Virus record (IMG/VR): IMGVR_UViG_3300014204_000134
Span: 1 to 64,000 of that record
Length of the DNA: 64,000 nt
Source: a virus
Lineage: Duplodnaviria; Caudoviricetes
Strand: one strand, 5' to 3'
Shown: piece after piece, positions 1-64,000 of the stretch
How the letters are laid out: every line of letters starts with the position of its first letter
How positions within the stretch are numbered: the stretch's first letter is position 1
The notes under the pieces: model-generated
Databases searched by the model: none
Seen by the model: only the letters and a program-made list of their open reading frames with translations
What the model was told of the DNA's origin: nothing
Made by a program: the position numbers and the translations under genes

Positions 1-357
1 GATAAAAGTACTTAAAGATTATGATTCTGATGAAATTATTCTTATGTGGGACGAAGAAGAATTAACTACATTATATGATTTTGTAGATGAATTTTATTTA
101 AAACTTATTGAAAAAATATGTGATGTTATTAAAAGTTATCAAAATGAAATAAAAAATTAATAGCGATAATTGGTTGGCAATGAAGTATCTTCTTTCACTA
201 CAGAAGATATTAATGGAAAAATTATTGGTTTTAAATTGGACTCTATCGCTAGTGTTATAGTTGACATTAAAGAAAGTACCGAATGTATTGAAAATAAATA
301 AAAAATACACAATAAAACTAGGATTTGGTTACTATTTTTGAAAGGAGGAAATATAAT

Positions 358-744
358 ATTATTAAAAAAATAATAAGTTATATAAGAAATATATTTAATA
401 AAAGTAATATTCATACAATTACTTTAACTCCTAAAGGAATTTCATTTTTTAAATATTTAAAAGAAAAAGAAATAAATGAAGATATAAAACCAATAGAAGC
501 ATATGATAAGTTTTTTGATGAATTTGATGCCTATATGACTGAAAATTGTTTAAAATTAGAAAAGGAATTTCTTAAAAATAATTCAAATAAAATATTAAAT
601 ATAAAAATAATTAATAGTAATAAGTGGTATAGAGATTACGTAAATAAAACATTTGATGTTTATGATTATAATAAAAATAATTATTCTTTAATTGGTAAAT
701 GTTTTGGATATTTAATAAAAAAAGAAGATTGTATAGTACTTTAA
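358..744 (+). CDS. hypothetical protein (probable ATT start)
   Basis: SD AGGAGG at 343-348 lies inside track ORF 325..744; ATT is 9 nt downstream; the stop codon lies in a repeat arm. Confidence 0.6.
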   Translation: MIKKIISYIRNIFNKSNIHTITLTPKGISFFKYLKEKEINEDIKPIEAYDKFFDEFDAYMTENCLKLEKEFLKNNSNKILNIKIINSNKWYRDYVNKTFDVYDYNKNNYSLIGKCFGYLIKKEDCIVL

Positions 745-807
745 AATTAGATTTTTATGATAGATGATCGAATGGTCTTAGATATTTCGTTATAGGTGGT
801 GGGATTA

Positions 808-984
808 ATGGAATGCGAACATAAATTTGTACTTTTAGATACGATTAAACGAAAAGCAAATGAAAGTTACGGCAACACTTATAAAAGAACAGATATTTTC
901 TTTTGTGAGAAATGCTTAGAAACAAAAGAAGTTAAAAAAGAAAGATATATTGGTTATCGTGAACAAATACCAGATTGGTATTAA
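808..984 (+). CDS. small Zn-ribbon-like hypothetical protein
   Basis: CEH...CEKC; SD AGGTGG. Confidence 0.6.
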   Translation: MECEHKFVLLDTIKRKANESYGNTYKRTDIFFCEKCLETKEVKKERYIGYREQIPDWY

Positions 985-991
985 AAAATAT

Positions 992-1460
992 TAAATGCTG
1001 GATACTGCGCTTATCACTAAACTACCAATAAAATTTAAAGGAGAGAGTGCCAGAGTGAGAGAGTATAATGAGTATGTAGAGGATAAATTTAAAGAGTGGA
1101 ATAATAAGTTTGAAATTCCATATGGTTACGAGTTTCAACTTAAAACAATGTTTGAGTTGGAAGAACAATTTAGAGAAACACCAAAAGAAAACGTAAAAAC
1201 TAAACGTGATATTTTAGACATGATTAATAGAATATATTACAGTATGTATAGATTAAAAGAAAAGAAAATAATATTTACAGAAATACCATGTAGACAATGT
1301 TTATTTTTTGATAGAAATATTAAATATGCTCCAGGTACAGAGTTAATGTGTAATAAACCACTAATTAACGAATTAATTTATAGTTGCAATAAGGATAATA
1401 ATTATAAATATTATATATCAAATCTTATTTATAATAAATAATAAATGTATCCAGCATTTA
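992..1460. repeat. 14-bp perfect inverted repeat flanking one ORF
   Basis: TAAATGCTGGATAC (992-1005) and GTATCCAGCATTTA (1447-1460). Confidence 0.8.
995..1441 (+). CDS. hypothetical protein
   Basis: Track ORF; alternative GTG start at 1055. Confidence 0.6.
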   Translation: MLDTALITKLPIKFKGESARVREYNEYVEDKFKEWNNKFEIPYGYEFQLKTMFELEEQFRETPKENVKTKRDILDMINRIYYSMYRLKEKKIIFTEIPCRQCLFFDRNIKYAPGTELMCNKPLINELIYSCNKDNNYKYYISNLIYNK

Positions 1461-1485
1461 TTACCATAAAAAGGAGATTTCATAA

Positions 1486-1644
1486 ATGAATTTACTAATA
1501 AATTTTTGCCACAATCACTGTAAATTTTATAAAGATGGTTGTAATGAAATGTTAAATATAAACAATGCTACTTATTGTCCTGCTGAACATTTTGCAGATT
1601 GGTTATCTAATGGGTTAGAGCAACTAGATTTGAGGCGCAGATAG
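1486..1644 (+). CDS. small Cys-rich hypothetical protein
   Basis: SD AAGGAG + ATG, 52 aa MNLLINFCHNHC... Confidence 0.5.
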   Translation: MNLLINFCHNHCKFYKDGCNEMLNINNATYCPAEHFADWLSNGLEQLDLRRR

Positions 1645-1645
1645 A

Positions 1646-1870
1646 GTGATACGATACGGCAGAAAGGATTGTAACCACATCTGGCGATACAGAAAAGAAA
1701 GTTGGGAGGATGAGTGCATCCCTGCAATTTGCGTTGAGTGTGGAGCGTTTGGGTGCGGTTGTGACTTTAATCATGATGATATACCGAAGGATATTTTCTT
1801 TGGCGAAGGTCAACGGTATGATGCTAATATAAATGGTAAGTGGGTTAATCCGTATATAAAGGAGAAATAA
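1646..1870 (+). CDS. Cys-rich hypothetical protein
   Basis: CNH...CVECG motifs. Confidence 0.55.
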   Translation: MIRYGRKDCNHIWRYRKESWEDECIPAICVECGAFGCGCDFNHDDIPKDIFFGEGQRYDANINGKWVNPYIKEK

Positions 1871-1871
1871 A

Positions 1872-2036
1872 ATGGGTTACAGTGAAAATTTAGTAGATAT
1901 ACTAATTGACAATTTAATTAAAAGAAGTTATTGTCCCGATAGTCTAGGTTTAGAAGTTAAAGATTTTGAGAGTGAATGTAATGAAGAAAGAAATTGTGAA
2001 GACTGTTGGAAAGAAGCATTAAAAGAGGGAAATTGA
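1872..2036 (+). CDS. small Cys-rich hypothetical protein
   Basis: SD AAGGAG + ATG; YCP...CEDCW. Confidence 0.55.
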   Translation: MGYSENLVDILIDNLIKRSYCPDSLGLEVKDFESECNEERNCEDCWKEALKEGN

Positions 2037-2037
2037 G

Positions 2038-2487
2038 ATGAAAATAGGAGATAGAATCAGATGTGATAATGGTCAAATTTATACTTTAGGCGATAGTAAA
2101 GATTATACTTTTACTATAATTAACAAGTCAGGAAAAATTGTAAATGAAGTTATGGATTCATATTTAAAAGAATGTATGAATCGTGATCCTGAAAATATAA
2201 AATATTTATGTGTTGGTAGAGATATATATGATAATTTCATATATGTAAAAGTATTAGAATTAATTGAACCAAGAAAAGGTAAATGTTCACAGTTTGGAAG
2301 ATCTGATGGAATGGATGGTTCTTGTCATTATTGCTTGGAGTTAGAAGAAAAAACATTTGAACTTTGTAATTTAAAAGAGAAATTATTAAGATATATAAAA
2401 AGAAATACAGATATATATTTGGAGTCATGTAATTTTAATAAAAATATGCTTGATAATTTGAAATATTATATTGAAAATATAACATAA
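2038..2487 (+). CDS. hypothetical protein
   Basis: Track ORF; stop codon in repeat arm. Confidence 0.65.
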   Translation: MKIGDRIRCDNGQIYTLGDSKDYTFTIINKSGKIVNEVMDSYLKECMNRDPENIKYLCVGRDIYDNFIYVKVLELIEPRKGKCSQFGRSDGMDGSCHYCLELEEKTFELCNLKEKLLRYIKRNTDIYLESCNFNKNMLDNLKYYIENIT

Positions 2488-2515
2488 AATCTTGTTTTTG
2501 TGATAGGAGAATAAA

Positions 2516-2866
2516 ATGGAAATAAAATTTAGAGCATGGATTAAAGATGAAAATAAAATGGTTCATGGTTATGATGCTACTGCTAATAGTATATTCACAT
2601 GTGGTTTTAGATATAGAAGGAATGAAATTGAACTTATGCAATACACTGGACTTAAAGACCGCAATGATAAAGAAGGTTACAGAGAAGATATTGTAAATCA
2701 TGATAAATATGGCAATTTTATAATTATATGGGACGATGTTGAAGCTAGTTTTATTTTAAAATCAATAGAACAAAAGTATGGTGCTTTACCAATGTCATTA
2801 TTGAAAGATTGTAATATTATTGGGAATGTTTATGATAATCCCGAATTAATACGGTCACAAAAATGA
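2516..2866 (+). CDS. YopX family protein
   Basis: EIKFRAW...LMQYTGLKD...EDIV...IIGNVYDNPEL signature. Confidence 0.9.
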   Translation: MEIKFRAWIKDENKMVHGYDATANSIFTCGFRYRRNEIELMQYTGLKDRNDKEGYREDIVNHDKYGNFIIIWDDVEASFILKSIEQKYGALPMSLLKDCNIIGNVYDNPELIRSQK

Positions 2867-2945
2867 TGTTTTATACCCTATTACCCAAGAGAACATTTCT
2901 ACAAAACCCTGTACTATGAGTAAAACACATATAGAGGAGGAACCT

Positions 2946-3266
2946 ATGTTAAAAGTAAAACAAATAATTAAAAAATGGTTATTAAAAGAAGAATTAGATA
3001 ATTTATTAACAAAAGAATTAGGTGATATTAATAATAGATTAAATAAGTTAGATAATAAGATTTTTAATGTTAATGATAAGATTGATAGATTCTATAACGA
3101 AATATACGATCATAGTATACTTATTTATCAACACAATAAAGATATAATAAAATTATACGAGCATAATAATATGGATTATTCTAAGCAAATAATTTATACT
3201 TTACCTTTATCAACAAGTTCAACAACAAATTTGTCAAGCTCATCAGCTTGGATGGTAATAAAATAA
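2946..3266 (+). CDS. coiled-coil hypothetical protein
   Basis: SD GAGGAGG then ATG at 2946. Confidence 0.6.
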   Translation: MLKVKQIIKKWLLKEELDNLLTKELGDINNRLNKLDNKIFNVNDKIDRFYNEIYDHSILIYQHNKDIIKLYEHNNMDYSKQIIYTLPLSTSSTTNLSSSSAWMVIK

Positions 3267-3279
3267 GGAGTGTTGATTA

Positions 3280-3636
3280 ATGATTAAATTAAGAGATAAT
3301 GATTTTTACTTTACAATGGAAAAATTGCTTTACAATAAATTAAATATGGGTGCTATAAAAAGAGATTTAGTTGATGTTTCATATCTAAGAAGTGCTAGTA
3401 AAACATATACTTTAGTAAAATTTGCAAAAGAAAACGATCTTGATGTTGTAATGGGATTTACTTCTATAGCACATAAAAAAAGAGAAGATTTAAATTATGA
3501 AAGAATTTATGGAGTAGATGAATTAGAAGGGATGCCTAGAAAATCTGTTGTTATTGATGAGGGAATACCGTCTAGTAAATTAAAAACAATAAAAGAAAAC
3601 GGACATAATCTTGTTACTGGTTATTATTGTAGTTAA
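3280..3636 (+). CDS. small degenerate P-loop-like protein
   Basis: RSASKT (Walker A-like) and VVIDEG (Walker B-like). Confidence 0.5.
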   Translation: MIKLRDNDFYFTMEKLLYNKLNMGAIKRDLVDVSYLRSASKTYTLVKFAKENDLDVVMGFTSIAHKKREDLNYERIYGVDELEGMPRKSVVIDEGIPSSKLKTIKENGHNLVTGYYCS

Positions 3637-3683
3637 AATATGGCGATAAAATAGCAATTTTATCTTTATAAAAAGGAGGATAA

Positions 3684-3989
3684 ATGGAATATTTTATTAA
3701 ATGGCTAAAGGCATTTAAACTAATTATTAGTTTAGAATATAGTACATTTCATTTTGGTTTATTATTTTTTGGTTTTTATTTTATTAAAGAAAGAAAACTA
3801 TATTTTTCTATACACTTATGGTTTCCCAAATATGCTTTAATAATTACTAATAGTGATAAATATTTCTTTTTAAATTCTGCATATAGATTTTATAAAAAGA
3901 AATTAATAAAAGATTTTAACTTTTATATACTACACGTAATTGGTGAAAATGCAACTCAAATTAAAGGGAAAGAAAGTAAATGGGAGTAA
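3684..3989 (+). CDS. hypothetical protein
   Basis: SD AGGAG + ATG; bounded by repeat sites. Confidence 0.6.
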   Translation: MEYFIKWLKAFKLIISLEYSTFHFGLLFFGFYFIKERKLYFSIHLWFPKYALIITNSDKYFFLNSAYRFYKKKLIKDFNFYILHVIGENATQIKGKESKWE

Positions 3990-4022
3990 AATGATGATTT
4001 TGTGATATGAAAGGAGATAAGA

Positions 4023-4394
4023 ATGGAAAAGTATTTGTGGAAATTTGATTTTAACTGTGGACGAATGGGATCATTAGATGGTTTATTTATAGCTACAGAA
4101 AAAGAAGTCAAGAATATAATTGGTAAAAAGGCTTATTTCGGAGAAGTATTGGGTAAACATAGTGAAGTTTACGGTGTTATTGAAAAAACAGAAATAGAAA
4201 AAGTTGATCTTGATTCTGCTGCCGTTGAAAAGGTTAGCAAAATATTGGGCGACACATGGAGTGGTTTTAATCCCCTCAATTATATTAAATATAAATGTCC
4301 TAAATGTGGCGAAGAAGTTCATAACGAAGAGTTTGATAAAAAAAAAGGTTTGTGTTGGGATTGCTCAGATAAAATAGAAGGAGAAATTAAATAA
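4023..4394 (+). CDS. hypothetical protein with C-terminal Zn ribbon
   Basis: GRMGSLDGLF...FGEVLGKHSEV; CPKC...CWDC. Confidence 0.7.
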   Translation: MEKYLWKFDFNCGRMGSLDGLFIATEKEVKNIIGKKAYFGEVLGKHSEVYGVIEKTEIEKVDLDSAAVEKVSKILGDTWSGFNPLNYIKYKCPKCGEEVHNEEFDKKKGLCWDCSDKIEGEIK

Positions 4395-4582
4395 TGTCAA
4401 AATCTTTAACTTTAAATTTAGATAATTTATATGAACAAGGTTATTATTATACTGGTTATGATATAGGTGGTTTGGGTCATAGTATAATCATCAAAGCAGA
4501 AGATAAAGAAAAATTCTTAGATGAATTTGCACGTATTTGGAGATTAGAAGCAGAGAGATTATTAAAAGAAGTTGAAAAATAA
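4394..4582 (+). CDS. hypothetical protein
   Basis: Coupled to upstream ORF. Confidence 0.55.
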   Translation: MSKSLTLNLDNLYEQGYYYTGYDIGGLGHSIIIKAEDKEKFLDEFARIWRLEAERLLKEVEK

Positions 4583-4968
4583 AGAAGTATTTTGTGAGAT
4601 AAGAAATTGGAAGGAAGTAATTAAAATTTGAAAATAAATGAACTTCTTAAATTATATGAAATGTTAAGTTTTTGTTTAGGATATTTTAAAAACAAAGAAG
4701 ATGTAGATGAAGAATTTGTTGATATAGCTGATTGTTTTCATTATGTAAAAGAAGAATTAGATAGAATGTTAAAGAAAGAAAATATATCTTAAAAGAGGCA
4801 TTTTGTTCTCTATAAAACAATAACACCCTCCTTGTACTTTGGAGAGAGCTATTGTTGCACAAAATATATCCTTGATGATAATATTATAAGTTAGTTTATA
4901 ATAAAATATACTTAGTAAATTATGGTAATAAATTTGAACTTTTGTGACCATTGAAAGGAGATTAATCA

Positions 4969-5298
4969 TTGGATATAGTTAAAACTACTACTATATTAGA
5001 TGACAATGGAATTGATATTAAAGATAAAATATCTCTATTTCATCTAAGAGTTAAAAACAAAAAACATAAATTAGATGGTGCATATGGTGTTTCAAGTGCA
5101 GAACGCGATCCGGGTGGATTCTATGAAGTAATATCAGATATTTATTTAATGGGAATATATGAAGGCAATAGTATTATTACAGAATTTAATTATCCTTATA
5201 CTGAGCATTTTAATATAGAAAATGAAAATGTTGAATTAATTGATATAAAAATTGTAGATAGTAGAAGTTTTGCAAGAGAATATTTTGAGAATAAGTAA
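4969..5298 (+). CDS. hypothetical protein
   Basis: SD AAAGGAG + TTG. Confidence 0.6.
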   Translation: MDIVKTTTILDDNGIDIKDKISLFHLRVKNKKHKLDGAYGVSSAERDPGGFYEVISDIYLMGIYEGNSIITEFNYPYTEHFNIENENVELIDIKIVDSRSFAREYFENK

Positions 5299-5329
5299 TT
5301 TAAGTTTTATTAAAAAGGAGTGATTATAT

Positions 5330-5887
5330 ATCCGAATAGGTATTACGGGAACACATGGCACAGGTAAGACCTCGGTCTGTAAAATATTATCTGAAACTTT
5401 AAATATCCCTTATATTGAAGAACAAGCGAGAATATCTTTTAAAATATTAAACATACAAGATTTAGATATTGCTAGATTAGATAATGATAAATTTTCAAAT
5501 TTTCAACAAGACGTTTTGCGTAGACAAATTAATGAAGAACACAGACATAGGGATAATTTTTTAAGTGATAGGACTACACTTTGTAACTATGCTTATTATG
5601 AAGCAAATACAAAAGATTCTCCTAGAATTAGAATGGGATATCAAGAAATTGCTTTAAATAATTTTATGTTTGGTTATGATTTAGTAATTTATGTTCCAAT
5701 AATCTTTGGATTAATTTTAGATGGAGTTAGAAATAAAGGTGAAGATTATAGATATAAAATAGACTGTATAATACAAAATTATTTAAATTTTAATAAAAAT
5801 GTTTATAAACTAAAATCAGAAGGAATAGAAAACAGAGTTAATGAACTAACTGAAGTGATTAACAAATGGAAAACAAAATTAATTTAA
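5330..5887 (+). CDS. P-loop nucleotide kinase (AAA_28/NadR-type), ATC start
   Basis: (M)RIGITGTHGTGKTS Walker A lies upstream of the track start 5516; SDRT and DGVR motifs; in-frame TGA at 5321; SD AAGGAG. Confidence 0.8.
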   Translation: MRIGITGTHGTGKTSVCKILSETLNIPYIEEQARISFKILNIQDLDIARLDNDKFSNFQQDVLRRQINEEHRHRDNFLSDRTTLCNYAYYEANTKDSPRIRMGYQEIALNNFMFGYDLVIYVPIIFGLILDGVRNKGEDYRYKIDCIIQNYLNFNKNVYKLKSEGIENRVNELTEVINKWKTKLI

Positions 5888-6066
5888 ACCACCTCAAAAC
5901 TATTTATTCCCGAATCATTGACTTAGAAGATAGGGGTCTACCTTTTGAGTGGCACAAACTAAAACCACTTTATAAATTAGAAAACCAAATTCTTAAAGGT
6001 TATCAGTTAACCAAAGAAGATATTATCAGAAATAAACTTGATAAATATGGAGGACTAAATGGGTAA
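5866..6066 (+). CDS. hypothetical protein
   Basis: Track ORF. Confidence 0.5.
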   Translation: MENKINLNHLKTIYSRIIDLEDRGLPFEWHKLKPLYKLENQILKGYQLTKEDIIRNKLDKYGGLNG

Positions 6067-6259
6067 GAAAATACCTGAATCAGAACGTAAATTAAGAAAT
6101 ATTAAACGAGAAAAATATAAAACAAGTACAGATTGTATTGCCTGTTTAAAAAATACTATAGGATGTGATAGGGGTAGATTGTACGTGAGTAGGCTTTTAC
6201 CTGGAAGAGCATATAAGTGTGTACCATGTTTCAAATAAAAAAACTTAGGAGGAAATATA

Positions 6260-6490
6260 TTGAATAGTAGATTATATATTAAAGAATCAGACGAATACAG
6301 TTTAGTATTAGATTGGAATTATAACGATCTAGATGAAACAATAAAAAACTATAAAAAAGATAATAATGAAAAAATATTTTATATGGCAATACAAGATAAC
6401 GAAGACGATTTATGTATAGGTTTAACTTTAGAAGGTATGCAAAAACTACAAAATCACATTGATGAGATGATTAAATATATCATAAATTGA
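6260..6490 (+). CDS. hypothetical protein
   Basis: SD AGGAGG + TTG. Confidence 0.55.
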   Translation: MNSRLYIKESDEYSLVLDWNYNDLDETIKNYKKDNNEKIFYMAIQDNEDDLCIGLTLEGMQKLQNHIDEMIKYIIN

Positions 6491-6527
6491 GCGATTTATT
6501 ACTATTTTGAGGTTTATATTATAAGGG

Positions 6528-6860
6528 GTGATTTATATTAGTATTGATAAAGACATGATTGAAACAATGATTATTTCAGAATTACATAAAGCAGAAAAGA
6601 AATTTAAACCATTTAATTCAGGTCATGAAGGTTGGGCAATTATTAAGGAAGAAATAGAAGAAATGCAAGAAATATTATATGGTATAGATTATTATATGGA
6701 TGCAATATGGAATTACGTTAGAGAAAATTCAACAACACAACAATTATTTCATGCACAAAAAATGTATGATGTTACTCTAGATATTATTAAGGAAGCAATT
6801 CAAGTTGCTGCTATGTGTAAAAGATTTCAGAAGGATTTAGGTACAGGGGAGATAAAATAA
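6528..6860 (+). CDS. MazG-like all-alpha NTP pyrophosphohydrolase-like protein
   Basis: HEGWAIIKEEIEE...EAIQVAAMC. Confidence 0.55.
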   Translation: MIYISIDKDMIETMIISELHKAEKKFKPFNSGHEGWAIIKEEIEEMQEILYGIDYYMDAIWNYVRENSTTQQLFHAQKMYDVTLDIIKEAIQVAAMCKRFQKDLGTGEIK

Positions 6861-6884
6861 AACATTCATGGTAGGTGAAATAAA

Positions 6885-7295
6885 ATTTTAAAATGGTTTA
6901 AAAATAAATTAAAACAGTGGTTAGATATTATTGAATTAGAAGAAAATACTAGAGATAATTTCTTTTCTATAGATAGACTTAATGGACAAATGGCACAACA
7001 AAAAAACCTTATAGATATTAAATTATCTCATAATGAACAACTAATTAAATCATTTCTTGCAACGTGTAAAACAGGATATGATTTAGGAGTATCAAATTAT
7101 CATAAAAATTGGTGTGTTTTTGTCAAACAGGGTAAAAATCAAGATTTTATAAAATTCATTGATTTAAGCGATATGACAATTGAAGAAATAAGGCATTTTG
7201 AAAAACAATTAGATGCAATAAATCAAAATAAACAGAAAAGATATTATTATATTGATGCTCCAATGGGGATTAAAGATCATTTTATGTATAAATAG
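6885..7295 (+). CDS. hypothetical protein (ATT start)
   Basis: Frame open from in-frame TGA at 6876; SD AGGTGA; N-terminus (M)LKWFKNKLKQWL. Confidence 0.55.
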   Translation: MLKWFKNKLKQWLDIIELEENTRDNFFSIDRLNGQMAQQKNLIDIKLSHNEQLIKSFLATCKTGYDLGVSNYHKNWCVFVKQGKNQDFIKFIDLSDMTIEEIRHFEKQLDAINQNKQKRYYYIDAPMGIKDHFMYK

Positions 7296-7307
7296 GGGGA
7301 TAATTAA

Positions 7308-7559
7308 ATGAATCAATGTTATGATTGTAAAAATAACAAACAGATTGTTAATAATGATAGTTATATGAAACTTAGTTTTAAAGATGCATTATGGTATTAT
7401 GAACGTGGTAAAACAATTGAATGTAGAATATTAAATAATAATGGTGAAATTATTGATTGGGAAAAATACAATATATGTGAAGGATTAAATATAGCTTTAG
7501 AATTTAATGAAATACTAAATGGGCAATGGTATTTAGTTGGTAAAAATATCATTATGTAG
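7308..7559 (+). CDS. hypothetical protein
   Basis: SD AGGGG + ATG. Confidence 0.55.
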   Translation: MNQCYDCKNNKQIVNNDSYMKLSFKDALWYYERGKTIECRILNNNGEIIDWEKYNICEGLNIALEFNEILNGQWYLVGKNIIM

Positions 7560-7592
7560 TATTTAAAGAAATAGAATTATCTATATATAGTA
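7548..7592. promoter_or_regulatory. tandem NrdR-box-like pair
   Basis: ATCATTATGTAGTA (7548, degenerate) and ATCTATATATAGTA (7579), 31-bp period. Confidence 0.5.
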
Positions 7593-7619
7593 TATAAATG
7601 GCAACGAAATTCGCATTTT

Positions 7620-7982
7620 ATGATAGGAGGAAAATTATTGGATAATAAATGTTCTAATGAAGAAATAAATGTTTATTTAAAAAATAGACAAGAATCAGAA
7701 ATTATACAAAAGATAGATAAATTAATGGAAGAAATTGAAAGCAAATTTGATTGTTTTAGTATTATATATTTAGATTACTGGAGAGGAAAAATCATAAAAG
7801 AAATAATGTATCAAAAAGTAAAAGATATACTTAATAAATTTACTCAAAAAGAATTATTAGAATATAATGAAATGGCAAAAATGTTTACAGATAGTAATTG
7901 TTGTTTTAGTTTTTATAATGTTGCACGAATAGTACATACTGAAATTATAAATATTTTATATCCAAAGGAGGTTTTACAATAG
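7620..7982 (+). CDS. hypothetical protein
   Basis: Track ORF; true start is probably the TTG after SD AGGAGG. Confidence 0.6.
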   Translation: MIGGKLLDNKCSNEEINVYLKNRQESEIIQKIDKLMEEIESKFDCFSIIYLDYWRGKIIKEIMYQKVKDILNKFTQKELLEYNEMAKMFTDSNCCFSFYNVARIVHTEIINILYPKEVLQ

Positions 7983-8182
7983 AAAATTTAATATCAAACA
8001 AACGAGTTGAAAGAATGGAAGTATTTTGGAATAGTGATATACCTAAAAAATATAATAGAGATCAATTAATTGAGTTTGCCAGAGATGATATTGAAATTTT
8101 ATTGAGAGAACGAAATGAAATGGCAAAAATATTAGATTTACTTAATGTGATTGAAAATCATTTTAATGGGGAGGAAAAGTAA
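7979..8182 (+). CDS. hypothetical protein (ATA start overlapping upstream TAG)
   Basis: SD AAGGAGG; ATAG overlap; 67 aa. Confidence 0.5.
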   Translation: MENLISNKRVERMEVFWNSDIPKKYNRDQLIEFARDDIEILLRERNEMAKILDLLNVIENHFNGEEK

Positions 8183-8523
8183 TGTTAGAAAAAATATTTA
8201 TTGCAAATTTATACGCTGAAGATAATGATTGGTTAGGAATTAAAAAGTTTAATGATTATCCAACAGAAAAACAAATTTATGATTTTATTAAAGAAAAAAC
8301 TGAAGACGATAAAGATTGCCATGTAGAAATTGCTAAAGGAATCAAATATAAAAAAGACAATAAAATGGATTGTCAGAATTGTAAATTACACATGAAAGAA
8401 ATAGATTATAGTCATAATGAAGTAGGTTGCAGATGTTCTGAAAATAGAGTTGAACATACTTATAGTTGTATTAATCAAAAGGTTAATACAGAAAATTGTG
8501 CTTATTGTAGATTAATAAAATAG
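8182..8523 (+). CDS. hypothetical protein
   Basis: Track ORF, Cys-rich C-terminus. Confidence 0.55.
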   Translation: MLEKIFIANLYAEDNDWLGIKKFNDYPTEKQIYDFIKEKTEDDKDCHVEIAKGIKYKKDNKMDCQNCKLHMKEIDYSHNEVGCRCSENRVEHTYSCINQKVNTENCAYCRLIK

Positions 8524-8541
8524 TCACAAAACCGTAATTTT

Positions 8542-8838
8542 ATGATAGGAGATGATAATATTAATTTAATAAGTATTATTAAAGAAATACAACGTAAAAT
8601 AAAAACATTAGAAAGTGATAGAGATAAAGCAATTAACAGAATCACAAAAGAATATGATAAACAAATTAAAGATTTAAAAACTGCATTGCAAGTAAATTTA
8701 GACATGAATACTACTTGTTTAAAATGTGAAGGGAAAAAATATATAAAAGTGTATTCTGGTATGTATGAAGATAGAGGAACAAATGAAACCTGCGATAGAT
8801 GTAATGGTACTGGTATTGAGCCACCTAAATTGGTATAA
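8542..8838 (+). CDS. coiled-coil protein with DnaJ-type Zn finger
   Basis: CLKCEG...CDRCNGTG. Confidence 0.65.
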   Translation: MIGDDNINLISIIKEIQRKIKTLESDRDKAINRITKEYDKQIKDLKTALQVNLDMNTTCLKCEGKKYIKVYSGMYEDRGTNETCDRCNGTGIEPPKLV

Positions 8839-8867
8839 AAATGTGGTTTTATGATAGGAGAGAAAAT

Positions 8868-9371
8868 ATGATTAAACTAAAACCAACAAATGAATGTGAA
8901 GTTATAGTTGAACCTAAATATGCTGGTAATTATGGCATTTTTAGGATTGGTGGATGTCAAAGAATACCGAAAGAAGAATACAATTTATGTGAGAGCATTA
9001 AAACCGATATAAAAAGACATGTAGATGATGTAGGACAAGTTTATATAAAACAAGAACATCTTTATGAAGTTGATGGTGAGGAATTTGATACTTTATATGA
9101 AGCACTTTTATATAAACATGAACCAGAAGATATAGAGAAAAGTATTTTACCAAAATATTCTTATAGATATAAAAGGCCAAATGATAATTGTGGTAGTTGT
9201 AGTTCTACTAACGATTTCAAAAAAGTAATTGAAGAAGCATATAGAAACCCTTGGGAGTTTAGTGTTAGTAATGCAGAACAAATATTAACTATAGAACAAC
9301 AAAAATTTTTACAGAATGTAATTAATGCAGGACTAGAAGCAAATGGAAGAATTGAATGGATAAAAAATTAA
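8868..9371 (+). CDS. hypothetical protein
   Basis: SD AGGAG in repeat flank + ATG at 8868. Confidence 0.65.
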   Translation: MIKLKPTNECEVIVEPKYAGNYGIFRIGGCQRIPKEEYNLCESIKTDIKRHVDDVGQVYIKQEHLYEVDGEEFDTLYEALLYKHEPEDIEKSILPKYSYRYKRPNDNCGSCSSTNDFKKVIEEAYRNPWEFSVSNAEQILTIEQQKFLQNVINAGLEANGRIEWIKN

Positions 9372-9413
9372 CTTAAAATATCACATTTATACCATTAGAA
9401 AGGAGTAATTAAT

Positions 9414-10061
9414 TTGGATATTAATTTATTTTCAAGAATAGTTAAAAAATTAGGAGATACAAACATTGAAGATTTTGAATGTACAATTGATAGTAAGATT
9501 TATGGATTTAAAGATATAGGAGATAATACATGGGACGATCAAGGTAAATACCAATATAAATATGAACAAGGTCAGTTGATAGAGATGGATAAAAAATATA
9601 ATGAAATACAATCATTTAATTTCGGGGTTTCTCGTACCGTACAAAGAAGCGGTTCATATTTTTCTGATTATTATTACGAACATTATCCTTATGAATATTT
9701 TGAAATTAAAGAAATACTAATACCAGAAAAAATTATTCCTGCACATACAGAAAATCAGTGGAATAAGTTAGTAATTGATTTAAATAATATTGTAGACGAA
9801 GAGGAAGAAGAAAGAAAGAGATTAGAAGCAGAAAAAATAAAATTAGAAGAAGAAGCAAAAGTAGAAAAAGAAAGACTCATTAAACTTTATCCAATGAATA
9901 AACAAGAAATAATTAAGATAGTAAATAAAAATTTAAAGAAAAAAGGAATAAAATTTACAATACAAAATATGAGAAAAGAATATTTTGATATTGTTGTATC
10001 TAAGAATCTTGAAAGTCAGGAATGGATTGATTATCACAAAAGTATATTTGAAAATATGTAA
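9414..10061 (+). CDS. hypothetical phage protein
   Basis: SD AAAGGAG + TTG; 215 aa. Confidence 0.65.
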   Translation: MDINLFSRIVKKLGDTNIEDFECTIDSKIYGFKDIGDNTWDDQGKYQYKYEQGQLIEMDKKYNEIQSFNFGVSRTVQRSGSYFSDYYYEHYPYEYFEIKEILIPEKIIPAHTENQWNKLVIDLNNIVDEEEEERKRLEAEKIKLEEEAKVEKERLIKLYPMNKQEIIKIVNKNLKKKGIKFTIQNMRKEYFDIVVSKNLESQEWIDYHKSIFENM

Positions 10062-10089
10062 TCAAATTCACTTTTTATGGTAGGAGAGA

Positions 10090-10818
10090 ATGATGAATTA
10101 TAAAAGAGAAAAATATCTTTTATTAAAACAATTACATGATGTAGATCTAATAAATGATTTTAAACAAAATAATGTAATAATTGCTGGTGGAGCAATAACA
10201 TCTATTTTTACAAACAATAAAATAAATGATTATGATATTTATTTTCGCAATATAAATGAATATGATTATATAAACAAACTATTGCAAAATAAAGAAGGAT
10301 TTAAAAATATAGTAAGTACCCAATCGGCAGAAACATATAAAAATAATGAAAAGAATATTACAATACAATTAATAAAATTAGAAAGAATGTTATTTGATAA
10401 TCCAGAAGATACAATTAAAGAATTTGACTATAGTGTATGTATGGGAGCATATGATTTCAAAACTGATAACTTTGTATTTGACAAGAATTTTATCAAACAT
10501 AATGCACAAAAAAGATTGATCTATAACCTTAAATGTAAATATCCAATTTGTGCCCTATATCGTTTGAAGAAATATATGAGAAAAGGTTATGAAATATCAG
10601 GAGCAGAATTAATTAAATTGGCACTTGTTGTTCATAAATTAAATCTTAAAACCTATGCAGACCTGAAAGAGCAATTATTGGGTATAGACACTCTGATGCT
10701 AAAAGAATTAACCGAGAAATTAGAAAGCGATGAATATGCCAAAAAAGAATATGATTTTGATGAATTTATGCATATAATTGAAGAATATTTAGATAGATAT
10801 GAAGATATTTTAAGTTAA
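10090..10818 (+). CDS. nucleotidyltransferase-fold phage protein
   Basis: IAGGAITS...INDYDIYF (GG + DxD)...FDYSVC. Confidence 0.7.
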   Translation: MMNYKREKYLLLKQLHDVDLINDFKQNNVIIAGGAITSIFTNNKINDYDIYFRNINEYDYINKLLQNKEGFKNIVSTQSAETYKNNEKNITIQLIKLERMLFDNPEDTIKEFDYSVCMGAYDFKTDNFVFDKNFIKHNAQKRLIYNLKCKYPICALYRLKKYMRKGYEISGAELIKLALVVHKLNLKTYADLKEQLLGIDTLMLKELTEKLESDEYAKKEYDFDEFMHIIEEYLDRYEDILS

Positions 10819-10828
10819 GGAGATAAAT

Positions 10829-11089
10829 ATGAAAAGAAAAATAACTATAATCTGTGGAGATAGAGGTTATTATGAAATCGAAGATCTTACTGAACAATAT
10901 AATGATTTGCTTTGTACTGATATGACCGAAGAAGAAGTAGATAAATATTTTGCCCCTGGTAAATATGACGGAAAAGATAATGGTACTTATGCTTATGCAT
11001 TTATAGAATGTCTTTGTCAAAGTGATTATTGTCCACCATATTTATTTGATGGTGATGATATGAAAGTTATTGTAGAAATTGTTGAGTAA
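10829..11089 (+). CDS. acidic hypothetical protein
   Basis: SD AAGGAG + ATG. Confidence 0.55.
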   Translation: MKRKITIICGDRGYYEIEDLTEQYNDLLCTDMTEEEVDKYFAPGKYDGKDNGTYAYAFIECLCQSDYCPPYLFDGDDMKVIVEIVE

Positions 11090-11129
11090 TGAAACACGTA
11101 TTTTGTGCTAATAAGTAGGAGGTAATACT

Positions 11130-11342
11130 ATACTTAAAATAAACACAATTGTTAACAAGGGTGGAGAAAGAAAAGAACTATCTAAAATTAAAGATTTTAA
11201 TTGTACTAATTGTGGAAATGATAGTTTTTTATTGACTTGTAAAATAAAAATTATTAAATTAGGTAATGATGAAAATTTGAGAATTAAAGCAATGTACCCT
11301 AAATGTAGTATATGTGGAACTGAATTTCCTGAAGTATTTTAA
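11130..11342 (+). CDS. Zn-ribbon protein (ATA start, not in track)
   Basis: SD AGGAGG; CTNCG...CSICG; in-frame TAA at 11112. Confidence 0.6.
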   Translation: MLKINTIVNKGGERKELSKIKDFNCTNCGNDSFLLTCKIKIIKLGNDENLRIKAMYPKCSICGTEFPEVF

Positions 11343-11356
11343 TAGTAGGAGGCATA

Positions 11357-11578
11357 ATGAACTTACAAATAATAGAAGCGGTAAGGTGTAAAGGGATATT
11401 AACGCAAGTTAGTACATGTTTGAGGTGTCAGTATTTCGTTACTAGAGATGAAATATTGGGACAAATTGAATGTAGAAATGAAAATAAAAAATATAGCAGG
11501 GAAGAACATATTAAAAAATGTAAAGAATTTTATGGTAATAAAATTATAGAGTTTGGTGATATTGATGAAAAACCGTAA
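11357..11578 (+). CDS. hypothetical protein
   Basis: SD AGGAGG + ATG. Confidence 0.55.
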   Translation: MNLQIIEAVRCKGILTQVSTCLRCQYFVTRDEILGQIECRNENKKYSREEHIKKCKEFYGNKIIEFGDIDEKP

Positions 11579-12047
11579 ATGCCACTTCTGTAAAATGGAA
11601 GATAGTGAAATTAATCTTATTAGAGTTGAAGTTGGAGATAAAACTAAATTAAAAAAATATGCACATCAAGAATGTTATAAAAATTATTTGAACAGGAAAG
11701 AATTTTTTAGTTATTTGCATGAAGCACTAGACATACCAAAATTAGATAGATGGACAGTTATGAATATAAATAGTATTGGTCAGGACTATTCTTATGAGGT
11801 CATGTTACATGCTTTAAAGGTGAAAGAAAAGGTGATGTTGGAGAAATTTGGAAAAGGGTTCCCATACATTTTGGCTATTTTAAAAAATCAACTTCCGTTT
11901 TCATATAAGGAAATAAAAAGGCAGCAAAGAGAAAAAGAACTACAACAACATAAAACTAATAATAATTCTTTTTCATATGAAGAATTACCAGAAACAGAAT
12001 ACAAACAAAAGGAAGGTAGACTTGACATATCTAATCTTCTAGATTAG
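11553..12047 (+). CDS. replication-module protein (possible helicase partner)
   Basis: CHFC...HQEC Zn motif; directly upstream of helicase. Confidence 0.55.
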   Translation: MVILMKNRKCHFCKMEDSEINLIRVEVGDKTKLKKYAHQECYKNYLNRKEFFSYLHEALDIPKLDRWTVMNINSIGQDYSYEVMLHALKVKEKVMLEKFGKGFPYILAILKNQLPFSYKEIKRQQREKELQQHKTNNNSFSYEELPETEYKQKEGRLDISNLLD

Positions 12048-12059
12048 AGAGGTGAATTA

Positions 12060-13577
12060 ATGGAGCAAGAAGACATTTTACTAAAAGAAATATATCCAGA
12101 CGAAGCATTTTTAGTTGCACTATTTTATAATAATCCAAAACTATATGAAGAATATGAAGAAACAAAACTAAGTACTAAACATTTTGGTAATAAGATTTGG
12201 AAATTTTATTTTAAAATAGGTAGATTAATTGTTGAACGTGGTGGTCAAGTAATAGACGATATTACTGTTGCAAACATAGTAAATGAATTAAAAATTGATA
12301 AACATTATGATAAATATAATAGATATGAAACAATAGAAGAATTATTAGATGAAATAGAAAACAAAAAAGACAATATGCAACTATATTATAATAATATTAA
12401 AAAATATAATTTACTTAGAGATTTAAAAAAACTATTTGGTGATAATGTAATAAAAAATGAAGGTAATTATGACTATAAATTATTATCAGTAGAACAAATA
12501 GCAAATTATTGGTTGTATAAAACAGAACAAATTGTCATGAGTAATGTTGAAAATAATTTTGAAGAACAATTTTTACTTGATGGTTTAGACGAAGAAGTTA
12601 ACGAATTAAAAGATAATCCAGAAAAAGGATTGCCATTTAACAATGCTAAATTAATGACAAGAGCAACAAATGGTTGGGTTGATGGAGAATTTTATATTTT
12701 TGGTGGTTTCGGAGGAAGAGGTAAAACTTCATTTACATTAGAAAAAGTTATTGCATCTTGTATTAAACATAAAGAAAAATTAGTAGTTATTGCAAATGAA
12801 GAATCAATACAAAGATTTAGAAGAAATTTATTAATTACTGTAATGGGCAATTTTACTAAAGAGGGTTTTGCTAGACATAGAATAAATGAAGGTAAGTTTA
12901 CAGAAGAAGAATACGAAAAATTACAAAGAGCAATTAAATGGGTTAAAAATGTGACCGAAGGCGATAAAAAATTAATTGTTTTTGTATATATGGAAAACTA
13001 TATTATAGAAGATGTAAATAAAATAGTTAGGCATTATTTTAAAAGAGGAATTAAAAAGTACATAGTAGATACTGGTAAACCAAGTGAAGGTAAAAGTGGA
13101 AAAGCAAGATGGGAAATAATGACTGATGATATGAAAGATTTATATAAAATATGTAGAAAAAATGGAGGTGGCTTAGGAGTTACTATATGGGTTAATGTTC
13201 AGTTAGCAGATGCAGCATTAAAAATGAGATTCTTAAATGAATTTGCATTAGGTGAAGCTAAAAAAATGAAAAACGAAGCATCTGTTTTATGGATGATAAG
13301 ACCTGTATGGGATGATGAATTAGAAGGAGGAAAATATGAATTAAATTGTTTTAAATATAGAAAACCTGAGTTTGGAGAAGAAAAACCAGTAAGAGAAACT
13401 TTTAAACTAGATAGATTTATAGATCAAAAATATTATTTATTATTTACTGCAAAAAATAAATTAGGTCAAAGTAATGAAACTGGTTTACCACAAATAGTTT
13501 ATAGAGTTAATTTTAATAAAAATTGTTGGGAAGAAATTGGGATGACATATGTAATTGATGATCATAATTATTACTAG
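12060..13577 (+). CDS. DnaB-like replicative helicase
   Basis: GGFGGRGKTS Walker A, ANEE, IVDT; 505 aa; adjacent to primase. Confidence 0.85.
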   Translation: MEQEDILLKEIYPDEAFLVALFYNNPKLYEEYEETKLSTKHFGNKIWKFYFKIGRLIVERGGQVIDDITVANIVNELKIDKHYDKYNRYETIEELLDEIENKKDNMQLYYNNIKKYNLLRDLKKLFGDNVIKNEGNYDYKLLSVEQIANYWLYKTEQIVMSNVENNFEEQFLLDGLDEEVNELKDNPEKGLPFNNAKLMTRATNGWVDGEFYIFGGFGGRGKTSFTLEKVIASCIKHKEKLVVIANEESIQRFRRNLLITVMGNFTKEGFARHRINEGKFTEEEYEKLQRAIKWVKNVTEGDKKLIVFVYMENYIIEDVNKIVRHYFKRGIKKYIVDTGKPSEGKSGKARWEIMTDDMKDLYKICRKNGGGLGVTIWVNVQLADAALKMRFLNEFALGEAKKMKNEASVLWMIRPVWDDELEGGKYELNCFKYRKPEFGEEKPVRETFKLDRFIDQKYYLLFTAKNKLGQSNETGLPQIVYRVNFNKNCWEEIGMTYVIDDHNYY

Positions 13578-13602
13578 AATTTAGACAAGAAGGGGTTGAT
13601 TC

Positions 13603-14682
13603 ATGGATTTAAAACTACTTAAAAAACGCATATATGAAGAAGATAAAATTGAAACCCTTCTTGATAGTTTAAATTGTGAACACATTAAAAGTGAACAGAG
13701 TGGTAATTTAATTGTTGCTCAATTACCTGATGGTGATAATAAAAGATCAATTCAAATTAAGAACAACGAAAATTTGACAGCAAATATTAGATCAAAAGGA
13801 ATTGGTGGAAATATATTTAGTATAGTAGGATATATTTTATATAATGCTGCTACATTTGAAGAAGTAAGAGAAAATTTATATCAAATAATTCAATATATAT
13901 GTAATACATTGGATTATGAGTTAGAATATTTTAATCAAGTAGAAGAGAAGAAAACTGATTGGAATTGGTTTTTACGGAATGTGCAGAAAGATAGAAAGAA
14001 AGAATTCAAACTTGATGAAATACCTATAAATAAAGTGTTAAATGAAAACATATTAAACCAATATATAGATTATTTATATATTGATTGGTGGAAAGAAGGG
14101 ATAAATGAGAAAACTAGAAGATTTTATAAAATTAAATTTGATTTACGTACAAATAGAATTATAATACCTATATATAATGAATCTGGTTTAATTGGTATTA
14201 AGGGTAGGTATATTTACAAAGACGAAAAAGAAGAGAAAAATAGTGATATACCAAAATACTTTCCCTTATATAATTTTTACAAATCTATAGAATTATTTAA
14301 TCTAGATAAAGCAAAAGAATATATTTTACAAAAAAAACAAGTAATCATTGTAGAGTCTGAAAAAAGTTGTATTAAAGCATGGCGATGGGGAATTAAAAAT
14401 TGTGTAGGACTAATGGGTGGTGATTTATCTCCAACACAAGTATATATACTAAAAAAATTAGGAATAGATATTGAATATATTTTTATGTATGATAAAGATA
14501 AATTTGATAATGATAAAAAAGAAAAAAATATGATGTTACAAATTAAACAGGTTAGAAATAGAGTAATAAAGATAATGAATGATAGAAATGATTTATTAAA
14601 TATCAAAGAAAAACATTCTCCAACTGATTTAGGGAAAGATATATTTACGAAGTTATTGAATAATCACATAAAGTTAATATAA
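13603..14682 (+). CDS. DNA primase (TOPRIM)
   Basis: RIIIPI...GIKGR...KY...IVESEKS...YDKD. Confidence 0.85.
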   Translation: MDLKLLKKRIYEEDKIETLLDSLNCEHIKSEQSGNLIVAQLPDGDNKRSIQIKNNENLTANIRSKGIGGNIFSIVGYILYNAATFEEVRENLYQIIQYICNTLDYELEYFNQVEEKKTDWNWFLRNVQKDRKKEFKLDEIPINKVLNENILNQYIDYLYIDWWKEGINEKTRRFYKIKFDLRTNRIIIPIYNESGLIGIKGRYIYKDEKEEKNSDIPKYFPLYNFYKSIELFNLDKAKEYILQKKQVIIVESEKSCIKAWRWGIKNCVGLMGGDLSPTQVYILKKLGIDIEYIFMYDKDKFDNDKKEKNMMLQIKQVRNRVIKIMNDRNDLLNIKEKHSPTDLGKDIFTKLLNNHIKLI

Positions 14683-14692
14683 AATATAAACC

Positions 14693-14721
14693 TTGACAAA
14701 ATTAGTAAAATATGATATAAT
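14693..14721 (+). promoter_or_regulatory. sigma-A type promoter
   Basis: TTGACA-17 nt-TATAAT with extended TG. Confidence 0.8.
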
Positions 14722-14915
14722 GCAGGTATGTTTCTATAAAGGAGTGATAAATATCGCACATAAACAAAATAATATTATTAGTAGTTTAATTAATCTCTTA
14801 GTACTAGCATTTATTACTATTAACGCACTATTACTAGCAATATCAGTTACGGGATTAAATTATAAATTCTTTAAATATATTTTTCCTGGTATTAATTATT
14901 AAAGAAGGTGATTAG

Positions 14916-16544
14916 ATAGCAAGCTGGCAACAAAAGGAACCCAAAGAAGAATTTTTTATATTTGATAATATAGAAGAAAAATTACGATGTATATACGGAA
15001 TTGATAATCTAAATGAGTGGTTAAAACCTAGCAAAAAATCAGTACATAACCCATTTTTATTAGACAACATAAAAGAAGTTGCAAAAAAATTAATTAAAGC
15101 AATTGAAAATAAAAATAATATCTGTATCAGCTATGATATAGATGCCGATGGGATTTGCGCAGGAACAACTTTATATAGATATTTAAATCATTTTATGGAC
15201 AATATTTCTTATATATATCATCAAAGAGAACAAGGACATGGTATTTCCGTCCAAGTTGTTCCAGAAGAAACAGATTTACTTTTAATATGTGATAGTAGTA
15301 CTTCTGAAACAGAAGCATGTAAAAGTCTTAATGAGAAAGGAATAGATATATGCATACTAGATCACCATCCTAAAACACAAGATAATCCCTTTGCACTAAT
15401 CGTTAATCCAAAATTTTGTACATATCCCAATAAGGATTTATCTGGAAGTGGAGTGGTCTATAAATTAATTCAAGTAATTGACGAATTAACTAGTAATGAT
15501 TATGCAAATAATTATATAGATCTTTGCGGTTTTGGAATTTATGGAGATGTAATGTCTATGACAGAACCAGAGAATAGATATTACGTTTATCAGGCAATAA
15601 AAAACATTAAAAATCCTGGCATTAAAGCATTGTTAAAATTGAAATTAAGTTTTGGTGGAAAAGTAGATTCTCAAACTATAGGATTTACAATAGTCCCAAC
15701 TATAAATGCTGCTGCTAGAATGGGATGCATAGAGAAAATAATTGATTTATTGCTAGAAGACAATTATGATAAATGTTTAATCTTAGCAAAAGAAGTAGTA
15801 AATTTAAATGAAGATAGAAAGAAAACTGAAGTAAAATTATATAAAAAAATTAAAGATAGAATAGATTTGTTACACAATATAATTTGTGTAAAAACAACAG
15901 AAAAAGATGAGATAAATAAAGGTTTCAATGGTTTAATCGCCACTAAAATTAGTGAAAAATATTCTAAACCTTCACTCGTCGTAAAATGTGAAGATGGGAT
16001 CTGTAGTGGGAGTGGTAGAAGTGTAAATGGAGTAAACTTTAAATCTATACTACAAAATACAAAACTGTGTGATTGGGTCAATGGACATGAGGGAGCTTTC
16101 GGAGTACAATTTAAAGAAGAAAATTTAGAGAAAATATATGAAGCAGTAAAAGATAAAATAAAATTCGATAAAGATAAAATATACTATTATGATTTAGAAT
16201 TAGAAGAAGACGAAATAGATTATGACTTAATAAAGAAAATAGAAGAATTTAATTTATTAAGCGGTAAAGACGCTGAAAGTACAAAATTTTTAATAAAAAA
16301 TTGTAGTGCAATAGATAGAAAAGTTCAAGGCAAACTTGAAGATACAATCAAAATTATATCAGACAAAATAAATTTTGTTAAATTTAGGACAAATGAAGAA
16401 TATGCAAAAGAATTAAATGAAGGTAAAAAATTTGATGTAATAGGAAGTTTAAAAATTAATAAATGGTTTAATAACACTAAAGGAATTAAGAGATGGCAAG
16501 AAGATTTGCAAGTATTTATTGAGGATTATAGAATTAGTGAATGA
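14916..16544 (+). CDS. recJ: RecJ-like ssDNA exonuclease (DHH family), ATA start
   Basis: DHH motif I YDIDADG lies upstream of track ATG 15195; ILDHH, INAAARM, SGRS, GHEGAFG; in-frame TAG immediately before ATA; SD AAGGTGA. Confidence 0.85.
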   Translation: MASWQQKEPKEEFFIFDNIEEKLRCIYGIDNLNEWLKPSKKSVHNPFLLDNIKEVAKKLIKAIENKNNICISYDIDADGICAGTTLYRYLNHFMDNISYIYHQREQGHGISVQVVPEETDLLLICDSSTSETEACKSLNEKGIDICILDHHPKTQDNPFALIVNPKFCTYPNKDLSGSGVVYKLIQVIDELTSNDYANNYIDLCGFGIYGDVMSMTEPENRYYVYQAIKNIKNPGIKALLKLKLSFGGKVDSQTIGFTIVPTINAAARMGCIEKIIDLLLEDNYDKCLILAKEVVNLNEDRKKTEVKLYKKIKDRIDLLHNIICVKTTEKDEINKGFNGLIATKISEKYSKPSLVVKCEDGICSGSGRSVNGVNFKSILQNTKLCDWVNGHEGAFGVQFKEENLEKIYEAVKDKIKFDKDKIYYYDLELEEDEIDYDLIKKIEEFNLLSGKDAESTKFLIKNCSAIDRKVQGKLEDTIKIISDKINFVKFRTNEEYAKELNEGKKFDVIGSLKINKWFNNTKGIKRWQEDLQVFIEDYRISE

Positions 16545-16556
16545 AGGTGACAACAA

Positions 16557-18755
16557 ATAGAATTCAATGAAAACATCATAGACTTACTTAAAAAAAGATA
16601 TTTTCTAAAAGATGAAAATGGTAATCTAATAGAAAATTCCTGGGAAGATATATGTAAAAGAGTATCAATAAATATTGCTAGTGCCGAAAAAACAGAAGAA
16701 TTACAAAATACATATGAAAAAATATTTTATGATAAAATGGTTAATTTAGAGTTCATTCCTTCTTCACCTACACTTTTTAATGCAGGAACTACACTTCAAC
16801 AATTATCTTCATGTTTTATTATTGATATTGAAGATAGTATGGAAGGTATAGCCGAAGCATGGAAAGAATGTTCTATAATCTTTAAAAGTGGAGGAGGAGC
16901 AGGATTTAATACAAGTAAAATTAGACCTAAAGGAACATTAGTAAGTACATCGAATGGAGAAGCATCAGGTGTTGTTTCTTTTATGACAATTTTTGATCAA
17001 ATTGTTGAAATTATTAAACAAGGGGGCAAAAGAAAAGGAGCACTAAAAATAGATTTAAATGAAAACCATCCAGAAATATTCGAATTTATACATTGTAAAG
17101 ATACTGATGGAATGCTAAAAAATATGAATATTTCTGTTTCAATTTCAGATAAATTTATGAATGCATTAATAAATGATGAAAATGTAAATTTAGAATTTAA
17201 TGGAACCGTTTATAAAACAATAAAAGCAAAAGATTTATGGGATGAAATAATTAATTCATCATGGAAATCAGGAGAACCAGGAATTAGTTTTAGAGATATA
17301 ATGAATGATGATAATAAAAATTCACATTTAGGTGAAATAAATAGTTCAAACCCTTGCCAAGAATTCGTTAATATACCATATTCTTCTTGTAATTTGGGTT
17401 CAATTAATTTAGAAAAAATTATAAAAGATAAGAAAATTGATTATAAATTACTTGAAGAAAATATACGAGTTGCAATAAGATTTTTAGACAATATGATAAC
17501 TGTTAATAAATTGCCGTTAAAAAAGATTGATGAAATTACTAAATTAATTAGACCTGTTGGATTGGGAACAATTGGATATGCAAATTTACTATTTTTATTA
17601 GAAATACCTTACAATTCAAAACAAGCATATAAAGTTACTGATAAATTATATGAATTTATAAAAAATATTGCAATAGATGAAAGTAAAAAATTAGCTGAAG
17701 AAAAAGGTATATATCCTGCATGGGAAGGTTCCATATGGCAAAAAGAAGATATTAAAATAAGAAATTGTAATCATATTAGTATTGCTCCTAATGGAAGTAT
17801 CGGTTTCATAGCAGATTCTACAGGTGGAATAGAATCTGAATACGCATTAGTTTATTATAGAACCACAAATGAAGGAACTAAATACTTTGTAGTAAATAAA
17901 ATATTTAAAGAAAAACTAAAGGAAATAAATTTATATACAGATGAATTATTACAAAAAATAGTAGATAATAATGGTTCTATTCAAAATATTGAAGAAATAC
18001 CTAGTAATATTCGTAAAGTATTTATTGTTTCTCATGATTTAACACCCAACGAACATTTAAAAACTTTATCAATAATAAATAAACATGTTGATCTTAGTAT
18101 TTCAAAAACGATCAATTTATCAAATTCCGCAACAAAAGAAGAAATAAGTGAAATTTATATTGAAGCATGGAAAAATAATATTAAAGGTGTTACTGTTTAT
18201 AGAGATGGTTCAAGAAAAAATCAGGTATTAAGTACTTCACAAAATAAAGATAATAAAATAAATAATTTACCTAGAGGTTATATATTACCTGCTTTAACTG
18301 AAACAAAAGGACATAGGATTAAATTGTCTACTGGTTGTGGTAATTTATGGTTAATGGTATTCACAGATGAAAATAATGATATTGTAGAAACATTCGTTAA
18401 TACTGGCAGTAAAGGAGGATGTACAATTTCTACTCAGGCAATGAGTAGATTAATGAGTTTATCATTAAGAGGTGGTATTTCATTTGAGGACGTAGTAGAT
18501 CAATTAGAAAGTGCTGGTAGTTGTCCTTCTTATCAATTTGCAAGAGGAAATGGAAGTAAAATAAGTTCTGGAAAATCATGTCCTAGTGCAATAGCAAAAG
18601 CACTTGAAAAATTGCAGAAAAAATTAAAGAAAGGAGAACAAATTAATACAATTGAAATAGAAGAAGAATTAAAATGTCCTGAATGTAATACAAAATTAAG
18701 ATTTATTGAAGGATGTAATCAATGTCCCAATTGTGGTTTTAGCAAATGTAATTAA
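16557..18755 (+). CDS. nrdJ: class II (B12-dependent) ribonucleotide reductase, ATA start
   Basis: LLKKRYFLKD N-terminus upstream of track ATG; SPTLFNAG, SSCF, NPCQE, KGVTVYRDGSR, TSCPD-like domain and C-terminal Zn ribbon; in-frame TGA at 16548. Confidence 0.85.
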   Translation: MEFNENIIDLLKKRYFLKDENGNLIENSWEDICKRVSINIASAEKTEELQNTYEKIFYDKMVNLEFIPSSPTLFNAGTTLQQLSSCFIIDIEDSMEGIAEAWKECSIIFKSGGGAGFNTSKIRPKGTLVSTSNGEASGVVSFMTIFDQIVEIIKQGGKRKGALKIDLNENHPEIFEFIHCKDTDGMLKNMNISVSISDKFMNALINDENVNLEFNGTVYKTIKAKDLWDEIINSSWKSGEPGISFRDIMNDDNKNSHLGEINSSNPCQEFVNIPYSSCNLGSINLEKIIKDKKIDYKLLEENIRVAIRFLDNMITVNKLPLKKIDEITKLIRPVGLGTIGYANLLFLLEIPYNSKQAYKVTDKLYEFIKNIAIDESKKLAEEKGIYPAWEGSIWQKEDIKIRNCNHISIAPNGSIGFIADSTGGIESEYALVYYRTTNEGTKYFVVNKIFKEKLKEINLYTDELLQKIVDNNGSIQNIEEIPSNIRKVFIVSHDLTPNEHLKTLSIINKHVDLSISKTINLSNSATKEEISEIYIEAWKNNIKGVTVYRDGSRKNQVLSTSQNKDNKINNLPRGYILPALTETKGHRIKLSTGCGNLWLMVFTDENNDIVETFVNTGSKGGCTISTQAMSRLMSLSLRGGISFEDVVDQLESAGSCPSYQFARGNGSKISSGKSCPSAIAKALEKLQKKLKKGEQINTIEIEEELKCPECNTKLRFIEGCNQCPNCGFSKCN

Positions 18756-18790
18756 AATAAATACATAAATTAACGGAGGAAAATAATTAA

Positions 18791-19408
18791 ATGGCATACT
18801 TTAAAGTAGATGAAAAAGTATTTTTGAAAGAACTTAAAACCAGTGGAATTATCAAAGTTATTAATCCAGAAGAAAAAGAAGCAATAGTATCTTATTTTAC
18901 AGGTAAAGATCAAGAAGGTAAACCTATATTTGAAGAGAAGGCATTTAAATTTTGGAATATAAGTAAGTTTAAGAAACCACTTGAAATTAAGATAAAATAT
19001 TTTGATGAATCACTACCTAAACTAGAAAAATTTGTTATTGGAGATTGGATTGATTTAAGAGCATCAGAAGATATTTCTCTTAAACAATTTGAATTTGGTA
19101 AATTAAATTTTGGAATTGCAACGGAACTTCCAAAAGGATACGAAGCACATATTGCCCCTAGAGGTTCTACGTTTAAAAATTTTGGCATTATCCAAACTAA
19201 TAGTGTTGGGGTGGTGGACGAATCATTTTGTGGTAATAATGATCAATGGTTTGCTCCGATTCTGGCAATGCGTGATACAGAAATTAAAAAAGGTGATAGG
19301 ATTTGTCAATTTAGAATTATAAGAAAAATGCCCAAAACAAAACTTATAGAAGTTACTGAGTTGAATAATGCTGATCGTGGAGGACATGGTTCAACGGGAA
19401 TAAAATAA
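18791..19408 (+). CDS. dut: trimeric dUTPase with N-terminal extension
   Basis: [31 protein letters not shown]. Confidence 0.9.
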
Positions 19409-19420
19409 GGAGGTCAAATT

Positions 19421-19753
19421 ATAAATATATCAGCAACAACCAAACCTAAAAGACTAACCAAACGTCAAGAGGTAAAACTCTGGAAACAAAATAAACTTAA
19501 ATATCAAACTATTAAAAAACCACCTGAACCATCAATTAAAATCTATAAAAAATCAGAATCAGGTACAACTTTTACCAGAGGAAAAGTAGAAGAATCTAAA
19601 AAGAAATTATCTAAAAAGTTAGATATTATTCAAAAACGAAATGAGAAAAAAGAACGAGATACAGCATTATCTGTTAAAAAACAAGAAGATAAAGAAAATA
19701 TAAAATTGAAAATAGATAATATTATTAAACTATTCTACAAAACGTTCAAGTAG
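19421..19753 (+). CDS. Lys-rich hypothetical protein (ATA/ATT start, no ATG in frame)
   Basis: SD AAGGAGG; 110-codon open frame filling the gap after dut. Confidence 0.6.
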   Translation: MNISATTKPKRLTKRQEVKLWKQNKLKYQTIKKPPEPSIKIYKKSESGTTFTRGKVEESKKKLSKKLDIIQKRNEKKERDTALSVKKQEDKENIKLKIDNIIKLFYKTFK

Positions 19754-19900
19754 GAGTGTTAATTTCTACACTCCTACAAAGGAGTGACTTAATTGAAAAA
19801 ATTAAGAAAAAGATGGAAGTGTTTTATATTTAACAAGAAACCAGTATTGAGATTAGAATATTTCTATAAGTAATAAAACATTCAAATTAAGGAGGATACA

Positions 19901-20497
19901 ATGGCAAAATTTTATATAGTTAATACAAGGGATGAAAGAAATAACAATACATATTATTATATTGCATTTAAAGATAAAGATGATGATGAAATATGTTGCA
20001 CAGAAGCAGTTGCAGAAGAATTTAGTATTCCTGTAGATGAATATCTTAATATATGTAAAAAGAACGGTTCAATAGGAATTAAAAATTTAACTAACTATAA
20101 TGACTTATTTTGTTCAGTAGAACAAGCTCAAAATGCTATACAAGAAATTCTAGAATTTAGTATTGAATTTAATAAAAATAATTGTTGTTGTAATTGCGAA
20201 GAAGACTATTCTGATATTACACCAACTTATCCGCAGGATTTTGTATCCGATGGAGAAGAGATTAGTAACGAACAAATAAACGAAATTATTGAAATGTGTA
20301 TTTATAATCTAGAACAAGATGATGAAGCAGATGGTGTAGACATAACTGAAGGAAATACACTTATTTTAGTTAATAGAAGCCGTATGTGTGATGATCCTGA
20401 ATGTGAAGGACACAATGATTATTATTATAAAGTAACAGTTTGTAAAGGTATTTATGAATATAGTGGTATTGATGATTATAATTTAGAAGACGAATAA
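19901..20497 (+). CDS. acidic Cys-containing hypothetical protein
   Basis: SD AAGGAGG + ATG. Confidence 0.65.
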   Translation: MAKFYIVNTRDERNNNTYYYIAFKDKDDDEICCTEAVAEEFSIPVDEYLNICKKNGSIGIKNLTNYNDLFCSVEQAQNAIQEILEFSIEFNKNNCCCNCEEDYSDITPTYPQDFVSDGEEISNEQINEIIEMCIYNLEQDDEADGVDITEGNTLILVNRSRMCDDPECEGHNDYYYKVTVCKGIYEYSGIDDYNLEDE

Positions 20498-20504
20498 TTA
20501 CATA

Positions 20505-20538
20505 GATTGTGCTAGGGACTAACCTCTCTAGCACAATC
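20505..20538. terminator. stem-loop (probable terminator)
   Basis: GATTGTGCTAG...CTAGCACAATC. Confidence 0.6.
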
Positions 20539-20542
20539 AACA

Positions 20543-20587
20543 CACCATATATTGTGTTTATATATAAAAATAAAACTACATATAGTA
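20543..20587. promoter_or_regulatory. tandem NrdR-box-like pair
   Basis: CACCATATATTGTG (20543) and AACTACATATAGTA (20574), 31-bp period. Confidence 0.6.
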
Positions 20588-20626
20588 TAGGCAATGAAAC
20601 AGTGGTTTCGTGAGAGGAGAAAATTA

Positions 20627-21148
20627 ATGAATAAAATAATGATATTGAAAAGTGGTTCCCCTGCTTTACATAAATTGGGTGATATAGGTAGGGAAGTAGA
20701 CGATTTAATTAGAGTACATTCAGAAACAGAAGAATATTATATTGGTAGTTTTGAAGAAGGTCTTGGATTTATTGATGTTAAGTTTAAAAAAGAAGACTGT
20801 AGACCGCTAACAGAAGAAGAGAGAAAAGATTTAAATGGTAAATGGTATGGTATTAATGGTATGCCTTTATATAGAATTTACGTTGATGAACAAGGTAATG
20901 TTGTAAAAGGAAAATATATCATGAAAAAAGGTACAATTACTAAAGTTACTGACCAAATAGGAGAAGATAAGTCATCTAATTTTATTGGATTAAATGTTGA
21001 ATTTTATGAGGATATTACTATTGATCAAAGTTTGGTAATGTTTATTGGTGATAAATGTATTACAACTTCTAAAGTAGTTAATGTTGAAATTACTGAAAAT
21101 ACTTATGTGATATATACTAAAAATAGTATTTATTATATATCAATATAG
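20627..21148 (+). CDS. hypothetical protein
   Basis: SD GAGGAG + ATG at 20627. Confidence 0.65.
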   Translation: MNKIMILKSGSPALHKLGDIGREVDDLIRVHSETEEYYIGSFEEGLGFIDVKFKKEDCRPLTEEERKDLNGKWYGINGMPLYRIYVDEQGNVVKGKYIMKKGTITKVTDQIGEDKSSNFIGLNVEFYEDITIDQSLVMFIGDKCITTSKVVNVEITENTYVIYTKNSIYYISI

Positions 21149-21357
21149 GACACTTTTTTAAAGGAGAGAATAATGAAAAAAGTTAAAATAATTGCTAATA
21201 ATCCATTAGATAGTAATTGTAGCAATATATCTAATTTTATAGGTTGTACATATAAAGTTGTAAATGAATTAAAAAATGGTAAATTAGAAATTGATTTTGG
21301 TTTTGACATATTAACTGTTTATCCTGGTGAATATGAAATAATTGAATAGGTGATAAA

Positions 21358-21687
21358 ATGAATGAGATATTTGAAAAAGTAGGTATGATTACTTCATTTA
21401 ACGATTTGCGATTTACTATTGATGAAATTGAAAAATATATTATTGAATTAAATGAAGAAAATGAGAATTTACAAAATGAATGTGAATTATTTTGTGAACT
21501 TGAAAAAGATAATGAAACATTAAGAAAAAATAATATTATATATTATAACAAAAATAAAGAATTAAAAAGTAAACTTCAAAACTATGTTAATATTTGTGAA
21601 TATTTACTAAGTAATTATGAGTTATTAAAAAAAGATTTTGATAATTTATGTACTATTAATGATAATACAAAAGAGTTATTAAGATAG
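21358..21687 (+). CDS. coiled-coil hypothetical protein
   Basis: SD AGGTGA + ATG. Confidence 0.6.
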   Translation: MNEIFEKVGMITSFNDLRFTIDEIEKYIIELNEENENLQNECELFCELEKDNETLRKNNIIYYNKNKELKSKLQNYVNICEYLLSNYELLKKDFDNLCTINDNTKELLR

Positions 21688-21885
21688 CAATAAATTATTC
21701 TTATAGAAAGGAAATTAAAATGAGAATATTTGAAAATGATGATATTAAAGAAGGTATACGATTTGGATTTATATTTGGTTTTATGTTTGGATTTTTATTA
21801 ATGGCAATTTTAATACATTTCCATTTAGTTGGAAATATATAGAGAATAAATTTTAACTTTAATTACCATTAGGAGGATTATAATA

Positions 21886-22161
21886 TTGCAATATATAAAA
21901 GTAATTTTACAAATACCAAAAAACCAAAGATATATACATTATATTAATAATGCTGACCAATTTTTAAATTTACCTATTGCTTCTAATAGAAAACCAGTTG
22001 GAGTTATAACTAAAATACTTAATAATAATGATGATTATATTGAAGTTGAAGGAACTTTGTATAATGCAGGAGTTAGTTATTCAAGACAAGAAAATCTGTA
22101 TTCACCTTTTAGGTTTGAGATTAATGAAAACATGGATAGACAGAATTATTACAATATTTAA
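21886..22161 (+). CDS. hypothetical protein
   Basis: SD AGGAGG + TTG. Confidence 0.55.
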   Translation: MQYIKVILQIPKNQRYIHYINNADQFLNLPIASNRKPVGVITKILNNNDDYIEVEGTLYNAGVSYSRQENLYSPFRFEINENMDRQNYYNI

Positions 22162-22313
22162 ATTATTTGATATTGTTTGATTATCCTGTCCTAGTTTAAT
22201 TAACCTGATTAAAGACTATCCAAGGAAGTGAAAATAAAATAGAATATATTGTACATTATGATTGTTTAGGTACAAAACTTAACTTTTATGGTAGTTTAAG
22301 GAGGATAAAATAA

Positions 22314-22646
22314 ATGAAATTATTTGATGATTATAAAAATAAAATATCTCTTAATTCAAAAGAAAAAGGCATTACATATATGGTTGATTTATTATCTCAA
22401 TTAGATAAGGATAATAAAATAAAAGATTTATTAGTTATTGCAAGAATAAATGATGAAGAATTAGGATCGTCTGGTTTGCCACATAATATTTACAATTTTA
22501 CATCTATAGATACTAAAAATGAAGCAACTGTATTTATGCGTTTTGCTACGGATATTTTATTTGATAAAATGGAATATATTGCTGTTAAAGACTTTTTAAA
22601 AGAATACGAAGAACATTGTAGAGAAAATAATAAGATAAATGAATAA
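22314..22646 (+). CDS. hypothetical protein
   Basis: SD AAGGAGG + ATG; between two repeat sites. Confidence 0.6.
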   Translation: MKLFDDYKNKISLNSKEKGITYMVDLLSQLDKDNKIKDLLVIARINDEELGSSGLPHNIYNFTSIDTKNEATVFMRFATDILFDKMEYIAVKDFLKEYEEHCRENNKINE

Positions 22647-22699
22647 CATAAATAAAAAGTTAATATTATAATCATAATAAGGAAGTGAATATAATATAG

Positions 22700-23203
22700 A
22701 TGGCATTACAGAAAGCAATGGTGTCTAGTAAAAGTAACGAATGGTCTACCCCTTGGGATTTTTTTAATGAATTAAATAAAGAATTCGAATTTACATTAGA
22801 TCCTTGTTGTACACATGAAAATGCAAAATGTAAAAAATATTATACTTTAAAAGAAGATGGCCTTAAACAAGATTGGAGTAATGAAGTTGTATTTATGAAT
22901 CCTCCATATGGTGGTAATACAAGAATATGGATGGAAAAAGCATATAATGAAAGTTTAAAAGGGGCAATTATAGTTTGTTTAATAGTTTCTTCAACTGATA
23001 GATCATACTGGCATGATTTCATATTTCCTAAAGCAGCACAAATTAGATGGGTAAGGGGTAGAATTAAATTTGGAAATTCAAAATCAACTGCTCCTTTTGC
23101 AAGCGCAATAGTTATATTTGATCAAATAAATAATTATCCAGAAAAATACATATTTTATAATGAATCAGTTAGTCAGAGAATGAGAAAATTAATTAATACG
23201 TAG
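22700..23203 (+). CDS. phage Dam-type DNA N6-adenine methyltransferase
   Basis: EWSTP...FTLDPC...DGLKQDW...FMNPPY...GRIKFG...APF. Confidence 0.9.
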   Translation: MALQKAMVSSKSNEWSTPWDFFNELNKEFEFTLDPCCTHENAKCKKYYTLKEDGLKQDWSNEVVFMNPPYGGNTRIWMEKAYNESLKGAIIVCLIVSSTDRSYWHDFIFPKAAQIRWVRGRIKFGNSKSTAPFASAIVIFDQINNYPEKYIFYNESVSQRMRKLINT

Positions 23204-23242
23204 ATAGCATAAAAGTAAAATTTTAAGGTAGGAAGTGGTGAA

Positions 23243-23602
23243 ATCAATAAGCGAGAAATTTTAGAAGCATTAATTAACTTTTTAGGTACAAAAGTTAGCA
23301 AACTAATTGACATATCTCAAAAAGCAGAAACACAAGTAATCAAAAATTATTATAATGGTCAAACAAAAGCGTCTATTGAAGTTAGTGAATTAATTATAAA
23401 TTATATCAGTTGTAAATGTCCTAAGAAACCAATTGAACAAAATGACTATATAAACTTAATTGAATCAATAAAGTATCTAAGAGAAGAATGTATTAAAGAG
23501 TCTATGAAAAATGAAGATGGATTATATGATGCATTTTTAAAAGGTAAAGAAGATTTATATAGTGAGATAAAAGAAATTCTAGAAGATTACTTATATATTT
23601 AA
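23243..23602 (+). CDS. hypothetical protein (ATC start, not in track)
   Basis: 119-codon frame; SD GGAAGTGGTG; no ATG/GTG/TTG near the 5' end. Confidence 0.55.
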   Translation: MNKREILEALINFLGTKVSKLIDISQKAETQVIKNYYNGQTKASIEVSELIINYISCKCPKKPIEQNDYINLIESIKYLREECIKESMKNEDGLYDAFLKGKEDLYSEIKEILEDYLYI

Positions 23603-23622
23603 ATAAAAATAGGAGTGATTAT

Positions 23623-24303
23623 ATAAATAAATTTAATTTTAATAATATTATAATAAAACAAATACCTAATTCAGAAGCAAAGAAAATTATTAAAAAATAT
23701 CATTATACACACACTTGTTCTAAAGCTACAATATCACTAGCGTTTTATTATAATAATCAACTATGTACAGTAATAGTTTATGGTCAACCAACTGGTAAAT
23801 ATTTAGCATCTTCTATATGGGAAGGTGGTAATGAAAAAGAATGTACGGAATTGTTAAGATTATTTTCTTTTGATTGGTGTCCTAAAAATATTGAAAGTTA
23901 TTGTATTGCACAAAGTATTAAATTCTTAAAAACAAATTATCCAAAAATAAAAATATTAGTATCTTACGCAGATGCTAGTGTGGGCCATGTAGGTTACATT
24001 TATCAAGCAAGTAATTGGTTATACATAGGAAATTCTAGTCCTGAACCAGAAATATTTATAGACAATATAAAAAGACACAGAAGAGATTTATATGATAAAT
24101 ATGGTACATCTAGTATTAAAAAATTAAAAGATATTTTAGGTGAAAAATTACAAATAGGAAAGAAAAATAAAAAATATAAATATATATACATATTAGGTAA
24201 TTCTAAAAAAGAACATAAAGAATTAATAATTAAATTAAAAGTAAAAATAATAAATGATTATCCAAAAGGAGACTTAAATTATTATAACATCAATGCATCC
24301 TAA
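23623..24303 (+). CDS. Mom-like adenine-modification (GNAT-fold) protein, ATA start
   Basis: EAKKIIKKYHY, ELLRL, ESYCI, SYAD...GHVGYIYQASNWLYIG; SD AGGAGTG. Confidence 0.8.
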   Translation: MNKFNFNNIIIKQIPNSEAKKIIKKYHYTHTCSKATISLAFYYNNQLCTVIVYGQPTGKYLASSIWEGGNEKECTELLRLFSFDWCPKNIESYCIAQSIKFLKTNYPKIKILVSYADASVGHVGYIYQASNWLYIGNSSPEPEIFIDNIKRHRRDLYDKYGTSSIKKLKDILGEKLQIGKKNKKYKYIYILGNSKKEHKELIIKLKVKIINDYPKGDLNYYNINAS

Positions 24304-24348
24304 TACTACATATAGTATTAAACAACAAATTAACATCTATATATAGTA
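24304..24348. promoter_or_regulatory. tandem NrdR-box-like pair
   Basis: TACTACATATAGTA (24304) and ATCTATATATAGTA (24335), 31-bp period. Confidence 0.6.
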
Positions 24349-24391
24349 TATTATTGGCAATAAAAACACAATTTTATGATAGGGAGAATAT

Positions 24392-24748
24392 ATGTATAAT
24401 TTAAATGAAGTTGTTGATTTCATAGAAAATAAATATAAATTTAAATTATTAGAATATCAAAAAGAAATGCTTGATTATATAATTAAAGGATATACTTTTA
24501 GTTGTCCTGTACGTTCTGGTAGAAAAATGATATTAAATGGTTTTGTAGACTATCTTAAAGAAATACATGGTAAACACATAGATGGTTTTAAAGCACAAAA
24601 ACATTTTTCACTTGAGACAGTTATGAAAGAGAATAATTGGTATGAAGAAAGATTAAAAGAATTACAAAATAATAATATAAAATTTGAAACAGAATATCAG
24701 TGTGAATGGTTAGATAATAAATATTTAAAAGAAACAAATAAGGAGTGA
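24392..24748 (+). CDS. hypothetical protein with terminase-ATPase-like motifs
   Basis: KLLEYQ...RSGRK...FETEYQCEW. Confidence 0.55.
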   Translation: MYNLNEVVDFIENKYKFKLLEYQKEMLDYIIKGYTFSCPVRSGRKMILNGFVDYLKEIHGKHIDGFKAQKHFSLETVMKENNWYEERLKELQNNNIKFETEYQCEWLDNKYLKETNKE

Positions 24749-25233
24749 TAAATATACTGCAAAATATACTTAAAAAAGGACATCCTATATTTGGTAAACC
24801 TGCCGAATCTGTAAAACCAAGAGTAATACTTAGTAGTTATATAAAAAATATTATTGCTGAAATGAGTGCAACAATAGATAAACAACAAGTAACTTTTAAA
24901 CATCAAATAGTAGGTCTAACAGCAAATCAAATTGGATATCCGGTAAGAATCATTTGTTTAAATACTGATTCAAAAATATTTATGATTAATCCTGCAATAG
25001 AAAAAGAAAAAGGAAAACAAATAAGTTTAGAGGGTTGCGGAAGTGTCGATGGCGTATTATGTGAAGTTGAAAGACCAAAATATATTGAAGTACATTTTTA
25101 TGATGAAAATGGCGAAGATTGGTGTGGTGAGTTTACTGATTTAAATGCTTGGGTAGTAGAGCATGAAATTGATCATTTAGACGGAATATTTATTACTGAT
25201 AAAGCAATAAGAATAATTAAATTAGAAGATTAA
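24745..25233 (+). CDS. def: peptide deformylase
   Basis: VGLTANQIG, INP, EGCGS, EHEIDHLDG. Confidence 0.9.
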   Translation: MINILQNILKKGHPIFGKPAESVKPRVILSSYIKNIIAEMSATIDKQQVTFKHQIVGLTANQIGYPVRIICLNTDSKIFMINPAIEKEKGKQISLEGCGSVDGVLCEVERPKYIEVHFYDENGEDWCGEFTDLNAWVVEHEIDHLDGIFITDKAIRIIKLED

Positions 25234-25235
25234 TT

Positions 25236-25520
25236 GTGAACAATAAACAACAACTAATAGATGAGAATGTAAAATATATAAAAAATTTAGTTGACAATAT
25301 TGTTGCTGGCAAACAAATGGTTATTAATGTTTCTGAATATTGTATGTATCAAAAAATTGTTACTGATTTATCTATGTTGATTTCTTTTCCCTTAGATTCT
25401 GATAATGTAGAACAAATAATTGGATATGAAAAATGTCTAAAAATTGTTGCTGATATTTTATCGCAGGTATTAGTTGGCGAGATTGATGTGTTTAATAAAA
25501 AAGAAAAATATTTACAATGA
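25236..25520 (+). CDS. hypothetical protein
   Basis: Track ORF. Confidence 0.5.
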   Translation: MNNKQQLIDENVKYIKNLVDNIVAGKQMVINVSEYCMYQKIVTDLSMLISFPLDSDNVEQIIGYEKCLKIVADILSQVLVGEIDVFNKKEKYLQ

Positions 25521-25532
25521 GAAGGTGGTAAT

Positions 25533-25877
25533 ATAAAAGATAAAGAACCATTATTTTCTATAACTAAAAAAGATTTTAAAGTAGATTACTATAAGGGTAG
25601 TGGTGCTGGAGGACAAAACAGAAACAAGAGAGAAACAGCAGTAAGAATTACTCATTTAGAATCTAATGCAGTTGGAGAATGTTGTGAACAAAGAAATCAA
25701 TTGCAAAATAAAAGGGTTGCATTTGATAGGTTAATTAGTTCAGAAAAATTTCAGGTTTGGTTCAAAAAGAAATGTGGAATTGAAATGTTGAGTAAAGAAG
25801 AAAAAAGAAAAATTGAAGAAGAAGTAAATAGGTTAATGGACGAAAAATATTTGAAAATTGAATATTATACACCATAG
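25533..25877 (+). CDS. stand-alone GGQ peptidyl-tRNA hydrolase / release-factor domain protein (ATA start, not in track)
   Basis: DFKVDYYKGSGAGGQNRNKRETAVRITH...CEQRNQLQNKRVAFDRL; 114 aa; SD AAGGTGG. Confidence 0.85.
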   Translation: MKDKEPLFSITKKDFKVDYYKGSGAGGQNRNKRETAVRITHLESNAVGECCEQRNQLQNKRVAFDRLISSEKFQVWFKKKCGIEMLSKEEKRKIEEEVNRLMDEKYLKIEYYTP

Positions 25878-25906
25878 AATATAGTTTTATAGAAGGAGAA
25901 ATTAAT

Positions 25907-26089
25907 ATAAATAAACACGAATTGCTATATAGTTATGAAGATGTAATAATTAATCAAAAGAAAATTGATAAATACTTAATTGATAATTTTGCTAAAATTG
26001 GTATTCCCCTTTTTAATTCTGATGGAAGTTATAGACATTTATTTGAAGTAATAAATGATTTAGAAAGTGTTTGGGACAAAATACAATAA
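25907..26089 (+). CDS. small protein resembling a tape-measure core motif (ATA start)
   Basis: KIGIPLFNSDGSYRHLFEVINDLESVWDKI; SD AAGGAG. Confidence 0.5.
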   Translation: MNKHELLYSYEDVIINQKKIDKYLIDNFAKIGIPLFNSDGSYRHLFEVINDLESVWDKIQ

Positions 26090-26120
26090 TAAATGCAATC
26101 ATTTATGCTAGGAGGTTCCT

Positions 26121-26312
26121 ATGTGGTTGGTAGCAGAAGTAACCGAAATAAAAGATGAGAATAATCATAAACGTAAACCAGATATTTTATTTAGTACTGA
26201 CTGTCATATTTTAAGGGTATTAGATGAAAACGGAGAAGAATTATTTAATACTTCTAAATTAAAACCAATAATAAAAGAGGAAGTTAATGATAAAAACTCG
26301 GATTTGCAATAG
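26121..26312 (+). CDS. hypothetical protein
   Basis: SD AGGAGG + ATG. Confidence 0.5.
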   Translation: MWLVAEVTEIKDENNHKRKPDILFSTDCHILRVLDENGEELFNTSKLKPIIKEEVNDKNSDLQ

Positions 26313-26745
26313 TTGTGATCCCCCTACTGAGTGGCCTTTGACTGAAGAATATTTTTATAAGAATAAAGAAGGTATTGATGGATTTATTGATAAGTGTAAA
26401 AAATGCCAAAAGAAATATAATTTACAAAGATATTATGATAAAAATAAAAACTTAAATAAAATATATGATGTTAATGGTAAGAGTAAAGTTCCTATTGTTA
26501 ATGAAGTAAAAATAACTCAAAAAATGTTGAGACAATGGAAAAATGATTTAAAAACTAGATTGGTAATTCAATGCAAAAATTGTGGAGAATTACATGTATT
26601 TAATAAAAATTACGATTTTTATAATTGCGCTTGCAGAAGAAATTTGATTTATTTTTCTAGTGTCAATTTTGTCTGGTCAAAAATTATATTTAGAGATGAA
26701 AAAATGGAAGGTTATTCACTTTTAAAATATGATCCGTATAAATAA
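26287..26745 (+). CDS. Zn-binding hypothetical protein
   Basis: RICNSC...EYFYK...CKKC; CKNC...CAC. Confidence 0.55.
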   Translation: MIKTRICNSCDPPTEWPLTEEYFYKNKEGIDGFIDKCKKCQKKYNLQRYYDKNKNLNKIYDVNGKSKVPIVNEVKITQKMLRQWKNDLKTRLVIQCKNCGELHVFNKNYDFYNCACRRNLIYFSSVNFVWSKIIFRDEKMEGYSLLKYDPYK

Positions 26746-26757
26746 TAAAAATGAGAT

Positions 26758-27417
26758 TTGATGATAGGAGGAATTGTTATAGAAGGAAATTGTTCTTATT
26801 GTAATAAATATGGGAAAATATTAAAATATAATAATATTTATTATTGCGAAAAACATTTTACTCAATTAAAAAGACATGGAAAAATATTAGAAAAAACCAG
26901 ATTAGACAAAAATAACTTAATAATGCATGATGATTATTTTGAAATTGTACTCAGAAATAATAAAAACGAAGATGTGGGACATACATTAGTATCAAATGAT
27001 AAGTTTGAAATAGTTACTAAATATAAATGGAGATTATCTAAAGGATATATTATTACCACAAATAAAAACGGTAAAAATATATTTCTTCATAGATTAATTT
27101 TAAATTTATTAGATACTCCAAATATATTAGTAGATCATACCAATCATAATCCTTTAGATAATAGGAATGAAAATATAAGAAAATGTACATATAGTCAAAA
27201 TAATATGAATTCACGAAAAGAAAAGGGAAATAAATCTAATATTACTGGAGTAGTTTGGGATAAAGCAAGAAATAAATGGAGAGTACAAATAAGAATTAAT
27301 GGGATTATGACCAATCTAGGAAGATATAATGATTTTAAAGAAGCAGCAAAAGTAAGATTAGAAGCTGAAAGAAAATATTTTGGAGAATTTGCTCCTCAGA
27401 AGGATGTGATAATATGA
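26758..27417 (+). CDS. HNH-AP2 homing endonuclease
   Basis: LHRLIL...VDHTNHNPLDNRNENIR...N; AP2 GVVWDKARNKWRVQI. Confidence 0.9.
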   Translation: MMIGGIVIEGNCSYCNKYGKILKYNNIYYCEKHFTQLKRHGKILEKTRLDKNNLIMHDDYFEIVLRNNKNEDVGHTLVSNDKFEIVTKYKWRLSKGYIITTNKNGKNIFLHRLILNLLDTPNILVDHTNHNPLDNRNENIRKCTYSQNNMNSRKEKGNKSNITGVVWDKARNKWRVQIRINGIMTNLGRYNDFKEAAKVRLEAERKYFGEFAPQKDVII

Positions 27418-28031
27418 TAAAGATTGAAAAAATTAGTGTTTATAATTTTGAAAATAGCATAAGAGGTATGCGTAATGCCTTAAAATCATGGGACAGGTCA
27501 GACTCCTATAATTATTATGATCCTGACTTACATTTTAATACTTATATTATTGGTGAAAATGATATGAAACTTGCTTTAAAACTTATTAAAGCAGGATCAG
27601 AACATTCAAAGTTTTGCAGACAAATTTTTATTTCTATGGATATTACTGCTCCTGATTATTGGTGGAAAGAAATGGACACTTATAAAATTAATACAACCGC
27701 AAATAGCACTTCTACAATGCATAAAATTACTTCGAGATTACTTGATATGAATGATTTTAGCATTGATGAATGGGATGATAATGATTTTATGGTTTTAAAT
27801 AATTTAAATCAATTAATAGAAGAATATCAAAATACTAAAGATAAAAATGTATGGAGAAGAATTATACAAAAGTTACCTATGAGCTATAATTATTTAAGAA
27901 CTTGGACAGCAAATTATCAAAATCTTAGAAATATGTATTTTCAACGTAGAAATCATAAATTAGATTGTTGGCAAGATTTCTGTAAAGTAATTGAAGGATT
28001 GCCGTATAGTCAGCTAATAACTATTAGTTAG
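27414..28031 (+). CDS. ThyX/Thy1-like protein
   Basis: IRGMRN...SWDRSDS, HSKFCR, WWKEMDTY, STMH, LPMSY, RRNHKL; the family link is recalled, not searched. Confidence 0.6.
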   Translation: MIKIEKISVYNFENSIRGMRNALKSWDRSDSYNYYDPDLHFNTYIIGENDMKLALKLIKAGSEHSKFCRQIFISMDITAPDYWWKEMDTYKINTTANSTSTMHKITSRLLDMNDFSIDEWDDNDFMVLNNLNQLIEEYQNTKDKNVWRRIIQKLPMSYNYLRTWTANYQNLRNMYFQRRNHKLDCWQDFCKVIEGLPYSQLITIS

Positions 28032-28042
28032 GGAGGATCTTA

Positions 28043-28546
28043 ATGAAAGAAAAGAAAATTTATATCTGTGAAAAATGTGGAGAGGAATTTAATAGAACAA
28101 TTGAATGTGAAAACCACGAAGTTGAATGTATGGATAAAAAATTACAGTATGATAATAATGTAAAAAATACAGTTGTAAAATTAAAACAAAAATACGGTAG
28201 TCTCATTATAAATGCTGAATATAATACTAAAGTAGATATGTCTTCTTGTGAAAATGATATATATTATATTTACAAATTTGAAATTAAATTAGAACTTTCA
28301 AATGGAAATACAGTATTAATTTATGATGGTATGGATAAAGATTTACGGTCGGGAAACTATTTAGAAGAAAATATTATAATCGAATCTGCTAAAAATGAAA
28401 TTGAAAAATGTCTTCCTACAAGTTATGAAGGAATAATTAATTGGAAATATGAAGATGGTTGGAGAATTGATCGGATAGGTGATATGGAAATAAATGACAT
28501 TGTTAATAGATTACGTGGTAGAAAAGTAAAAATTGAAGCAATATAA
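28043..28546 (+). CDS. hypothetical protein with N-terminal C2H2-like finger
   Basis: YICEKCGEEF...CENHE. Confidence 0.6.
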   Translation: MKEKKIYICEKCGEEFNRTIECENHEVECMDKKLQYDNNVKNTVVKLKQKYGSLIINAEYNTKVDMSSCENDIYYIYKFEIKLELSNGNTVLIYDGMDKDLRSGNYLEENIIIESAKNEIEKCLPTSYEGIINWKYEDGWRIDRIGDMEINDIVNRLRGRKVKIEAI

Positions 28547-28580
28547 TAGTAATGAAAGAAAAGTTTTATGGGAGGAAGAT

Positions 28581-28805
28581 TTGATGAATAATTTTTGTAA
28601 TAAAGATTATACAGATTACGAAAAACTTAAAATGTTATTTAATGAATTTGGTATTAATTATGATAGTTATATTGAAAACAATAAACATATAATAAGTTTA
28701 CAAGCACCAGACAAAAAAGGTAAAATAAATGGCTATATTGGTTTTACAGCTATATTTAATTTTAATCAACATGATAAATTTTTAGATGTTGGCATATGGG
28801 AATAA
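28581..28805 (+). CDS. hypothetical protein
   Basis: SD GGGAGG in repeat flank; between two repeat sites. Confidence 0.55.
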   Translation: MMNNFCNKDYTDYEKLKMLFNEFGINYDSYIENNKHIISLQAPDKKGKINGYIGFTAIFNFNQHDKFLDVGIWE

Positions 28806-28832
28806 AAGATACATTTTAAAGGAGTTGATATA

Positions 28833-29126
28833 ATGGCAATAGGTGAATCACAAAATTGTAACACATGTAAATATAGATGGATGACTCAACTGAATTTTAA
28901 TTCTTCCCATGCACCAATAGGAGCATATGAAGCAGATTGTCATTGTGAAATTTGTACACTAATTAAAACTTATAAAAATGCATTAGATTTCGAATCTAAA
29001 ATCAAAGAAAACTTAAAACAACAAATCAAAGACTATATCTACAAACATAAACACCACGCAATGTATTATGATGATGAAGGTAGTTTAGGAGCGCAAAGTT
29101 TGTTGGATTATTTAGAATTGCTTTAG
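28833..29126 (+). CDS. hypothetical protein
   Basis: SD AAAGGAG + ATG. Confidence 0.55.
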   Translation: MAIGESQNCNTCKYRWMTQLNFNSSHAPIGAYEADCHCEICTLIKTYKNALDFESKIKENLKQQIKDYIYKHKHHAMYYDDEGSLGAQSLLDYLELL

Positions 29127-29138
29127 GAAGGTGGTATA

Positions 29139-29486
29139 ATCCTCTTACAAGTCTATACTGCTCAAATAAAATATACTAACCTAAACAAAATTACAAATAA
29201 TCCAGATTATTTAATTCTTGACCAAAACAAAATTTTTTCACCTGTCAGGGGTATCATACTAGGACGTAAAAACGGTAGATTGTCAGATAAACAATTTAAG
29301 CAAATGTATTATGATTTTCTTAAAGAGAGTTATGAAACTAATAAAGAAGAATTTAATTATTTATTGAATAAAGAGAAAATAATAATAGCAAGTAATTCTT
29401 ATTATTACGAATACGCAGATAGAGTATTACTTGCTAAATTTCTTGAAAAACTTGGTGCTGAAATAAAAGGAGAGATTACTATTTGA
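29139..29486 (+). CDS. DUF488-like protein (ATA/ATC start)
   Basis: LQVYTAQ...FSP...GRLSDKQFKQMY...R.LLAKFL; frame open from TAG at 29124. Confidence 0.5.
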   Translation: MLLQVYTAQIKYTNLNKITNNPDYLILDQNKIFSPVRGIILGRKNGRLSDKQFKQMYYDFLKESYETNKEEFNYLLNKEKIIIASNSYYYEYADRVLLAKFLEKLGAEIKGEITI

Positions 29487-29585
29487 ATCAATATGTACCA
29501 ATTAGTATGATGATAATATTTATAATTTGTATGTTTATTACATATAAATTAATGTTTAAATAAAAGGCAACAAAATTTTAGTTTT

Positions 29586-30395
29586 ATGGTAGTAAAGGAA
29601 GTGAAATTAATATTAGATATAAATAAAATATATAATATGAATTGTTTAGAAGGAATGAAATTAATTGATGATAAATCAATTGATATGATATTGTGTGATC
29701 TCCCTTATGGCACTACTGCTTGTAGTTGGGATATTATAATACCATTTAAACCCTTATGGGAACAATATGAAAGAATTATAAAAGATAATGGAACAATATT
29801 ATTATTTGGAAGTGAACCATTTTCGTCATTATTAAGAATTAGTAATTTAAAATTATATAAATATGATTGGATTTGGGAAAAGGGTAGAGCAAGTGGTTTT
29901 GTTCATGCAAAAAATAAACCATTAAAAGCACATGAAAATATATCAGTTTTTTCAAAAGGTACTACAGTACATAAAAATCAATCAAAAAATAGAATGATTT
30001 ATAATCCTCAAATGGAAAAAGGAAAACCATATATAAAGAAAATAACTCAAATAAATACAGGAAAATTAAACCACGAACCATCTGAAGCAAATATAAATTT
30101 TGTTGGAACTATTAATAAGAACAATGGAACAAGATACCCAAGAAGTGTAATTAAATTTTCAATACATAATGTAGGAAATATACATCCAACACAAAAACCA
30201 ATTAATTTATGTGAATATCTAATTAATACATATACTAACGAAAATAAATTAGTCTTAGACAATTGTATGGGAAGCGGAACAACGGCAATTGCATGTATTA
30301 ACACAAATCGAAATTACATAGGTTTTGAGTTAGACACTATATATTGTGATTTAGCAAATAAAAGAATACTAGATGTAGTAGGTAGGGTATTATAA
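29586..30395 (+). CDS. beta-class N4-C/N6-A DNA methyltransferase
   Basis: DCLEGM-like start, DLPY, HPTQKP, DNCMGSGTT. Confidence 0.9.
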   Translation: MVVKEVKLILDINKIYNMNCLEGMKLIDDKSIDMILCDLPYGTTACSWDIIIPFKPLWEQYERIIKDNGTILLFGSEPFSSLLRISNLKLYKYDWIWEKGRASGFVHAKNKPLKAHENISVFSKGTTVHKNQSKNRMIYNPQMEKGKPYIKKITQINTGKLNHEPSEANINFVGTINKNNGTRYPRSVIKFSIHNVGNIHPTQKPINLCEYLINTYTNENKLVLDNCMGSGTTAIACINTNRNYIGFELDTIYCDLANKRILDVVGRVL

Positions 30396-30426
30396 AAATT
30401 CCGTTTTATAGAAAGTGGTAAATTAA

Positions 30427-30807
30427 ATGAAAGAAACAAAAATTAAAGAATTGACTGAAATAAAATGTTTATGTTGCGGATCAAGGGAATTATCTAAACA
30501 TCATGAAACTAGTTACAGCTTAATAGTTTTCCAATGTTCTAAATGTAAATTATTTATACATGCCAATAAAATGTGTTGTTATTATAAAATTTACGCTATG
30601 CCAAGACATACAAATTATTGGGTAGATTGCGGTGATGCAAGTTCTGATTGTGTAGTGTGTGGTGGATTAGCAACAATTAAAAGAGGTAATATTGACAAAT
30701 CAGAATGGGCAAACAGTTGTCGTATTTGTAATGCTAATATACATGTTGATAATTGCGGAGGTTTTTATGAAAAGTATTGTCCAGAGTGTAAAAAATATAT
30801 GGAATAA
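30427..30807 (+). CDS. Cys-rich Zn-binding hypothetical protein
   Basis: Multiple CxxC; between repeat sites. Confidence 0.6.
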   Translation: MKETKIKELTEIKCLCCGSRELSKHHETSYSLIVFQCSKCKLFIHANKMCCYYKIYAMPRHTNYWVDCGDASSDCVVCGGLATIKRGNIDKSEWANSCRICNANIHVDNCGGFYEKYCPECKKYME

Positions 30808-30841
30808 AAAATTTGATTTATGACCAGGAAAGGATAATAAA

Positions 30842-31219
30842 ATGAAACAAAAATATTATGAAAAACAAATTAGTGTAGGTTCTCCTGAACAATATTATTG
30901 GAATGGTATGAAAAAAGATGATAGACAACCAAAATGGAAAGAAGAACGTAAAAAGTATGGTTTTGATGAAAGAGAAACTTGGAGTTTAGAATTTACTTTT
31001 ATTGCATGGATTTATCCAAGATTAAAGATGTATCGTGAAATTGACGTAGGACATCCAATGGATTTCACTAAAGAACAATGGAATGAAATTATTGATGAAA
31101 TGATAGAAGGTTTTGAGTTATATTTGACAGCACAAAATATTTATGATGAAAAAGTAAATGAAAAAGTAGAGAAATCTTTTGATTTATTTAGAGAATATAT
31201 AAAATGTATATGGTGGTAA
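30842..31219 (+). CDS. hypothetical phage protein
   Basis: GFDERETWSL...WNEIIDEMIEGF; between repeat sites. Confidence 0.65.
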   Translation: MKQKYYEKQISVGSPEQYYWNGMKKDDRQPKWKEERKKYGFDERETWSLEFTFIAWIYPRLKMYREIDVGHPMDFTKEQWNEIIDEMIEGFELYLTAQNIYDEKVNEKVEKSFDLFREYIKCIWW

Positions 31220-31241
31220 CGAAATTACGCTTTTGTAATAG

Positions 31242-31583
31242 GTGGTGAATAATATAAAACCAAATTATATTTTCTTTTATAAAAATGATATTGCACTTGA
31301 CGACATTATAAAACATGCTCCATTCTTTTACGATGAACCAATTCAAATAAAAAGAGGTAAAAATGAAGCAAGATTTGAATATGAACATTTTGATTTAAGA
31401 TGTTATAAAATAAAAAATTTAAATTTATCAATGAGAGGTATTAAAACTTGGCAAATTCTTATAGAAGATGAATTATATGATGAAATTAGTCATGAAATAA
31501 TTTATACAGTATTAGCACCAATGATGGTTCCTTATGAACTATTAGGTGGGAGAATCATTAAAGTAAATAAATATACATCATAA
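31242..31583 (+). CDS. hypothetical protein
   Basis: SMRGIKTWQILIEDE...VLAPM; between repeat sites. Confidence 0.55.
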   Translation: MVNNIKPNYIFFYKNDIALDDIIKHAPFFYDEPIQIKRGKNEARFEYEHFDLRCYKIKNLNLSMRGIKTWQILIEDELYDEISHEIIYTVLAPMMVPYELLGGRIIKVNKYTS

Positions 31584-31626
31584 AAACTGCATTTTATAAC
31601 TATTTAAAATTAAGGAGGAATAAATA

Positions 31627-31980
31627 ATGGGATTAACAACAGATAGAAATCATCCAGATTTAGGATATGGGGCAGACGATAAACCAGTAGAACAAAACAA
31701 AGTATATTTGGTTTTATCAGATGAAGAACTTTCTAAAGGTTATGTTAAACCATATCGTACTAGTTATAAACATTTGACATGTGGCACAATTACAACAATG
31801 AATGAAAAGATATCTGCTACTTATGCAAAAGATCCTTGGTTTTATGGATCAACTTATTGTGTCTATTGTAGTATGCATAGACCCCTTATTGAATTTACAT
31901 GGGAACCAGATGGTGAATCAATGAATCCTAACGAATGGTCAGATGAAGAAATGGATAGAGTTATAGGGTTAAAGAAATAG
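31627..31980 (+). CDS. Zn-binding hypothetical protein
   Basis: HLTCG...TYCVYC...H; SD AAGGAGG. Confidence 0.65.
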   Translation: MGLTTDRNHPDLGYGADDKPVEQNKVYLVLSDEELSKGYVKPYRTSYKHLTCGTITTMNEKISATYAKDPWFYGSTYCVYCSMHRPLIEFTWEPDGESMNPNEWSDEEMDRVIGLKK

Positions 31981-32022
31981 AAAAAGAAAGAATAAAATAT
32001 GCGTTTGATGTTAAGTGAGGAG

Positions 32023-32193
32023 ATGTTTATGAGAGATATATTAAAAACTAAAGAAGAAAAAATTCAGTTTATTATTGGGCACTTACAAAGAATGAAAGGG
32101 TTAGAATTTATTGATCACGATGAAATTAGTGCTTGTAATTTAGCAATAAGAAGATTAAAAAGAACTTTGCCTAAAGAGAAAATATTATCATAA
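32023..32193 (+). CDS. hypothetical protein
   Basis: SD GAGGAG; between repeat sites. Confidence 0.45.
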   Translation: MFMRDILKTKEEKIQFIIGHLQRMKGLEFIDHDEISACNLAIRRLKRTLPKEKILS

Positions 32194-32229
32194 AAAATGT
32201 GTGCTTTATAACCATAAAAGGAGAATAAT

Positions 32230-32502
32230 ATGTTTAAAAAATTACTAGAAATATTAGAATTACAAATAAAAGAACTAGAGATGAAAATGGAAATTTTAAA
32301 TGAAATAGATATTGAAAAACAATGGCATTTAGAAACAGGTAAAAAATTTAATAATTTAATGAGTAATTATGCAATATCAGAAGAAGAGTTACTTTCTATT
32401 TCTGAAACAGTATGTAAATTTGTAACTATTACTAGGAAAACCAATATAGATAAATATTTATTTGAAGATGATAAATTAGAAAAACCAAGATTAATAAGGT
32501 AA
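32230..32502 (+). CDS. hypothetical protein
   Basis: SD AAGGAG + ATG; between repeat sites. Confidence 0.55.
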   Translation: MFKKLLEILELQIKELEMKMEILNEIDIEKQWHLETGKKFNNLMSNYAISEEELLSISETVCKFVTITRKTNIDKYLFEDDKLEKPRLIR

Positions 32503-32548
32503 CTAAATTTGGTTTTTATTACCATAGAAAGGAAAAAATAAATATAAA

Positions 32549-32875
32549 ATGAAAGCAAAAATTATAAAAGTATCTAAACCTACATTTTGGTATGTAAATA
32601 AAATAGGAAAAATATTTGAAGTATGTGATGATGACCACTTATTTTATAAAGTATTAAACATTCCAAACACCTACATTTTAAGAGAAGATTGTATAATAAT
32701 TGAAAATAAAGTAGAAATGTATGATTTTAAATGGAAACAATTACATAATAAAACTTTAAAAATATATGTTGGGGAAGACTTAACTAATGGTACTGATTAT
32801 ACTTGTATAACTACTATAGGTGTTGATGTTGATACTGGAGATATGTATTTTTTAAACAACGAAATAATTAAATAG
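32549..32875 (+). CDS. hypothetical protein
   Basis: Track ORF. Confidence 0.55.
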   Translation: MKAKIIKVSKPTFWYVNKIGKIFEVCDDDHLFYKVLNIPNTYILREDCIIIENKVEMYDFKWKQLHNKTLKIYVGEDLTNGTDYTCITTIGVDVDTGDMYFLNNEIIK

Positions 32876-32887
32876 TAGGAGGATAAA

Positions 32888-33085
32888 ATGGATTATTCAA
32901 ACGACAGATTTATATTTACATTTAGTAATAATTGGAAATATAAACAATTTTCTTTAGGTTTTACTTTTGCTAGTGAAGAACGTTTTACTTGTTCTGATGA
33001 AACTGTTGGAATAACTAAGAAAAGAGAATATTATATCGGTTTATATTTAGGATTTTGGCAACTATTTGTTGGAGTAGTAATATGA
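32888..33085 (+). CDS. hypothetical protein
   Basis: SD AGGAGG + ATG. Confidence 0.5.
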   Translation: MDYSNDRFIFTFSNNWKYKQFSLGFTFASEERFTCSDETVGITKKREYYIGLYLGFWQLFVGVVI

Positions 33086-33348
33086 TTAAAATAGTTGAAT
33101 TCCATCACCCAATTGACAATCCACACGAATATCAATGTAGAATAATTAAATATGAAAGTTTTGAAAAATACGCTAACGATTTAGAAAATGGAGAAGCGCA
33201 ATATTTAGGACAATATTCTTTACCTAGAATTTTAAATATTGAATGGGATTTTAATATATTTGATAATTATGTAATAGTTAAATATATTCATCCTATTAAT
33301 CATTTAAAAATTATACATAAAGCATGGATAGTAAATATAGATTTGTAG
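33082..33348 (+). CDS. hypothetical protein
   Basis: ATGA overlap with upstream ORF. Confidence 0.5.
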   Translation: MIKIVEFHHPIDNPHEYQCRIIKYESFEKYANDLENGEAQYLGQYSLPRILNIEWDFNIFDNYVIVKYIHPINHLKIIHKAWIVNIDL

Positions 33349-33403
33349 TAATAAAATCTAATTTCTATACCACTATAGAAATATAAAATAAAGGAGATAA
33401 TTA

Positions 33404-33940
33404 ATGACTTGTATTGCAGGACTTGTAGATAATGGAATAGTTTACATAGGTGGAGATAGTGCAGGAGTAGGAGGAACATCACTTTCTGTACGTGCAGATA
33501 AAAAAGTATTTCAAAATGGTGAATTTATTTTTGGATTTACCACTTCTTTTAGAATGGGACAATTATTAAGATATTCATTTAATCCTCCTAAGAATTATGA
33601 AAATATTGACATTAATAAATTTATGGTTACTAAATTTATCGAATCAGTTAGAAAATGTTTAAAGGATGGTGGATATGCTTATAAAAACAACGAAGTCGAA
33701 GAAGGTGGAACCTTTTTAGTTGGTTACAAAGGAAAATTATTTAGAATTGATTCTGATTATCAAGTAGGAGAAGCATTAATAGAATTTGATGCTGTTGGAT
33801 GTGGAGAAGACATTGCCCTTGGTTCATTATATAGTACTCAAGGACTAGAACCTAAAGAAAGAATATTAAAAGCACTTGAAGCAGCAGAAAGGTTTAGTGC
33901 TGGAGTAAGAAGACCATTTAATGTGGTTGAATTGAAATAA
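33404..33940 (+). CDS. HslV/proteasome-beta-like Ntn-hydrolase
   Basis: N-terminal M-TCIAGL, GGDS, KVF, AVGCG...ALG. Confidence 0.75.
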   Translation: MTCIAGLVDNGIVYIGGDSAGVGGTSLSVRADKKVFQNGEFIFGFTTSFRMGQLLRYSFNPPKNYENIDINKFMVTKFIESVRKCLKDGGYAYKNNEVEEGGTFLVGYKGKLFRIDSDYQVGEALIEFDAVGCGEDIALGSLYSTQGLEPKERILKALEAAERFSAGVRRPFNVVELK

Positions 33941-33944
33941 GACA

Positions 33945-33989
33945 TACTATATATAGTATAATTAGATTTATATAATACTATATATAGAT
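33945..33989. promoter_or_regulatory. tandem NrdR-box-like pair
   Basis: TACTATATATAGTA (33945) and TACTATATATAGAT (33976), 31-bp period. Confidence 0.6.
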
Positions 33990-34045
33990 ATAAAATGGTA
34001 ATAAACTCAGAACTTCATTGCACTATAAAAAGGAGTTGATATTTA

Positions 34046-34588
34046 ATAAAAAATAAATACGAAATAATAGGAGATATAACTATAATATTTTTAAAAAGAA
34101 AAACTGGAGAAATATTAAAATGTTATATTGATACTGAAGATTTAGAAAGAGTTAAAAAACTAAATGTTTCTTGGTATTCAGTTTGGGATAAAGTTTTAGA
34201 AAGTTATTATGCAAGATGCACTCTTTATATTGAAACAACAGATGGTAAACCAAAATATAAAATGGTTTATTTACATAGATTAATTATGGAAGCAAAAGAA
34301 AATGATTATGTAGATCATAGAGATCATAAAACTCTAGATAATAGAAAAAATAATTTAAGAAAAACTACAAGTGAGATAAATACTAAAAATAGAAAAGGTG
34401 CAAATAGAAATACAACTACAGGACATAGAAATGTTTGTTATGTATCAGCAAAAGATGTTTATAGAGTACAATTACAAGTAAATAAAAAACGTAAACATTT
34501 TGGTGATTTTGATAATTTAGAAAATGCTGTATTTTGTGCAGAGTATAATAGAAGTAAATTAAAATCATACGGAGGAAGTTCTAATTGA
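34046..34588 (+). CDS. HNH-AP2 homing endonuclease (ATA start)
   Basis: (M)KNKYEIIGDITIIFL...IDTEDL; LHRLIM...VDHRDHKTLDNRKNNLR; in-frame TGA at 34037. Confidence 0.85.
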   Translation: MKNKYEIIGDITIIFLKRKTGEILKCYIDTEDLERVKKLNVSWYSVWDKVLESYYARCTLYIETTDGKPKYKMVYLHRLIMEAKENDYVDHRDHKTLDNRKNNLRKTTSEINTKNRKGANRNTTTGHRNVCYVSAKDVYRVQLQVNKKRKHFGDFDNLENAVFCAEYNRSKLKSYGGSSN

Positions 34589-34923
34589 AAATATACGTTA
34601 CTTATCCTTATACAGCAAAAACACCAGAACAAGAAAAAGAAAATGTAATTAAATCAATAGATATTGCTATTAAAATATGGCAAAAAGGTCATACACCATT
34701 TATACCTTTATTATTACACTATTTTAATAAAAGAGTAAAAGAATTAAATTTATCTATTTCATATGATGAATATATGAAATGGGATTTAGAATGGTTGAAT
34801 GAATGTGATGCGTTATTATATACAATAAAATCAAAAGGTACTGATATTGAACTAAATGAGGCAATAGAAAAAAGGAAGATTGTTTATTGGTCGGTTGATG
34901 AGATAGAAGATAGAGGTGTTTAA
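34585..34923 (+). CDS. DUF1937/DUF4406-like (nucleoside deoxyribosyltransferase-fold) protein
   Basis: KIYVTYPY...GHTPFIP...DLEWLNECDAL...SKGTDIE. Confidence 0.7.
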   Translation: MKIYVTYPYTAKTPEQEKENVIKSIDIAIKIWQKGHTPFIPLLLHYFNKRVKELNLSISYDEYMKWDLEWLNECDALLYTIKSKGTDIELNEAIEKRKIVYWSVDEIEDRGV

Positions 34924-34925
34924 TT

Positions 34926-35804
34926 ATAGATATAAATATAAATCTAGAAAATTTATGTGAAGAATATTTAAAAGAAAATATGAGTACAAGAAAATTATCT
35001 ATATTATTTAAATACAACAGGAAAATAATTCAAAGATTATTAAGAAATAGTAATAATAATGATGTACTAAATAAATTAGATAAATATATAAAAAATGTTG
35101 ATATAAATGAATTATGCATAGATTATTTAAATAAAAATATTTCTATGAAATACTTAATGGAAAAATATGATTGTGCTTCGTCTACTATATACAAAAAATT
35201 AAGACAAAGTAATAATAAAGATGTTCTAGAAAAATTAAAAAGAAAGAAAAGTAACATAATATATGTAGAAAACAATTTAATATATGTATTATATAAAAAT
35301 AATAAACATATATTTGATTTCTCAGAGAAATTATTAGAAAAACTAAAAAGATTTTATTGGACAGAAGGTACAAATGGTCATTTGCACACTTCTTATTATG
35401 ATAATAATGGTAAGCAAAAAATATTTAAATCATATTGGCTTGTTATTAATAAACCAAGTAAGGGTTTTGTTGTTGATCATATTAATAAAAATGAAAAAGA
35501 CAACAGAAAAGAAAATTTAAGATATGCTACAAAACAAACTAATAATATTAATAGAAATAAAAACAAAAATAATAAAAGTGGTTATAAAGGAGTGTACTTT
35601 GCAAAAAATATAGGTTTATATATTGCAAAAATACAAAAAGGAAAAGAAATAATATATTTGGGTTGTTATAATAATCCAAAGGACGCATATATTGCTAGAG
35701 CAAGAAAGGAATTAGAAATATATGGAGAATATGCAAGAATACAAGATGGTTTTGAATGGATTATAGAAGAATGGAAGAATATAAAAGAAGGTGAAAATAA
35801 TTAA
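34926..35804 (+). CDS. HNH-AP2 homing endonuclease with N-terminal HTH-like repeats (ATA start)
   Basis: VVDHINKNEKDNRKENLR; SGYKGV; the extended N-terminus completes an internal repeat (LENLCEEYLKEN / INELCIDYLNKN). Confidence 0.8.
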   Translation: MDININLENLCEEYLKENMSTRKLSILFKYNRKIIQRLLRNSNNNDVLNKLDKYIKNVDINELCIDYLNKNISMKYLMEKYDCASSTIYKKLRQSNNKDVLEKLKRKKSNIIYVENNLIYVLYKNNKHIFDFSEKLLEKLKRFYWTEGTNGHLHTSYYDNNGKQKIFKSYWLVINKPSKGFVVDHINKNEKDNRKENLRYATKQTNNINRNKNKNNKSGYKGVYFAKNIGLYIAKIQKGKEIIYLGCYNNPKDAYIARARKELEIYGEYARIQDGFEWIIEEWKNIKEGENN

Positions 35805-38800
35805 TAATTATGTTATTTATCATCTTCATGACGATCATTCAATATTAGATTCAGCAACAAAATATTGGATGTATATAGATAGAGTTAAAGAATTAGAGAT
35901 GAAAGCAATTGCATTTTCGTCACATGGTAACTGCTATAATTGGATATCTAAAAAACAAAGATGTGATAAAGAAGGAATTAAATATATCCATGCATGTGAA
36001 GTATATATCACAGAATCTTTAGAAGAGAAGATTCGTGATAATTACCATACAGTTCTTATAAGTAAAAATTGGGAAGGAGTTAAAGAGCTTAATAAATTAA
36101 TATCAAAAGCAAGTAATAAAGGTGATAATCATTTTTACTATGATCCTAGAATTAGTATTGATGAATTAATTAATACTAGTGACAATCTTTTAGTTACAAC
36201 TGCATGTTTAGCAAGCCCTTTATATAAAGGTAAAGATAAATCAATATATGATAAATATTTAAATTTCCTAATTGAAAATAAACATAGAGTATTCCTTGAG
36301 GTTCAGTACCATTCCTTTGATCAGCAGAAAGAGCACAATTTAAACTTATATGAATTACATAAAAAATACAATTTAAATTTAATCGCTGGTACTGACACAC
36401 ATAATCTCAATTCAGAATTAGCGGATGCAAGAAGAATATTGCAATTAAGTAAAAATATAAAATATGCAGAAGAAGAAACTTTTGATTTAAATTTAAAGAC
36501 ATACGATGAATTAGTAAATGCATTTAAAAAACAAGATGCCTTACCAGAAGAAATTTATCTTCAAGCAATTGAAAATACTAATCAATTATTAGATTTAGTG
36601 GAAGATTTTGAACTTGATACAACAAACAAATATCCTAGACTATATGAAAATGCAGAAGAAATATTTAAAAAGAAAATTAATGAAGGTGTTATAAAAAGAA
36701 AAATAAACAATTATGATATCGAAGAAAGAAAGAAATACTTTAATAGAATTAAAGAAGAACTTGAAGTATATAAAATATGTGATGCCATAGATTATATTTT
36801 ACTACAAGAAAATATTACTTCTTGGGCAAGAGAAAATGGTATTGATCCAGGCCCAGGTAGAGGATCGGTTACAGGTAGTGAAAACGCTTATATTTTAGGT
36901 GTAACTGATATGGATTCGATTAAACATAATTTAAACTTTACTCGATTTTTAAATCCTGATCGTATATCTTTATCGGACATAGATATAGACTACCCACCTT
37001 CACGGAGAAACGAAGTAATAGATTATGTAGCAAACATACCAGGAATATATTTTTCTGAAATTGTAACTTTTAATACCATTAATTATAGGGGTGCTATAAG
37101 AGATACGGGGAGAGCATTAAATATACCTTTATCTGAAGTTGATGAAATAGCAAAAAACTATGAGGGGAATGAAGATTATTACAGAAAGCAATATCCAGAA
37201 TTATTTAAATATGTAGACTTACTTAAAGGAGTTAATGTTAGTATTGGTTCTCATCCTTCAGGATTTATTGTAAGTCCAATAAACATCGAAGAAAATATTG
37301 GAACATTTACAACTTCTACTTGTAGATACCCTGTTTCATGTTGTGATATGAAAGCTGTAGATTCAATAAATTTTGTAAAATTAGATATTCTTGGACTTGA
37401 CAATATTGAAATAATTAATGAAACATGTAAACTAGCAAATATTGAACGAGTTACACCTGATAATGTTGATATTCATAATGATAAAGTATGGAATAGTATT
37501 AAAGAAAATGGATTATCAATATTTCAAATGGAAAGTAAATTTGCTCATGATTCACTATTAAAAGCATTAGAATCATATAATAAAATAAAAGAAACAAATA
37601 AAAATATTACTCGTATTGACTTGATGAGTATGGTAAATGGAGCAATACGTCCTTCTGGAGAATCTTTTAGAGATGCTTTAATTAGTGGTGAATTTAACAA
37701 TAATGGTCATCCCGCATTAAATAATTTACTTTCAAATACACAAGGTTTTCTAGTATATCAAGAATCTATCATTCAATTTTTAGTTGAATTTTGTGGATTC
37801 ACAGCAGCTCAAGCCGATTCTGTAAGGCGTAAAATAGGAAAAAAATTAGGTACTGATGATGTTATTCCAGAAATTAAAGAACGATTTATTAAAACAATGC
37901 AGGATAAATATAATTTATCAAACAAAGAATTAGAAACAATTGTTGAACCATTTTTACAAATTATATCAGATGCTAGTTCATATGGGTTTTCACTAAATCA
38001 TAGTCAACCATATTCATATATTGGTTATATTTGTGGATATTTACGTTATTATTATCCCCTTGAGTTTCTTACAATAGTATTAAATATTAATAAAGATAAT
38101 ATTGAAAAAACAAGTGAAATAATTAAATATGCAAACTCTAAAAGCATTACCATTCAACCAATTAAATTTCGCAAATCCCAAGCAAAATATTCAATGGATA
38201 AAGAAACAAATAGTATTTTTAAAGGTATCGAATCTATTAAATTTTGTAATTCTCAGATTGCCAAAGAACTCTACCAATTAAAAGATAATCAGTACAGTTC
38301 ATTTATTAATCTTTTAATTGACATCGAAAATACTTCTTGTAACTCTCGACAATTAGAAATTCTTATTACTCTTAACTTTTTTGATGAATTTAGTAATAAC
38401 CAAAAACTATTAAACATTTATAATTTATTTAAAAAATTATACGGCAAAAAACAAATCAAAAAAGAAAAAGTATTAGAACTAGGTATTGAAGAATCGACCG
38501 TTAAACAATATTCAAGAGAAACAGCAAAATCATATTTAGACGTTGATATAATTGCCATACTTAAAGATTATGAAAATAAAATACCGAACGAATCAATTAA
38601 TATTATTGATCAAATATCTTTTGAAAAAGAAAATCTCGGATATTCTCAAACTACAATACCACAAATAAATAATAATATTTTCATCGTTGTAAATACAAAT
38701 TTAAAATACACTCCTGTAGTAACTATATATTGTCTTCAAAATGGAGCAGAAGAAAAATATAAAATACCAAAAAAATATTTTAATCAAAAAGAAAAAATAT

Positions 38801-38970
38801 TAGACATTGGTTCTATTATTGCAGTTTCCAAAAAAGAAAAGCGTCCAAGATATAGAAAGACTGAAAATGGATTTGAGAAAATATCTGGAGAGTTTGAAGG
38901 TTATATCACGGACTATTATATTGCTTCAACAGACAAACTCAACAATTACATCAAAACTCTAACCCCATAA
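35791..38970 (+). CDS. dnaE: DNA polymerase III alpha subunit
   Basis: PHP HLHDDHSILD; GPGRGS; RFLNPDR; DIDID; HPSG; KLDILGL; YQE; FSLNHS. Confidence 0.95.
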   Translation: MKIINNYVIYHLHDDHSILDSATKYWMYIDRVKELEMKAIAFSSHGNCYNWISKKQRCDKEGIKYIHACEVYITESLEEKIRDNYHTVLISKNWEGVKELNKLISKASNKGDNHFYYDPRISIDELINTSDNLLVTTACLASPLYKGKDKSIYDKYLNFLIENKHRVFLEVQYHSFDQQKEHNLNLYELHKKYNLNLIAGTDTHNLNSELADARRILQLSKNIKYAEEETFDLNLKTYDELVNAFKKQDALPEEIYLQAIENTNQLLDLVEDFELDTTNKYPRLYENAEEIFKKKINEGVIKRKINNYDIEERKKYFNRIKEELEVYKICDAIDYILLQENITSWARENGIDPGPGRGSVTGSENAYILGVTDMDSIKHNLNFTRFLNPDRISLSDIDIDYPPSRRNEVIDYVANIPGIYFSEIVTFNTINYRGAIRDTGRALNIPLSEVDEIAKNYEGNEDYYRKQYPELFKYVDLLKGVNVSIGSHPSGFIVSPINIEENIGTFTTSTCRYPVSCCDMKAVDSINFVKLDILGLDNIEIINETCKLANIERVTPDNVDIHNDKVWNSIKENGLSIFQMESKFAHDSLLKALESYNKIKETNKNITRIDLMSMVNGAIRPSGESFRDALISGEFNNNGHPALNNLLSNTQGFLVYQESIIQFLVEFCGFTAAQADSVRRKIGKKLGTDDVIPEIKERFIKTMQDKYNLSNKELETIVEPFLQIISDASSYGFSLNHSQPYSYIGYICGYLRYYYPLEFLTIVLNINKDNIEKTSEIIKYANSKSITIQPIKFRKSQAKYSMDKETNSIFKGIESIKFCNSQIAKELYQLKDNQYSSFINLLIDIENTSCNSRQLEILITLNFFDEFSNNQKLLNIYNLFKKLYGKKQIKKEKVLELGIEESTVKQYSRETAKSYLDVDIIAILKDYENKIPNESINIIDQISFEKENLGYSQTTIPQINNNIFIVVNTNLKYTPVVTIYCLQNGAEEKYKIPKKYFNQKEKILDIGSIIAVSKKEKRPRYRKTENGFEKISGEFEGYITDYYIASTDKLNNYIKTLTP

Positions 38971-39140
38971 AAAAATAAGCAGGATTTTCTCCCGCAAGAA
39001 TAATATGTAATCGCATTTATGTTTATACAAAAAAATTGGCAGACATAGAGGGTGTCTGCGCTTTTGCGGAAATGTGAAGTGTTATGTTAATTTAATTATT
39101 ACCATAAATTAAATATAATATACTTTAAATTAATTGTCAA
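38969..39140 (-). ncRNA. candidate small RNA with its own promoter and terminators
   Basis: - strand TTGACA (39140-39135)-17-TATATT; hairpin+U tracts at 39059-39029 and 38995-38969; no real ORF. Confidence 0.45.
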
Positions 39141-39182
39141 TATATTTATGAAAATAAATTAAAAAAATTTAGGAGTGATTTA

Positions 39183-39668
39183 TTGCGTTCTATATGTTTT
39201 GATCAATCAACATCAATTATTGGATGGTCAGTATTTGACAATAAAAATCTAATAGACTATGGTCTTCAAGATTTTAAAAAAATAAAAAATACAGATCAAA
39301 GAATATCAGAAATTAAAAAATGGATGAATAATATCATAAAGGAAAAACAAGCAGAAGTATTTGCAATAGAAGACATTCAATATCAGGGCATGATTAATGC
39401 TTATAGATCATTAGCAGAATTAATAGGAGTAATCAAATCTCACTTTTATGATAACAATTATGCCTACATAATAGTTAAAAATGGAGAATGGAAAAAACAT
39501 TGTAATATCAAAGGTAGAAAAAGAGATGAGCAAAAGGCAAATGCTCAAAAGTTTATTAAAAACAAATATAATATAGAAGTCAGTCAAGATGTGGCAGATG
39601 CCATTTGTATTGGTGAATATTTAGTAAATAAAATACTTAAATTTCCAGACGTAGGACAAACCAACTGA
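39183..39668 (+). CDS. RuvC-like Holliday junction resolvase
   Basis: FDQST...GWSV, AIED, WKK, DVADAICIG. Confidence 0.85.
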   Translation: MRSICFDQSTSIIGWSVFDNKNLIDYGLQDFKKIKNTDQRISEIKKWMNNIIKEKQAEVFAIEDIQYQGMINAYRSLAELIGVIKSHFYDNNYAYIIVKNGEWKKHCNIKGRKRDEQKANAQKFIKNKYNIEVSQDVADAICIGEYLVNKILKFPDVGQTN

Positions 39669-39694
39669 TGAATATAATATTTTGAGGTGATTTA

Positions 39695-39823
39695 ATGAAT
39701 AATTTAAATAAATATAAATTAAGCCTTATTTTCCTAAAAAATTTACTTAATGATAAATTAATTACACAACAAGAATTTGACCTATCAAACAATGATTTAA
39801 AAACAATATATAACGTTAGTTAG
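39695..39823 (+). CDS. SHOCT-like small protein upstream of integrase
   Basis: LKNLLNDKLITQQEFD; SD GAGGTGA. Confidence 0.6.
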   Translation: MNNLNKYKLSLIFLKNLLNDKLITQQEFDLSNNDLKTIYNVS

Positions 39824-39830
39824 TTTCAAT

Positions 39831-39860
39831 AGGAAGAAGTTGCTTATAAAACTTCTTCCT
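39831..39860 (+). terminator. stem-loop terminator
   Basis: AGGAAGAAGT...ACTTCTTCCT followed by a T-rich tract. Confidence 0.6.
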
Positions 39861-39941
39861 AATTTTTGTTTATAATTTGATTCATATTGACTATAACTTT
39901 ATAAAAAAGTATAATTATTTAAAAATTTAGGAAGTGAAAAC

Positions 39942-41636
39942 ATGGAGCTATTAAATTTTCCTAATTATAAATTCAACGATACTATACGAGTTGCAGCATA
40001 TTGTAGAGTATCGTCTGATAGTGAAGATCAAATTAATTCCTTTAATAATCAAAAACAATATTATAATGAATTATTTTTAAAATATAAAAATGTTACATTT
40101 ATAGATTTGTTTGCGGACGAGGGCATTTCAGGTACGAGCACATTAAAAAGACTTGATTTTAATCGTATGATAAAAGATGCCGAAGACAATAAGTTTGATT
40201 TAATATATACAAAAGAAGTATCAAGATTTGCTAGAAATACAATTGATACTTTAAAATATACAAGAAAATTAAAAGAGTTTGGAGTAGGCGTATATTTTGA
40301 AACTGATAATATTTTTACCTTAGATAATGATGGCGAATTAAGACTTACAATAATGGCAACATTGGCGCAGGAAGAAAGCAGAAAAATAAGTATGCGTACT
40401 AAATGGGGTTTAAAACAAGCAATGAAAAAAGGAATTGTTTTTGGTAATGATAAAATATTAGGATTAAATATTGTAGATAAAAAAATTACAATAAATGAAC
40501 AAGAAGCAATTTATATAAAAAATATTTTTCAATGGGTCAAAGAAGGAAAAAGTATTATGGGAATTATAAAACAGTTAAAAATAGATGGATTAAAATGTGG
40601 AAAATTAGGAGGAAAACTTACTCATACTAGTCTTAAACAAATGTTAAGAAACGAAAAATATTGTGGAGATTTAATTCAACATAAAAATATTACTGAAGAT
40701 TATTTAACACATAAAAAGACAAAAAATGAAAATAAAGATTCATTTGTAATAATAAGAAATAATCATCCAGTAATAATTGATCGTAAAACTTGGAATGAAG
40801 TACAATTAATATTAGACGCAAAAGAAGAAAAATTTAAAAACGGGATAGGTTATTCTAAATATGTTTGGGGTGGAAAAATAATTTGTAATTGTTGCGGAGG
40901 CATATATAGAAGGACTTCCTATAAGAATCCAAATGGTAAAAGACATTATATTTGGAAATGTCGTACATCTTCTGAAGAAGGTAAAACAGTTTGTTCAAAT
41001 ACAAGATATATAAGAGAAGACATTCTAGAAAAAATATTAATGGATATATTTAAAAATATCATTTCTAATGATGATAAAAATGAAGTACTACAAAACCTAA
41101 TTAATATATTAGAAAAAAACATTCAAAACTCTAATGTATCTCAAGAAATAGAAACTGTAAAAAAACAATTAAATCAAATACTTATTAAAAAAAGCAAACT
41201 ATTAGATTTATATATGGATGACAATTCTACTTTAACTAAAGAAAATTATAATATTAAAAATGAAGAATATATTAATATTGAAAATGAATTAAAAAACACC
41301 CTTAATGAACTAGAAAATATGAACCAATTAGTAGAAAACAAAAAAAACAAATTAGAAAAATTTTACTTTATTATAAAAAAGAAAATAGAGTTTACTGATT
41401 TTAATAAAGATTTAATTGAAGAGTTTTTAGAAAAAATTGTTGTTAATGAGAACAAATTATTAAAAATATTTTTAATTAATGATAAATATGAAGTAGATTT
41501 ATCAAATAAATATGATGAAAAAATAATCCTAAACCACCATGAAAGGCAGGTTTCATTGCCTAATAGGATTAATTTATATAATATAATGTCATATAATGGT
41601 AATAATTATGACATTGAAATATATCTATATGCATAG
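39942..41636 (+). CDS. large serine recombinase (integrase)
   Basis: AAYCRVSS, DEGISG, SRFARN, AQEESRKIS, recombinase domain, CNCCG Zn ribbon, coiled coil. Confidence 0.95.
   Translation: MELLNFPNYKFNDTIRVAAYCRVSSDSEDQINSFNNQKQYYNELFLKYKNVTFIDLFADEGISGTSTLKRLDFNRMIKDAEDNKFDLIYTKEVSRFARNTIDTLKYTRKLKEFGVGVYFETDNIFTLDNDGELRLTIMATLAQEESRKISMRTKWGLKQAMKKGIVFGNDKILGLNIVDKKITINEQEAIYIKNIFQWVKEGKSIMGIIKQLKIDGLKCGKLGGKLTHTSLKQMLRNEKYCGDLIQHKNITEDYLTHKKTKNENKDSFVIIRNNHPVIIDRKTWNEVQLILDAKEEKFKNGIGYSKYVWGGKIICNCCGGIYRRTSYKNPNGKRHYIWKCRTSSEEGKTVCSNTRYIREDILEKILMDIFKNIISNDDKNEVLQNLINILEKNIQNSNVSQEIETVKKQLNQILIKKSKLLDLYMDDNSTLTKENYNIKNEEYINIENELKNTLNELENMNQLVENKKNKLEKFYFIIKKKIEFTDFNKDLIEEFLEKIVVNENKLLKIFLINDKYEVDLSNKYDEKIILNHHERQVSLPNRINLYNIMSYNGNNYDIEIYLYA
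41525..41570. other. attP candidate A (inside integrase 3' end)
   Basis: AATCCTA-N7-ATGAAA-ggcagg-TTTCAT-N7-TAGGATT, symmetric nested inverted repeats. Confidence 0.45.
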
Positions 41637-41647
41637 ACAATAGAAAT

Positions 41648-41705
41648 ATTTTATATTTGATTATAATAAAGCAAGAATAAATTTTATTATAATCAAATAT
41701 AAAAT
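41648..41705. repeat. 23-bp perfect inverted repeat after integrase (attP candidate B or terminator)
   Basis: ATTTTATATTTGATTATAATAAA-12 nt-TTTATTATAATCAAATATAAAAT. Confidence 0.6.
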
Positions 41706-41838
41706 TTACCTACTTGTTAAAAATAGGTTATTTTTTGTAATTTTTTAATTATTTTATAAATAATTATTGATTATTTAGTTTAAAAAGAATAAAATATAGA
41801 AAGAATATTAAAATGAAAATAAAACGGAGGTGTTCTTT

Positions 41839-43059
41839 ATGGAAGATAAGTTAGAAGGACAAGAGAATCAAGAAGGACAAGGATTGTTTGAGAAATATAC
41901 GGAAGAGAAAAAGGAAAGGGGTAGACCAAAGATTTTGAAGGATGAACCAAAGTTTATTGAAGGTGAAGGATGGGAACTGCACGATATAACTCCTTTATAC
42001 CGTAATGGAGAATTAGTTAAATATTTTTGTTCTGTTCCGATTAATACTCTAGCAGAAATGAGGTTATCAAATAATATTGTTTATAATGAAAAAGTACAAC
42101 GTGGAACTAAATTAGATAATAAGGGTAACATTGTCGAAATATTCCAAAGAAAAAAAGTCAAAGAAATTTATAAAGCATTAGCAGAAGATCGTCTTCATGG
42201 TAGTGTAATTACACTTAATGCTAATAAAGATACGGGAATACAACTAAATTATGATAAAGAAACTGGTGTATTATCAGGAAATAAACCACTTGATCTCTTG
42301 GATGGCAATCATAGAATTAAGGCGATGGTAAAATTTTACAGTGATTATCATAAAGGAAGTAAAAATACTGGAAGTATTAATCCTGAAATGTGGGAAATCC
42401 CACTTGTTATTGAGAATTTAAGCGAGGCAGATAGCTGTGCACTCTTCAGTGAGTATAGCTTAACTCCTCTAAAAGTTTCCAGAACTAGAGGATTATTCCT
42501 AAATGTGTATAATGCTGGAAATATGATTGTAAGACACCTAATGAAAAATGAATTAAGAGGTAGAATTGACTGTATTAATGTAGGATTAAGAAATGAGTAT
42601 GTTGCTACTTTTGGAACACTTACTAATGCTATTAATGCATATCTTCAACCTGCAACACCACAAGAAGCAGAAAATTACAAGAATTATATAAGTGATTTCT
42701 TTAAAATTCTTATAAATACTTTCCCTAGAGCATTTGGAGAAGTATCAAAAGAAGAAAGAAAAGAAGTTAGAAGTAAGTACTTTGTTATCGAACCAATATT
42801 TATGAATGCTTATATATTTTTACTGAAGAATCTTATTGGCAAAGATGATTGGGAGGGTAAAATCAGCAAACTAAAAGATATAATACAAATTGATGGGTGG
42901 TCTGGAGAATTACTATCCAGAGAAAACCCATATTTTGTCAACAACATTACTAGAGGACAAGGAAAAATGGTTTCGACACGTAGTACTAGTAAACTTGTGG
43001 CTGATTCTATAGTGAATTATATCTTGCATGGAGTTTTGACCGATAAACTTGAAGGATAG
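41839..43059 (+). CDS. DndB/DGQHR-like ParB-fold protein
   Basis: VQRG...ITLN...LLDGNHR...LFSE. Confidence 0.6.
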   Translation: MEDKLEGQENQEGQGLFEKYTEEKKERGRPKILKDEPKFIEGEGWELHDITPLYRNGELVKYFCSVPINTLAEMRLSNNIVYNEKVQRGTKLDNKGNIVEIFQRKKVKEIYKALAEDRLHGSVITLNANKDTGIQLNYDKETGVLSGNKPLDLLDGNHRIKAMVKFYSDYHKGSKNTGSINPEMWEIPLVIENLSEADSCALFSEYSLTPLKVSRTRGLFLNVYNAGNMIVRHLMKNELRGRIDCINVGLRNEYVATFGTLTNAINAYLQPATPQEAENYKNYISDFFKILINTFPRAFGEVSKEERKEVRSKYFVIEPIFMNAYIFLLKNLIGKDDWEGKISKLKDIIQIDGWSGELLSRENPYFVNNITRGQGKMVSTRSTSKLVADSIVNYILHGVLTDKLEG

Positions 43060-43064
43060 TAAAA

Positions 43065-43091
43065 AGGGGAGTACCACTTAGGTACTCCCTT
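43065..43091. terminator. terminator between convergent modules
   Basis: GGGAGTACC-actta-GGTACTCCC. Confidence 0.75.
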
Positions 43092-43094
43092 AAA

Positions 43095-44297
43095 TTATAT
43101 TATATTTTTAAATTCTCCTTTAAACCATCTTTCTTTAAATTCATAAAATTGTTCTGGTGTAGTATTACCGTCTTTTTTATAAATTGCATGAAATAAATTA
43201 TGTACTCTATCACAAAGACATACACCAAGAGGATATTTATAATGAATTTCTAAACATTTATTTTCTAATAATTTTAATTCTTCGTCAGTATATTCGTTTA
43301 TAGTTTTATAAGTTAAAAAATCAAGCTCTAAAATTGTTTCTTTAACTATTTCAGCAAAAGAATGTAAATGATGAATTACATTAAATTTTTCACCAGTTAT
43401 AATACATTTATAATTACAATATTTCATACTATCTTTCTTCCATTGTTTAATTTTATTTCTTAAATACTCTAATAAAGGAGTAATACCACCTTTCCAATGT
43501 CGAGACTTATCTCCAGAATAATATTCAACCATACAATAATGACATCCAAATCCATATAATTCTAAGCTTTTTAATGAAACCTTTTGAACACCTTTATCTT
43601 TATGTTTTTCACATATAAATTCATTTGATAAAGAACTTTTAGCATAATTATCTTTATTTACAAGAATTAATCCATGTGCTTTATAACGTTCATCTACATA
43701 ATCAGAATTAAATTTTAATCTTTTGGAAATTGCTTCACTATTACATTTTTTACAAGGATTATCTTGTTTATGTAAATTCCATAATAAAATATCTTGAACA
43801 CCATATTCAGGATGTAAATCACAAATAAAGTTATATTGCAATTTTTGTGTCATTATATTTTTATATTCATATTCATCTAAAAGTAAAGAACAATTTTTAT
43901 TTTTAAACATTTTTACTAATTCTTCATACGGTGTCTTTTTTATATCTGACATTTTCTTTTTATATTGTTCTGTATACATTGAATATTCAACACCATATTT
44001 ATTTAAACAACTTTCTCTATTTTTCTTTGGTTGACAATCCCAACAACAATCTTTTTTAATAGTATTTTTTTCTTTTAAATTTCTATAATTATTATATTTT
44101 TTAACAATTATCGTTTCTTTTCCCTCTTCTAAACAATAATCACATAAGATTTCAATTTCAGCAGTACATCCTTTTGTTACTTCTTCTATTTTTACTTCAA
44201 ACTCATCATCTTTTTTAGTAAATTTATATCCTTTGGATTCATAATGTTTTCTATTTTTCCCACACCATTTAACCATTACAGTTTTACTTTTTAACAT
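43095..44297 (-). CDS. putative HNH homing endonuclease with Zn-binding repeats
   Basis: MLKSKTVMVKW...YESKGY N-domain; WKGGIT; CIITG...IHHL...CLCDRVHNLFH. Confidence 0.75.
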   Translation of the reverse strand: MLKSKTVMVKWCGKNRKHYESKGYKFTKKDDEFEVKIEEVTKGCTAEIEILCDYCLEEGKETIIVKKYNNYRNLKEKNTIKKDCCWDCQPKKNRESCLNKYGVEYSMYTEQYKKKMSDIKKTPYEELVKMFKNKNCSLLLDEYEYKNIMTQKLQYNFICDLHPEYGVQDILLWNLHKQDNPCKKCNSEAISKRLKFNSDYVDERYKAHGLILVNKDNYAKSSLSNEFICEKHKDKGVQKVSLKSLELYGFGCHYCMVEYYSGDKSRHWKGGITPLLEYLRNKIKQWKKDSMKYCNYKCIITGEKFNVIHHLHSFAEIVKETILELDFLTYKTINEYTDEELKLLENKCLEIHYKYPLGVCLCDRVHNLFHAIYKKDGNTTPEQFYEFKERWFKGEFKNII

Positions 44298-44309
44298 CCA
44301 TCAACCATC

Positions 44310-44409
44310 TCCTCACAGCAAATTTACCCCACAGAAAAATAAATAAAAAAGAGAGTGCTCTGTGAGGACAACACTCTCTTTTCTCTAAGCACGACTGATC
44401 GGGTCGTAC
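44310..44409 (-). promoter_or_regulatory. structured RNA leader (hairpin + terminator with anti-SD loop)
   Basis: GTACGAC/GTCGTGC hairpin; AAAAGAGAGTGT/GCACTCTCTTTT terminator; loop TCCTCACAG complementary to CTGTGAGGA at the SD. Confidence 0.65.
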
Positions 44410-44430
44410 AATTTTATATTAATTTAATAT

Positions 44431-44787
44431 TTAACCTTCTGTATTACTATCTGTATTATCTGTAGTAGTTATATTTTTCTTCTGCAACGCATCATAAGAT
44501 TCCATACTTACACCAGCTAAAATCAATCCATTAATACTTGCTAAAAATATATCTAAATTACTAGCTATTTGACCATTAAAATTTAACACAGAGAACAAAA
44601 TGCTCTCACTCAATAATACAACCCATAACTTTGTAGGAAAACTATCTACTTCATATTTAAAATAACTACAAATTTTCTTGAATAATAAATCTAATGCACC
44701 TTTGGAAAACTGAGTTATAACCATAATTGCTGCAACCATTCCTGCTATACTACTTAAGGTTTCTAAAGTAAAAAATTGACCATCCAT
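44431..44787 (-). CDS. holin-like membrane protein
   Basis: Three hydrophobic segments; lysis module. Confidence 0.6.
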   Translation of the reverse strand: MDGQFFTLETLSSIAGMVAAIMVITQFSKGALDLLFKKICSYFKYEVDSFPTKLWVVLLSESILFSVLNFNGQIASNLDIFLASINGLILAGVSMESYDALQKKNITTTDNTDSNTEG

Positions 44788-44812
44788 ATTATAACCTCCT
44801 TATTTAACTACT

Positions 44813-45520
44813 TTATTTTGCCATCCTTGATAGCATTACCCAAAATAACCACTGAGGAGTAGCAAGAGAAACATTACTAATATGTGATTCAGGATTTTGA
44901 ATAAGTGGTTTTCCATTAATGTCTAAAATTTGAGTTAATTTATTAATTGCTTCTGCACCTTTTTGTCCCATCCAATCTTCATAAACGGGCATTGACATAT
45001 CATCACCACCGATTAATAAAATTTCTGTTCTTACATCATTAACAAAATCATCCCAAGTTTTACCATGTTGTTGAAAATAACCTATAGGATCGGTATGATC
45101 TGTTTCATGCCAAGTTTCACTAACCCAAGCATGAGTATTTAGTTGATTAATATTTGTAGGATCAAAACTATATCTAATACAAATATCTACTGTTAACCAT
45201 ATTGTTCTATTCCATGTTTCTTGAAATTTTGTTTCATCGGAAAAATTACACATCTCAATCGACAAGAAACGAATATTAGCAGATTTACAACCATGCCATG
45301 CAGTTAAATTTTCAGGTAATATTTGAGTAATAGAATCATAATCTACAAAATAATGTGCTGAAGCACCACGATCTGCATTATGAAAATATGTATTTTCGTT
45401 AGTATCACTCGCATCAGGAGTTGCAGTTTCATGAATTGTTAAACCAATAGGACTTAAAGTAGTTCCTGAATGATTTAATCCATCTGGTAAAAAATCTTGA
45501 ATTATACTATATCCTTGAAT
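44813..45520 (-). CDS. N-acetylmuramoyl-L-alanine amidase (Amidase_2) endolysin, ATT start
   Basis: LTIHETATP, ASAHYFVD and AWH lie upstream of track start 45265; SIEMC, TH, DHTDP; TAG immediately before ATT; SD AGGTGA. Confidence 0.85.
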   Translation of the reverse strand: MQGYSIIQDFLPDGLNHSGTTLSPIGLTIHETATPDASDTNENTYFHNADRGASAHYFVDYDSITQILPENLTAWHGCKSANIRFLSIEMCNFSDETKFQETWNRTIWLTVDICIRYSFDPTNINQLNTHAWVSETWHETDHTDPIGYFQQHGKTWDDFVNDVRTEILLIGGDDMSMPVYEDWMGQKGAEAINKLTQILDINGKPLIQNPESHISNVSLATPQWLFWVMLSRMAK

Positions 45521-45833
45521 CTAAATCACCTACTTGTTGGTTGGTATTATTTGTAGTTGTATTTATATTATTTTGATTTGTCCCTATAGTTGAAACCCCA
45601 CCATATCCACTATTTCGACTATAATAACTACTAAAACCATAAGCAATAGAACCTACTCCATTAATACCTGCTACATAAAAGGCAATCCCTTTTATTAAAT
45701 CTACATAAACAGCATCTATTGGTTGATTTGTAGCATAACGATATGTTATATATGCAAAACCAATTATAAAACAAATCATTAACCCACTAATTTTCATTTC
45801 ATCTGCTGATAAAAAATTTCTCAATCCATTCAC
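45507..45833 (-). CDS. holin-like membrane protein
   Basis: Two hydrophobic segments; precedes amidase. Confidence 0.6.
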   Translation of the reverse strand: MNGLRNFLSADEMKISGLMICFIIGFAYITYRYATNQPIDAVYVDLIKGIAFYVAGINGVGSIAYGFSSYYSRNSGYGGVSTIGTNQNNINTTTNNTNQQVGDLDSRI

Positions 45834-45845
45834 ATTTTCACCAAC

Positions 45846-46889
45846 TTAATAGTAAACTATAAAAGCACTTTTGTATCCAGCACTCTTTATCTTATCTCTT
45901 AATATTTGTGCATCTATTTTATTTTCACATTTACCAACTTGAACTTTATGATATGAATTAATATAATATATATAAGCATTAAAACCCTTATTAATTAACA
46001 CAGTCTTAGTATTTATAGCATTTTTTTCAATTTTATAATTACCTACTTGTACCCTATAATATTTAGACGAAGGAGGTAGTGGAATAGGGTTTTTAAAATC
46101 TAATTCTATTGCATATGCTTCAAATACATATGGCATATTAAAATCTTTTTCATGTCCTTCAAAAAATTTCTGCGACATAAAATAATGTCCTTTAAGTCCC
46201 CAATCATCTCCCCATGAATTACGAACTTTAACAAAACTAGTTAAGGTTATTCCATCTTTATATGTATAACTTAAATTTTTATTATAAGCTAATCCGAGAG
46301 TTGCATGTCCCCCATCAACAGTGCCTTCTGGCATACATAAAAATCCACCATCTTCAGGATGATAAAAACTAGTAGTTACAATTTGAGCAAAAAGAACTGG
46401 TTGATAATGAGATATAGCATGACAAACTTCGTCCCAAGTTTTAACTAAAGAATATCCTTTAATTTTATAACCTAATGCTTCTTCCAATGCCTTTTGTGGT
46501 ACTTTTGGTAATGGTTTTGACATCATAGAAAAAGGCATTGTTTTTTCTAAACATATTCCTTCTTTTCTTGCAATTTCTAATAATACTTTTGGGTACGTTC
46601 CATCTTCATTAAATTCTCCGTCTTCTTCTTTGGCCCTACAATATCCCTCGCAAACACTAGCAACATCAGGAGCATTATTTATTTTATTTTGTGCAGATAA
46701 AGCACCACAAACTGCTTCACTTACGCAACAAGGCCAAACATCTTGATCAAAAATTGGTGGAAACAAATGCTCTATACTAAATTCGTCTGGTATATTCTGT
46801 AAATGCTCATCTGCTAAAGAAAATTTAATCGGATATTTATGAAGTTTCTTATCATATGGCGAAGGTTTACATTTCCAACTTTTAAACAT
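45846..46889 (-). CDS. papain-like (C1) cysteine peptidase with C-terminal SPOR domain
   Basis: DQDVWPCC, GGHA, VRNSWG...WG...G; YRVQVGNY and HKVQVG SPOR repeats. Confidence 0.8.
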   Translation of the reverse strand: MFKSWKCKPSPYDKKLHKYPIKFSLADEHLQNIPDEFSIEHLFPPIFDQDVWPCCVSEAVCGALSAQNKINNAPDVASVCEGYCRAKEEDGEFNEDGTYPKVLLEIARKEGICLEKTMPFSMMSKPLPKVPQKALEEALGYKIKGYSLVKTWDEVCHAISHYQPVLFAQIVTTSFYHPEDGGFLCMPEGTVDGGHATLGLAYNKNLSYTYKDGITLTSFVKVRNSWGDDWGLKGHYFMSQKFFEGHEKDFNMPYVFEAYAIELDFKNPIPLPPSSKYYRVQVGNYKIEKNAINTKTVLINKGFNAYIYYINSYHKVQVGKCENKIDAQILRDKIKSAGYKSAFIVYY

Positions 46890-46901
46890 TAAATTCCTCC
46901 C

Positions 46902-47324
46902 TTATTTTGCAACTCCCCATGCAGCAGTTCCTAAAATTCCAATTAATCCTATTACTGCAATCACAATCTCCCTTTTATTCCACCCTTTATTTAAATTAAC
47001 TTCCATTTGATTATCATTCTTATCTTTTTTTGTTAAATAATTTAAAAAACTATTACTCATTTGCAATATTGAATCAGTATTTTTGGTCATAATATCTTTA
47101 ATATTATTAAAATTTTCTAAAGATGATTCACTATTTTTCATTAATACTGACTCAATATTTGATTGTGATTTTTCTATACTATCTAAACGTTGATTTGTAA
47201 CAGCAAAATTCTTTTCTAATTCATTAATTTTATCTGTATTTTTTTCAACTTTGATTTCTATTTTTTCAATCTTACATTCTAATTCTTCATTATCCAAAGG
47301 GGACAACAGCATCATTCCTTCCAA
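46902..47324 (-). CDS. XhlA/BhlA-like coiled-coil protein with C-terminal TM
   Basis: Coiled coil then IVIAVIGLIGILGTAAWG. Confidence 0.55.
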   Translation of the reverse strand: MEGMMLLSPLDNEELECKIEKIEIKVEKNTDKINELEKNFAVTNQRLDSIEKSQSNIESVLMKNSESSLENFNNIKDIMTKNTDSILQMSNSFLNYLTKKDKNDNQMEVNLNKGWNKREIVIAVIGLIGILGTAAWGVAK

Positions 47325-47445
47325 TTGAAATTAATCACCCTTTCATGGTATAATAATTTCAACTCCTTTCAATGCACATTATTGATAGGGGAGAGGAGGG
47401 GAGTGGTTGGGTGAAACTGCTCCCCTCTGTTTTGTCGAATAATAT

Positions 47446-47649
47446 TTAATTTTCTTTTTTATCTTCTGTTATTTCTTCTGATATTTTATTTTTACTTTCT
47501 ACTATATTACTTAATTTCATAATTTGAATTTGATATAAAACATTCTGTAAACATAACTCTACTACATTAAAAGGCAATTGACTTTGATTAATTACTTCAC
47601 TAATTTTAGTATTAAATTGGGCAATAAAATCAATATTTTGTTCTGACAT
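47446..47649 (-). CDS. small tail-associated protein
   Basis: SD AAAGGAG + ATG; follows tail gene. Confidence 0.55.
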   Translation of the reverse strand: MSEQNIDFIAQFNTKISEVINQSQLPFNVVELCLQNVLYQIQIMKLSNIVESKNKISEEITEDKKEN

Positions 47650-47684
47650 AAATACTCCTTTCTAAAATATTTTTTATATAAATA

Positions 47685-47713
47685 TTGACATTTTTAGTAT
47701 TATTGTTCATAAT
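47685..47713 (+). promoter_or_regulatory. promoter of the Ig-like moron
   Basis: TTGACA-17-CATAAT. Confidence 0.6.
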
Positions 47714-47736
47714 ATAGTAAAGGGAGGGATTAGATA

Positions 47737-48132
47737 ATGAAAAGAAAATCATTTATTATTTTTATTTTGTTGTTATTGTTTACACTATCTAATATATCTT
47801 TTGCTTTTGCTGATGAAAATGAAACAATAGAATTTCCAACTAAATATGATGTATGGAGTACTAAACCATTTACAGTAAAATTTAATAAACAGTATGATCC
47901 TGCTTCACTGGAAGGAAAAATATATGTTACAGATAAAGATAATAATAATGTTAGAATAAAATATACAATAGAATTATATAATAACTCTATTATAATTGAA
48001 CCAGAAATATATTATCCTAAAAGAGGTTATGATTTGGGTGAATATATATTACACATTGATAAAGGAATTAAAGCAACTGATGGTTCAATTCTAAAACATA
48101 ATATAATTATGAAATTTATTGTTATAAAATAA
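47737..48132 (+). CDS. secreted Ig-like (Big_5-type) protein, moron
   Basis: Signal peptide ending AFA; KPFTVKFN...IIIEP...YILHIDKGIKATDG; antisense to the late operon. Confidence 0.7.
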   Translation: MKRKSFIIFILLLLFTLSNISFAFADENETIEFPTKYDVWSTKPFTVKFNKQYDPASLEGKIYVTDKDNNNVRIKYTIELYNNSIIIEPEIYYPKRGYDLGEYILHIDKGIKATDGSILKHNIIMKFIVIK

Positions 48133-48139
48133 TTATTTA

Positions 48140-51100
48140 TTAATGATACGCAGCAACATGTGCTGCCATAATATCATCAGTATATTGTTCTAATAACTGA
48201 ATACAATAATTTATTATATTTGTAACCCAACTTTGTGTTGCAATTTCACTACCGTTAATATAACCGGATAAACTATTAAAACTGCCATTCACATTTAGTT
48301 TATATGCACCTGGGGTAGTTGTGCCAATTGCTACATTGCCTTCAACAATTAAACCATTCTGTAATGGAGTTGTACTAAAATAATAACTATTGCCTATAAT
48401 TAAACTACCAGCAATGCCAATATAATTTTTATTTATATCGTAAGAAGGATAACCACTCCCACTAGTTATACCTGGCGTTAAAAATATTGAAGTGCCATAA
48501 CTTGAACCAATATTAACATTATCAGTAACATTTATCCATACTTCTTTATTAATAGAACCACGTCTATATAAACTTAAATTACCATAATATAAAGAACTAT
48601 TGCTGTATAAAGAATATAAGTTATAGGTTGCTGTACTACTTTGATAACCTATAAGACTACCTTCAATCATATTTATCCATAAATCATTCGCACTTCTATT
48701 TGTAGAAAATTCTCCTGTTACATTTACATTTCCAGCAATATTTAAACTACTACCATCCCAATCTAAATAACTCGTAGAATTACCTATTTTTAACTTCCAT
48801 ACTGAACTATCTTGTCCTAAAAAGAATCCTCCAGTACTATCAATATAACTTGTTTTTCCACCTAATAAATTACCTGCTAAACTTAAATTACCCAAAGTGT
48901 CCGTCCAAAATTTATCTACCCATGAACCACTTTCATATTTTTGAATCACAAATGTTTTATTACTTGAATTAGTATCTAGTAAAATTTTATTAATACTGCT
49001 TGATAAAGTAATTGTACCTGGATTTAAAGTATCACTTTGTATCGTATTGCCAATGATTGTTGATGCAGTTATATTAGTAGAAGTAATATTACTACCTGAT
49101 ATTGAACTACCTGAAATTGCTCCTGATATTGTTGCGCTTGTAGCAATTAAATTACCTGCCATACTGACTCTGAAGGGAGCAGAAGCATAACTTGCATTTC
49201 CTAGATATATGCCAGAAGAATCTACCTTAAAAATATTATTTAAACTTCCGATGGAAATAGTTCCACCAATTATAGAACTATTAGAAACAATAGATCCTGC
49301 TGTTAGCGTACCTAAAATATTTAAATTACCTATAGTTTCATCTACTTTAAAAACATCGTACCAAACTCCACTTATTTGTCCTTGAATTTTAATACCATTA
49401 TCTGTACCAAAATAATATTTAGCATTTGCTTTTAATAATTCTATGCCGGTTGATTTTAAAGATAATCCACCCATTGTTATCCCTGTTTGATCTGCGGTTA
49501 AAGCATCATTATCATTACCGTCTTTTATATTAATACCATACACACCCGGAGCAATTTGACCTGCTGTAAATCTATCTATACCACCATAAACTACTCTCAT
49601 ACCCTTGAAATCATCAAATCGAAGTGAAGAATCATAGGTTTTACCTGTTTCTAAACCCTTAATTAATTTATCTATTACTGAAATAGTTGAATAATCTATA
49701 GTTCCACTTATAGAATCTTCAATACTAGCTGTGGTAGTATATTCTGTATATTGATCTATAGTCTTATAGTCAGAATAAAAATAAACAATAGGACTATATA
49801 ATTTACCTTCGGCATCTATTGTAGTATGAACAGTTCTATATGTTCTGATTGCAAAACCATAATATTTATAATAATCTGTAGTAATGATAGTTTCTTTAAG
49901 GGGTAAATTGCGTAATATAATTCCTCTTGCATCCGAACAAATGGAAGTGTGAATATCATCTTCATAATCAACAGTATAAACACCAGATGATGATCCAACT
50001 GAAATAAATAGTTCAAATCCATCAATTGGGTTAAGATCGTTAGGAAGATATTGCCAAGATAATGCAAGATTCTTTGATGTATCTACGTTGGTGTTATATT
50101 GAATTAGTAGAGAATTTGGAGCAGTTGGTATTGTTGAGTTGAAGAGGGAAGAACCAATGTAATCCCCCGTTTTGGAGCGATCAAGCCAATCTGCTACCAA
50201 TCCAGTAGCAACAGTAGGATAAGGAATACAATCAACTTGAGTATTCCAAGTATTTTCTTGCATAGTATGTTTAATTGTACTCATAAGGTAGTCGTCGCTA
50301 ATTCCTGTTGAACTTTCAACTACCGTACATTTTCCTAAAATTAAATATGCCAACAGACTTGTTGCCGGTATAGATAATTTTTGAATTGGTTCATATAAAT
50401 TTTGATATAAAAACTGCCCTAAAACCTTCGCTTGATTTTCACTAACTATGTAATCATTAGATATTTCAAGTGTTTTTTCACCATATTTAGCAATTGAAAC
50501 TTGATTAGTAAATTTTGCCTTTATAGGTTGGAAACTCGCAATAGGTTGACCTCTTAATATTAAAGTACTAATTGTTATAATATCGCTTGTATTATTTTTT
50601 AAGGTAAATCTTATTTTACTATCTTTTTGTTCAATTGTATTTACTAAATGAACTGTATTAGCAGCAGGAATCGTTGAAAATTCCACTTCTTCACCTTGAT
50701 TATATTCACTAACATTTTTGTGTGCTGAACATAATATAGTAATATTTGTTGCTGTATCAAAACTTATTGCATTATTACCTGATGCAGAATTATTTGTTAT
50801 TTCAAGAGTATATAATCGTTCTTGTAAAGGAAGTAAAGCCATTGTTTGATATTGATAATTTACACCAACTAAAGTTCCTACGGCTAAATTACTAGTAAGA
50901 TAAATATAACCGTTTTCAATATCTATATCACTAATAGGAGATAGTGTTCCAAAATTAGGATCTGAAAGAATAACTACAGAATTATTTGTCTTATATTTAT
51001 ACTCGCCATCATCATCAAGTTCCATCTCTTTCCATAATGGTTTTTCATCTGTAGTAATTCTATTTTCGTGTCCAGCAACAATAGTATAAGATTCATTTTT

Positions 51101-51862
51101 AATTTCCTGAATATTGACATAGTTTTCCGAAACGAGTTGACTAGGGCATTCACTCTTAAATTCACTTGATATAATTATTGAATTAATCACATCTTGATCC
51201 GAATATGTAATACTTAAATCCGAAATATTATCAACTGTGAATGAATGTTGTGAAATTTCACTATCTGAAAAAAATTGTTTGAATTTAAAAGTTTCTTCCT
51301 CGTAGCAAATTACACATAAACAACTTTCACAGAGAAGTTTTAATAACTCATTCCAGGTAGAATATAAATTTAAATCACATACAGGTATTACTATACCCGT
51401 GTTATATATACTTGTTAATTCACCAGAAGGGGTGCATTCTTGGAACGCACGCAAAATAATTTCTTCAATACGATAATTTAATAATACTTCTTTATTTGTA
51501 ATTGCTTTTTTAAATACCTGTATATAAGATTCAGCAGAAAGAGAAAGTTGCTTACCTTTAACTTTCATATTATTTTTATTAAGGAAACCGCGAAAAATTT
51601 CCGAATAAGTATTGTTATACCCTGCAAGAATTTTAACTTTAGTTTTTGATAAATCTGAATTAAAATATCCAGTTGAATTATCTACTGTTAATGATGCTGT
51701 GCTTGGATCAATATTAGATAATATATAGTTACTTCCTGTAGTTTGGATAGTAACCTCAATTGATAAAACATAATCCGATATATCAGTTGCAAATGTATCT
51801 CCAATTAATACTTGATAGTTTTTTATTTTAAAAGTTTTTGCTGTTTCAGTTTGTATTGTCAA
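48140..51862 (-). CDS. minor tail / baseplate-fibre protein
   Basis: 1240 aa after distal-tail and TMP genes; SIAKYG...ISNDYI hub-like part; Gly/Ser/Thr beta-repeat C-half. Confidence 0.75.
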   Translation of the reverse strand: MTIQTETAKTFKIKNYQVLIGDTFATDISDYVLSIEVTIQTTGSNYILSNIDPSTASLTVDNSTGYFNSDLSKTKVKILAGYNNTYSEIFRGFLNKNNMKVKGKQLSLSAESYIQVFKKAITNKEVLLNYRIEEIILRAFQECTPSGELTSIYNTGIVIPVCDLNLYSTWNELLKLLCESCLCVICYEEETFKFKQFFSDSEISQHSFTVDNISDLSITYSDQDVINSIIISSEFKSECPSQLVSENYVNIQEIKNESYTIVAGHENRITTDEKPLWKEMELDDDGEYKYKTNNSVVILSDPNFGTLSPISDIDIENGYIYLTSNLAVGTLVGVNYQYQTMALLPLQERLYTLEITNNSASGNNAISFDTATNITILCSAHKNVSEYNQGEEVEFSTIPAANTVHLVNTIEQKDSKIRFTLKNNTSDIITISTLILRGQPIASFQPIKAKFTNQVSIAKYGEKTLEISNDYIVSENQAKVLGQFLYQNLYEPIQKLSIPATSLLAYLILGKCTVVESSTGISDDYLMSTIKHTMQENTWNTQVDCIPYPTVATGLVADWLDRSKTGDYIGSSLFNSTIPTAPNSLLIQYNTNVDTSKNLALSWQYLPNDLNPIDGFELFISVGSSSGVYTVDYEDDIHTSICSDARGIILRNLPLKETIITTDYYKYYGFAIRTYRTVHTTIDAEGKLYSPIVYFYSDYKTIDQYTEYTTTASIEDSISGTIDYSTISVIDKLIKGLETGKTYDSSLRFDDFKGMRVVYGGIDRFTAGQIAPGVYGINIKDGNDNDALTADQTGITMGGLSLKSTGIELLKANAKYYFGTDNGIKIQGQISGVWYDVFKVDETIGNLNILGTLTAGSIVSNSSIIGGTISIGSLNNIFKVDSSGIYLGNASYASAPFRVSMAGNLIATSATISGAISGSSISGSNITSTNITASTIIGNTIQSDTLNPGTITLSSSINKILLDTNSSNKTFVIQKYESGSWVDKFWTDTLGNLSLAGNLLGGKTSYIDSTGGFFLGQDSSVWKLKIGNSTSYLDWDGSSLNIAGNVNVTGEFSTNRSANDLWINMIEGSLIGYQSSTATYNLYSLYSNSSLYYGNLSLYRRGSINKEVWINVTDNVNIGSSYGTSIFLTPGITSGSGYPSYDINKNYIGIAGSLIIGNSYYFSTTPLQNGLIVEGNVAIGTTTPGAYKLNVNGSFNSLSGYINGSEIATQSWVTNIINYCIQLLEQYTDDIMAAHVAAYH

Positions 51863-51877
51863 ATATAAGTATCACCT

Positions 51878-52249
51878 CTATTCTTCTTCTAGTGTAAATG
51901 ACATAGTATAATAAGGAGTAAAACTAGAATCGCATATTTCTTCTAAATCTATAGTGTCGTTAGTAATTTGTGTCGTATAACTACTACTACTCGTAGGGTA
52001 TCCGGTAAATGTAATTGAATTTGAAGAAGTAGATGTAAAAAGAGTAAGTAAATTATCTTTATTTGCGGAAGATAATAGATCGAACTCTAGTAAAAAACAG
52101 TTTTTTATTATACTAAATTCAGACCACATTTTACCATTAAGTGCTCGAACAGAAGAATAACCTATACGTTTAACCGAAGGTTTGATATTTGATAATAAAT
52201 CATCTATATTAATAGAAGAGGTAGTACTATTACTAAGGGTTATACTTAT
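51878..52249 (-). CDS. distal-tail-like protein (ATA start)
   Basis: VRALNGKMW...MSFTLEE; ATA directly after the upstream in-frame TAA; SD GGAGGTGG. Confidence 0.65.
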   Translation of the reverse strand: MSITLSNSTTSSINIDDLLSNIKPSVKRIGYSSVRALNGKMWSEFSIIKNCFLLEFDLLSSANKDNLLTLFTSTSSNSITFTGYPTSSSSYTTQITNDTIDLEEICDSSFTPYYTMSFTLEEE

Positions 52250-53398
52250 TTAAACCACCTCCTTAATTAAATCATTTTTAGTTATTTTTCTTAATTCACC
52301 AAAATTATATTCTTTTTCATATTGAGAACAAATTATTTTACCATTATCAATATCAAAATGAATCCATGAATGACCTGAATTTAAGTATTCTTTAGCATAT
52401 TGAATTATTTCTATTATTTTATCATCTTGTGGTATTTTGTCCGTTATAGATATTATTCTTATTTCTTTCCAATTATTATTATATAAGGCATACCATCTTT
52501 TCCTTTGTCTTTCATTAAATTCCTCTTTTGTTTCATTACCTAATTTAACACTTAGTTCATGCCCTCCAAAATCACATTCAATATAAATCATTTCTTCTGT
52601 AAATGCTATATCTAAATTACATCTACTAAAAGGATAATTTAATTCTCCACCTATAAGATTATAAATATATTTTTGTTGATTAGAACAAGGAGCGGTACCA
52701 TTTTGATATAATGTTTTTATTTGCTTCATTTTTATTTCAGTATTTTCACAAGGTGTTTTAGTTCCATACTTTGATAAATTAGTATTTACTTTTTTATTTT
52801 TAAACTCTTCTACTTGTGTTACATATTCGCAACCATATTTATTTAAATTTGTTTTTCTTAGTTTATCCAATCCTTCTTTAGTATTTAAATAGGTTTTTGC
52901 TCCATATCTTTGCATGTTTGTTTTTAAGGCACGTTCTTTTGATTCGTTTGTTTGTGAATAAAATTTATGATTGTATTTTTCATAGTTTGTTAATATTGCT
53001 TTATTTTTTATATCTTCATTTTTCATTGGATTATCAACACCATAATTATTCAACCATGTATTTTTAGTTTTATTTTTCACATGTATTAAAGAACTTGTAT
53101 TTTCTACGTTATACTGTAATAAATTACTCTCTTTTCTTTTAATATTTCTACATTCCATACAACAATCTTTATGTATTATACTATTTATATTTTGTTTAAT
53201 ATATTCGCAATATGTTTTAATAAAAACTCTACCACAATAATCACATTCTACTTCAACTTTTATTTCACTGCCAGTTGATAATTCACTAATATATACTTCA
53301 AATTCATCTTTATTTTTTGTATAAATATATCCTTTATTTTCATAATATTTTTTGTTTTTTGGATTCCATTTTACTTTTATAATTTTAGTTTTTAACAT
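52250..53398 (-). CDS. putative homing endonuclease (DUF559/PD-(D/E)xK-like C-terminus)
   Basis: Same N-domain as 43095..44297; KYG repeats; NLDIAF...IYIECDFGGH...W.EIRI. Confidence 0.7.
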   Translation of the reverse strand: MLKTKIIKVKWNPKNKKYYENKGYIYTKNKDEFEVYISELSTGSEIKVEVECDYCGRVFIKTYCEYIKQNINSIIHKDCCMECRNIKRKESNLLQYNVENTSSLIHVKNKTKNTWLNNYGVDNPMKNEDIKNKAILTNYEKYNHKFYSQTNESKERALKTNMQRYGAKTYLNTKEGLDKLRKTNLNKYGCEYVTQVEEFKNKKVNTNLSKYGTKTPCENTEIKMKQIKTLYQNGTAPCSNQQKYIYNLIGGELNYPFSRCNLDIAFTEEMIYIECDFGGHELSVKLGNETKEEFNERQRKRWYALYNNNWKEIRIISITDKIPQDDKIIEIIQYAKEYLNSGHSWIHFDIDNGKIICSQYEKEYNFGELRKITKNDLIKEVV

Positions 53399-53407
53399 AT
53401 AATCAAC

Positions 53408-53505
53408 TCCTAACCATTGAGTTATTCTAACTAAAAAAGAAAATAAAGAAGGAGAGGGTTAGGATTATATTCCTCTCCTTATCAGTACAGTTGCGCTTCC
53501 GTACC
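53408..53505 (-). promoter_or_regulatory. structured RNA leader (hairpin + terminator with anti-SD loop)
   Basis: GGTACGG/CTGTACT hairpin; AAGGAGAGG/CCTCTCCTT terminator; TCCTAACC complementary to GGTTAGGA at the SD. Confidence 0.65.
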
Positions 53506-53524
53506 TATCTTTATTTGTTAAATA

Positions 53525-56500
53525 TTACCATCTATTTTCTTCCATATCCTTCCAGTACCCAAATATTATTGTCGCTAGATCCTTCATTGCCATTTCGTTT
53601 GCTATAATATTTCCAGCATTTACCGAATATGACATATAATAGTTGGCCGGCATGCTGCTTTCATACACAGTATTCTCTATCCTACTAGTCACCGTAGGTG
53701 TTATATTCTCTAATTCGGCAATATTTACATGTAATATACTCCCTAACGTTTGTGTCACAGAATTTAAACTATTTATTATTGAATTACTAAGAGAAGTACT
53801 TAGTCCACTTTGTAATTGTGCCATTATTACAGGTAATTTTTCTAAAACATTTGTTACAACCATAGGGATTGAGTTGAGGGAAGATTCTATTAGTTGACCC
53901 AATATCCCCCCAAAGTCACCAAATTGTGCAATTCCTGTTTCTATAGCGTCTCCAAACTCAGTACCACTAAAGAACGAGAATGCATCTTCGCCCATTTCGC
54001 TTAAAGTACCCGCCCATCTCTCCTGAACATCACCAAACGCATCCGTCAAAGTTCCAGACAAGTTAGCAAATCCTGAATCACTAAATATATCATCCCACAT
54101 TGATTGCTGATTAGTTATCAAATCAACCATTGTTTGACTCATTTGTTCTTTTAGTTTATTAAATACTTCATCAGCAACTTCGCTACTTTCTTTGAGTATT
54201 TTACTTACCTGACCAGTAACAGTATAAATTTTATTTCCAAATTCATCCAATGACTCCGTAAACAAATTGTCAAAACTAAATATATCACTAAATACACCTT
54301 TCAATTTTTCAGCAATTTCAATTTGTTTATTAATCTCTTCTAATTGTTCTCTTAAATCTTCAGCAGTTATAGGAGTTTGAGCCAAATCCACATTAATACT
54401 TGTTATTTTACTATTTATTTCAGTTAAAATTGCATCCAAATCAATATAACCCTGATTAATACCATCTATTAAACCTTCTGTAGTTGCTATTTGACCAACA
54501 ACAGAATCATTTAATATTTGTGTATCAGAGATATTACTAATATAATTTTGAATATCTTGTAAAATTCCACCAATTTGAGCACGGACACCTTCTGCTTCTT
54601 CACTAGTATCCGTAAAAAATCCATCTTCCATTTTATATATATCTTTATTTTCATTATATAAATCTTTTATTATATTAAAATTGGTGATTAAATCCTCTTT
54701 TACATTTTCAAATCCTTCAAAATTATCAGTATTAGTTAATTCACCTATAATAGCTGATATACTATCAAAATCAAAAGTTAAATAATCTTTAGTTCCTGTC
54801 TCAACAGTTTCTGCTATATCCTGTATCGCACTACTATAAGTAGCAACACTGTCTAATAAAGAACCAACTTGATTATTAAATTCAGTAGTCATTTGCTCAA
54901 AACTAGTATAATCTGCTGAATCACTAATAAAATCTTCCCATGCTAATTTTACTTCACCTAATTGTTCAATCATATAAGACTTAGCATTTTCAAATCCTAC
55001 ATATTTATTTGGATCATTCAATTCAGTAGCCATACTTGTAATTATTGATGCAAAACTATTTCTTAAAGAACCAACATTTTCTTTTGTTATTGTATCAAGG
55101 TTAATACTCCTTAAACTATTATTAATATATTCTTGTAATGGTGCTGCTAATGTCGTTGTTGTTTCTGTTGTCGTTTCTGTTCCCATGCCGAAATATTGTT
55201 CTATGAAATTCTTTAAAGGAGAAGCAAATGCTGTTTCATATTTTGCATTTTCTAAATCTTTTAAATCCTGTTCTAGTTTTGTTTTATATTCTGCTAAACC
55301 TTCTTGAACATCACCTGTATTAATTTTAAATTTCATTTCTTCTAAAGATTTTTGTTTATTTAATAATTCATCAATTTTACTTTTTTCTTCATCTATTCTT
55401 TGTTGAATATTATATTGTTGTAATTCTAATGGATCTGTTGGAATATCATCATACAAATGATTATATTTATTATATAATTCGTCAAAATAACTTCCAAATT
55501 GCTCATTAAAATCCATACTAATTAAAGTATCTTTAAAACCTTCAACTGTAGAAGTTAAGTCTTCTAGTTTTTTAATTGCACTATCAATATCTGCAAAAAC
55601 CGAAGCAAACAATTGTGCTTGCTCTGTTGTTTGTGCTAAACCACGATTTAAATCTTCAACACTACCTAATAAATATTGATATTCTTTTCTTGCTCGTTTT
55701 AAAATCTCAATTTCTGCTTCAGTAATTGTACCATTAGCTTCTTTTGCTTCTAATGTACTTATTAGCCGTGATAAACCATTAATCTGTTGTGTTATTTGGT
55801 TTAGAGCAGTTCTACTATCTTGGATTTTTTGTATACTAGCATTATACATACTATCTAGACTAGATAATCCGGTTCTAAAACTTTCTAATAGTTGCTCAAA
55901 TGGTTCTAAATTTTTATTTTTCAAATAACCAACATTTTTAAAAATATATTTTTCAAAATCAATACTTTCTAGACTTTGTTTAAAATTATCACCAATATTT
56001 GATAATAAAGTATTTAATTCTTCTAATGATTTTAGATTGTATAATTTTAAAATATCATTAAGTGCGCTTGCAGCGTTTGCTGCTGCCGTTAAATCAGTAG
56101 TAGTACCAGCAATTAAACCATTTATTGTTTCTAATAATTCAGGAGCCAATTTACCATCTTTAATTGCTTGATTGATAATATCAACTATACTTTGCAATTG
56201 AGCAGACGCATCCTTATAGTCATCTTTTCCTGCCCATTCAGCAATTTGCGCTATCATTTGATCTCTATAATCTAATAATGTTTGAATATTACCATCATTT
56301 AGATCTCCAGCTAATTGATTAAAATCAAATTTCATTCTTTCTAATTCTTTTACTTGACTAACTAAATCATCAATTTTAGTCTTTGTTTTTTCTAAGTCAG
56401 ATTGTAAAAATCCTAATAAATCACTAGGAACATCTTCAAACATATTTATAAAAGAACCATAAGCATTCTCAAATTGTTTTTCAAATTCTTCATCAATTTT

Positions 56501-59500
56501 TGAAGTCTCAATTTTATCTTTTATACTATCTAAACCATCAGAAAATAAACTAATTATATTGACAGCAGGTAATGCCATATCATTAAATACTTTTTTTATT
56601 GCATTTGCTACTTCAATCTGATGTGCTAAGTCTGCTTCTGTTTCAGTATTTTCTCCTGTTGTGTCCGCTGTAGGAGAACCACTTCCATATTCAGACTTCT
56701 TAGCTTCTAATTTTTTTTCTTGTTCTTCTAGTAATTTTAAGAAATTTACTGTTGAATTATATAACTTTACTAACGGATCTGATTTAATACTCTCATCTAA
56801 ATTATCCCATCCACTTGTAATTTTACTAATTATATCATCGCCATATTTTTCTTTTAAATCTGTTTCAATACTGCTTTTTAAATTTGTATATTGAATTACT
56901 TTAGCATTAAGATCTGCTAATTTAGCATAAAGATCTGTAAGAGAAGTTATTTTTGTGGGATCATAATTAGCATCTATATATTCTTGTTGACTTTGAGCAT
57001 TTTTTTCTATTAATTTAACAAATTCACTAATTATTGCTGCTCTATCTTCTTTCGTTGCTTTTGAAATCTGTTCTAATATTTTATCAAGATCACTACCACT
57101 TAAAATTTTATTTTCATAGCTTTTTAAAAATTCAATAAAATCAGCTAAAGTAATTTCTGTGCCTGTTGGTTTTGTTAGGTCTGTTGGATTATCTGTTGGT
57201 TTTGTGTTTATTGGGTCTGTTGTATCTGGTGGTTCTGTTGGTGTCGTTGGCTCTGTAGGTGTTGTAGGTGTTGTTGGTGTTTCTGATATAATACTTCCTA
57301 AAAGTTTAGCTATTGCTTCTCCTGCACTTACAATACTAGTATTTAAAGTCTTACCAACAGAAGCTCCTGCAATAACAAAACCACTACTAACAGAATTACC
57401 AGCATCAATAATTGCATTTTTCATGTCGGTAGCAGCATCTTCTCCACTATTACTAATAGTAGTACCTAAAAGATCCGCTAATTCACTACCACCCGCTGCA
57501 ATTGCTTCTTCAATAGTTGCGCTTATATTTTCTATAGTAAGACCTAATGAATCTAATATAGTTTGAGTTGAATCAACAATTGCTTGTGCAGCCATCATTT
57601 CATTTTGTATTCTACTCTCTTCAAGAATATCTTTTTCTGTTTGTTTTAATTCGTCTAATAATTCACTTACTCTATTTGCCTGTTCATCTAATAATTGTTT
57701 TAAATTATCACCAACAACATTGGCAGCTTCACCATATTTACCTTGATCTAATAAATTTTGTATATTTTTGCTAGTATCTTCTTGTAATTTCTCAACAGCG
57801 TCAAAATAGGCTTGATATTTAGCCTTAAACATTGCTTCAAATGCTTTATCTTCTTTTCTTTGATTTATAGATTCATATAATGAATCAAGTTCATTTTTTA
57901 AGCTTTCTACTTTACTCTTTGCTTCATTGAATTGATCTTGAATTAATTGTGCATATTTTTTTATTTCATTTAATCTAGTAATATTTTTTAATAAATCTGC
58001 TAAATTACCATTAATTCCTCCTAATGCTGCATCAATTGCAGCCATTGCATCTGCAAAATTACCAGCATCTAAAGCGTCAATTGCTTTTTGTAAATTTTCA
58101 AGTTGTATTAATGCTTCAGGGGTTAATATACGTTGTTGACTAATTTCAGTTATAATACTAGTTAATTCAGTCTTTAAATTTGCTGCTGCTGCATCAATCT
58201 CGTCTATAGAACCTGTCCATAGTAATTCATTAAATTTATTTAAAGGTTCTGTTAGTCGTGATATATAAGGAGCAAGTTCGGGAATAGCAGTTATCTTTTG
58301 TCTTAATTCATCTATTTTAGTACCATAACCTTCAATATACTCTTGTGCCATTGCCCAATAATCTTCTTCGCCCCATTGTGCCCATGCTTTCCTTACTGCA
58401 TCAACTGTTTCCCATTCTTTGTCAGTTAAAGTACCAGTTCTCCATTTGTCAAATAATTGACCTATTTTTGACATATTTCCATTATCGTCTATAAATGTTG
58501 CTTTTTTATATAAATCAGTTAATGAAGTAGTCCATAATTCACTATATTGCATTATATCTTCTGTTAGTTCGTTACTTGTAAAATATGAAGTTATATTATC
58601 TTTGATTGCTTTAATTTGATCTTCTAAATCTTTTCTATATTTATCAAAACTTTCTTTTACATTACCCATTTTAAAATCAAACTTTAATCTTTCAAGTTCT
58701 TTGGCAACATCTAGTAATTCAGAAAATTTGTCTTTTGTTTTTTGTATTAAAGCGTCTATTTTGTCAACAGCAGTAGCATCTTCATCTTCAAAAGCACTAA
58801 GAAAATCTTTATATTTTTCATTAAACATAGAATCAAATATACTATCAAATTTTAAAGTTTTTAATTTTTCTTTAGTCTCTTCAATTCTATTATTAAATTC
58901 TGAAACAGCATTTGCAGCTTTTTTAATTAATTCGTAATTTTTAAATGCTAAAAGAAGAGAATTACTATCTCTGATAACATCTTCAATTGTTAAACCATAT
59001 TGTTTTAATACTGCAATAATTTCAGGATCTAATTTAAGTTTCTCAAAATCTATTTTTTCCTGATCAGTTAATGTTCCAGATAAACTTTTACCAATCAAAT
59101 CAAAGAATTTTGTTCCTTTGTCGCCCAAATATTCTTCAAGACCTTTTTTAACTTTCATATATTCAGACATTCTTTCTTGTGCAGCACTTAATATTTGATT
59201 AGCAATATCTTCTGGTGTTCCAAATAAATTAAAATTAAACATCTTATTTAATTCTAATTTATCTAATGCAGAAATTATCTCATCACCTATATCAGAAATA
59301 TTTTGTCCTATTTCTAATTTTTTATATTGTTCATTCATTTCTTTTAATTTCTGAACAGATTGAGTTAATTCGTTATTATAATCTCCTAACATTGCGGTTA
59401 TTTTTGCTACAATTTGCTGTTGTGAATAACCTTCTTTTGACATTGCAGATATAGCAGAATTCATATCTGCTTGTACTTCGGAAGGTAAATCTGCTATTGC

Positions 59501-62500
59501 ATTTCTAAGTTTTGTTAAATCATCTGCATATTTAATATCAAATTTAATTCTTTCAAGTTCTTCGATATCACTCATCATATCTTGAATTTTTGATTTTAAA
59601 TCATCTATTTTACGTTGAAATGCTTCTAGTTCATTAGCTGGTTCACCTGCTAATGCATTTTGAACCCAACCATATTTAGATTCCATCATATCGTTAAATT
59701 GATTATCTAATTGCATATTTTTTATTTGATCTGCGAAGGCTTTCATTTTTTGTTGATATGAATCAAGCATTGATTGAACTGATGACTCTTGCTCTAGCAT
59801 TTTTTGATTAAATCCTATATTATTTAATAAATCTTTTGCTTGTGCAGCAGTTAAACCAAATTCAATAATCTTTTTACGTGCTTCCTCAATTTGCGCCTGT
59901 AATTCTTTATATTTCTCAGAACCAACTTCTAATGTACTTAATTTCTTTTCGTCTTCAATCATTTGCAATTTAAGATATTCTATTTCACGATATTTTTTAT
60001 ATTTTTCTATTAAAGCATTGTTCTCTTCTTGTAAAAGAGAAATATTTAATTCAGCTTTAGCACGTTCGTTTTCATAATCAGAATTAAATGAATTAGTACC
60101 AGTATAGGTACTTTTAATTATTCTATCTGTATCAATATCATATATACTTTTTTTATAATTATCATTCATTTCTGTAATTAAGTTTGCTATACTTTTAATC
60201 TTTTCTGTATATACATCTAAAAAATCAGTTTCTTTCCATAAATCTTTAAATATTTTAGTTTCTTCATTTAAATTTTGCTGGTCTAATTTATTATCTTTTA
60301 ATTTTTGAGCAATATTATCCATTGCTTCAGCAACATAAAATAAATCTTCTTTTTCCTGACTTGTAATATTACCAGCAGATTCTTTTGATTTTAATTCTTC
60401 ATATATTTTTTTCTTTTGAAGATATGAATTCCATAATTCAGTTTCTTTTGCTTGTAATTCAGGTAATGCTTTTAGATTTTCAAAATATGCATTTTTTAAA
60501 TTGTTAATCTGAGATACATCAAATTCCAAGTTTTTAACAAAATTATTCATAGGAGACATAAATGCATTTTCATTAATTAGTAATGGTTTAATATTCTTAT
60601 TCATATCAATTTCTGCTAATGATTCTCTAAACTTTTTACCAATATTATCTAATGAATCAGATAATTTTTGTATGTTTTCTCCCATATCAGCTAAAACTTG
60701 AAATCGTTGAGTTTTTAATAATTGTTCTTGTTGTAACTCACCTAGACTTGCTTGCTCTTGTTCGAGTTTTCTAATATAATCAAGAATATCTGAGTAAGAA
60801 TCTAAATATCGTTCATTATTTTGAATATTAGTCTCAATTGCTTGATTTCTTGCTTCAATTGCTTCAATATGCCAATCTTCATTCCCTAAAGGTTTATTTA
60901 AACCAAATTTTTGCAATTCTGAATTAGTTGTTCCTGTTGCCCAACCTGCTACATCTGCTGCATTACCATAATTATGTTGACTATTACCAGGGGGAGCAAC
61001 CCACTTTCTTGCTTCTGCTTCACTACCATATTTTGCTAATGCTTCTTCCCAAAGTTGTGCTTGTTCTTCAACCGATCTAAAACCAGAATTAATTTCAAGT
61101 ATTTCATTTTTATATTTTGCTAATGATGCAAGTCTTTTTGCTAATACAGAATCTAATTGTTGCCAATCACCAGACAACCATTCAGAAGGATTAGCATTAC
61201 CTTCCATGTAACTAGACGATAATCCAGCAGAAGAAGAACCTTTAGGTGGATTATTTTGTATATTATGTAGTTTAGCTGTCCAATCAATTATCTGCTTTGT
61301 ATATTCACTATTCATGTCAAAGTATTTATTTAAGGCATCTGTTTCTATTTTTAGACGTTCTCTAAGAATATCCATACCTTCGATAATGCCGAAATCAACT
61401 TTTTTGTTGAATAGTGCAAGAGATTCTACATATTCTTGATTGAATTTTTCTAATGGTGTTTGTACTTTTTCTAGTGATTCTTGGAGAGAAGAGTAGGATT
61501 TGGAAGCTGAATCGGATTCGTTTAGATTAAGACCAAAATTACCTGAACCTACCATATTAGCAAGTTCATTTGCCTTATTCATAAGAGAACCGTAATTACC
61601 TAGTTGTTTTTGTACTTTTGCTAATCCTCTCTGATATTCAGCAGAATTATAAGTTTCAGGAGATACTTCGGTATCGGACATATATTTATAATGAGCAAAA
61701 GTTTCATATGCATCTTGCAAGTTTTGAATACCTTCTATTTCAAGACCGAAGTTTAATAAACGTGCTTTTGTTTCAGCACTTACAATATTGCTTTTTGCTA
61801 TTTGAGATTGAATAGCTGTTTGTGCTTCTGTTACCCTTGCCTGTTTTAATATTTCAAGTGCTTCAACACTAATTGACATTTCTCCATTTTCAATATTTAT
61901 TGCTTGCAAAAGAGTAGGATATTGAGCTACTAATTTTACTATTTGTTCTGTATTTATTTTTTTACCTTCTGCTAAATCACGTAATAGCTGATTATATTCT
62001 ATTATTTCAGAAGAAGATTCTTTGAATGTATCAATTAATCCTTTACTTGCTGTAGCAAAATCAGTAGTTTGAGTAGATAATTTTTTGACAGGCATTTTTA
62101 GAAAATTATCTCTAATTGCTTTCATTATTTTTTCATCAGTTATCCCTGCATTTTTTAATGATTCATTAAATTGATCTACTGCTACAGCCTGTTGTTGCCA
62201 TAAATTTTGATATGCTAAGTCACCAGATTGATATTTTTTAATTTGTTCCTGAAAAGTCTTTCCAATATCTACTGATCCACTTTCAACAAAACTATCAAAA
62301 ATACCTTTTAACTTTTCGGTAGTTATACCTTCCATATTACCAATCTCTTTAGTTACATTTTTTATTAATAAAAGTAATCCAGAATTATCTAAGTTTTTAA
62401 ATTTTTGATCTCCTTGATAAGTCGCCAATAAACCAGATTCAATTTCTTGGAAAGAAGTAGCAGACTCCGCTTTTAATTTTTCTATTAATTTTATATTTGT

Positions 62501-64000
62501 CTCAATTTGCATATTTGTATCTGTTTTTTCTCTACTGGTAAGATTAGGATTATTTAATTTATTTTGTAATTCACGTATTGATTTTTCATATTCAGCTACT
62601 TTTTCCTGATTATCTATTAATGTTTTAAGATCTTTATCACCTTGACTATTAAAATTAGTTTGCATTTTTTGTTTATTTAATTGTAATTCTTGTTCTTTTT
62701 GTTCATTATATTGTTTTAGCAACTCCGTATTGAAACTTGTAGCCTTCCCCTCTAAATCTAACCCACTAACTGCTCCAGGATAAAGAGTTGCTAATCGATC
62801 CATTGTACTTGCTAATTTATCTTTTTGTTCTGTAGTAAGGGCAGTAGCAGAAGATAATTGTTCATAAGTTGATATTAATTTAGATGATTCATTTACTTCT
62901 GAAGAAAGATTTGCAACATCATTTTTTAATTGATTAAAATACTCTTGTTGCTTTTGTTTAGCATTAATAAAACCATCAATTAATTTCATTACCCAACCAA
63001 AAGCTAAAGAAAATGCCACAGAAAGACCAAGAGTGAGGGCGCTCTGAAGGGCGATCGTGGCGATCTTTGCACCAATTGCACCTATTTCAAGTGCTTTTAA
63101 AGCAGCAACTAAACTAAAAACTCCACCTTTTGCTAATGAGGCTGCATTACCCAAAGCAATAATTGGATGTGCTACAATTTTACCTATTGCTAATCTTATA
63201 TTATTTGCCCCATCAAAAACTTTAGCCATTGTTGGTGCAATTCTATTCATTGCTGCATCAATTTTGCTTGCAGTATTAGCAAAATTGATGTCAAAAGCAG
63301 GAATAAGAGGAGATGACTTACCCGATTGATATGCTTGTTTTATTTTATTTTGTGATGCAATTATTTTATCTAATACTGGTATAACTGCATTTAATCCTCC
63401 AATTGAAAAAGTTGAAGCTAAACCTAATTTATTTAATTGCTGTAATGTATAAAACCTACCAATTATACCGTCAAGTTTTGTACTAAATAAAGCTACCGCA
63501 ACAGTCGCAGTAGTTATTAGCGCAGGAATACCACCAACAATAGAAGCAAATTTAGTAAATCCAGTTGTTGCTGAAGTTGCAACATCTACAATACCTTTTA
63601 AAGTACCCGTACTTGATAATGTACTATACAATCCTTCAAGAGAGGATTTAAACATATTAAGATGCGCACGTAATGATTCCATATATATATCCTGTTTACT
63701 TTGGGCCACACCAAGACTATTAGTTGCCTGTTCAGTATTTGATAAAATATTGGAATAATTTTCCATTGTAGCAATAAAAATATTTTTTTGTCTGACTCCG
63801 GCACTATCTAATGCAATTTGATTTTTTTGTACAGAATTTAGGGAATTCCATTTATTACCAAGAGAATCAAGTATTTCTCCTAGTGGTTTTATTTGTGTTG
63901 CTGAAGATTTTATACTAATACCTATATCATAAAAACTTTTCTCGATTTTTTTAAATTGTTCCGGGTCGGACTCGTCGCCAACATTAGTAATTCTAGAAAA
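53525..64000 (-). CDS. tape measure protein with internal M15 peptidase domain (5' end outside window)
   Basis: Frame open to 64000 (FSRI...DIGISIK...LGEILDSLGNKW...AGVRQKN TMP core); long coiled coils; INSGFRS...SQHNYGNAADV...EDWHIE. Confidence 0.9.
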   Translation of the reverse strand, partial: FSRITNVGDESDPEQFKKIEKSFYDIGISIKSSATQIKPLGEILDSLGNKWNSLNSVQKNQIALDSAGVRQKNIFIATMENYSNILSNTEQATNSLGVAQSKQDIYMESLRAHLNMFKSSLEGLYSTLSSTGTLKGIVDVATSATTGFTKFASIVGGIPALITTATVAVALFSTKLDGIIGRFYTLQQLNKLGLASTFSIGGLNAVIPVLDKIIASQNKIKQAYQSGKSSPLIPAFDINFANTASKIDAAMNRIAPTMAKVFDGANNIRLAIGKIVAHPIIALGNAASLAKGGVFSLVAALKALEIGAIGAKIATIALQSALTLGLSVAFSLAFGWVMKLIDGFINAKQKQQEYFNQLKNDVANLSSEVNESSKLISTYEQLSSATALTTEQKDKLASTMDRLATLYPGAVSGLDLEGKATSFNTELLKQYNEQKEQELQLNKQKMQTNFNSQGDKDLKTLIDNQEKVAEYEKSIRELQNKLNNPNLTSREKTDTNMQIETNIKLIEKLKAESATSFQEIESGLLATYQGDQKFKNLDNSGLLLLIKNVTKEIGNMEGITTEKLKGIFDSFVESGSVDIGKTFQEQIKKYQSGDLAYQNLWQQQAVAVDQFNESLKNAGITDEKIMKAIRDNFLKMPVKKLSTQTTDFATASKGLIDTFKESSSEIIEYNQLLRDLAEGKKINTEQIVKLVAQYPTLLQAINIENGEMSISVEALEILKQARVTEAQTAIQSQIAKSNIVSAETKARLLNFGLEIEGIQNLQDAYETFAHYKYMSDTEVSPETYNSAEYQRGLAKVQKQLGNYGSLMNKANELANMVGSGNFGLNLNESDSASKSYSSLQESLEKVQTPLEKFNQEYVESLALFNKKVDFGIIEGMDILRERLKIETDALNKYFDMNSEYTKQIIDWTAKLHNIQNNPPKGSSSAGLSSSYMEGNANPSEWLSGDWQQLDSVLAKRLASLAKYKNEILEINSGFRSVEEQAQLWEEALAKYGSEAEARKWVAPPGNSQHNYGNAADVAGWATGTTNSELQKFGLNKPLGNEDWHIEAIEARNQAIETNIQNNERYLDSYSDILDYIRKLEQEQASLGELQQEQLLKTQRFQVLADMGENIQKLSDSLDNIGKKFRESLAEIDMNKNIKPLLINENAFMSPMNNFVKNLEFDVSQINNLKNAYFENLKALPELQAKETELWNSYLQKKKIYEELKSKESAGNITSQEKEDLFYVAEAMDNIAQKLKDNKLDQQNLNEETKIFKDLWKETDFLDVYTEKIKSIANLITEMNDNYKKSIYDIDTDRIIKSTYTGTNSFNSDYENERAKAELNISLLQEENNALIEKYKKYREIEYLKLQMIEDEKKLSTLEVGSEKYKELQAQIEEARKKIIEFGLTAAQAKDLLNNIGFNQKMLEQESSVQSMLDSYQQKMKAFADQIKNMQLDNQFNDMMESKYGWVQNALAGEPANELEAFQRKIDDLKSKIQDMMSDIEELERIKFDIKYADDLTKLRNAIADLPSEVQADMNSAISAMSKEGYSQQQIVAKITAMLGDYNNELTQSVQKLKEMNEQYKKLEIGQNISDIGDEIISALDKLELNKMFNFNLFGTPEDIANQILSAAQERMSEYMKVKKGLEEYLGDKGTKFFDLIGKSLSGTLTDQEKIDFEKLKLDPEIIAVLKQYGLTIEDVIRDSNSLLLAFKNYELIKKAANAVSEFNNRIEETKEKLKTLKFDSIFDSMFNEKYKDFLSAFEDEDATAVDKIDALIQKTKDKFSELLDVAKELERLKFDFKMGNVKESFDKYRKDLEDQIKAIKDNITSYFTSNELTEDIMQYSELWTTSLTDLYKKATFIDDNGNMSKIGQLFDKWRTGTLTDKEWETVDAVRKAWAQWGEEDYWAMAQEYIEGYGTKIDELRQKITAIPELAPYISRLTEPLNKFNELLWTGSIDEIDAAAANLKTELTSIITEISQQRILTPEALIQLENLQKAIDALDAGNFADAMAAIDAALGGINGNLADLLKNITRLNEIKKYAQLIQDQFNEAKSKVESLKNELDSLYESINQRKEDKAFEAMFKAKYQAYFDAVEKLQEDTSKNIQNLLDQGKYGEAANVVGDNLKQLLDEQANRVSELLDELKQTEKDILEESRIQNEMMAAQAIVDSTQTILDSLGLTIENISATIEEAIAAGGSELADLLGTTISNSGEDAATDMKNAIIDAGNSVSSGFVIAGASVGKTLNTSIVSAGEAIAKLLGSIISETPTTPTTPTEPTTPTEPPDTTDPINTKPTDNPTDLTKPTGTEITLADFIEFLKSYENKILSGSDLDKILEQISKATKEDRAAIISEFVKLIEKNAQSQQEYIDANYDPTKITSLTDLYAKLADLNAKVIQYTNLKSSIETDLKEKYGDDIISKITSGWDNLDESIKSDPLVKLYNSTVNFLKLLEEQEKKLEAKKSEYGSGSPTADTTGENTETEADLAHQIEVANAIKKVFNDMALPAVNIISLFSDGLDSIKDKIETSKIDEEFEKQFENAYGSFINMFEDVPSDLLGFLQSDLEKTKTKIDDLVSQVKELERMKFDFNQLAGDLNDGNIQTLLDYRDQMIAQIAEWAGKDDYKDASAQLQSIVDIINQAIKDGKLAPELLETINGLIAGTTTDLTAAANAASALNDILKLYNLKSLEELNTLLSNIGDNFKQSLESIDFEKYIFKNVGYLKNKNLEPFEQLLESFRTGLSSLDSMYNASIQKIQDSRTALNQITQQINGLSRLISTLEAKEANGTITEAEIEILKRARKEYQYLLGSVEDLNRGLAQTTEQAQLFASVFADIDSAIKKLEDLTSTVEGFKDTLISMDFNEQFGSYFDELYNKYNHLYDDIPTDPLELQQYNIQQRIDEEKSKIDELLNKQKSLEEMKFKINTGDVQEGLAEYKTKLEQDLKDLENAKYETAFASPLKNFIEQYFGMGTETTTETTTTLAAPLQEYINNSLRSINLDTITKENVGSLRNSFASIITSMATELNDPNKYVGFENAKSYMIEQLGEVKLAWEDFISDSADYTSFEQMTTEFNNQVGSLLDSVATYSSAIQDIAETVETGTKDYLTFDFDSISAIIGELTNTDNFEGFENVKEDLITNFNIIKDLYNENKDIYKMEDGFFTDTSEEAEGVRAQIGGILQDIQNYISNISDTQILNDSVVGQIATTEGLIDGINQGYIDLDAILTEINSKITSINVDLAQTPITAEDLREQLEEINKQIEIAEKLKGVFSDIFSFDNLFTESLDEFGNKIYTVTGQVSKILKESSEVADEVFNKLKEQMSQTMVDLITNQQSMWDDIFSDSGFANLSGTLTDAFGDVQERWAGTLSEMGEDAFSFFSGTEFGDAIETGIAQFGDFGGILGQLIESSLNSIPMVVTNVLEKLPVIMAQLQSGLSTSLSNSIINSLNSVTQTLGSILHVNIAELENITPTVTSRIENTVYESSMPANYYMSYSVNAGNIIANEMAMKDLATIIFGYWKDMEENRW

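Follow-up and report, generated by a model that had tools for sequence, protein, structure and literature searches.

Two homing-endonuclease-like genes in the phage DNA analysed here, a window of 64,000 nucleotides from a 100-kb phage genome, are each preceded by a structured leader RNA from an uncatalogued phage RNA family. Members fold into a three-way junction, made up of a closing helix (P1) that is followed by a U-tract and of two hairpins (P2 and P3), and the loop of P3 is complementary to two sites downstream, a mid copy and a copy that overlaps the Shine-Dalgarno (SD) sequence. Observed features of the family are its structure and covariation, a complementarity that is specific to each gene, a constant geometry and an association with mobile nucleases. 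The initial annotation of this DNA had proposed a conserved cis-regulatory RNA ahead of the two genes, a proposal that the analysis supports.

The nuclease genes and their leaders

Both genes and all features of their leaders lie on the minus strand. Gene 1 (43095..44297) encodes a 400-aa protein with a Zn-ribbon-like N-domain and a C-terminal HNH-like motif that was recognized by eye only; a Pfam search with this gene returned no domain. The 382-aa product of gene 2 (52250..53398) carries the N-domain of gene 1, DUF7487 repeats and a PD-(D/E)xK-like C-terminus, the last again by eye only. The N-terminal domain of about 100 aa common to both products, already pointed out in the initial annotation, is 45% identical between them (E = 7e-22), and both proteins match phrog_12131 ‘homing endonuclease’. 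Relatives with this N-domain (22 protein homologues) bear HNH, DUF559 and other nuclease domains. A megablast comparison of the 11-kb region with cultured phages gave no match. Since a search for relatives of the 83-aa downstream ORF found none, no empty site was available by which to delimit an inserted cassette. No convincing promoter was found downstream of nuclease gene 2.

The first leader RNA (44334..44419) is a full match to covariance model R2 (model positions 1-72; 27.2 bits, E = 0.044, E-values of the covariance models throughout being from a shortened calibration), and its sequence is absent from the R2 seed. A weak P1 of A/U pairs only is followed by P2, P3 and the U-tract. P2 (44389..44409) consists of GTACGAC paired with GTCGTGC, 7 bp including one G-U, and its loop CCGATCA contains the palindrome GATC. 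P3 (44345..44384) is a terminator-like hairpin with a T-run on its 3’ side and a core fold of -28 kcal/mol (z = -5.8). Its loop holds the anti-SD word TCCTCACAG (44360-44368), the exact complement of CTGTGAGGA, which forms the SD-proximal target (44310..44318), pairs with the loop through 9 Watson-Crick bp and overlaps the SD GAGGAG. The mid target CTGTGGGG (44327..44334) is an imperfect copy that makes 8 bp with the P3 loop, one of them G-U.

The second leader RNA (53435..53515) is a three-way junction that reads P1, GATAG, P2, GATAAG, P3 and U-tract. It was recovered at full length by model R1, whose seed came from three other contigs (21.3 bits, E = 0.05-0.24), and scored 52 bits with model R2, although R2 has this sequence in its seed. 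The outer helix P1 (53508-53515 with 53442-53449) encloses both hairpins and abuts the U-tract. P2 (53484..53505) pairs GGTACGG with CTGTACT over 7 bp around the loop AAGCGCAA, with the palindrome GCGC, and P3 (53450..53479) has 8 bp and a 14-nt loop that includes the word TCCTAACC (53457-53464). The SD-proximal target GGTTAGGA (53408..53415) makes 8 bp with this loop and overlaps the SD AGGAG; the mid target AGTTAGAA (53425..53432) is a weak copy that makes only about 5 bp. Instead of the two junction motifs of leader 2, leader 1 has no GATAG and a longer purine-rich second junction ending in AAAAG. The start codon lies at +36 in both.

The hairpins, loop words, SD complements and second copies listed in the initial annotation are all present at their positions, but several need to be described differently in the light of the family. 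The GTACG-type hairpin exists in both leaders, yet GTACG is not a family feature: the stem covaries, it is the palindromic loop that is conserved instead, and since further occurrences of GTACG in the genome are unrelated, we do not regard it as a conserved motif. The description of a terminator-like hairpin followed by a T-run fits leader 1, whereas in leader 2 it is the outer helix (53508-53515/53442-53449) that abuts the U-tract. Both leaders have the sequence of an intrinsic terminator, with a 15-bp stem and then a T-run in leader 1, and P1/P3 and then 8 T in 9 nt in leader 2. The imperfect second copy is also present, and it proved to be a family-wide second target that is often a better partner than the SD copy. 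The outer helix with its three-way junction, the self-complementary P2 loop and the occurrence of the element before nucleases without the shared N-domain did not appear in the initial annotation.

A covarying leader family in uncultured phages

Loci for related proteins were collected by means of a DNA pattern for the CDYC...KDCC motifs. Alignment of 11 leaders with MAFFT and RNAalifold gave no structure, because helix lengths differ; the model was instead seeded with three near-identical leaders and a hand-written structure and then iterated. A covariance model built from other phage contigs recovers both window leaders. Three further copies lie in the source phage outside the window, one of them at 84808-84881, giving five in the genome, and about 20 further members, including L006 with model R2, precede nucleases of several families in other uncultured phages. 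The genes behind these other members encode DUF7487, GIY-YIG/NUMOD and DUF4379 proteins, and the element also heads nuclease genes that lack the shared N-domain. In alignment A8, 96% of helix cells are paired, compared with 45-56% in slid controls, and 17 of 18 pairs are compensatory with changes on both sides, these being counts from model-fitted alignments. Junction motifs are semi-conserved (GATAG between P1 and P2, GAnAAG between P2 and P3). Most of the 25 elements have 5-8 T within the 9 nt after P1, and three have 4 T. The mid site lies about 10 nt 3’ of P1, the SD-overlapping site about 20 nt further, and the start codon about 36 nt past the end of the model (range about 33-39 nt).

The Rfam search suggested by the initial annotation found no family at the gathering threshold when Rfam 15 was applied to the whole window, nothing meaningful around either leader at E up to 10, and no match in the leaders of 17 related loci. 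We also found no published description of a three-way-junction leader family. In five cultured phages with the N-domain (E3, AM1, Perkons, Goe17 and MT835481) model R2 had no match; their leaders differ, that of E3 being a simple local anti-SD hairpin.

Several other candidates were considered and set aside. Weak matches in the window at 14197-14277 (plus strand) and 7066-7126 (minus strand) had E > 1 and no pairing of P3 with a target. A group I intron around gene 2 was rejected for want of an RF00028 signal, as was a hammerhead or pistol ribozyme, for which Rfam likewise gave no signal and the CUGAUCA sequence is in a loop and not in a junction. Translation of a leader peptide from the mid copy was not consistent across members, mini-ORFs being present in some (leader 2 and L116).

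Promoters were found on the 5’ side of the element. Eight of the 25 elements have a TTGACA-17-TATAAT promoter that stops 2-5 nt short of P1, against 0.1-0.7% of random positions, and the genome copy at 84808-84881 is among those with a consensus promoter of their own. For leaders 1 and 2 no clear dedicated promoter is evident. A possible extended -10 box, TGGTAATAT (53522..53530), ends 6 nt before P1 of leader 2 and overlaps the stop codon of the upstream 3413-aa gene; L107 has this box in the equivalent place together with a TTGACA -35, and we regard it as a lead only. Between the U-tract and the SD, aligned tails contain no conserved -10 or -35 box, although the late promoter of this phage may be of another type.

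Loop-target pairing and its proposed role

Within the 100-kb genome, the 9-mer of leader 1 and its complement are unique to this leader, and matches this long have shuffled-loop P values of 4e-4 for leader 1 and 0.018 for leader 2. In leader 1 the predicted duplexes are -16.9 kcal/mol for loop and SD copy, -15.4 for loop and mid copy and -10.0 for the 16S-type anti-SD; the corresponding values in leader 2 are -12.5, -4.9 and -10.4 kcal/mol. The initial annotation had named conservation of the loop-SD complementarity in homologous leaders as a test of its proposal, and the complementarity is kept despite sequence divergence: over 25 model-defined elements with 13 loop classes, cognate loops score 18.7 against 13.0 +/- 2.5 for non-cognate ones, a value reached in 0 of 20000 permutations. 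Loops taken blindly from MFE folds of 90 leaders score at least 20 in 12.2% of cognate pairs, against 0.85% when loop and target are non-cognate. Earlier permutation tests on whole leaders were significant (p = 0.002-0.012), but A/T-rich noise and the inclusion of leaders that lack the element weakened their signal, and they are superseded by these loop-restricted tests. For four of the five loops of the source genome the own target has the top score. In most elements 3-6 nt of the SD core fall within the SD-proximal target, and the spacing is fixed. Internal mismatches are U-G (three independent cases) and never A-C, and in L099 the G-U positions differ between the pairings of the loop with its two targets. 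A related leader class (L016, L035, L070, L121 and others) has a single target, placed just 5’ of the SD and not on the SD itself, and retains palindromic loops.

Palindromes are also a property of P2. All 13 distinct P2 loops contain one of at least 4 nt (4.0 expected), and 8 of the 13 contain one of 6 nt (0.6 expected); no P3 loop has a 6-nt palindrome.

We think it probable, on sequence grounds, that the element acts in cis as a double brake which keeps the nuclease scarce, by attenuation at P1 and the U-tract and by masking of the SD by the P3 loop. P1 and the U-tract would serve as an intrinsic terminator or attenuator, so that few transcripts, whether begun at the element’s promoter or in upstream late genes, would get to the nuclease ORF. 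In those that read through, the P3 loop would form a pseudoknot with the SD-proximal copy and compete with the 30S subunit, the loop-SD duplex being predicted to be stronger than that of SD and anti-SD. The loop would thus behave as a gene-specific, extended anti-Shine-Dalgarno sequence, and the outcome would be very low, insulated expression of a selfish nuclease, little affected by the site of insertion. In this scheme we infer that transcription terminates, that translation is repressed and what part the mid copy plays. The antitermination switch that the initial annotation had offered is unsupported: in every member the U-tract precedes both target copies, which are transcribed after the termination decision and so cannot compete with the terminator helix. 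Some features fit the double brake poorly. The weak, all-A/U P1 of leader 1 counts against it, an efficient terminator in leader 2 would be polar on the tail genes 3’ of nuclease gene 2, and a simple constitutive mask of the SD leaves the two targets unexplained. Moreover, the mid copy is the better loop partner in about 15 of 23 elements and is transcribed first, so that the SD copy could be free by default.

The presence of two targets at a fixed spacing would be accounted for if the leader were also a free, trans-acting small RNA dimer whose repression would grow with element dose, in the manner of the antisense systems that set plasmid copy number, and we entertain this tentatively. Promoter and P1/U-tract terminator might then delimit a self-contained RNA module of about 80 nt, which could conceivably accumulate and kiss through its P2 palindromes. 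The P3 loop in cis would perhaps hold the mid copy while that of the partner took the SD copy, a division of labour to which we give the same modest weight. The palindromes in every distinct P2 loop and their 6-nt form missing from P3 loops, the consensus promoter just before P1 in 8 of 25 elements and the orthogonal loop specificities within the genome are in keeping with such a dimer. However, accumulation of the short RNA and dimerization are predicted only, leaders 1 and 2 lack a clear promoter, leader 2 has a nearly degenerate mid copy, the related class has palindromic loops with a single target, and cis pairing is always kinetically favoured. The mid copy, as the often stronger and earlier partner, could also point to a pseudoknot that activates or tunes translation, either by engaging the mid copy and leaving the SD copy single-stranded or as an enhancer or standby platform beside the RBS, of the kind found at repZ/repA in IncI-alpha and IncB plasmids. 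The target of the related class, just 5’ of the SD, is an arrangement that could equally suit activation. We nevertheless consider activation unlikely: by the energies given above, the loops of leaders 1 and 2 both pair better with the SD copy than with the mid copy, the SD-proximal target lies over the SD core in most three-way-junction members, and selfish nuclease genes are generally held low (PMC2988022).

One loop with two mutually exclusive partners, semi-conserved junctions, and the order of promoter, structured leader with terminator and RBS make up the layout of a riboswitch or attenuator. Binding at the junction by a small ligand or by a protein, for example the nuclease or a factor from phage or host, might select between pseudoknots, with the mid copy as ON and the SD copy as OFF, or control P1 formation. 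We judge such a regulated switch distinctly improbable, as few nucleotides are invariant enough for a ligand pocket, no Rfam riboswitch matches, and the unrelated nuclease families downstream make a single autoregulatory protein domain unlikely. It seems very improbable that the three words, two of them direct and one inverted, serve as DNA operators for the nuclease or a repressor, or that a pyrimidine-rich loop matches a purine-rich SD by chance. Autorepression by I-TevI is a precedent for operators (PMC2988022), and repeat starts about 20 bp apart are roughly two DNA turns, but one of the copies invariably falls within the loop of a helix with RNA covariation, copies differ in ways that allow G-U and never A-C pairs, and the DNA-binding domains of the downstream proteins differ. 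Any CCUCC-like loop fits any SD somewhat; however, cognate loops outscore non-cognate ones though every target contains an SD, and the shuffled-loop P values are low in both window leaders.

Significance and comparison with known systems

Homing endonucleases are among the commonest selfish genes of large phages, yet to our knowledge their regulation is known almost solely from T4-type phages. Here a covarying RNA family absent from Rfam 15 lies beside unrelated nuclease families in many uncultured low-GC phages. Its occurrence with several nuclease families, in many phages and in five copies in one genome suggests a portable regulatory cassette, which would let mobile nuclease genes enter essential operons at little cost. 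The family provides a comparative data set of many natural compensatory variants of a loop-RBS pseudoknot, which may amount to translational repressors that are orthogonal by nature. In annotation work, a match to the model marks a mobile nuclease gene and its true start codon. The family also raises the testable question of RNA dimerization through a palindromic loop. If dimers do form as outlined above, each mobile nuclease would have an orthogonal, dose-sensing, antisense-like repressor on the same strand, a logic that we know from plasmid copy-number systems and not from homing endonucleases.

Individual elements of the design have parallels elsewhere. Kissing-loop dimerization hairpins with palindromic loops, such as the DIS of HIV-1, resemble P2 in having a 7-8-nt loop with a self-complementary word of 4-6 nt, and the P2 loop of leader 2, AAGCGCAA, has flanking purines; the context is unrelated, however, and the new leaders are only candidates for dimerization. 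In the repZ/repA leader pseudoknots of IncI-alpha and IncB plasmids a hairpin loop also pairs at or beside the RBS of the downstream gene, but there translation is activated, translation of a leader peptide is required and an antisense RNA blocks the process. None of these was found in the new leaders, where the pairing covers the SD core. The leader of the IS200 transposase has a similar two-brake design, in which a terminator before the ORF stops impinging transcription and a stem-loop blocks access to the RBS. These are two separate simple hairpins for a transposase gene, in contrast to the junction, pseudoknot and palindromic loop described here.

Among known systems, T-even homing endonuclease genes with their RBS-sequestering hairpins come closest. 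Such RNA structures are found at I-TevI, I-TevII, I-TevIII, segB and Aeh1 mobE, terminators lie near mobE and segF, and I-TevI represses its own promoter (PMC2988022). In T-even phages the SD lies within a simple local hairpin, whose effect is overcome when a late promoter inside it fires. Neither window leader has such an I-TevI-type hairpin with the SD in its stem; instead, the SD has its complement in a hairpin loop that lies about 50 nt upstream, on the far side of the U-tract and within a three-way junction, so that pairing would create a pseudoknot. The two targets, the palindromic second loop and the U-tract after the closing helix are further differences, no promoter was found between the structure and the SD, and there is no sequence or structural homology. 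What the two systems appear to have in common is the strategy: a cis RNA that would hide the RBS of a selfish nuclease gene lodged among phage genes, with terminators that would limit its transcripts.

Two nuclease genes in the late region

The phage record is an uncultured IMG/VR genome of 100,452 bp with 27% G+C, and the window comprises its first 64 kb. Its late genes lie on the minus strand and include a 3413-aa tape-measure-like ORF, a 1240-aa tail-fibre protein and a lysis cluster. Two ORFs on this strand, nuclease gene 1 (43095-44297(-)) and nuclease gene 2 (52250-53398(-)), match phrog_12131 ('homing endonuclease'), the latter also DUF7487. Common to both is an N-terminal domain (about 100 aa, CxxC...CCxxC cysteines; 45% identity, E = 7e-22). 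Database proteins with this N-domain carry HNH, DUF559, MTES_1575 or HNH_2 domains. Among cultured phages, the N-domain is found in homing endonucleases of, for example, Geobacillus E3, Lactococcus AM1, and T4-like phages of Salmonella and Klebsiella. The initial annotation proposed one N-domain joined to different nuclease domains; this holds across the family, judging by the database relatives, while in the two window proteins the nuclease motifs were recognised by eye only.

Nuclease gene 2 is located between the 3413-aa ORF (53525-63766(-)) and a downstream frame (51878-52249(-)) that is open from the nuclease stop codon and has its first ATG 41 codons later. Lactococcus phage AM1 has a nuclease with the same N-domain between two ORFs, each annotated as a tape measure protein; this may reflect repeated insertion at one site or a gene that has been split. 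A bidirectional terminator-like palindrome (43065-43091) separates the end of nuclease gene 1 from a convergent DndB-like gene (41830-43059(+)). A search for a nuclease-free relative that would delimit a mobile cassette found none.

A three-way-junction leader with a covarying loop-target pairing

All of the elements initially described before the two genes were found in place, and in the same order despite different sequences. Leader 1 (44334-44419(-), before nuclease gene 1) contains a 7-bp hairpin with the loop CCGATCA. Next comes a strong hairpin resembling a terminator (core fold of -28 kcal/mol, z = -5.8), whose loop contains TCCTCACAG; a T-run, CTGTGGGG and CTGTGAGGA, which overlaps the Shine-Dalgarno (SD) sequence GAGGAG, follow. 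The corresponding words in leader 2 (53435-53515(-), before nuclease gene 2) are the loop TCCTAACC, then AGTTAGAA, then GGTTAGGA overlapping AGGAG. The hairpin stem ends 42 nt before the end of GGAG in either leader. The leader 1 9-mer occurs once in the genome, and the probability of an equal match by a shuffled loop is 4e-4 for leader 1 and 0.018 for leader 2. Loop-SD duplex energies are -16.9 and -12.5 kcal/mol, respectively, vs. approximately -10 when a 16S-type anti-SD pairs with these SDs. Leader 2 also has an outer helix, P1 (53508-53515 paired with 53442-53449), and junction words, GATAG and GATAAG, that recur in homologous leaders.

To sample homologues, IMG/VR was scanned with a coding pattern of the N-domain CDYC...KDCC motifs, which yielded 115 loci (numbered with L), and the 150 nt before each start were read. 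The same scheme, with different words, was seen in dozens of these leaders. For example, the L096 word TACTCCTACA pairs with TGTAGGAGTA and TGTAGGAGGA, the L116 word CTCCACACAT faces the target ATGTGTGGAG, present twice, L107 has matches of 12 bp and 9 bp, and CCTCCAC in L079 is complementary to GTGGAGG and TGGGGG. In L099, CCTATCC pairs with both GGGTAGG and GGATGGG through different G-U positions, which favours RNA pairing over repeats in the DNA.

Minimum free energy folds of the homologous leaders shared a three-way junction consisting of P1 followed by a U-tract, a hairpin P2, and a hairpin P3 with the complementary loop. MAFFT with RNAalifold could not align these helices of unequal length. 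A covariance model (R1) was seeded with three near-identical foreign leaders and a structure written by hand; it recovered leader 2 at full length and new elements elsewhere in the loci. In the 13 best R1 matches, an alignment fitted to the model and hence biased toward the structure, 96% of cells were paired, both sides changed in 17 of 18 pairs, all five measures exceeded those of 500/500 shuffles, and sliding the partner by 1-3 columns reduced pairing to 45-56%. A second model (R2) took these 13 matches as its seed; it found leader 1, which lay outside that seed, at full length (27.2 bits, E = 0.044) and also matched L006 (E = 0.027), with both E-values from a shortened calibration. The covarying helices and loop-target complementarity across homologues therefore bear out the proposed conserved leader RNA as a predicted structure.

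We also compared P3 loops, taken from the model alignments blind to downstream sequence, with the tails that follow them (25 credible elements in 13 loop classes). The best complementarity of a loop to its own next 60 nt scored 18.7, vs. 13.0 ± 2.5 for the tails of other elements, and with one element per loop class none of 20000 permutations reached the observed cognate mean. In a blind test of 90 leaders using loops from minimum free energy folds, scores of at least 20 occurred in 12.2% of cognate vs. 0.85% of non-cognate pairs. Within this genome, the loop's own target scored highest for 4 of 5 loops (20-25 vs. 10-18). Internal mismatches flanked by Watson-Crick pairs were U-G in three independent cases and A-C in none. 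The predicted loop-target pseudoknot thus covaries. In almost all elements the loop has two targets, each at a set position: the mid copy lies 0-15 nt past the model end, and about 20 nt beyond it an SD copy covers 3-6 nt of the SD core. The start codon lies at +33 to +39 (+36 in both window leaders).

Further copies, promoters and variant leaders

R2 matched three additional copies in the same phage, all outside the window (genome coordinates). These precede a 467-aa DUF4379 zinc-finger nuclease-like ORF (69778-69857(-)), a 452-aa DUF4046 ORF (84808-84881(-)) and a 154-aa ORF without known family (86805-86883(-)); in the last, about 18 nt separate the SD-like target from the ATG, an unusual spacing. 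A third N-domain ORF (L002, 68033-68311(-), 47% identity) starts about 25 nt past the stop of the DUF4379 ORF. This ORF lacks a separate leader, so that a single leader appears to serve both nuclease-like genes. Genes that follow the element at other loci encode a GIY-YIG/NUMOD endonuclease (L070), DUF4379 proteins (L114, L062) and proteins without known family. Therefore, the element is not tied to the shared N-domain, in a census of downstream genes that is biased because the loci were selected via one protein domain.

A consensus sigma-70 promoter (TTGACA, 17 nt, TATAAT or TAATAT) ends 2-5 nt before P1 in 8 of the 25 elements, vs. 0.1-0.7% of random positions. The copy at 84808-84881 is among the eight, with a perfect TTGACA-17-TATAAT 5 nt before P1. 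At the equivalent place, leader 2 shows no more than a TGGTAATAT box, and no clear promoter was found upstream of P1 in leader 1.

Other leader types precede N-domain genes. A related class (L016, L035, L070, L091, L094, L119, L121, L128) has a T-loop-like palindromic P2 loop (GTTGCAAA or GTTCGAAA), a conserved TTCCCATTT after hairpin 2, and one 6-8-nt target directly 5' of the SD rather than on it (e.g., CCGATTA with TAATCGG). In a variant (L020, L039, L092, L096, L101, L111, L116), a terminator-like outer helix surrounds a single small hairpin (TAGGG-TAGC-TCCCTA in many cases); the anti-SD word forms an unpaired stretch of the junction rather than sitting in a P3 loop, and two targets again lie downstream. 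Ten leaders (L014, L028, L048, L050, L056, L060, L068, L098, L102, L125) share the string ...CCAAGAGTCCGC..., which resembles the 3' portion of a further structured RNA. In Geobacillus virus E3 (L010, 54802-55074 region), a simple local hairpin, CCTCCT...AGGGAGG, lies ahead of the unannotated N-domain ORF and is predicted to sequester its SD; this would be a different solution to the same problem.

Candidate mechanisms and known RNAs

The best-supported reading, and probably the correct one, is that the leader would act in cis as two successive brakes: P1 and its U-tract would attenuate transcription into the nuclease ORF, and the P3 loop would cover the SD in transcripts that escape. The antitermination switch initially suggested is not supported, because both targets are transcribed only after the U-tract. 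A simple SD mask leaves unexplained that the mid copy is frequently the better loop partner, and it also leaves the palindromic P2 loop unexplained. Palindromes of at least 4 nt were present in 13/13 distinct P2 loops (expected 4.0) and of 6 nt in 8/13 (TGATCA, TCATGA, GTCGAC, TTCGAA, TAATTA; expected 0.6), vs. no 6-nt palindromes in P3 loops; the window leaders carry GATC (leader 1) and GCGC (leader 2).

The most interesting rival, to which we give a modest chance, has two terminated RNAs of about 80 nt joining as a dimer via P2, so that two P3 loops could fill both targets; repression would then be dose-dependent. Translational activation by the leader is improbable, a switch controlled by a factor somewhat more so, and DNA operators or chance very improbable.

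Rfam 15 was searched with the window and with the leaders at 17 related loci, and no family matched. No group I intron signal was detected around nuclease gene 2, and a literature search found no paper on such a leader. Elsewhere, some N-domain nucleases are located within group I intron sequence or immediately past it (L052:7358-7745(-), RF00028, 72.6 bits), and the phage contig L048 has an abiF RNA match (2227-2263(+), RF03085, 48 bits). The nearest known biology is that of T4-type systems, in which RBS-sequestering hairpins of I-TevI, I-TevII, I-TevIII, segB and Aeh1 mobE are relieved by nested late promoters, with terminators near mobE and segF and autorepression by I-TevI (PMC2988022). 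The leader described here is predicted to serve the same purpose as these hairpins. However, it differs from them in its long-range pseudoknot, which lies inside a junction RNA that is conserved, in its two targets and in its palindromic loop.
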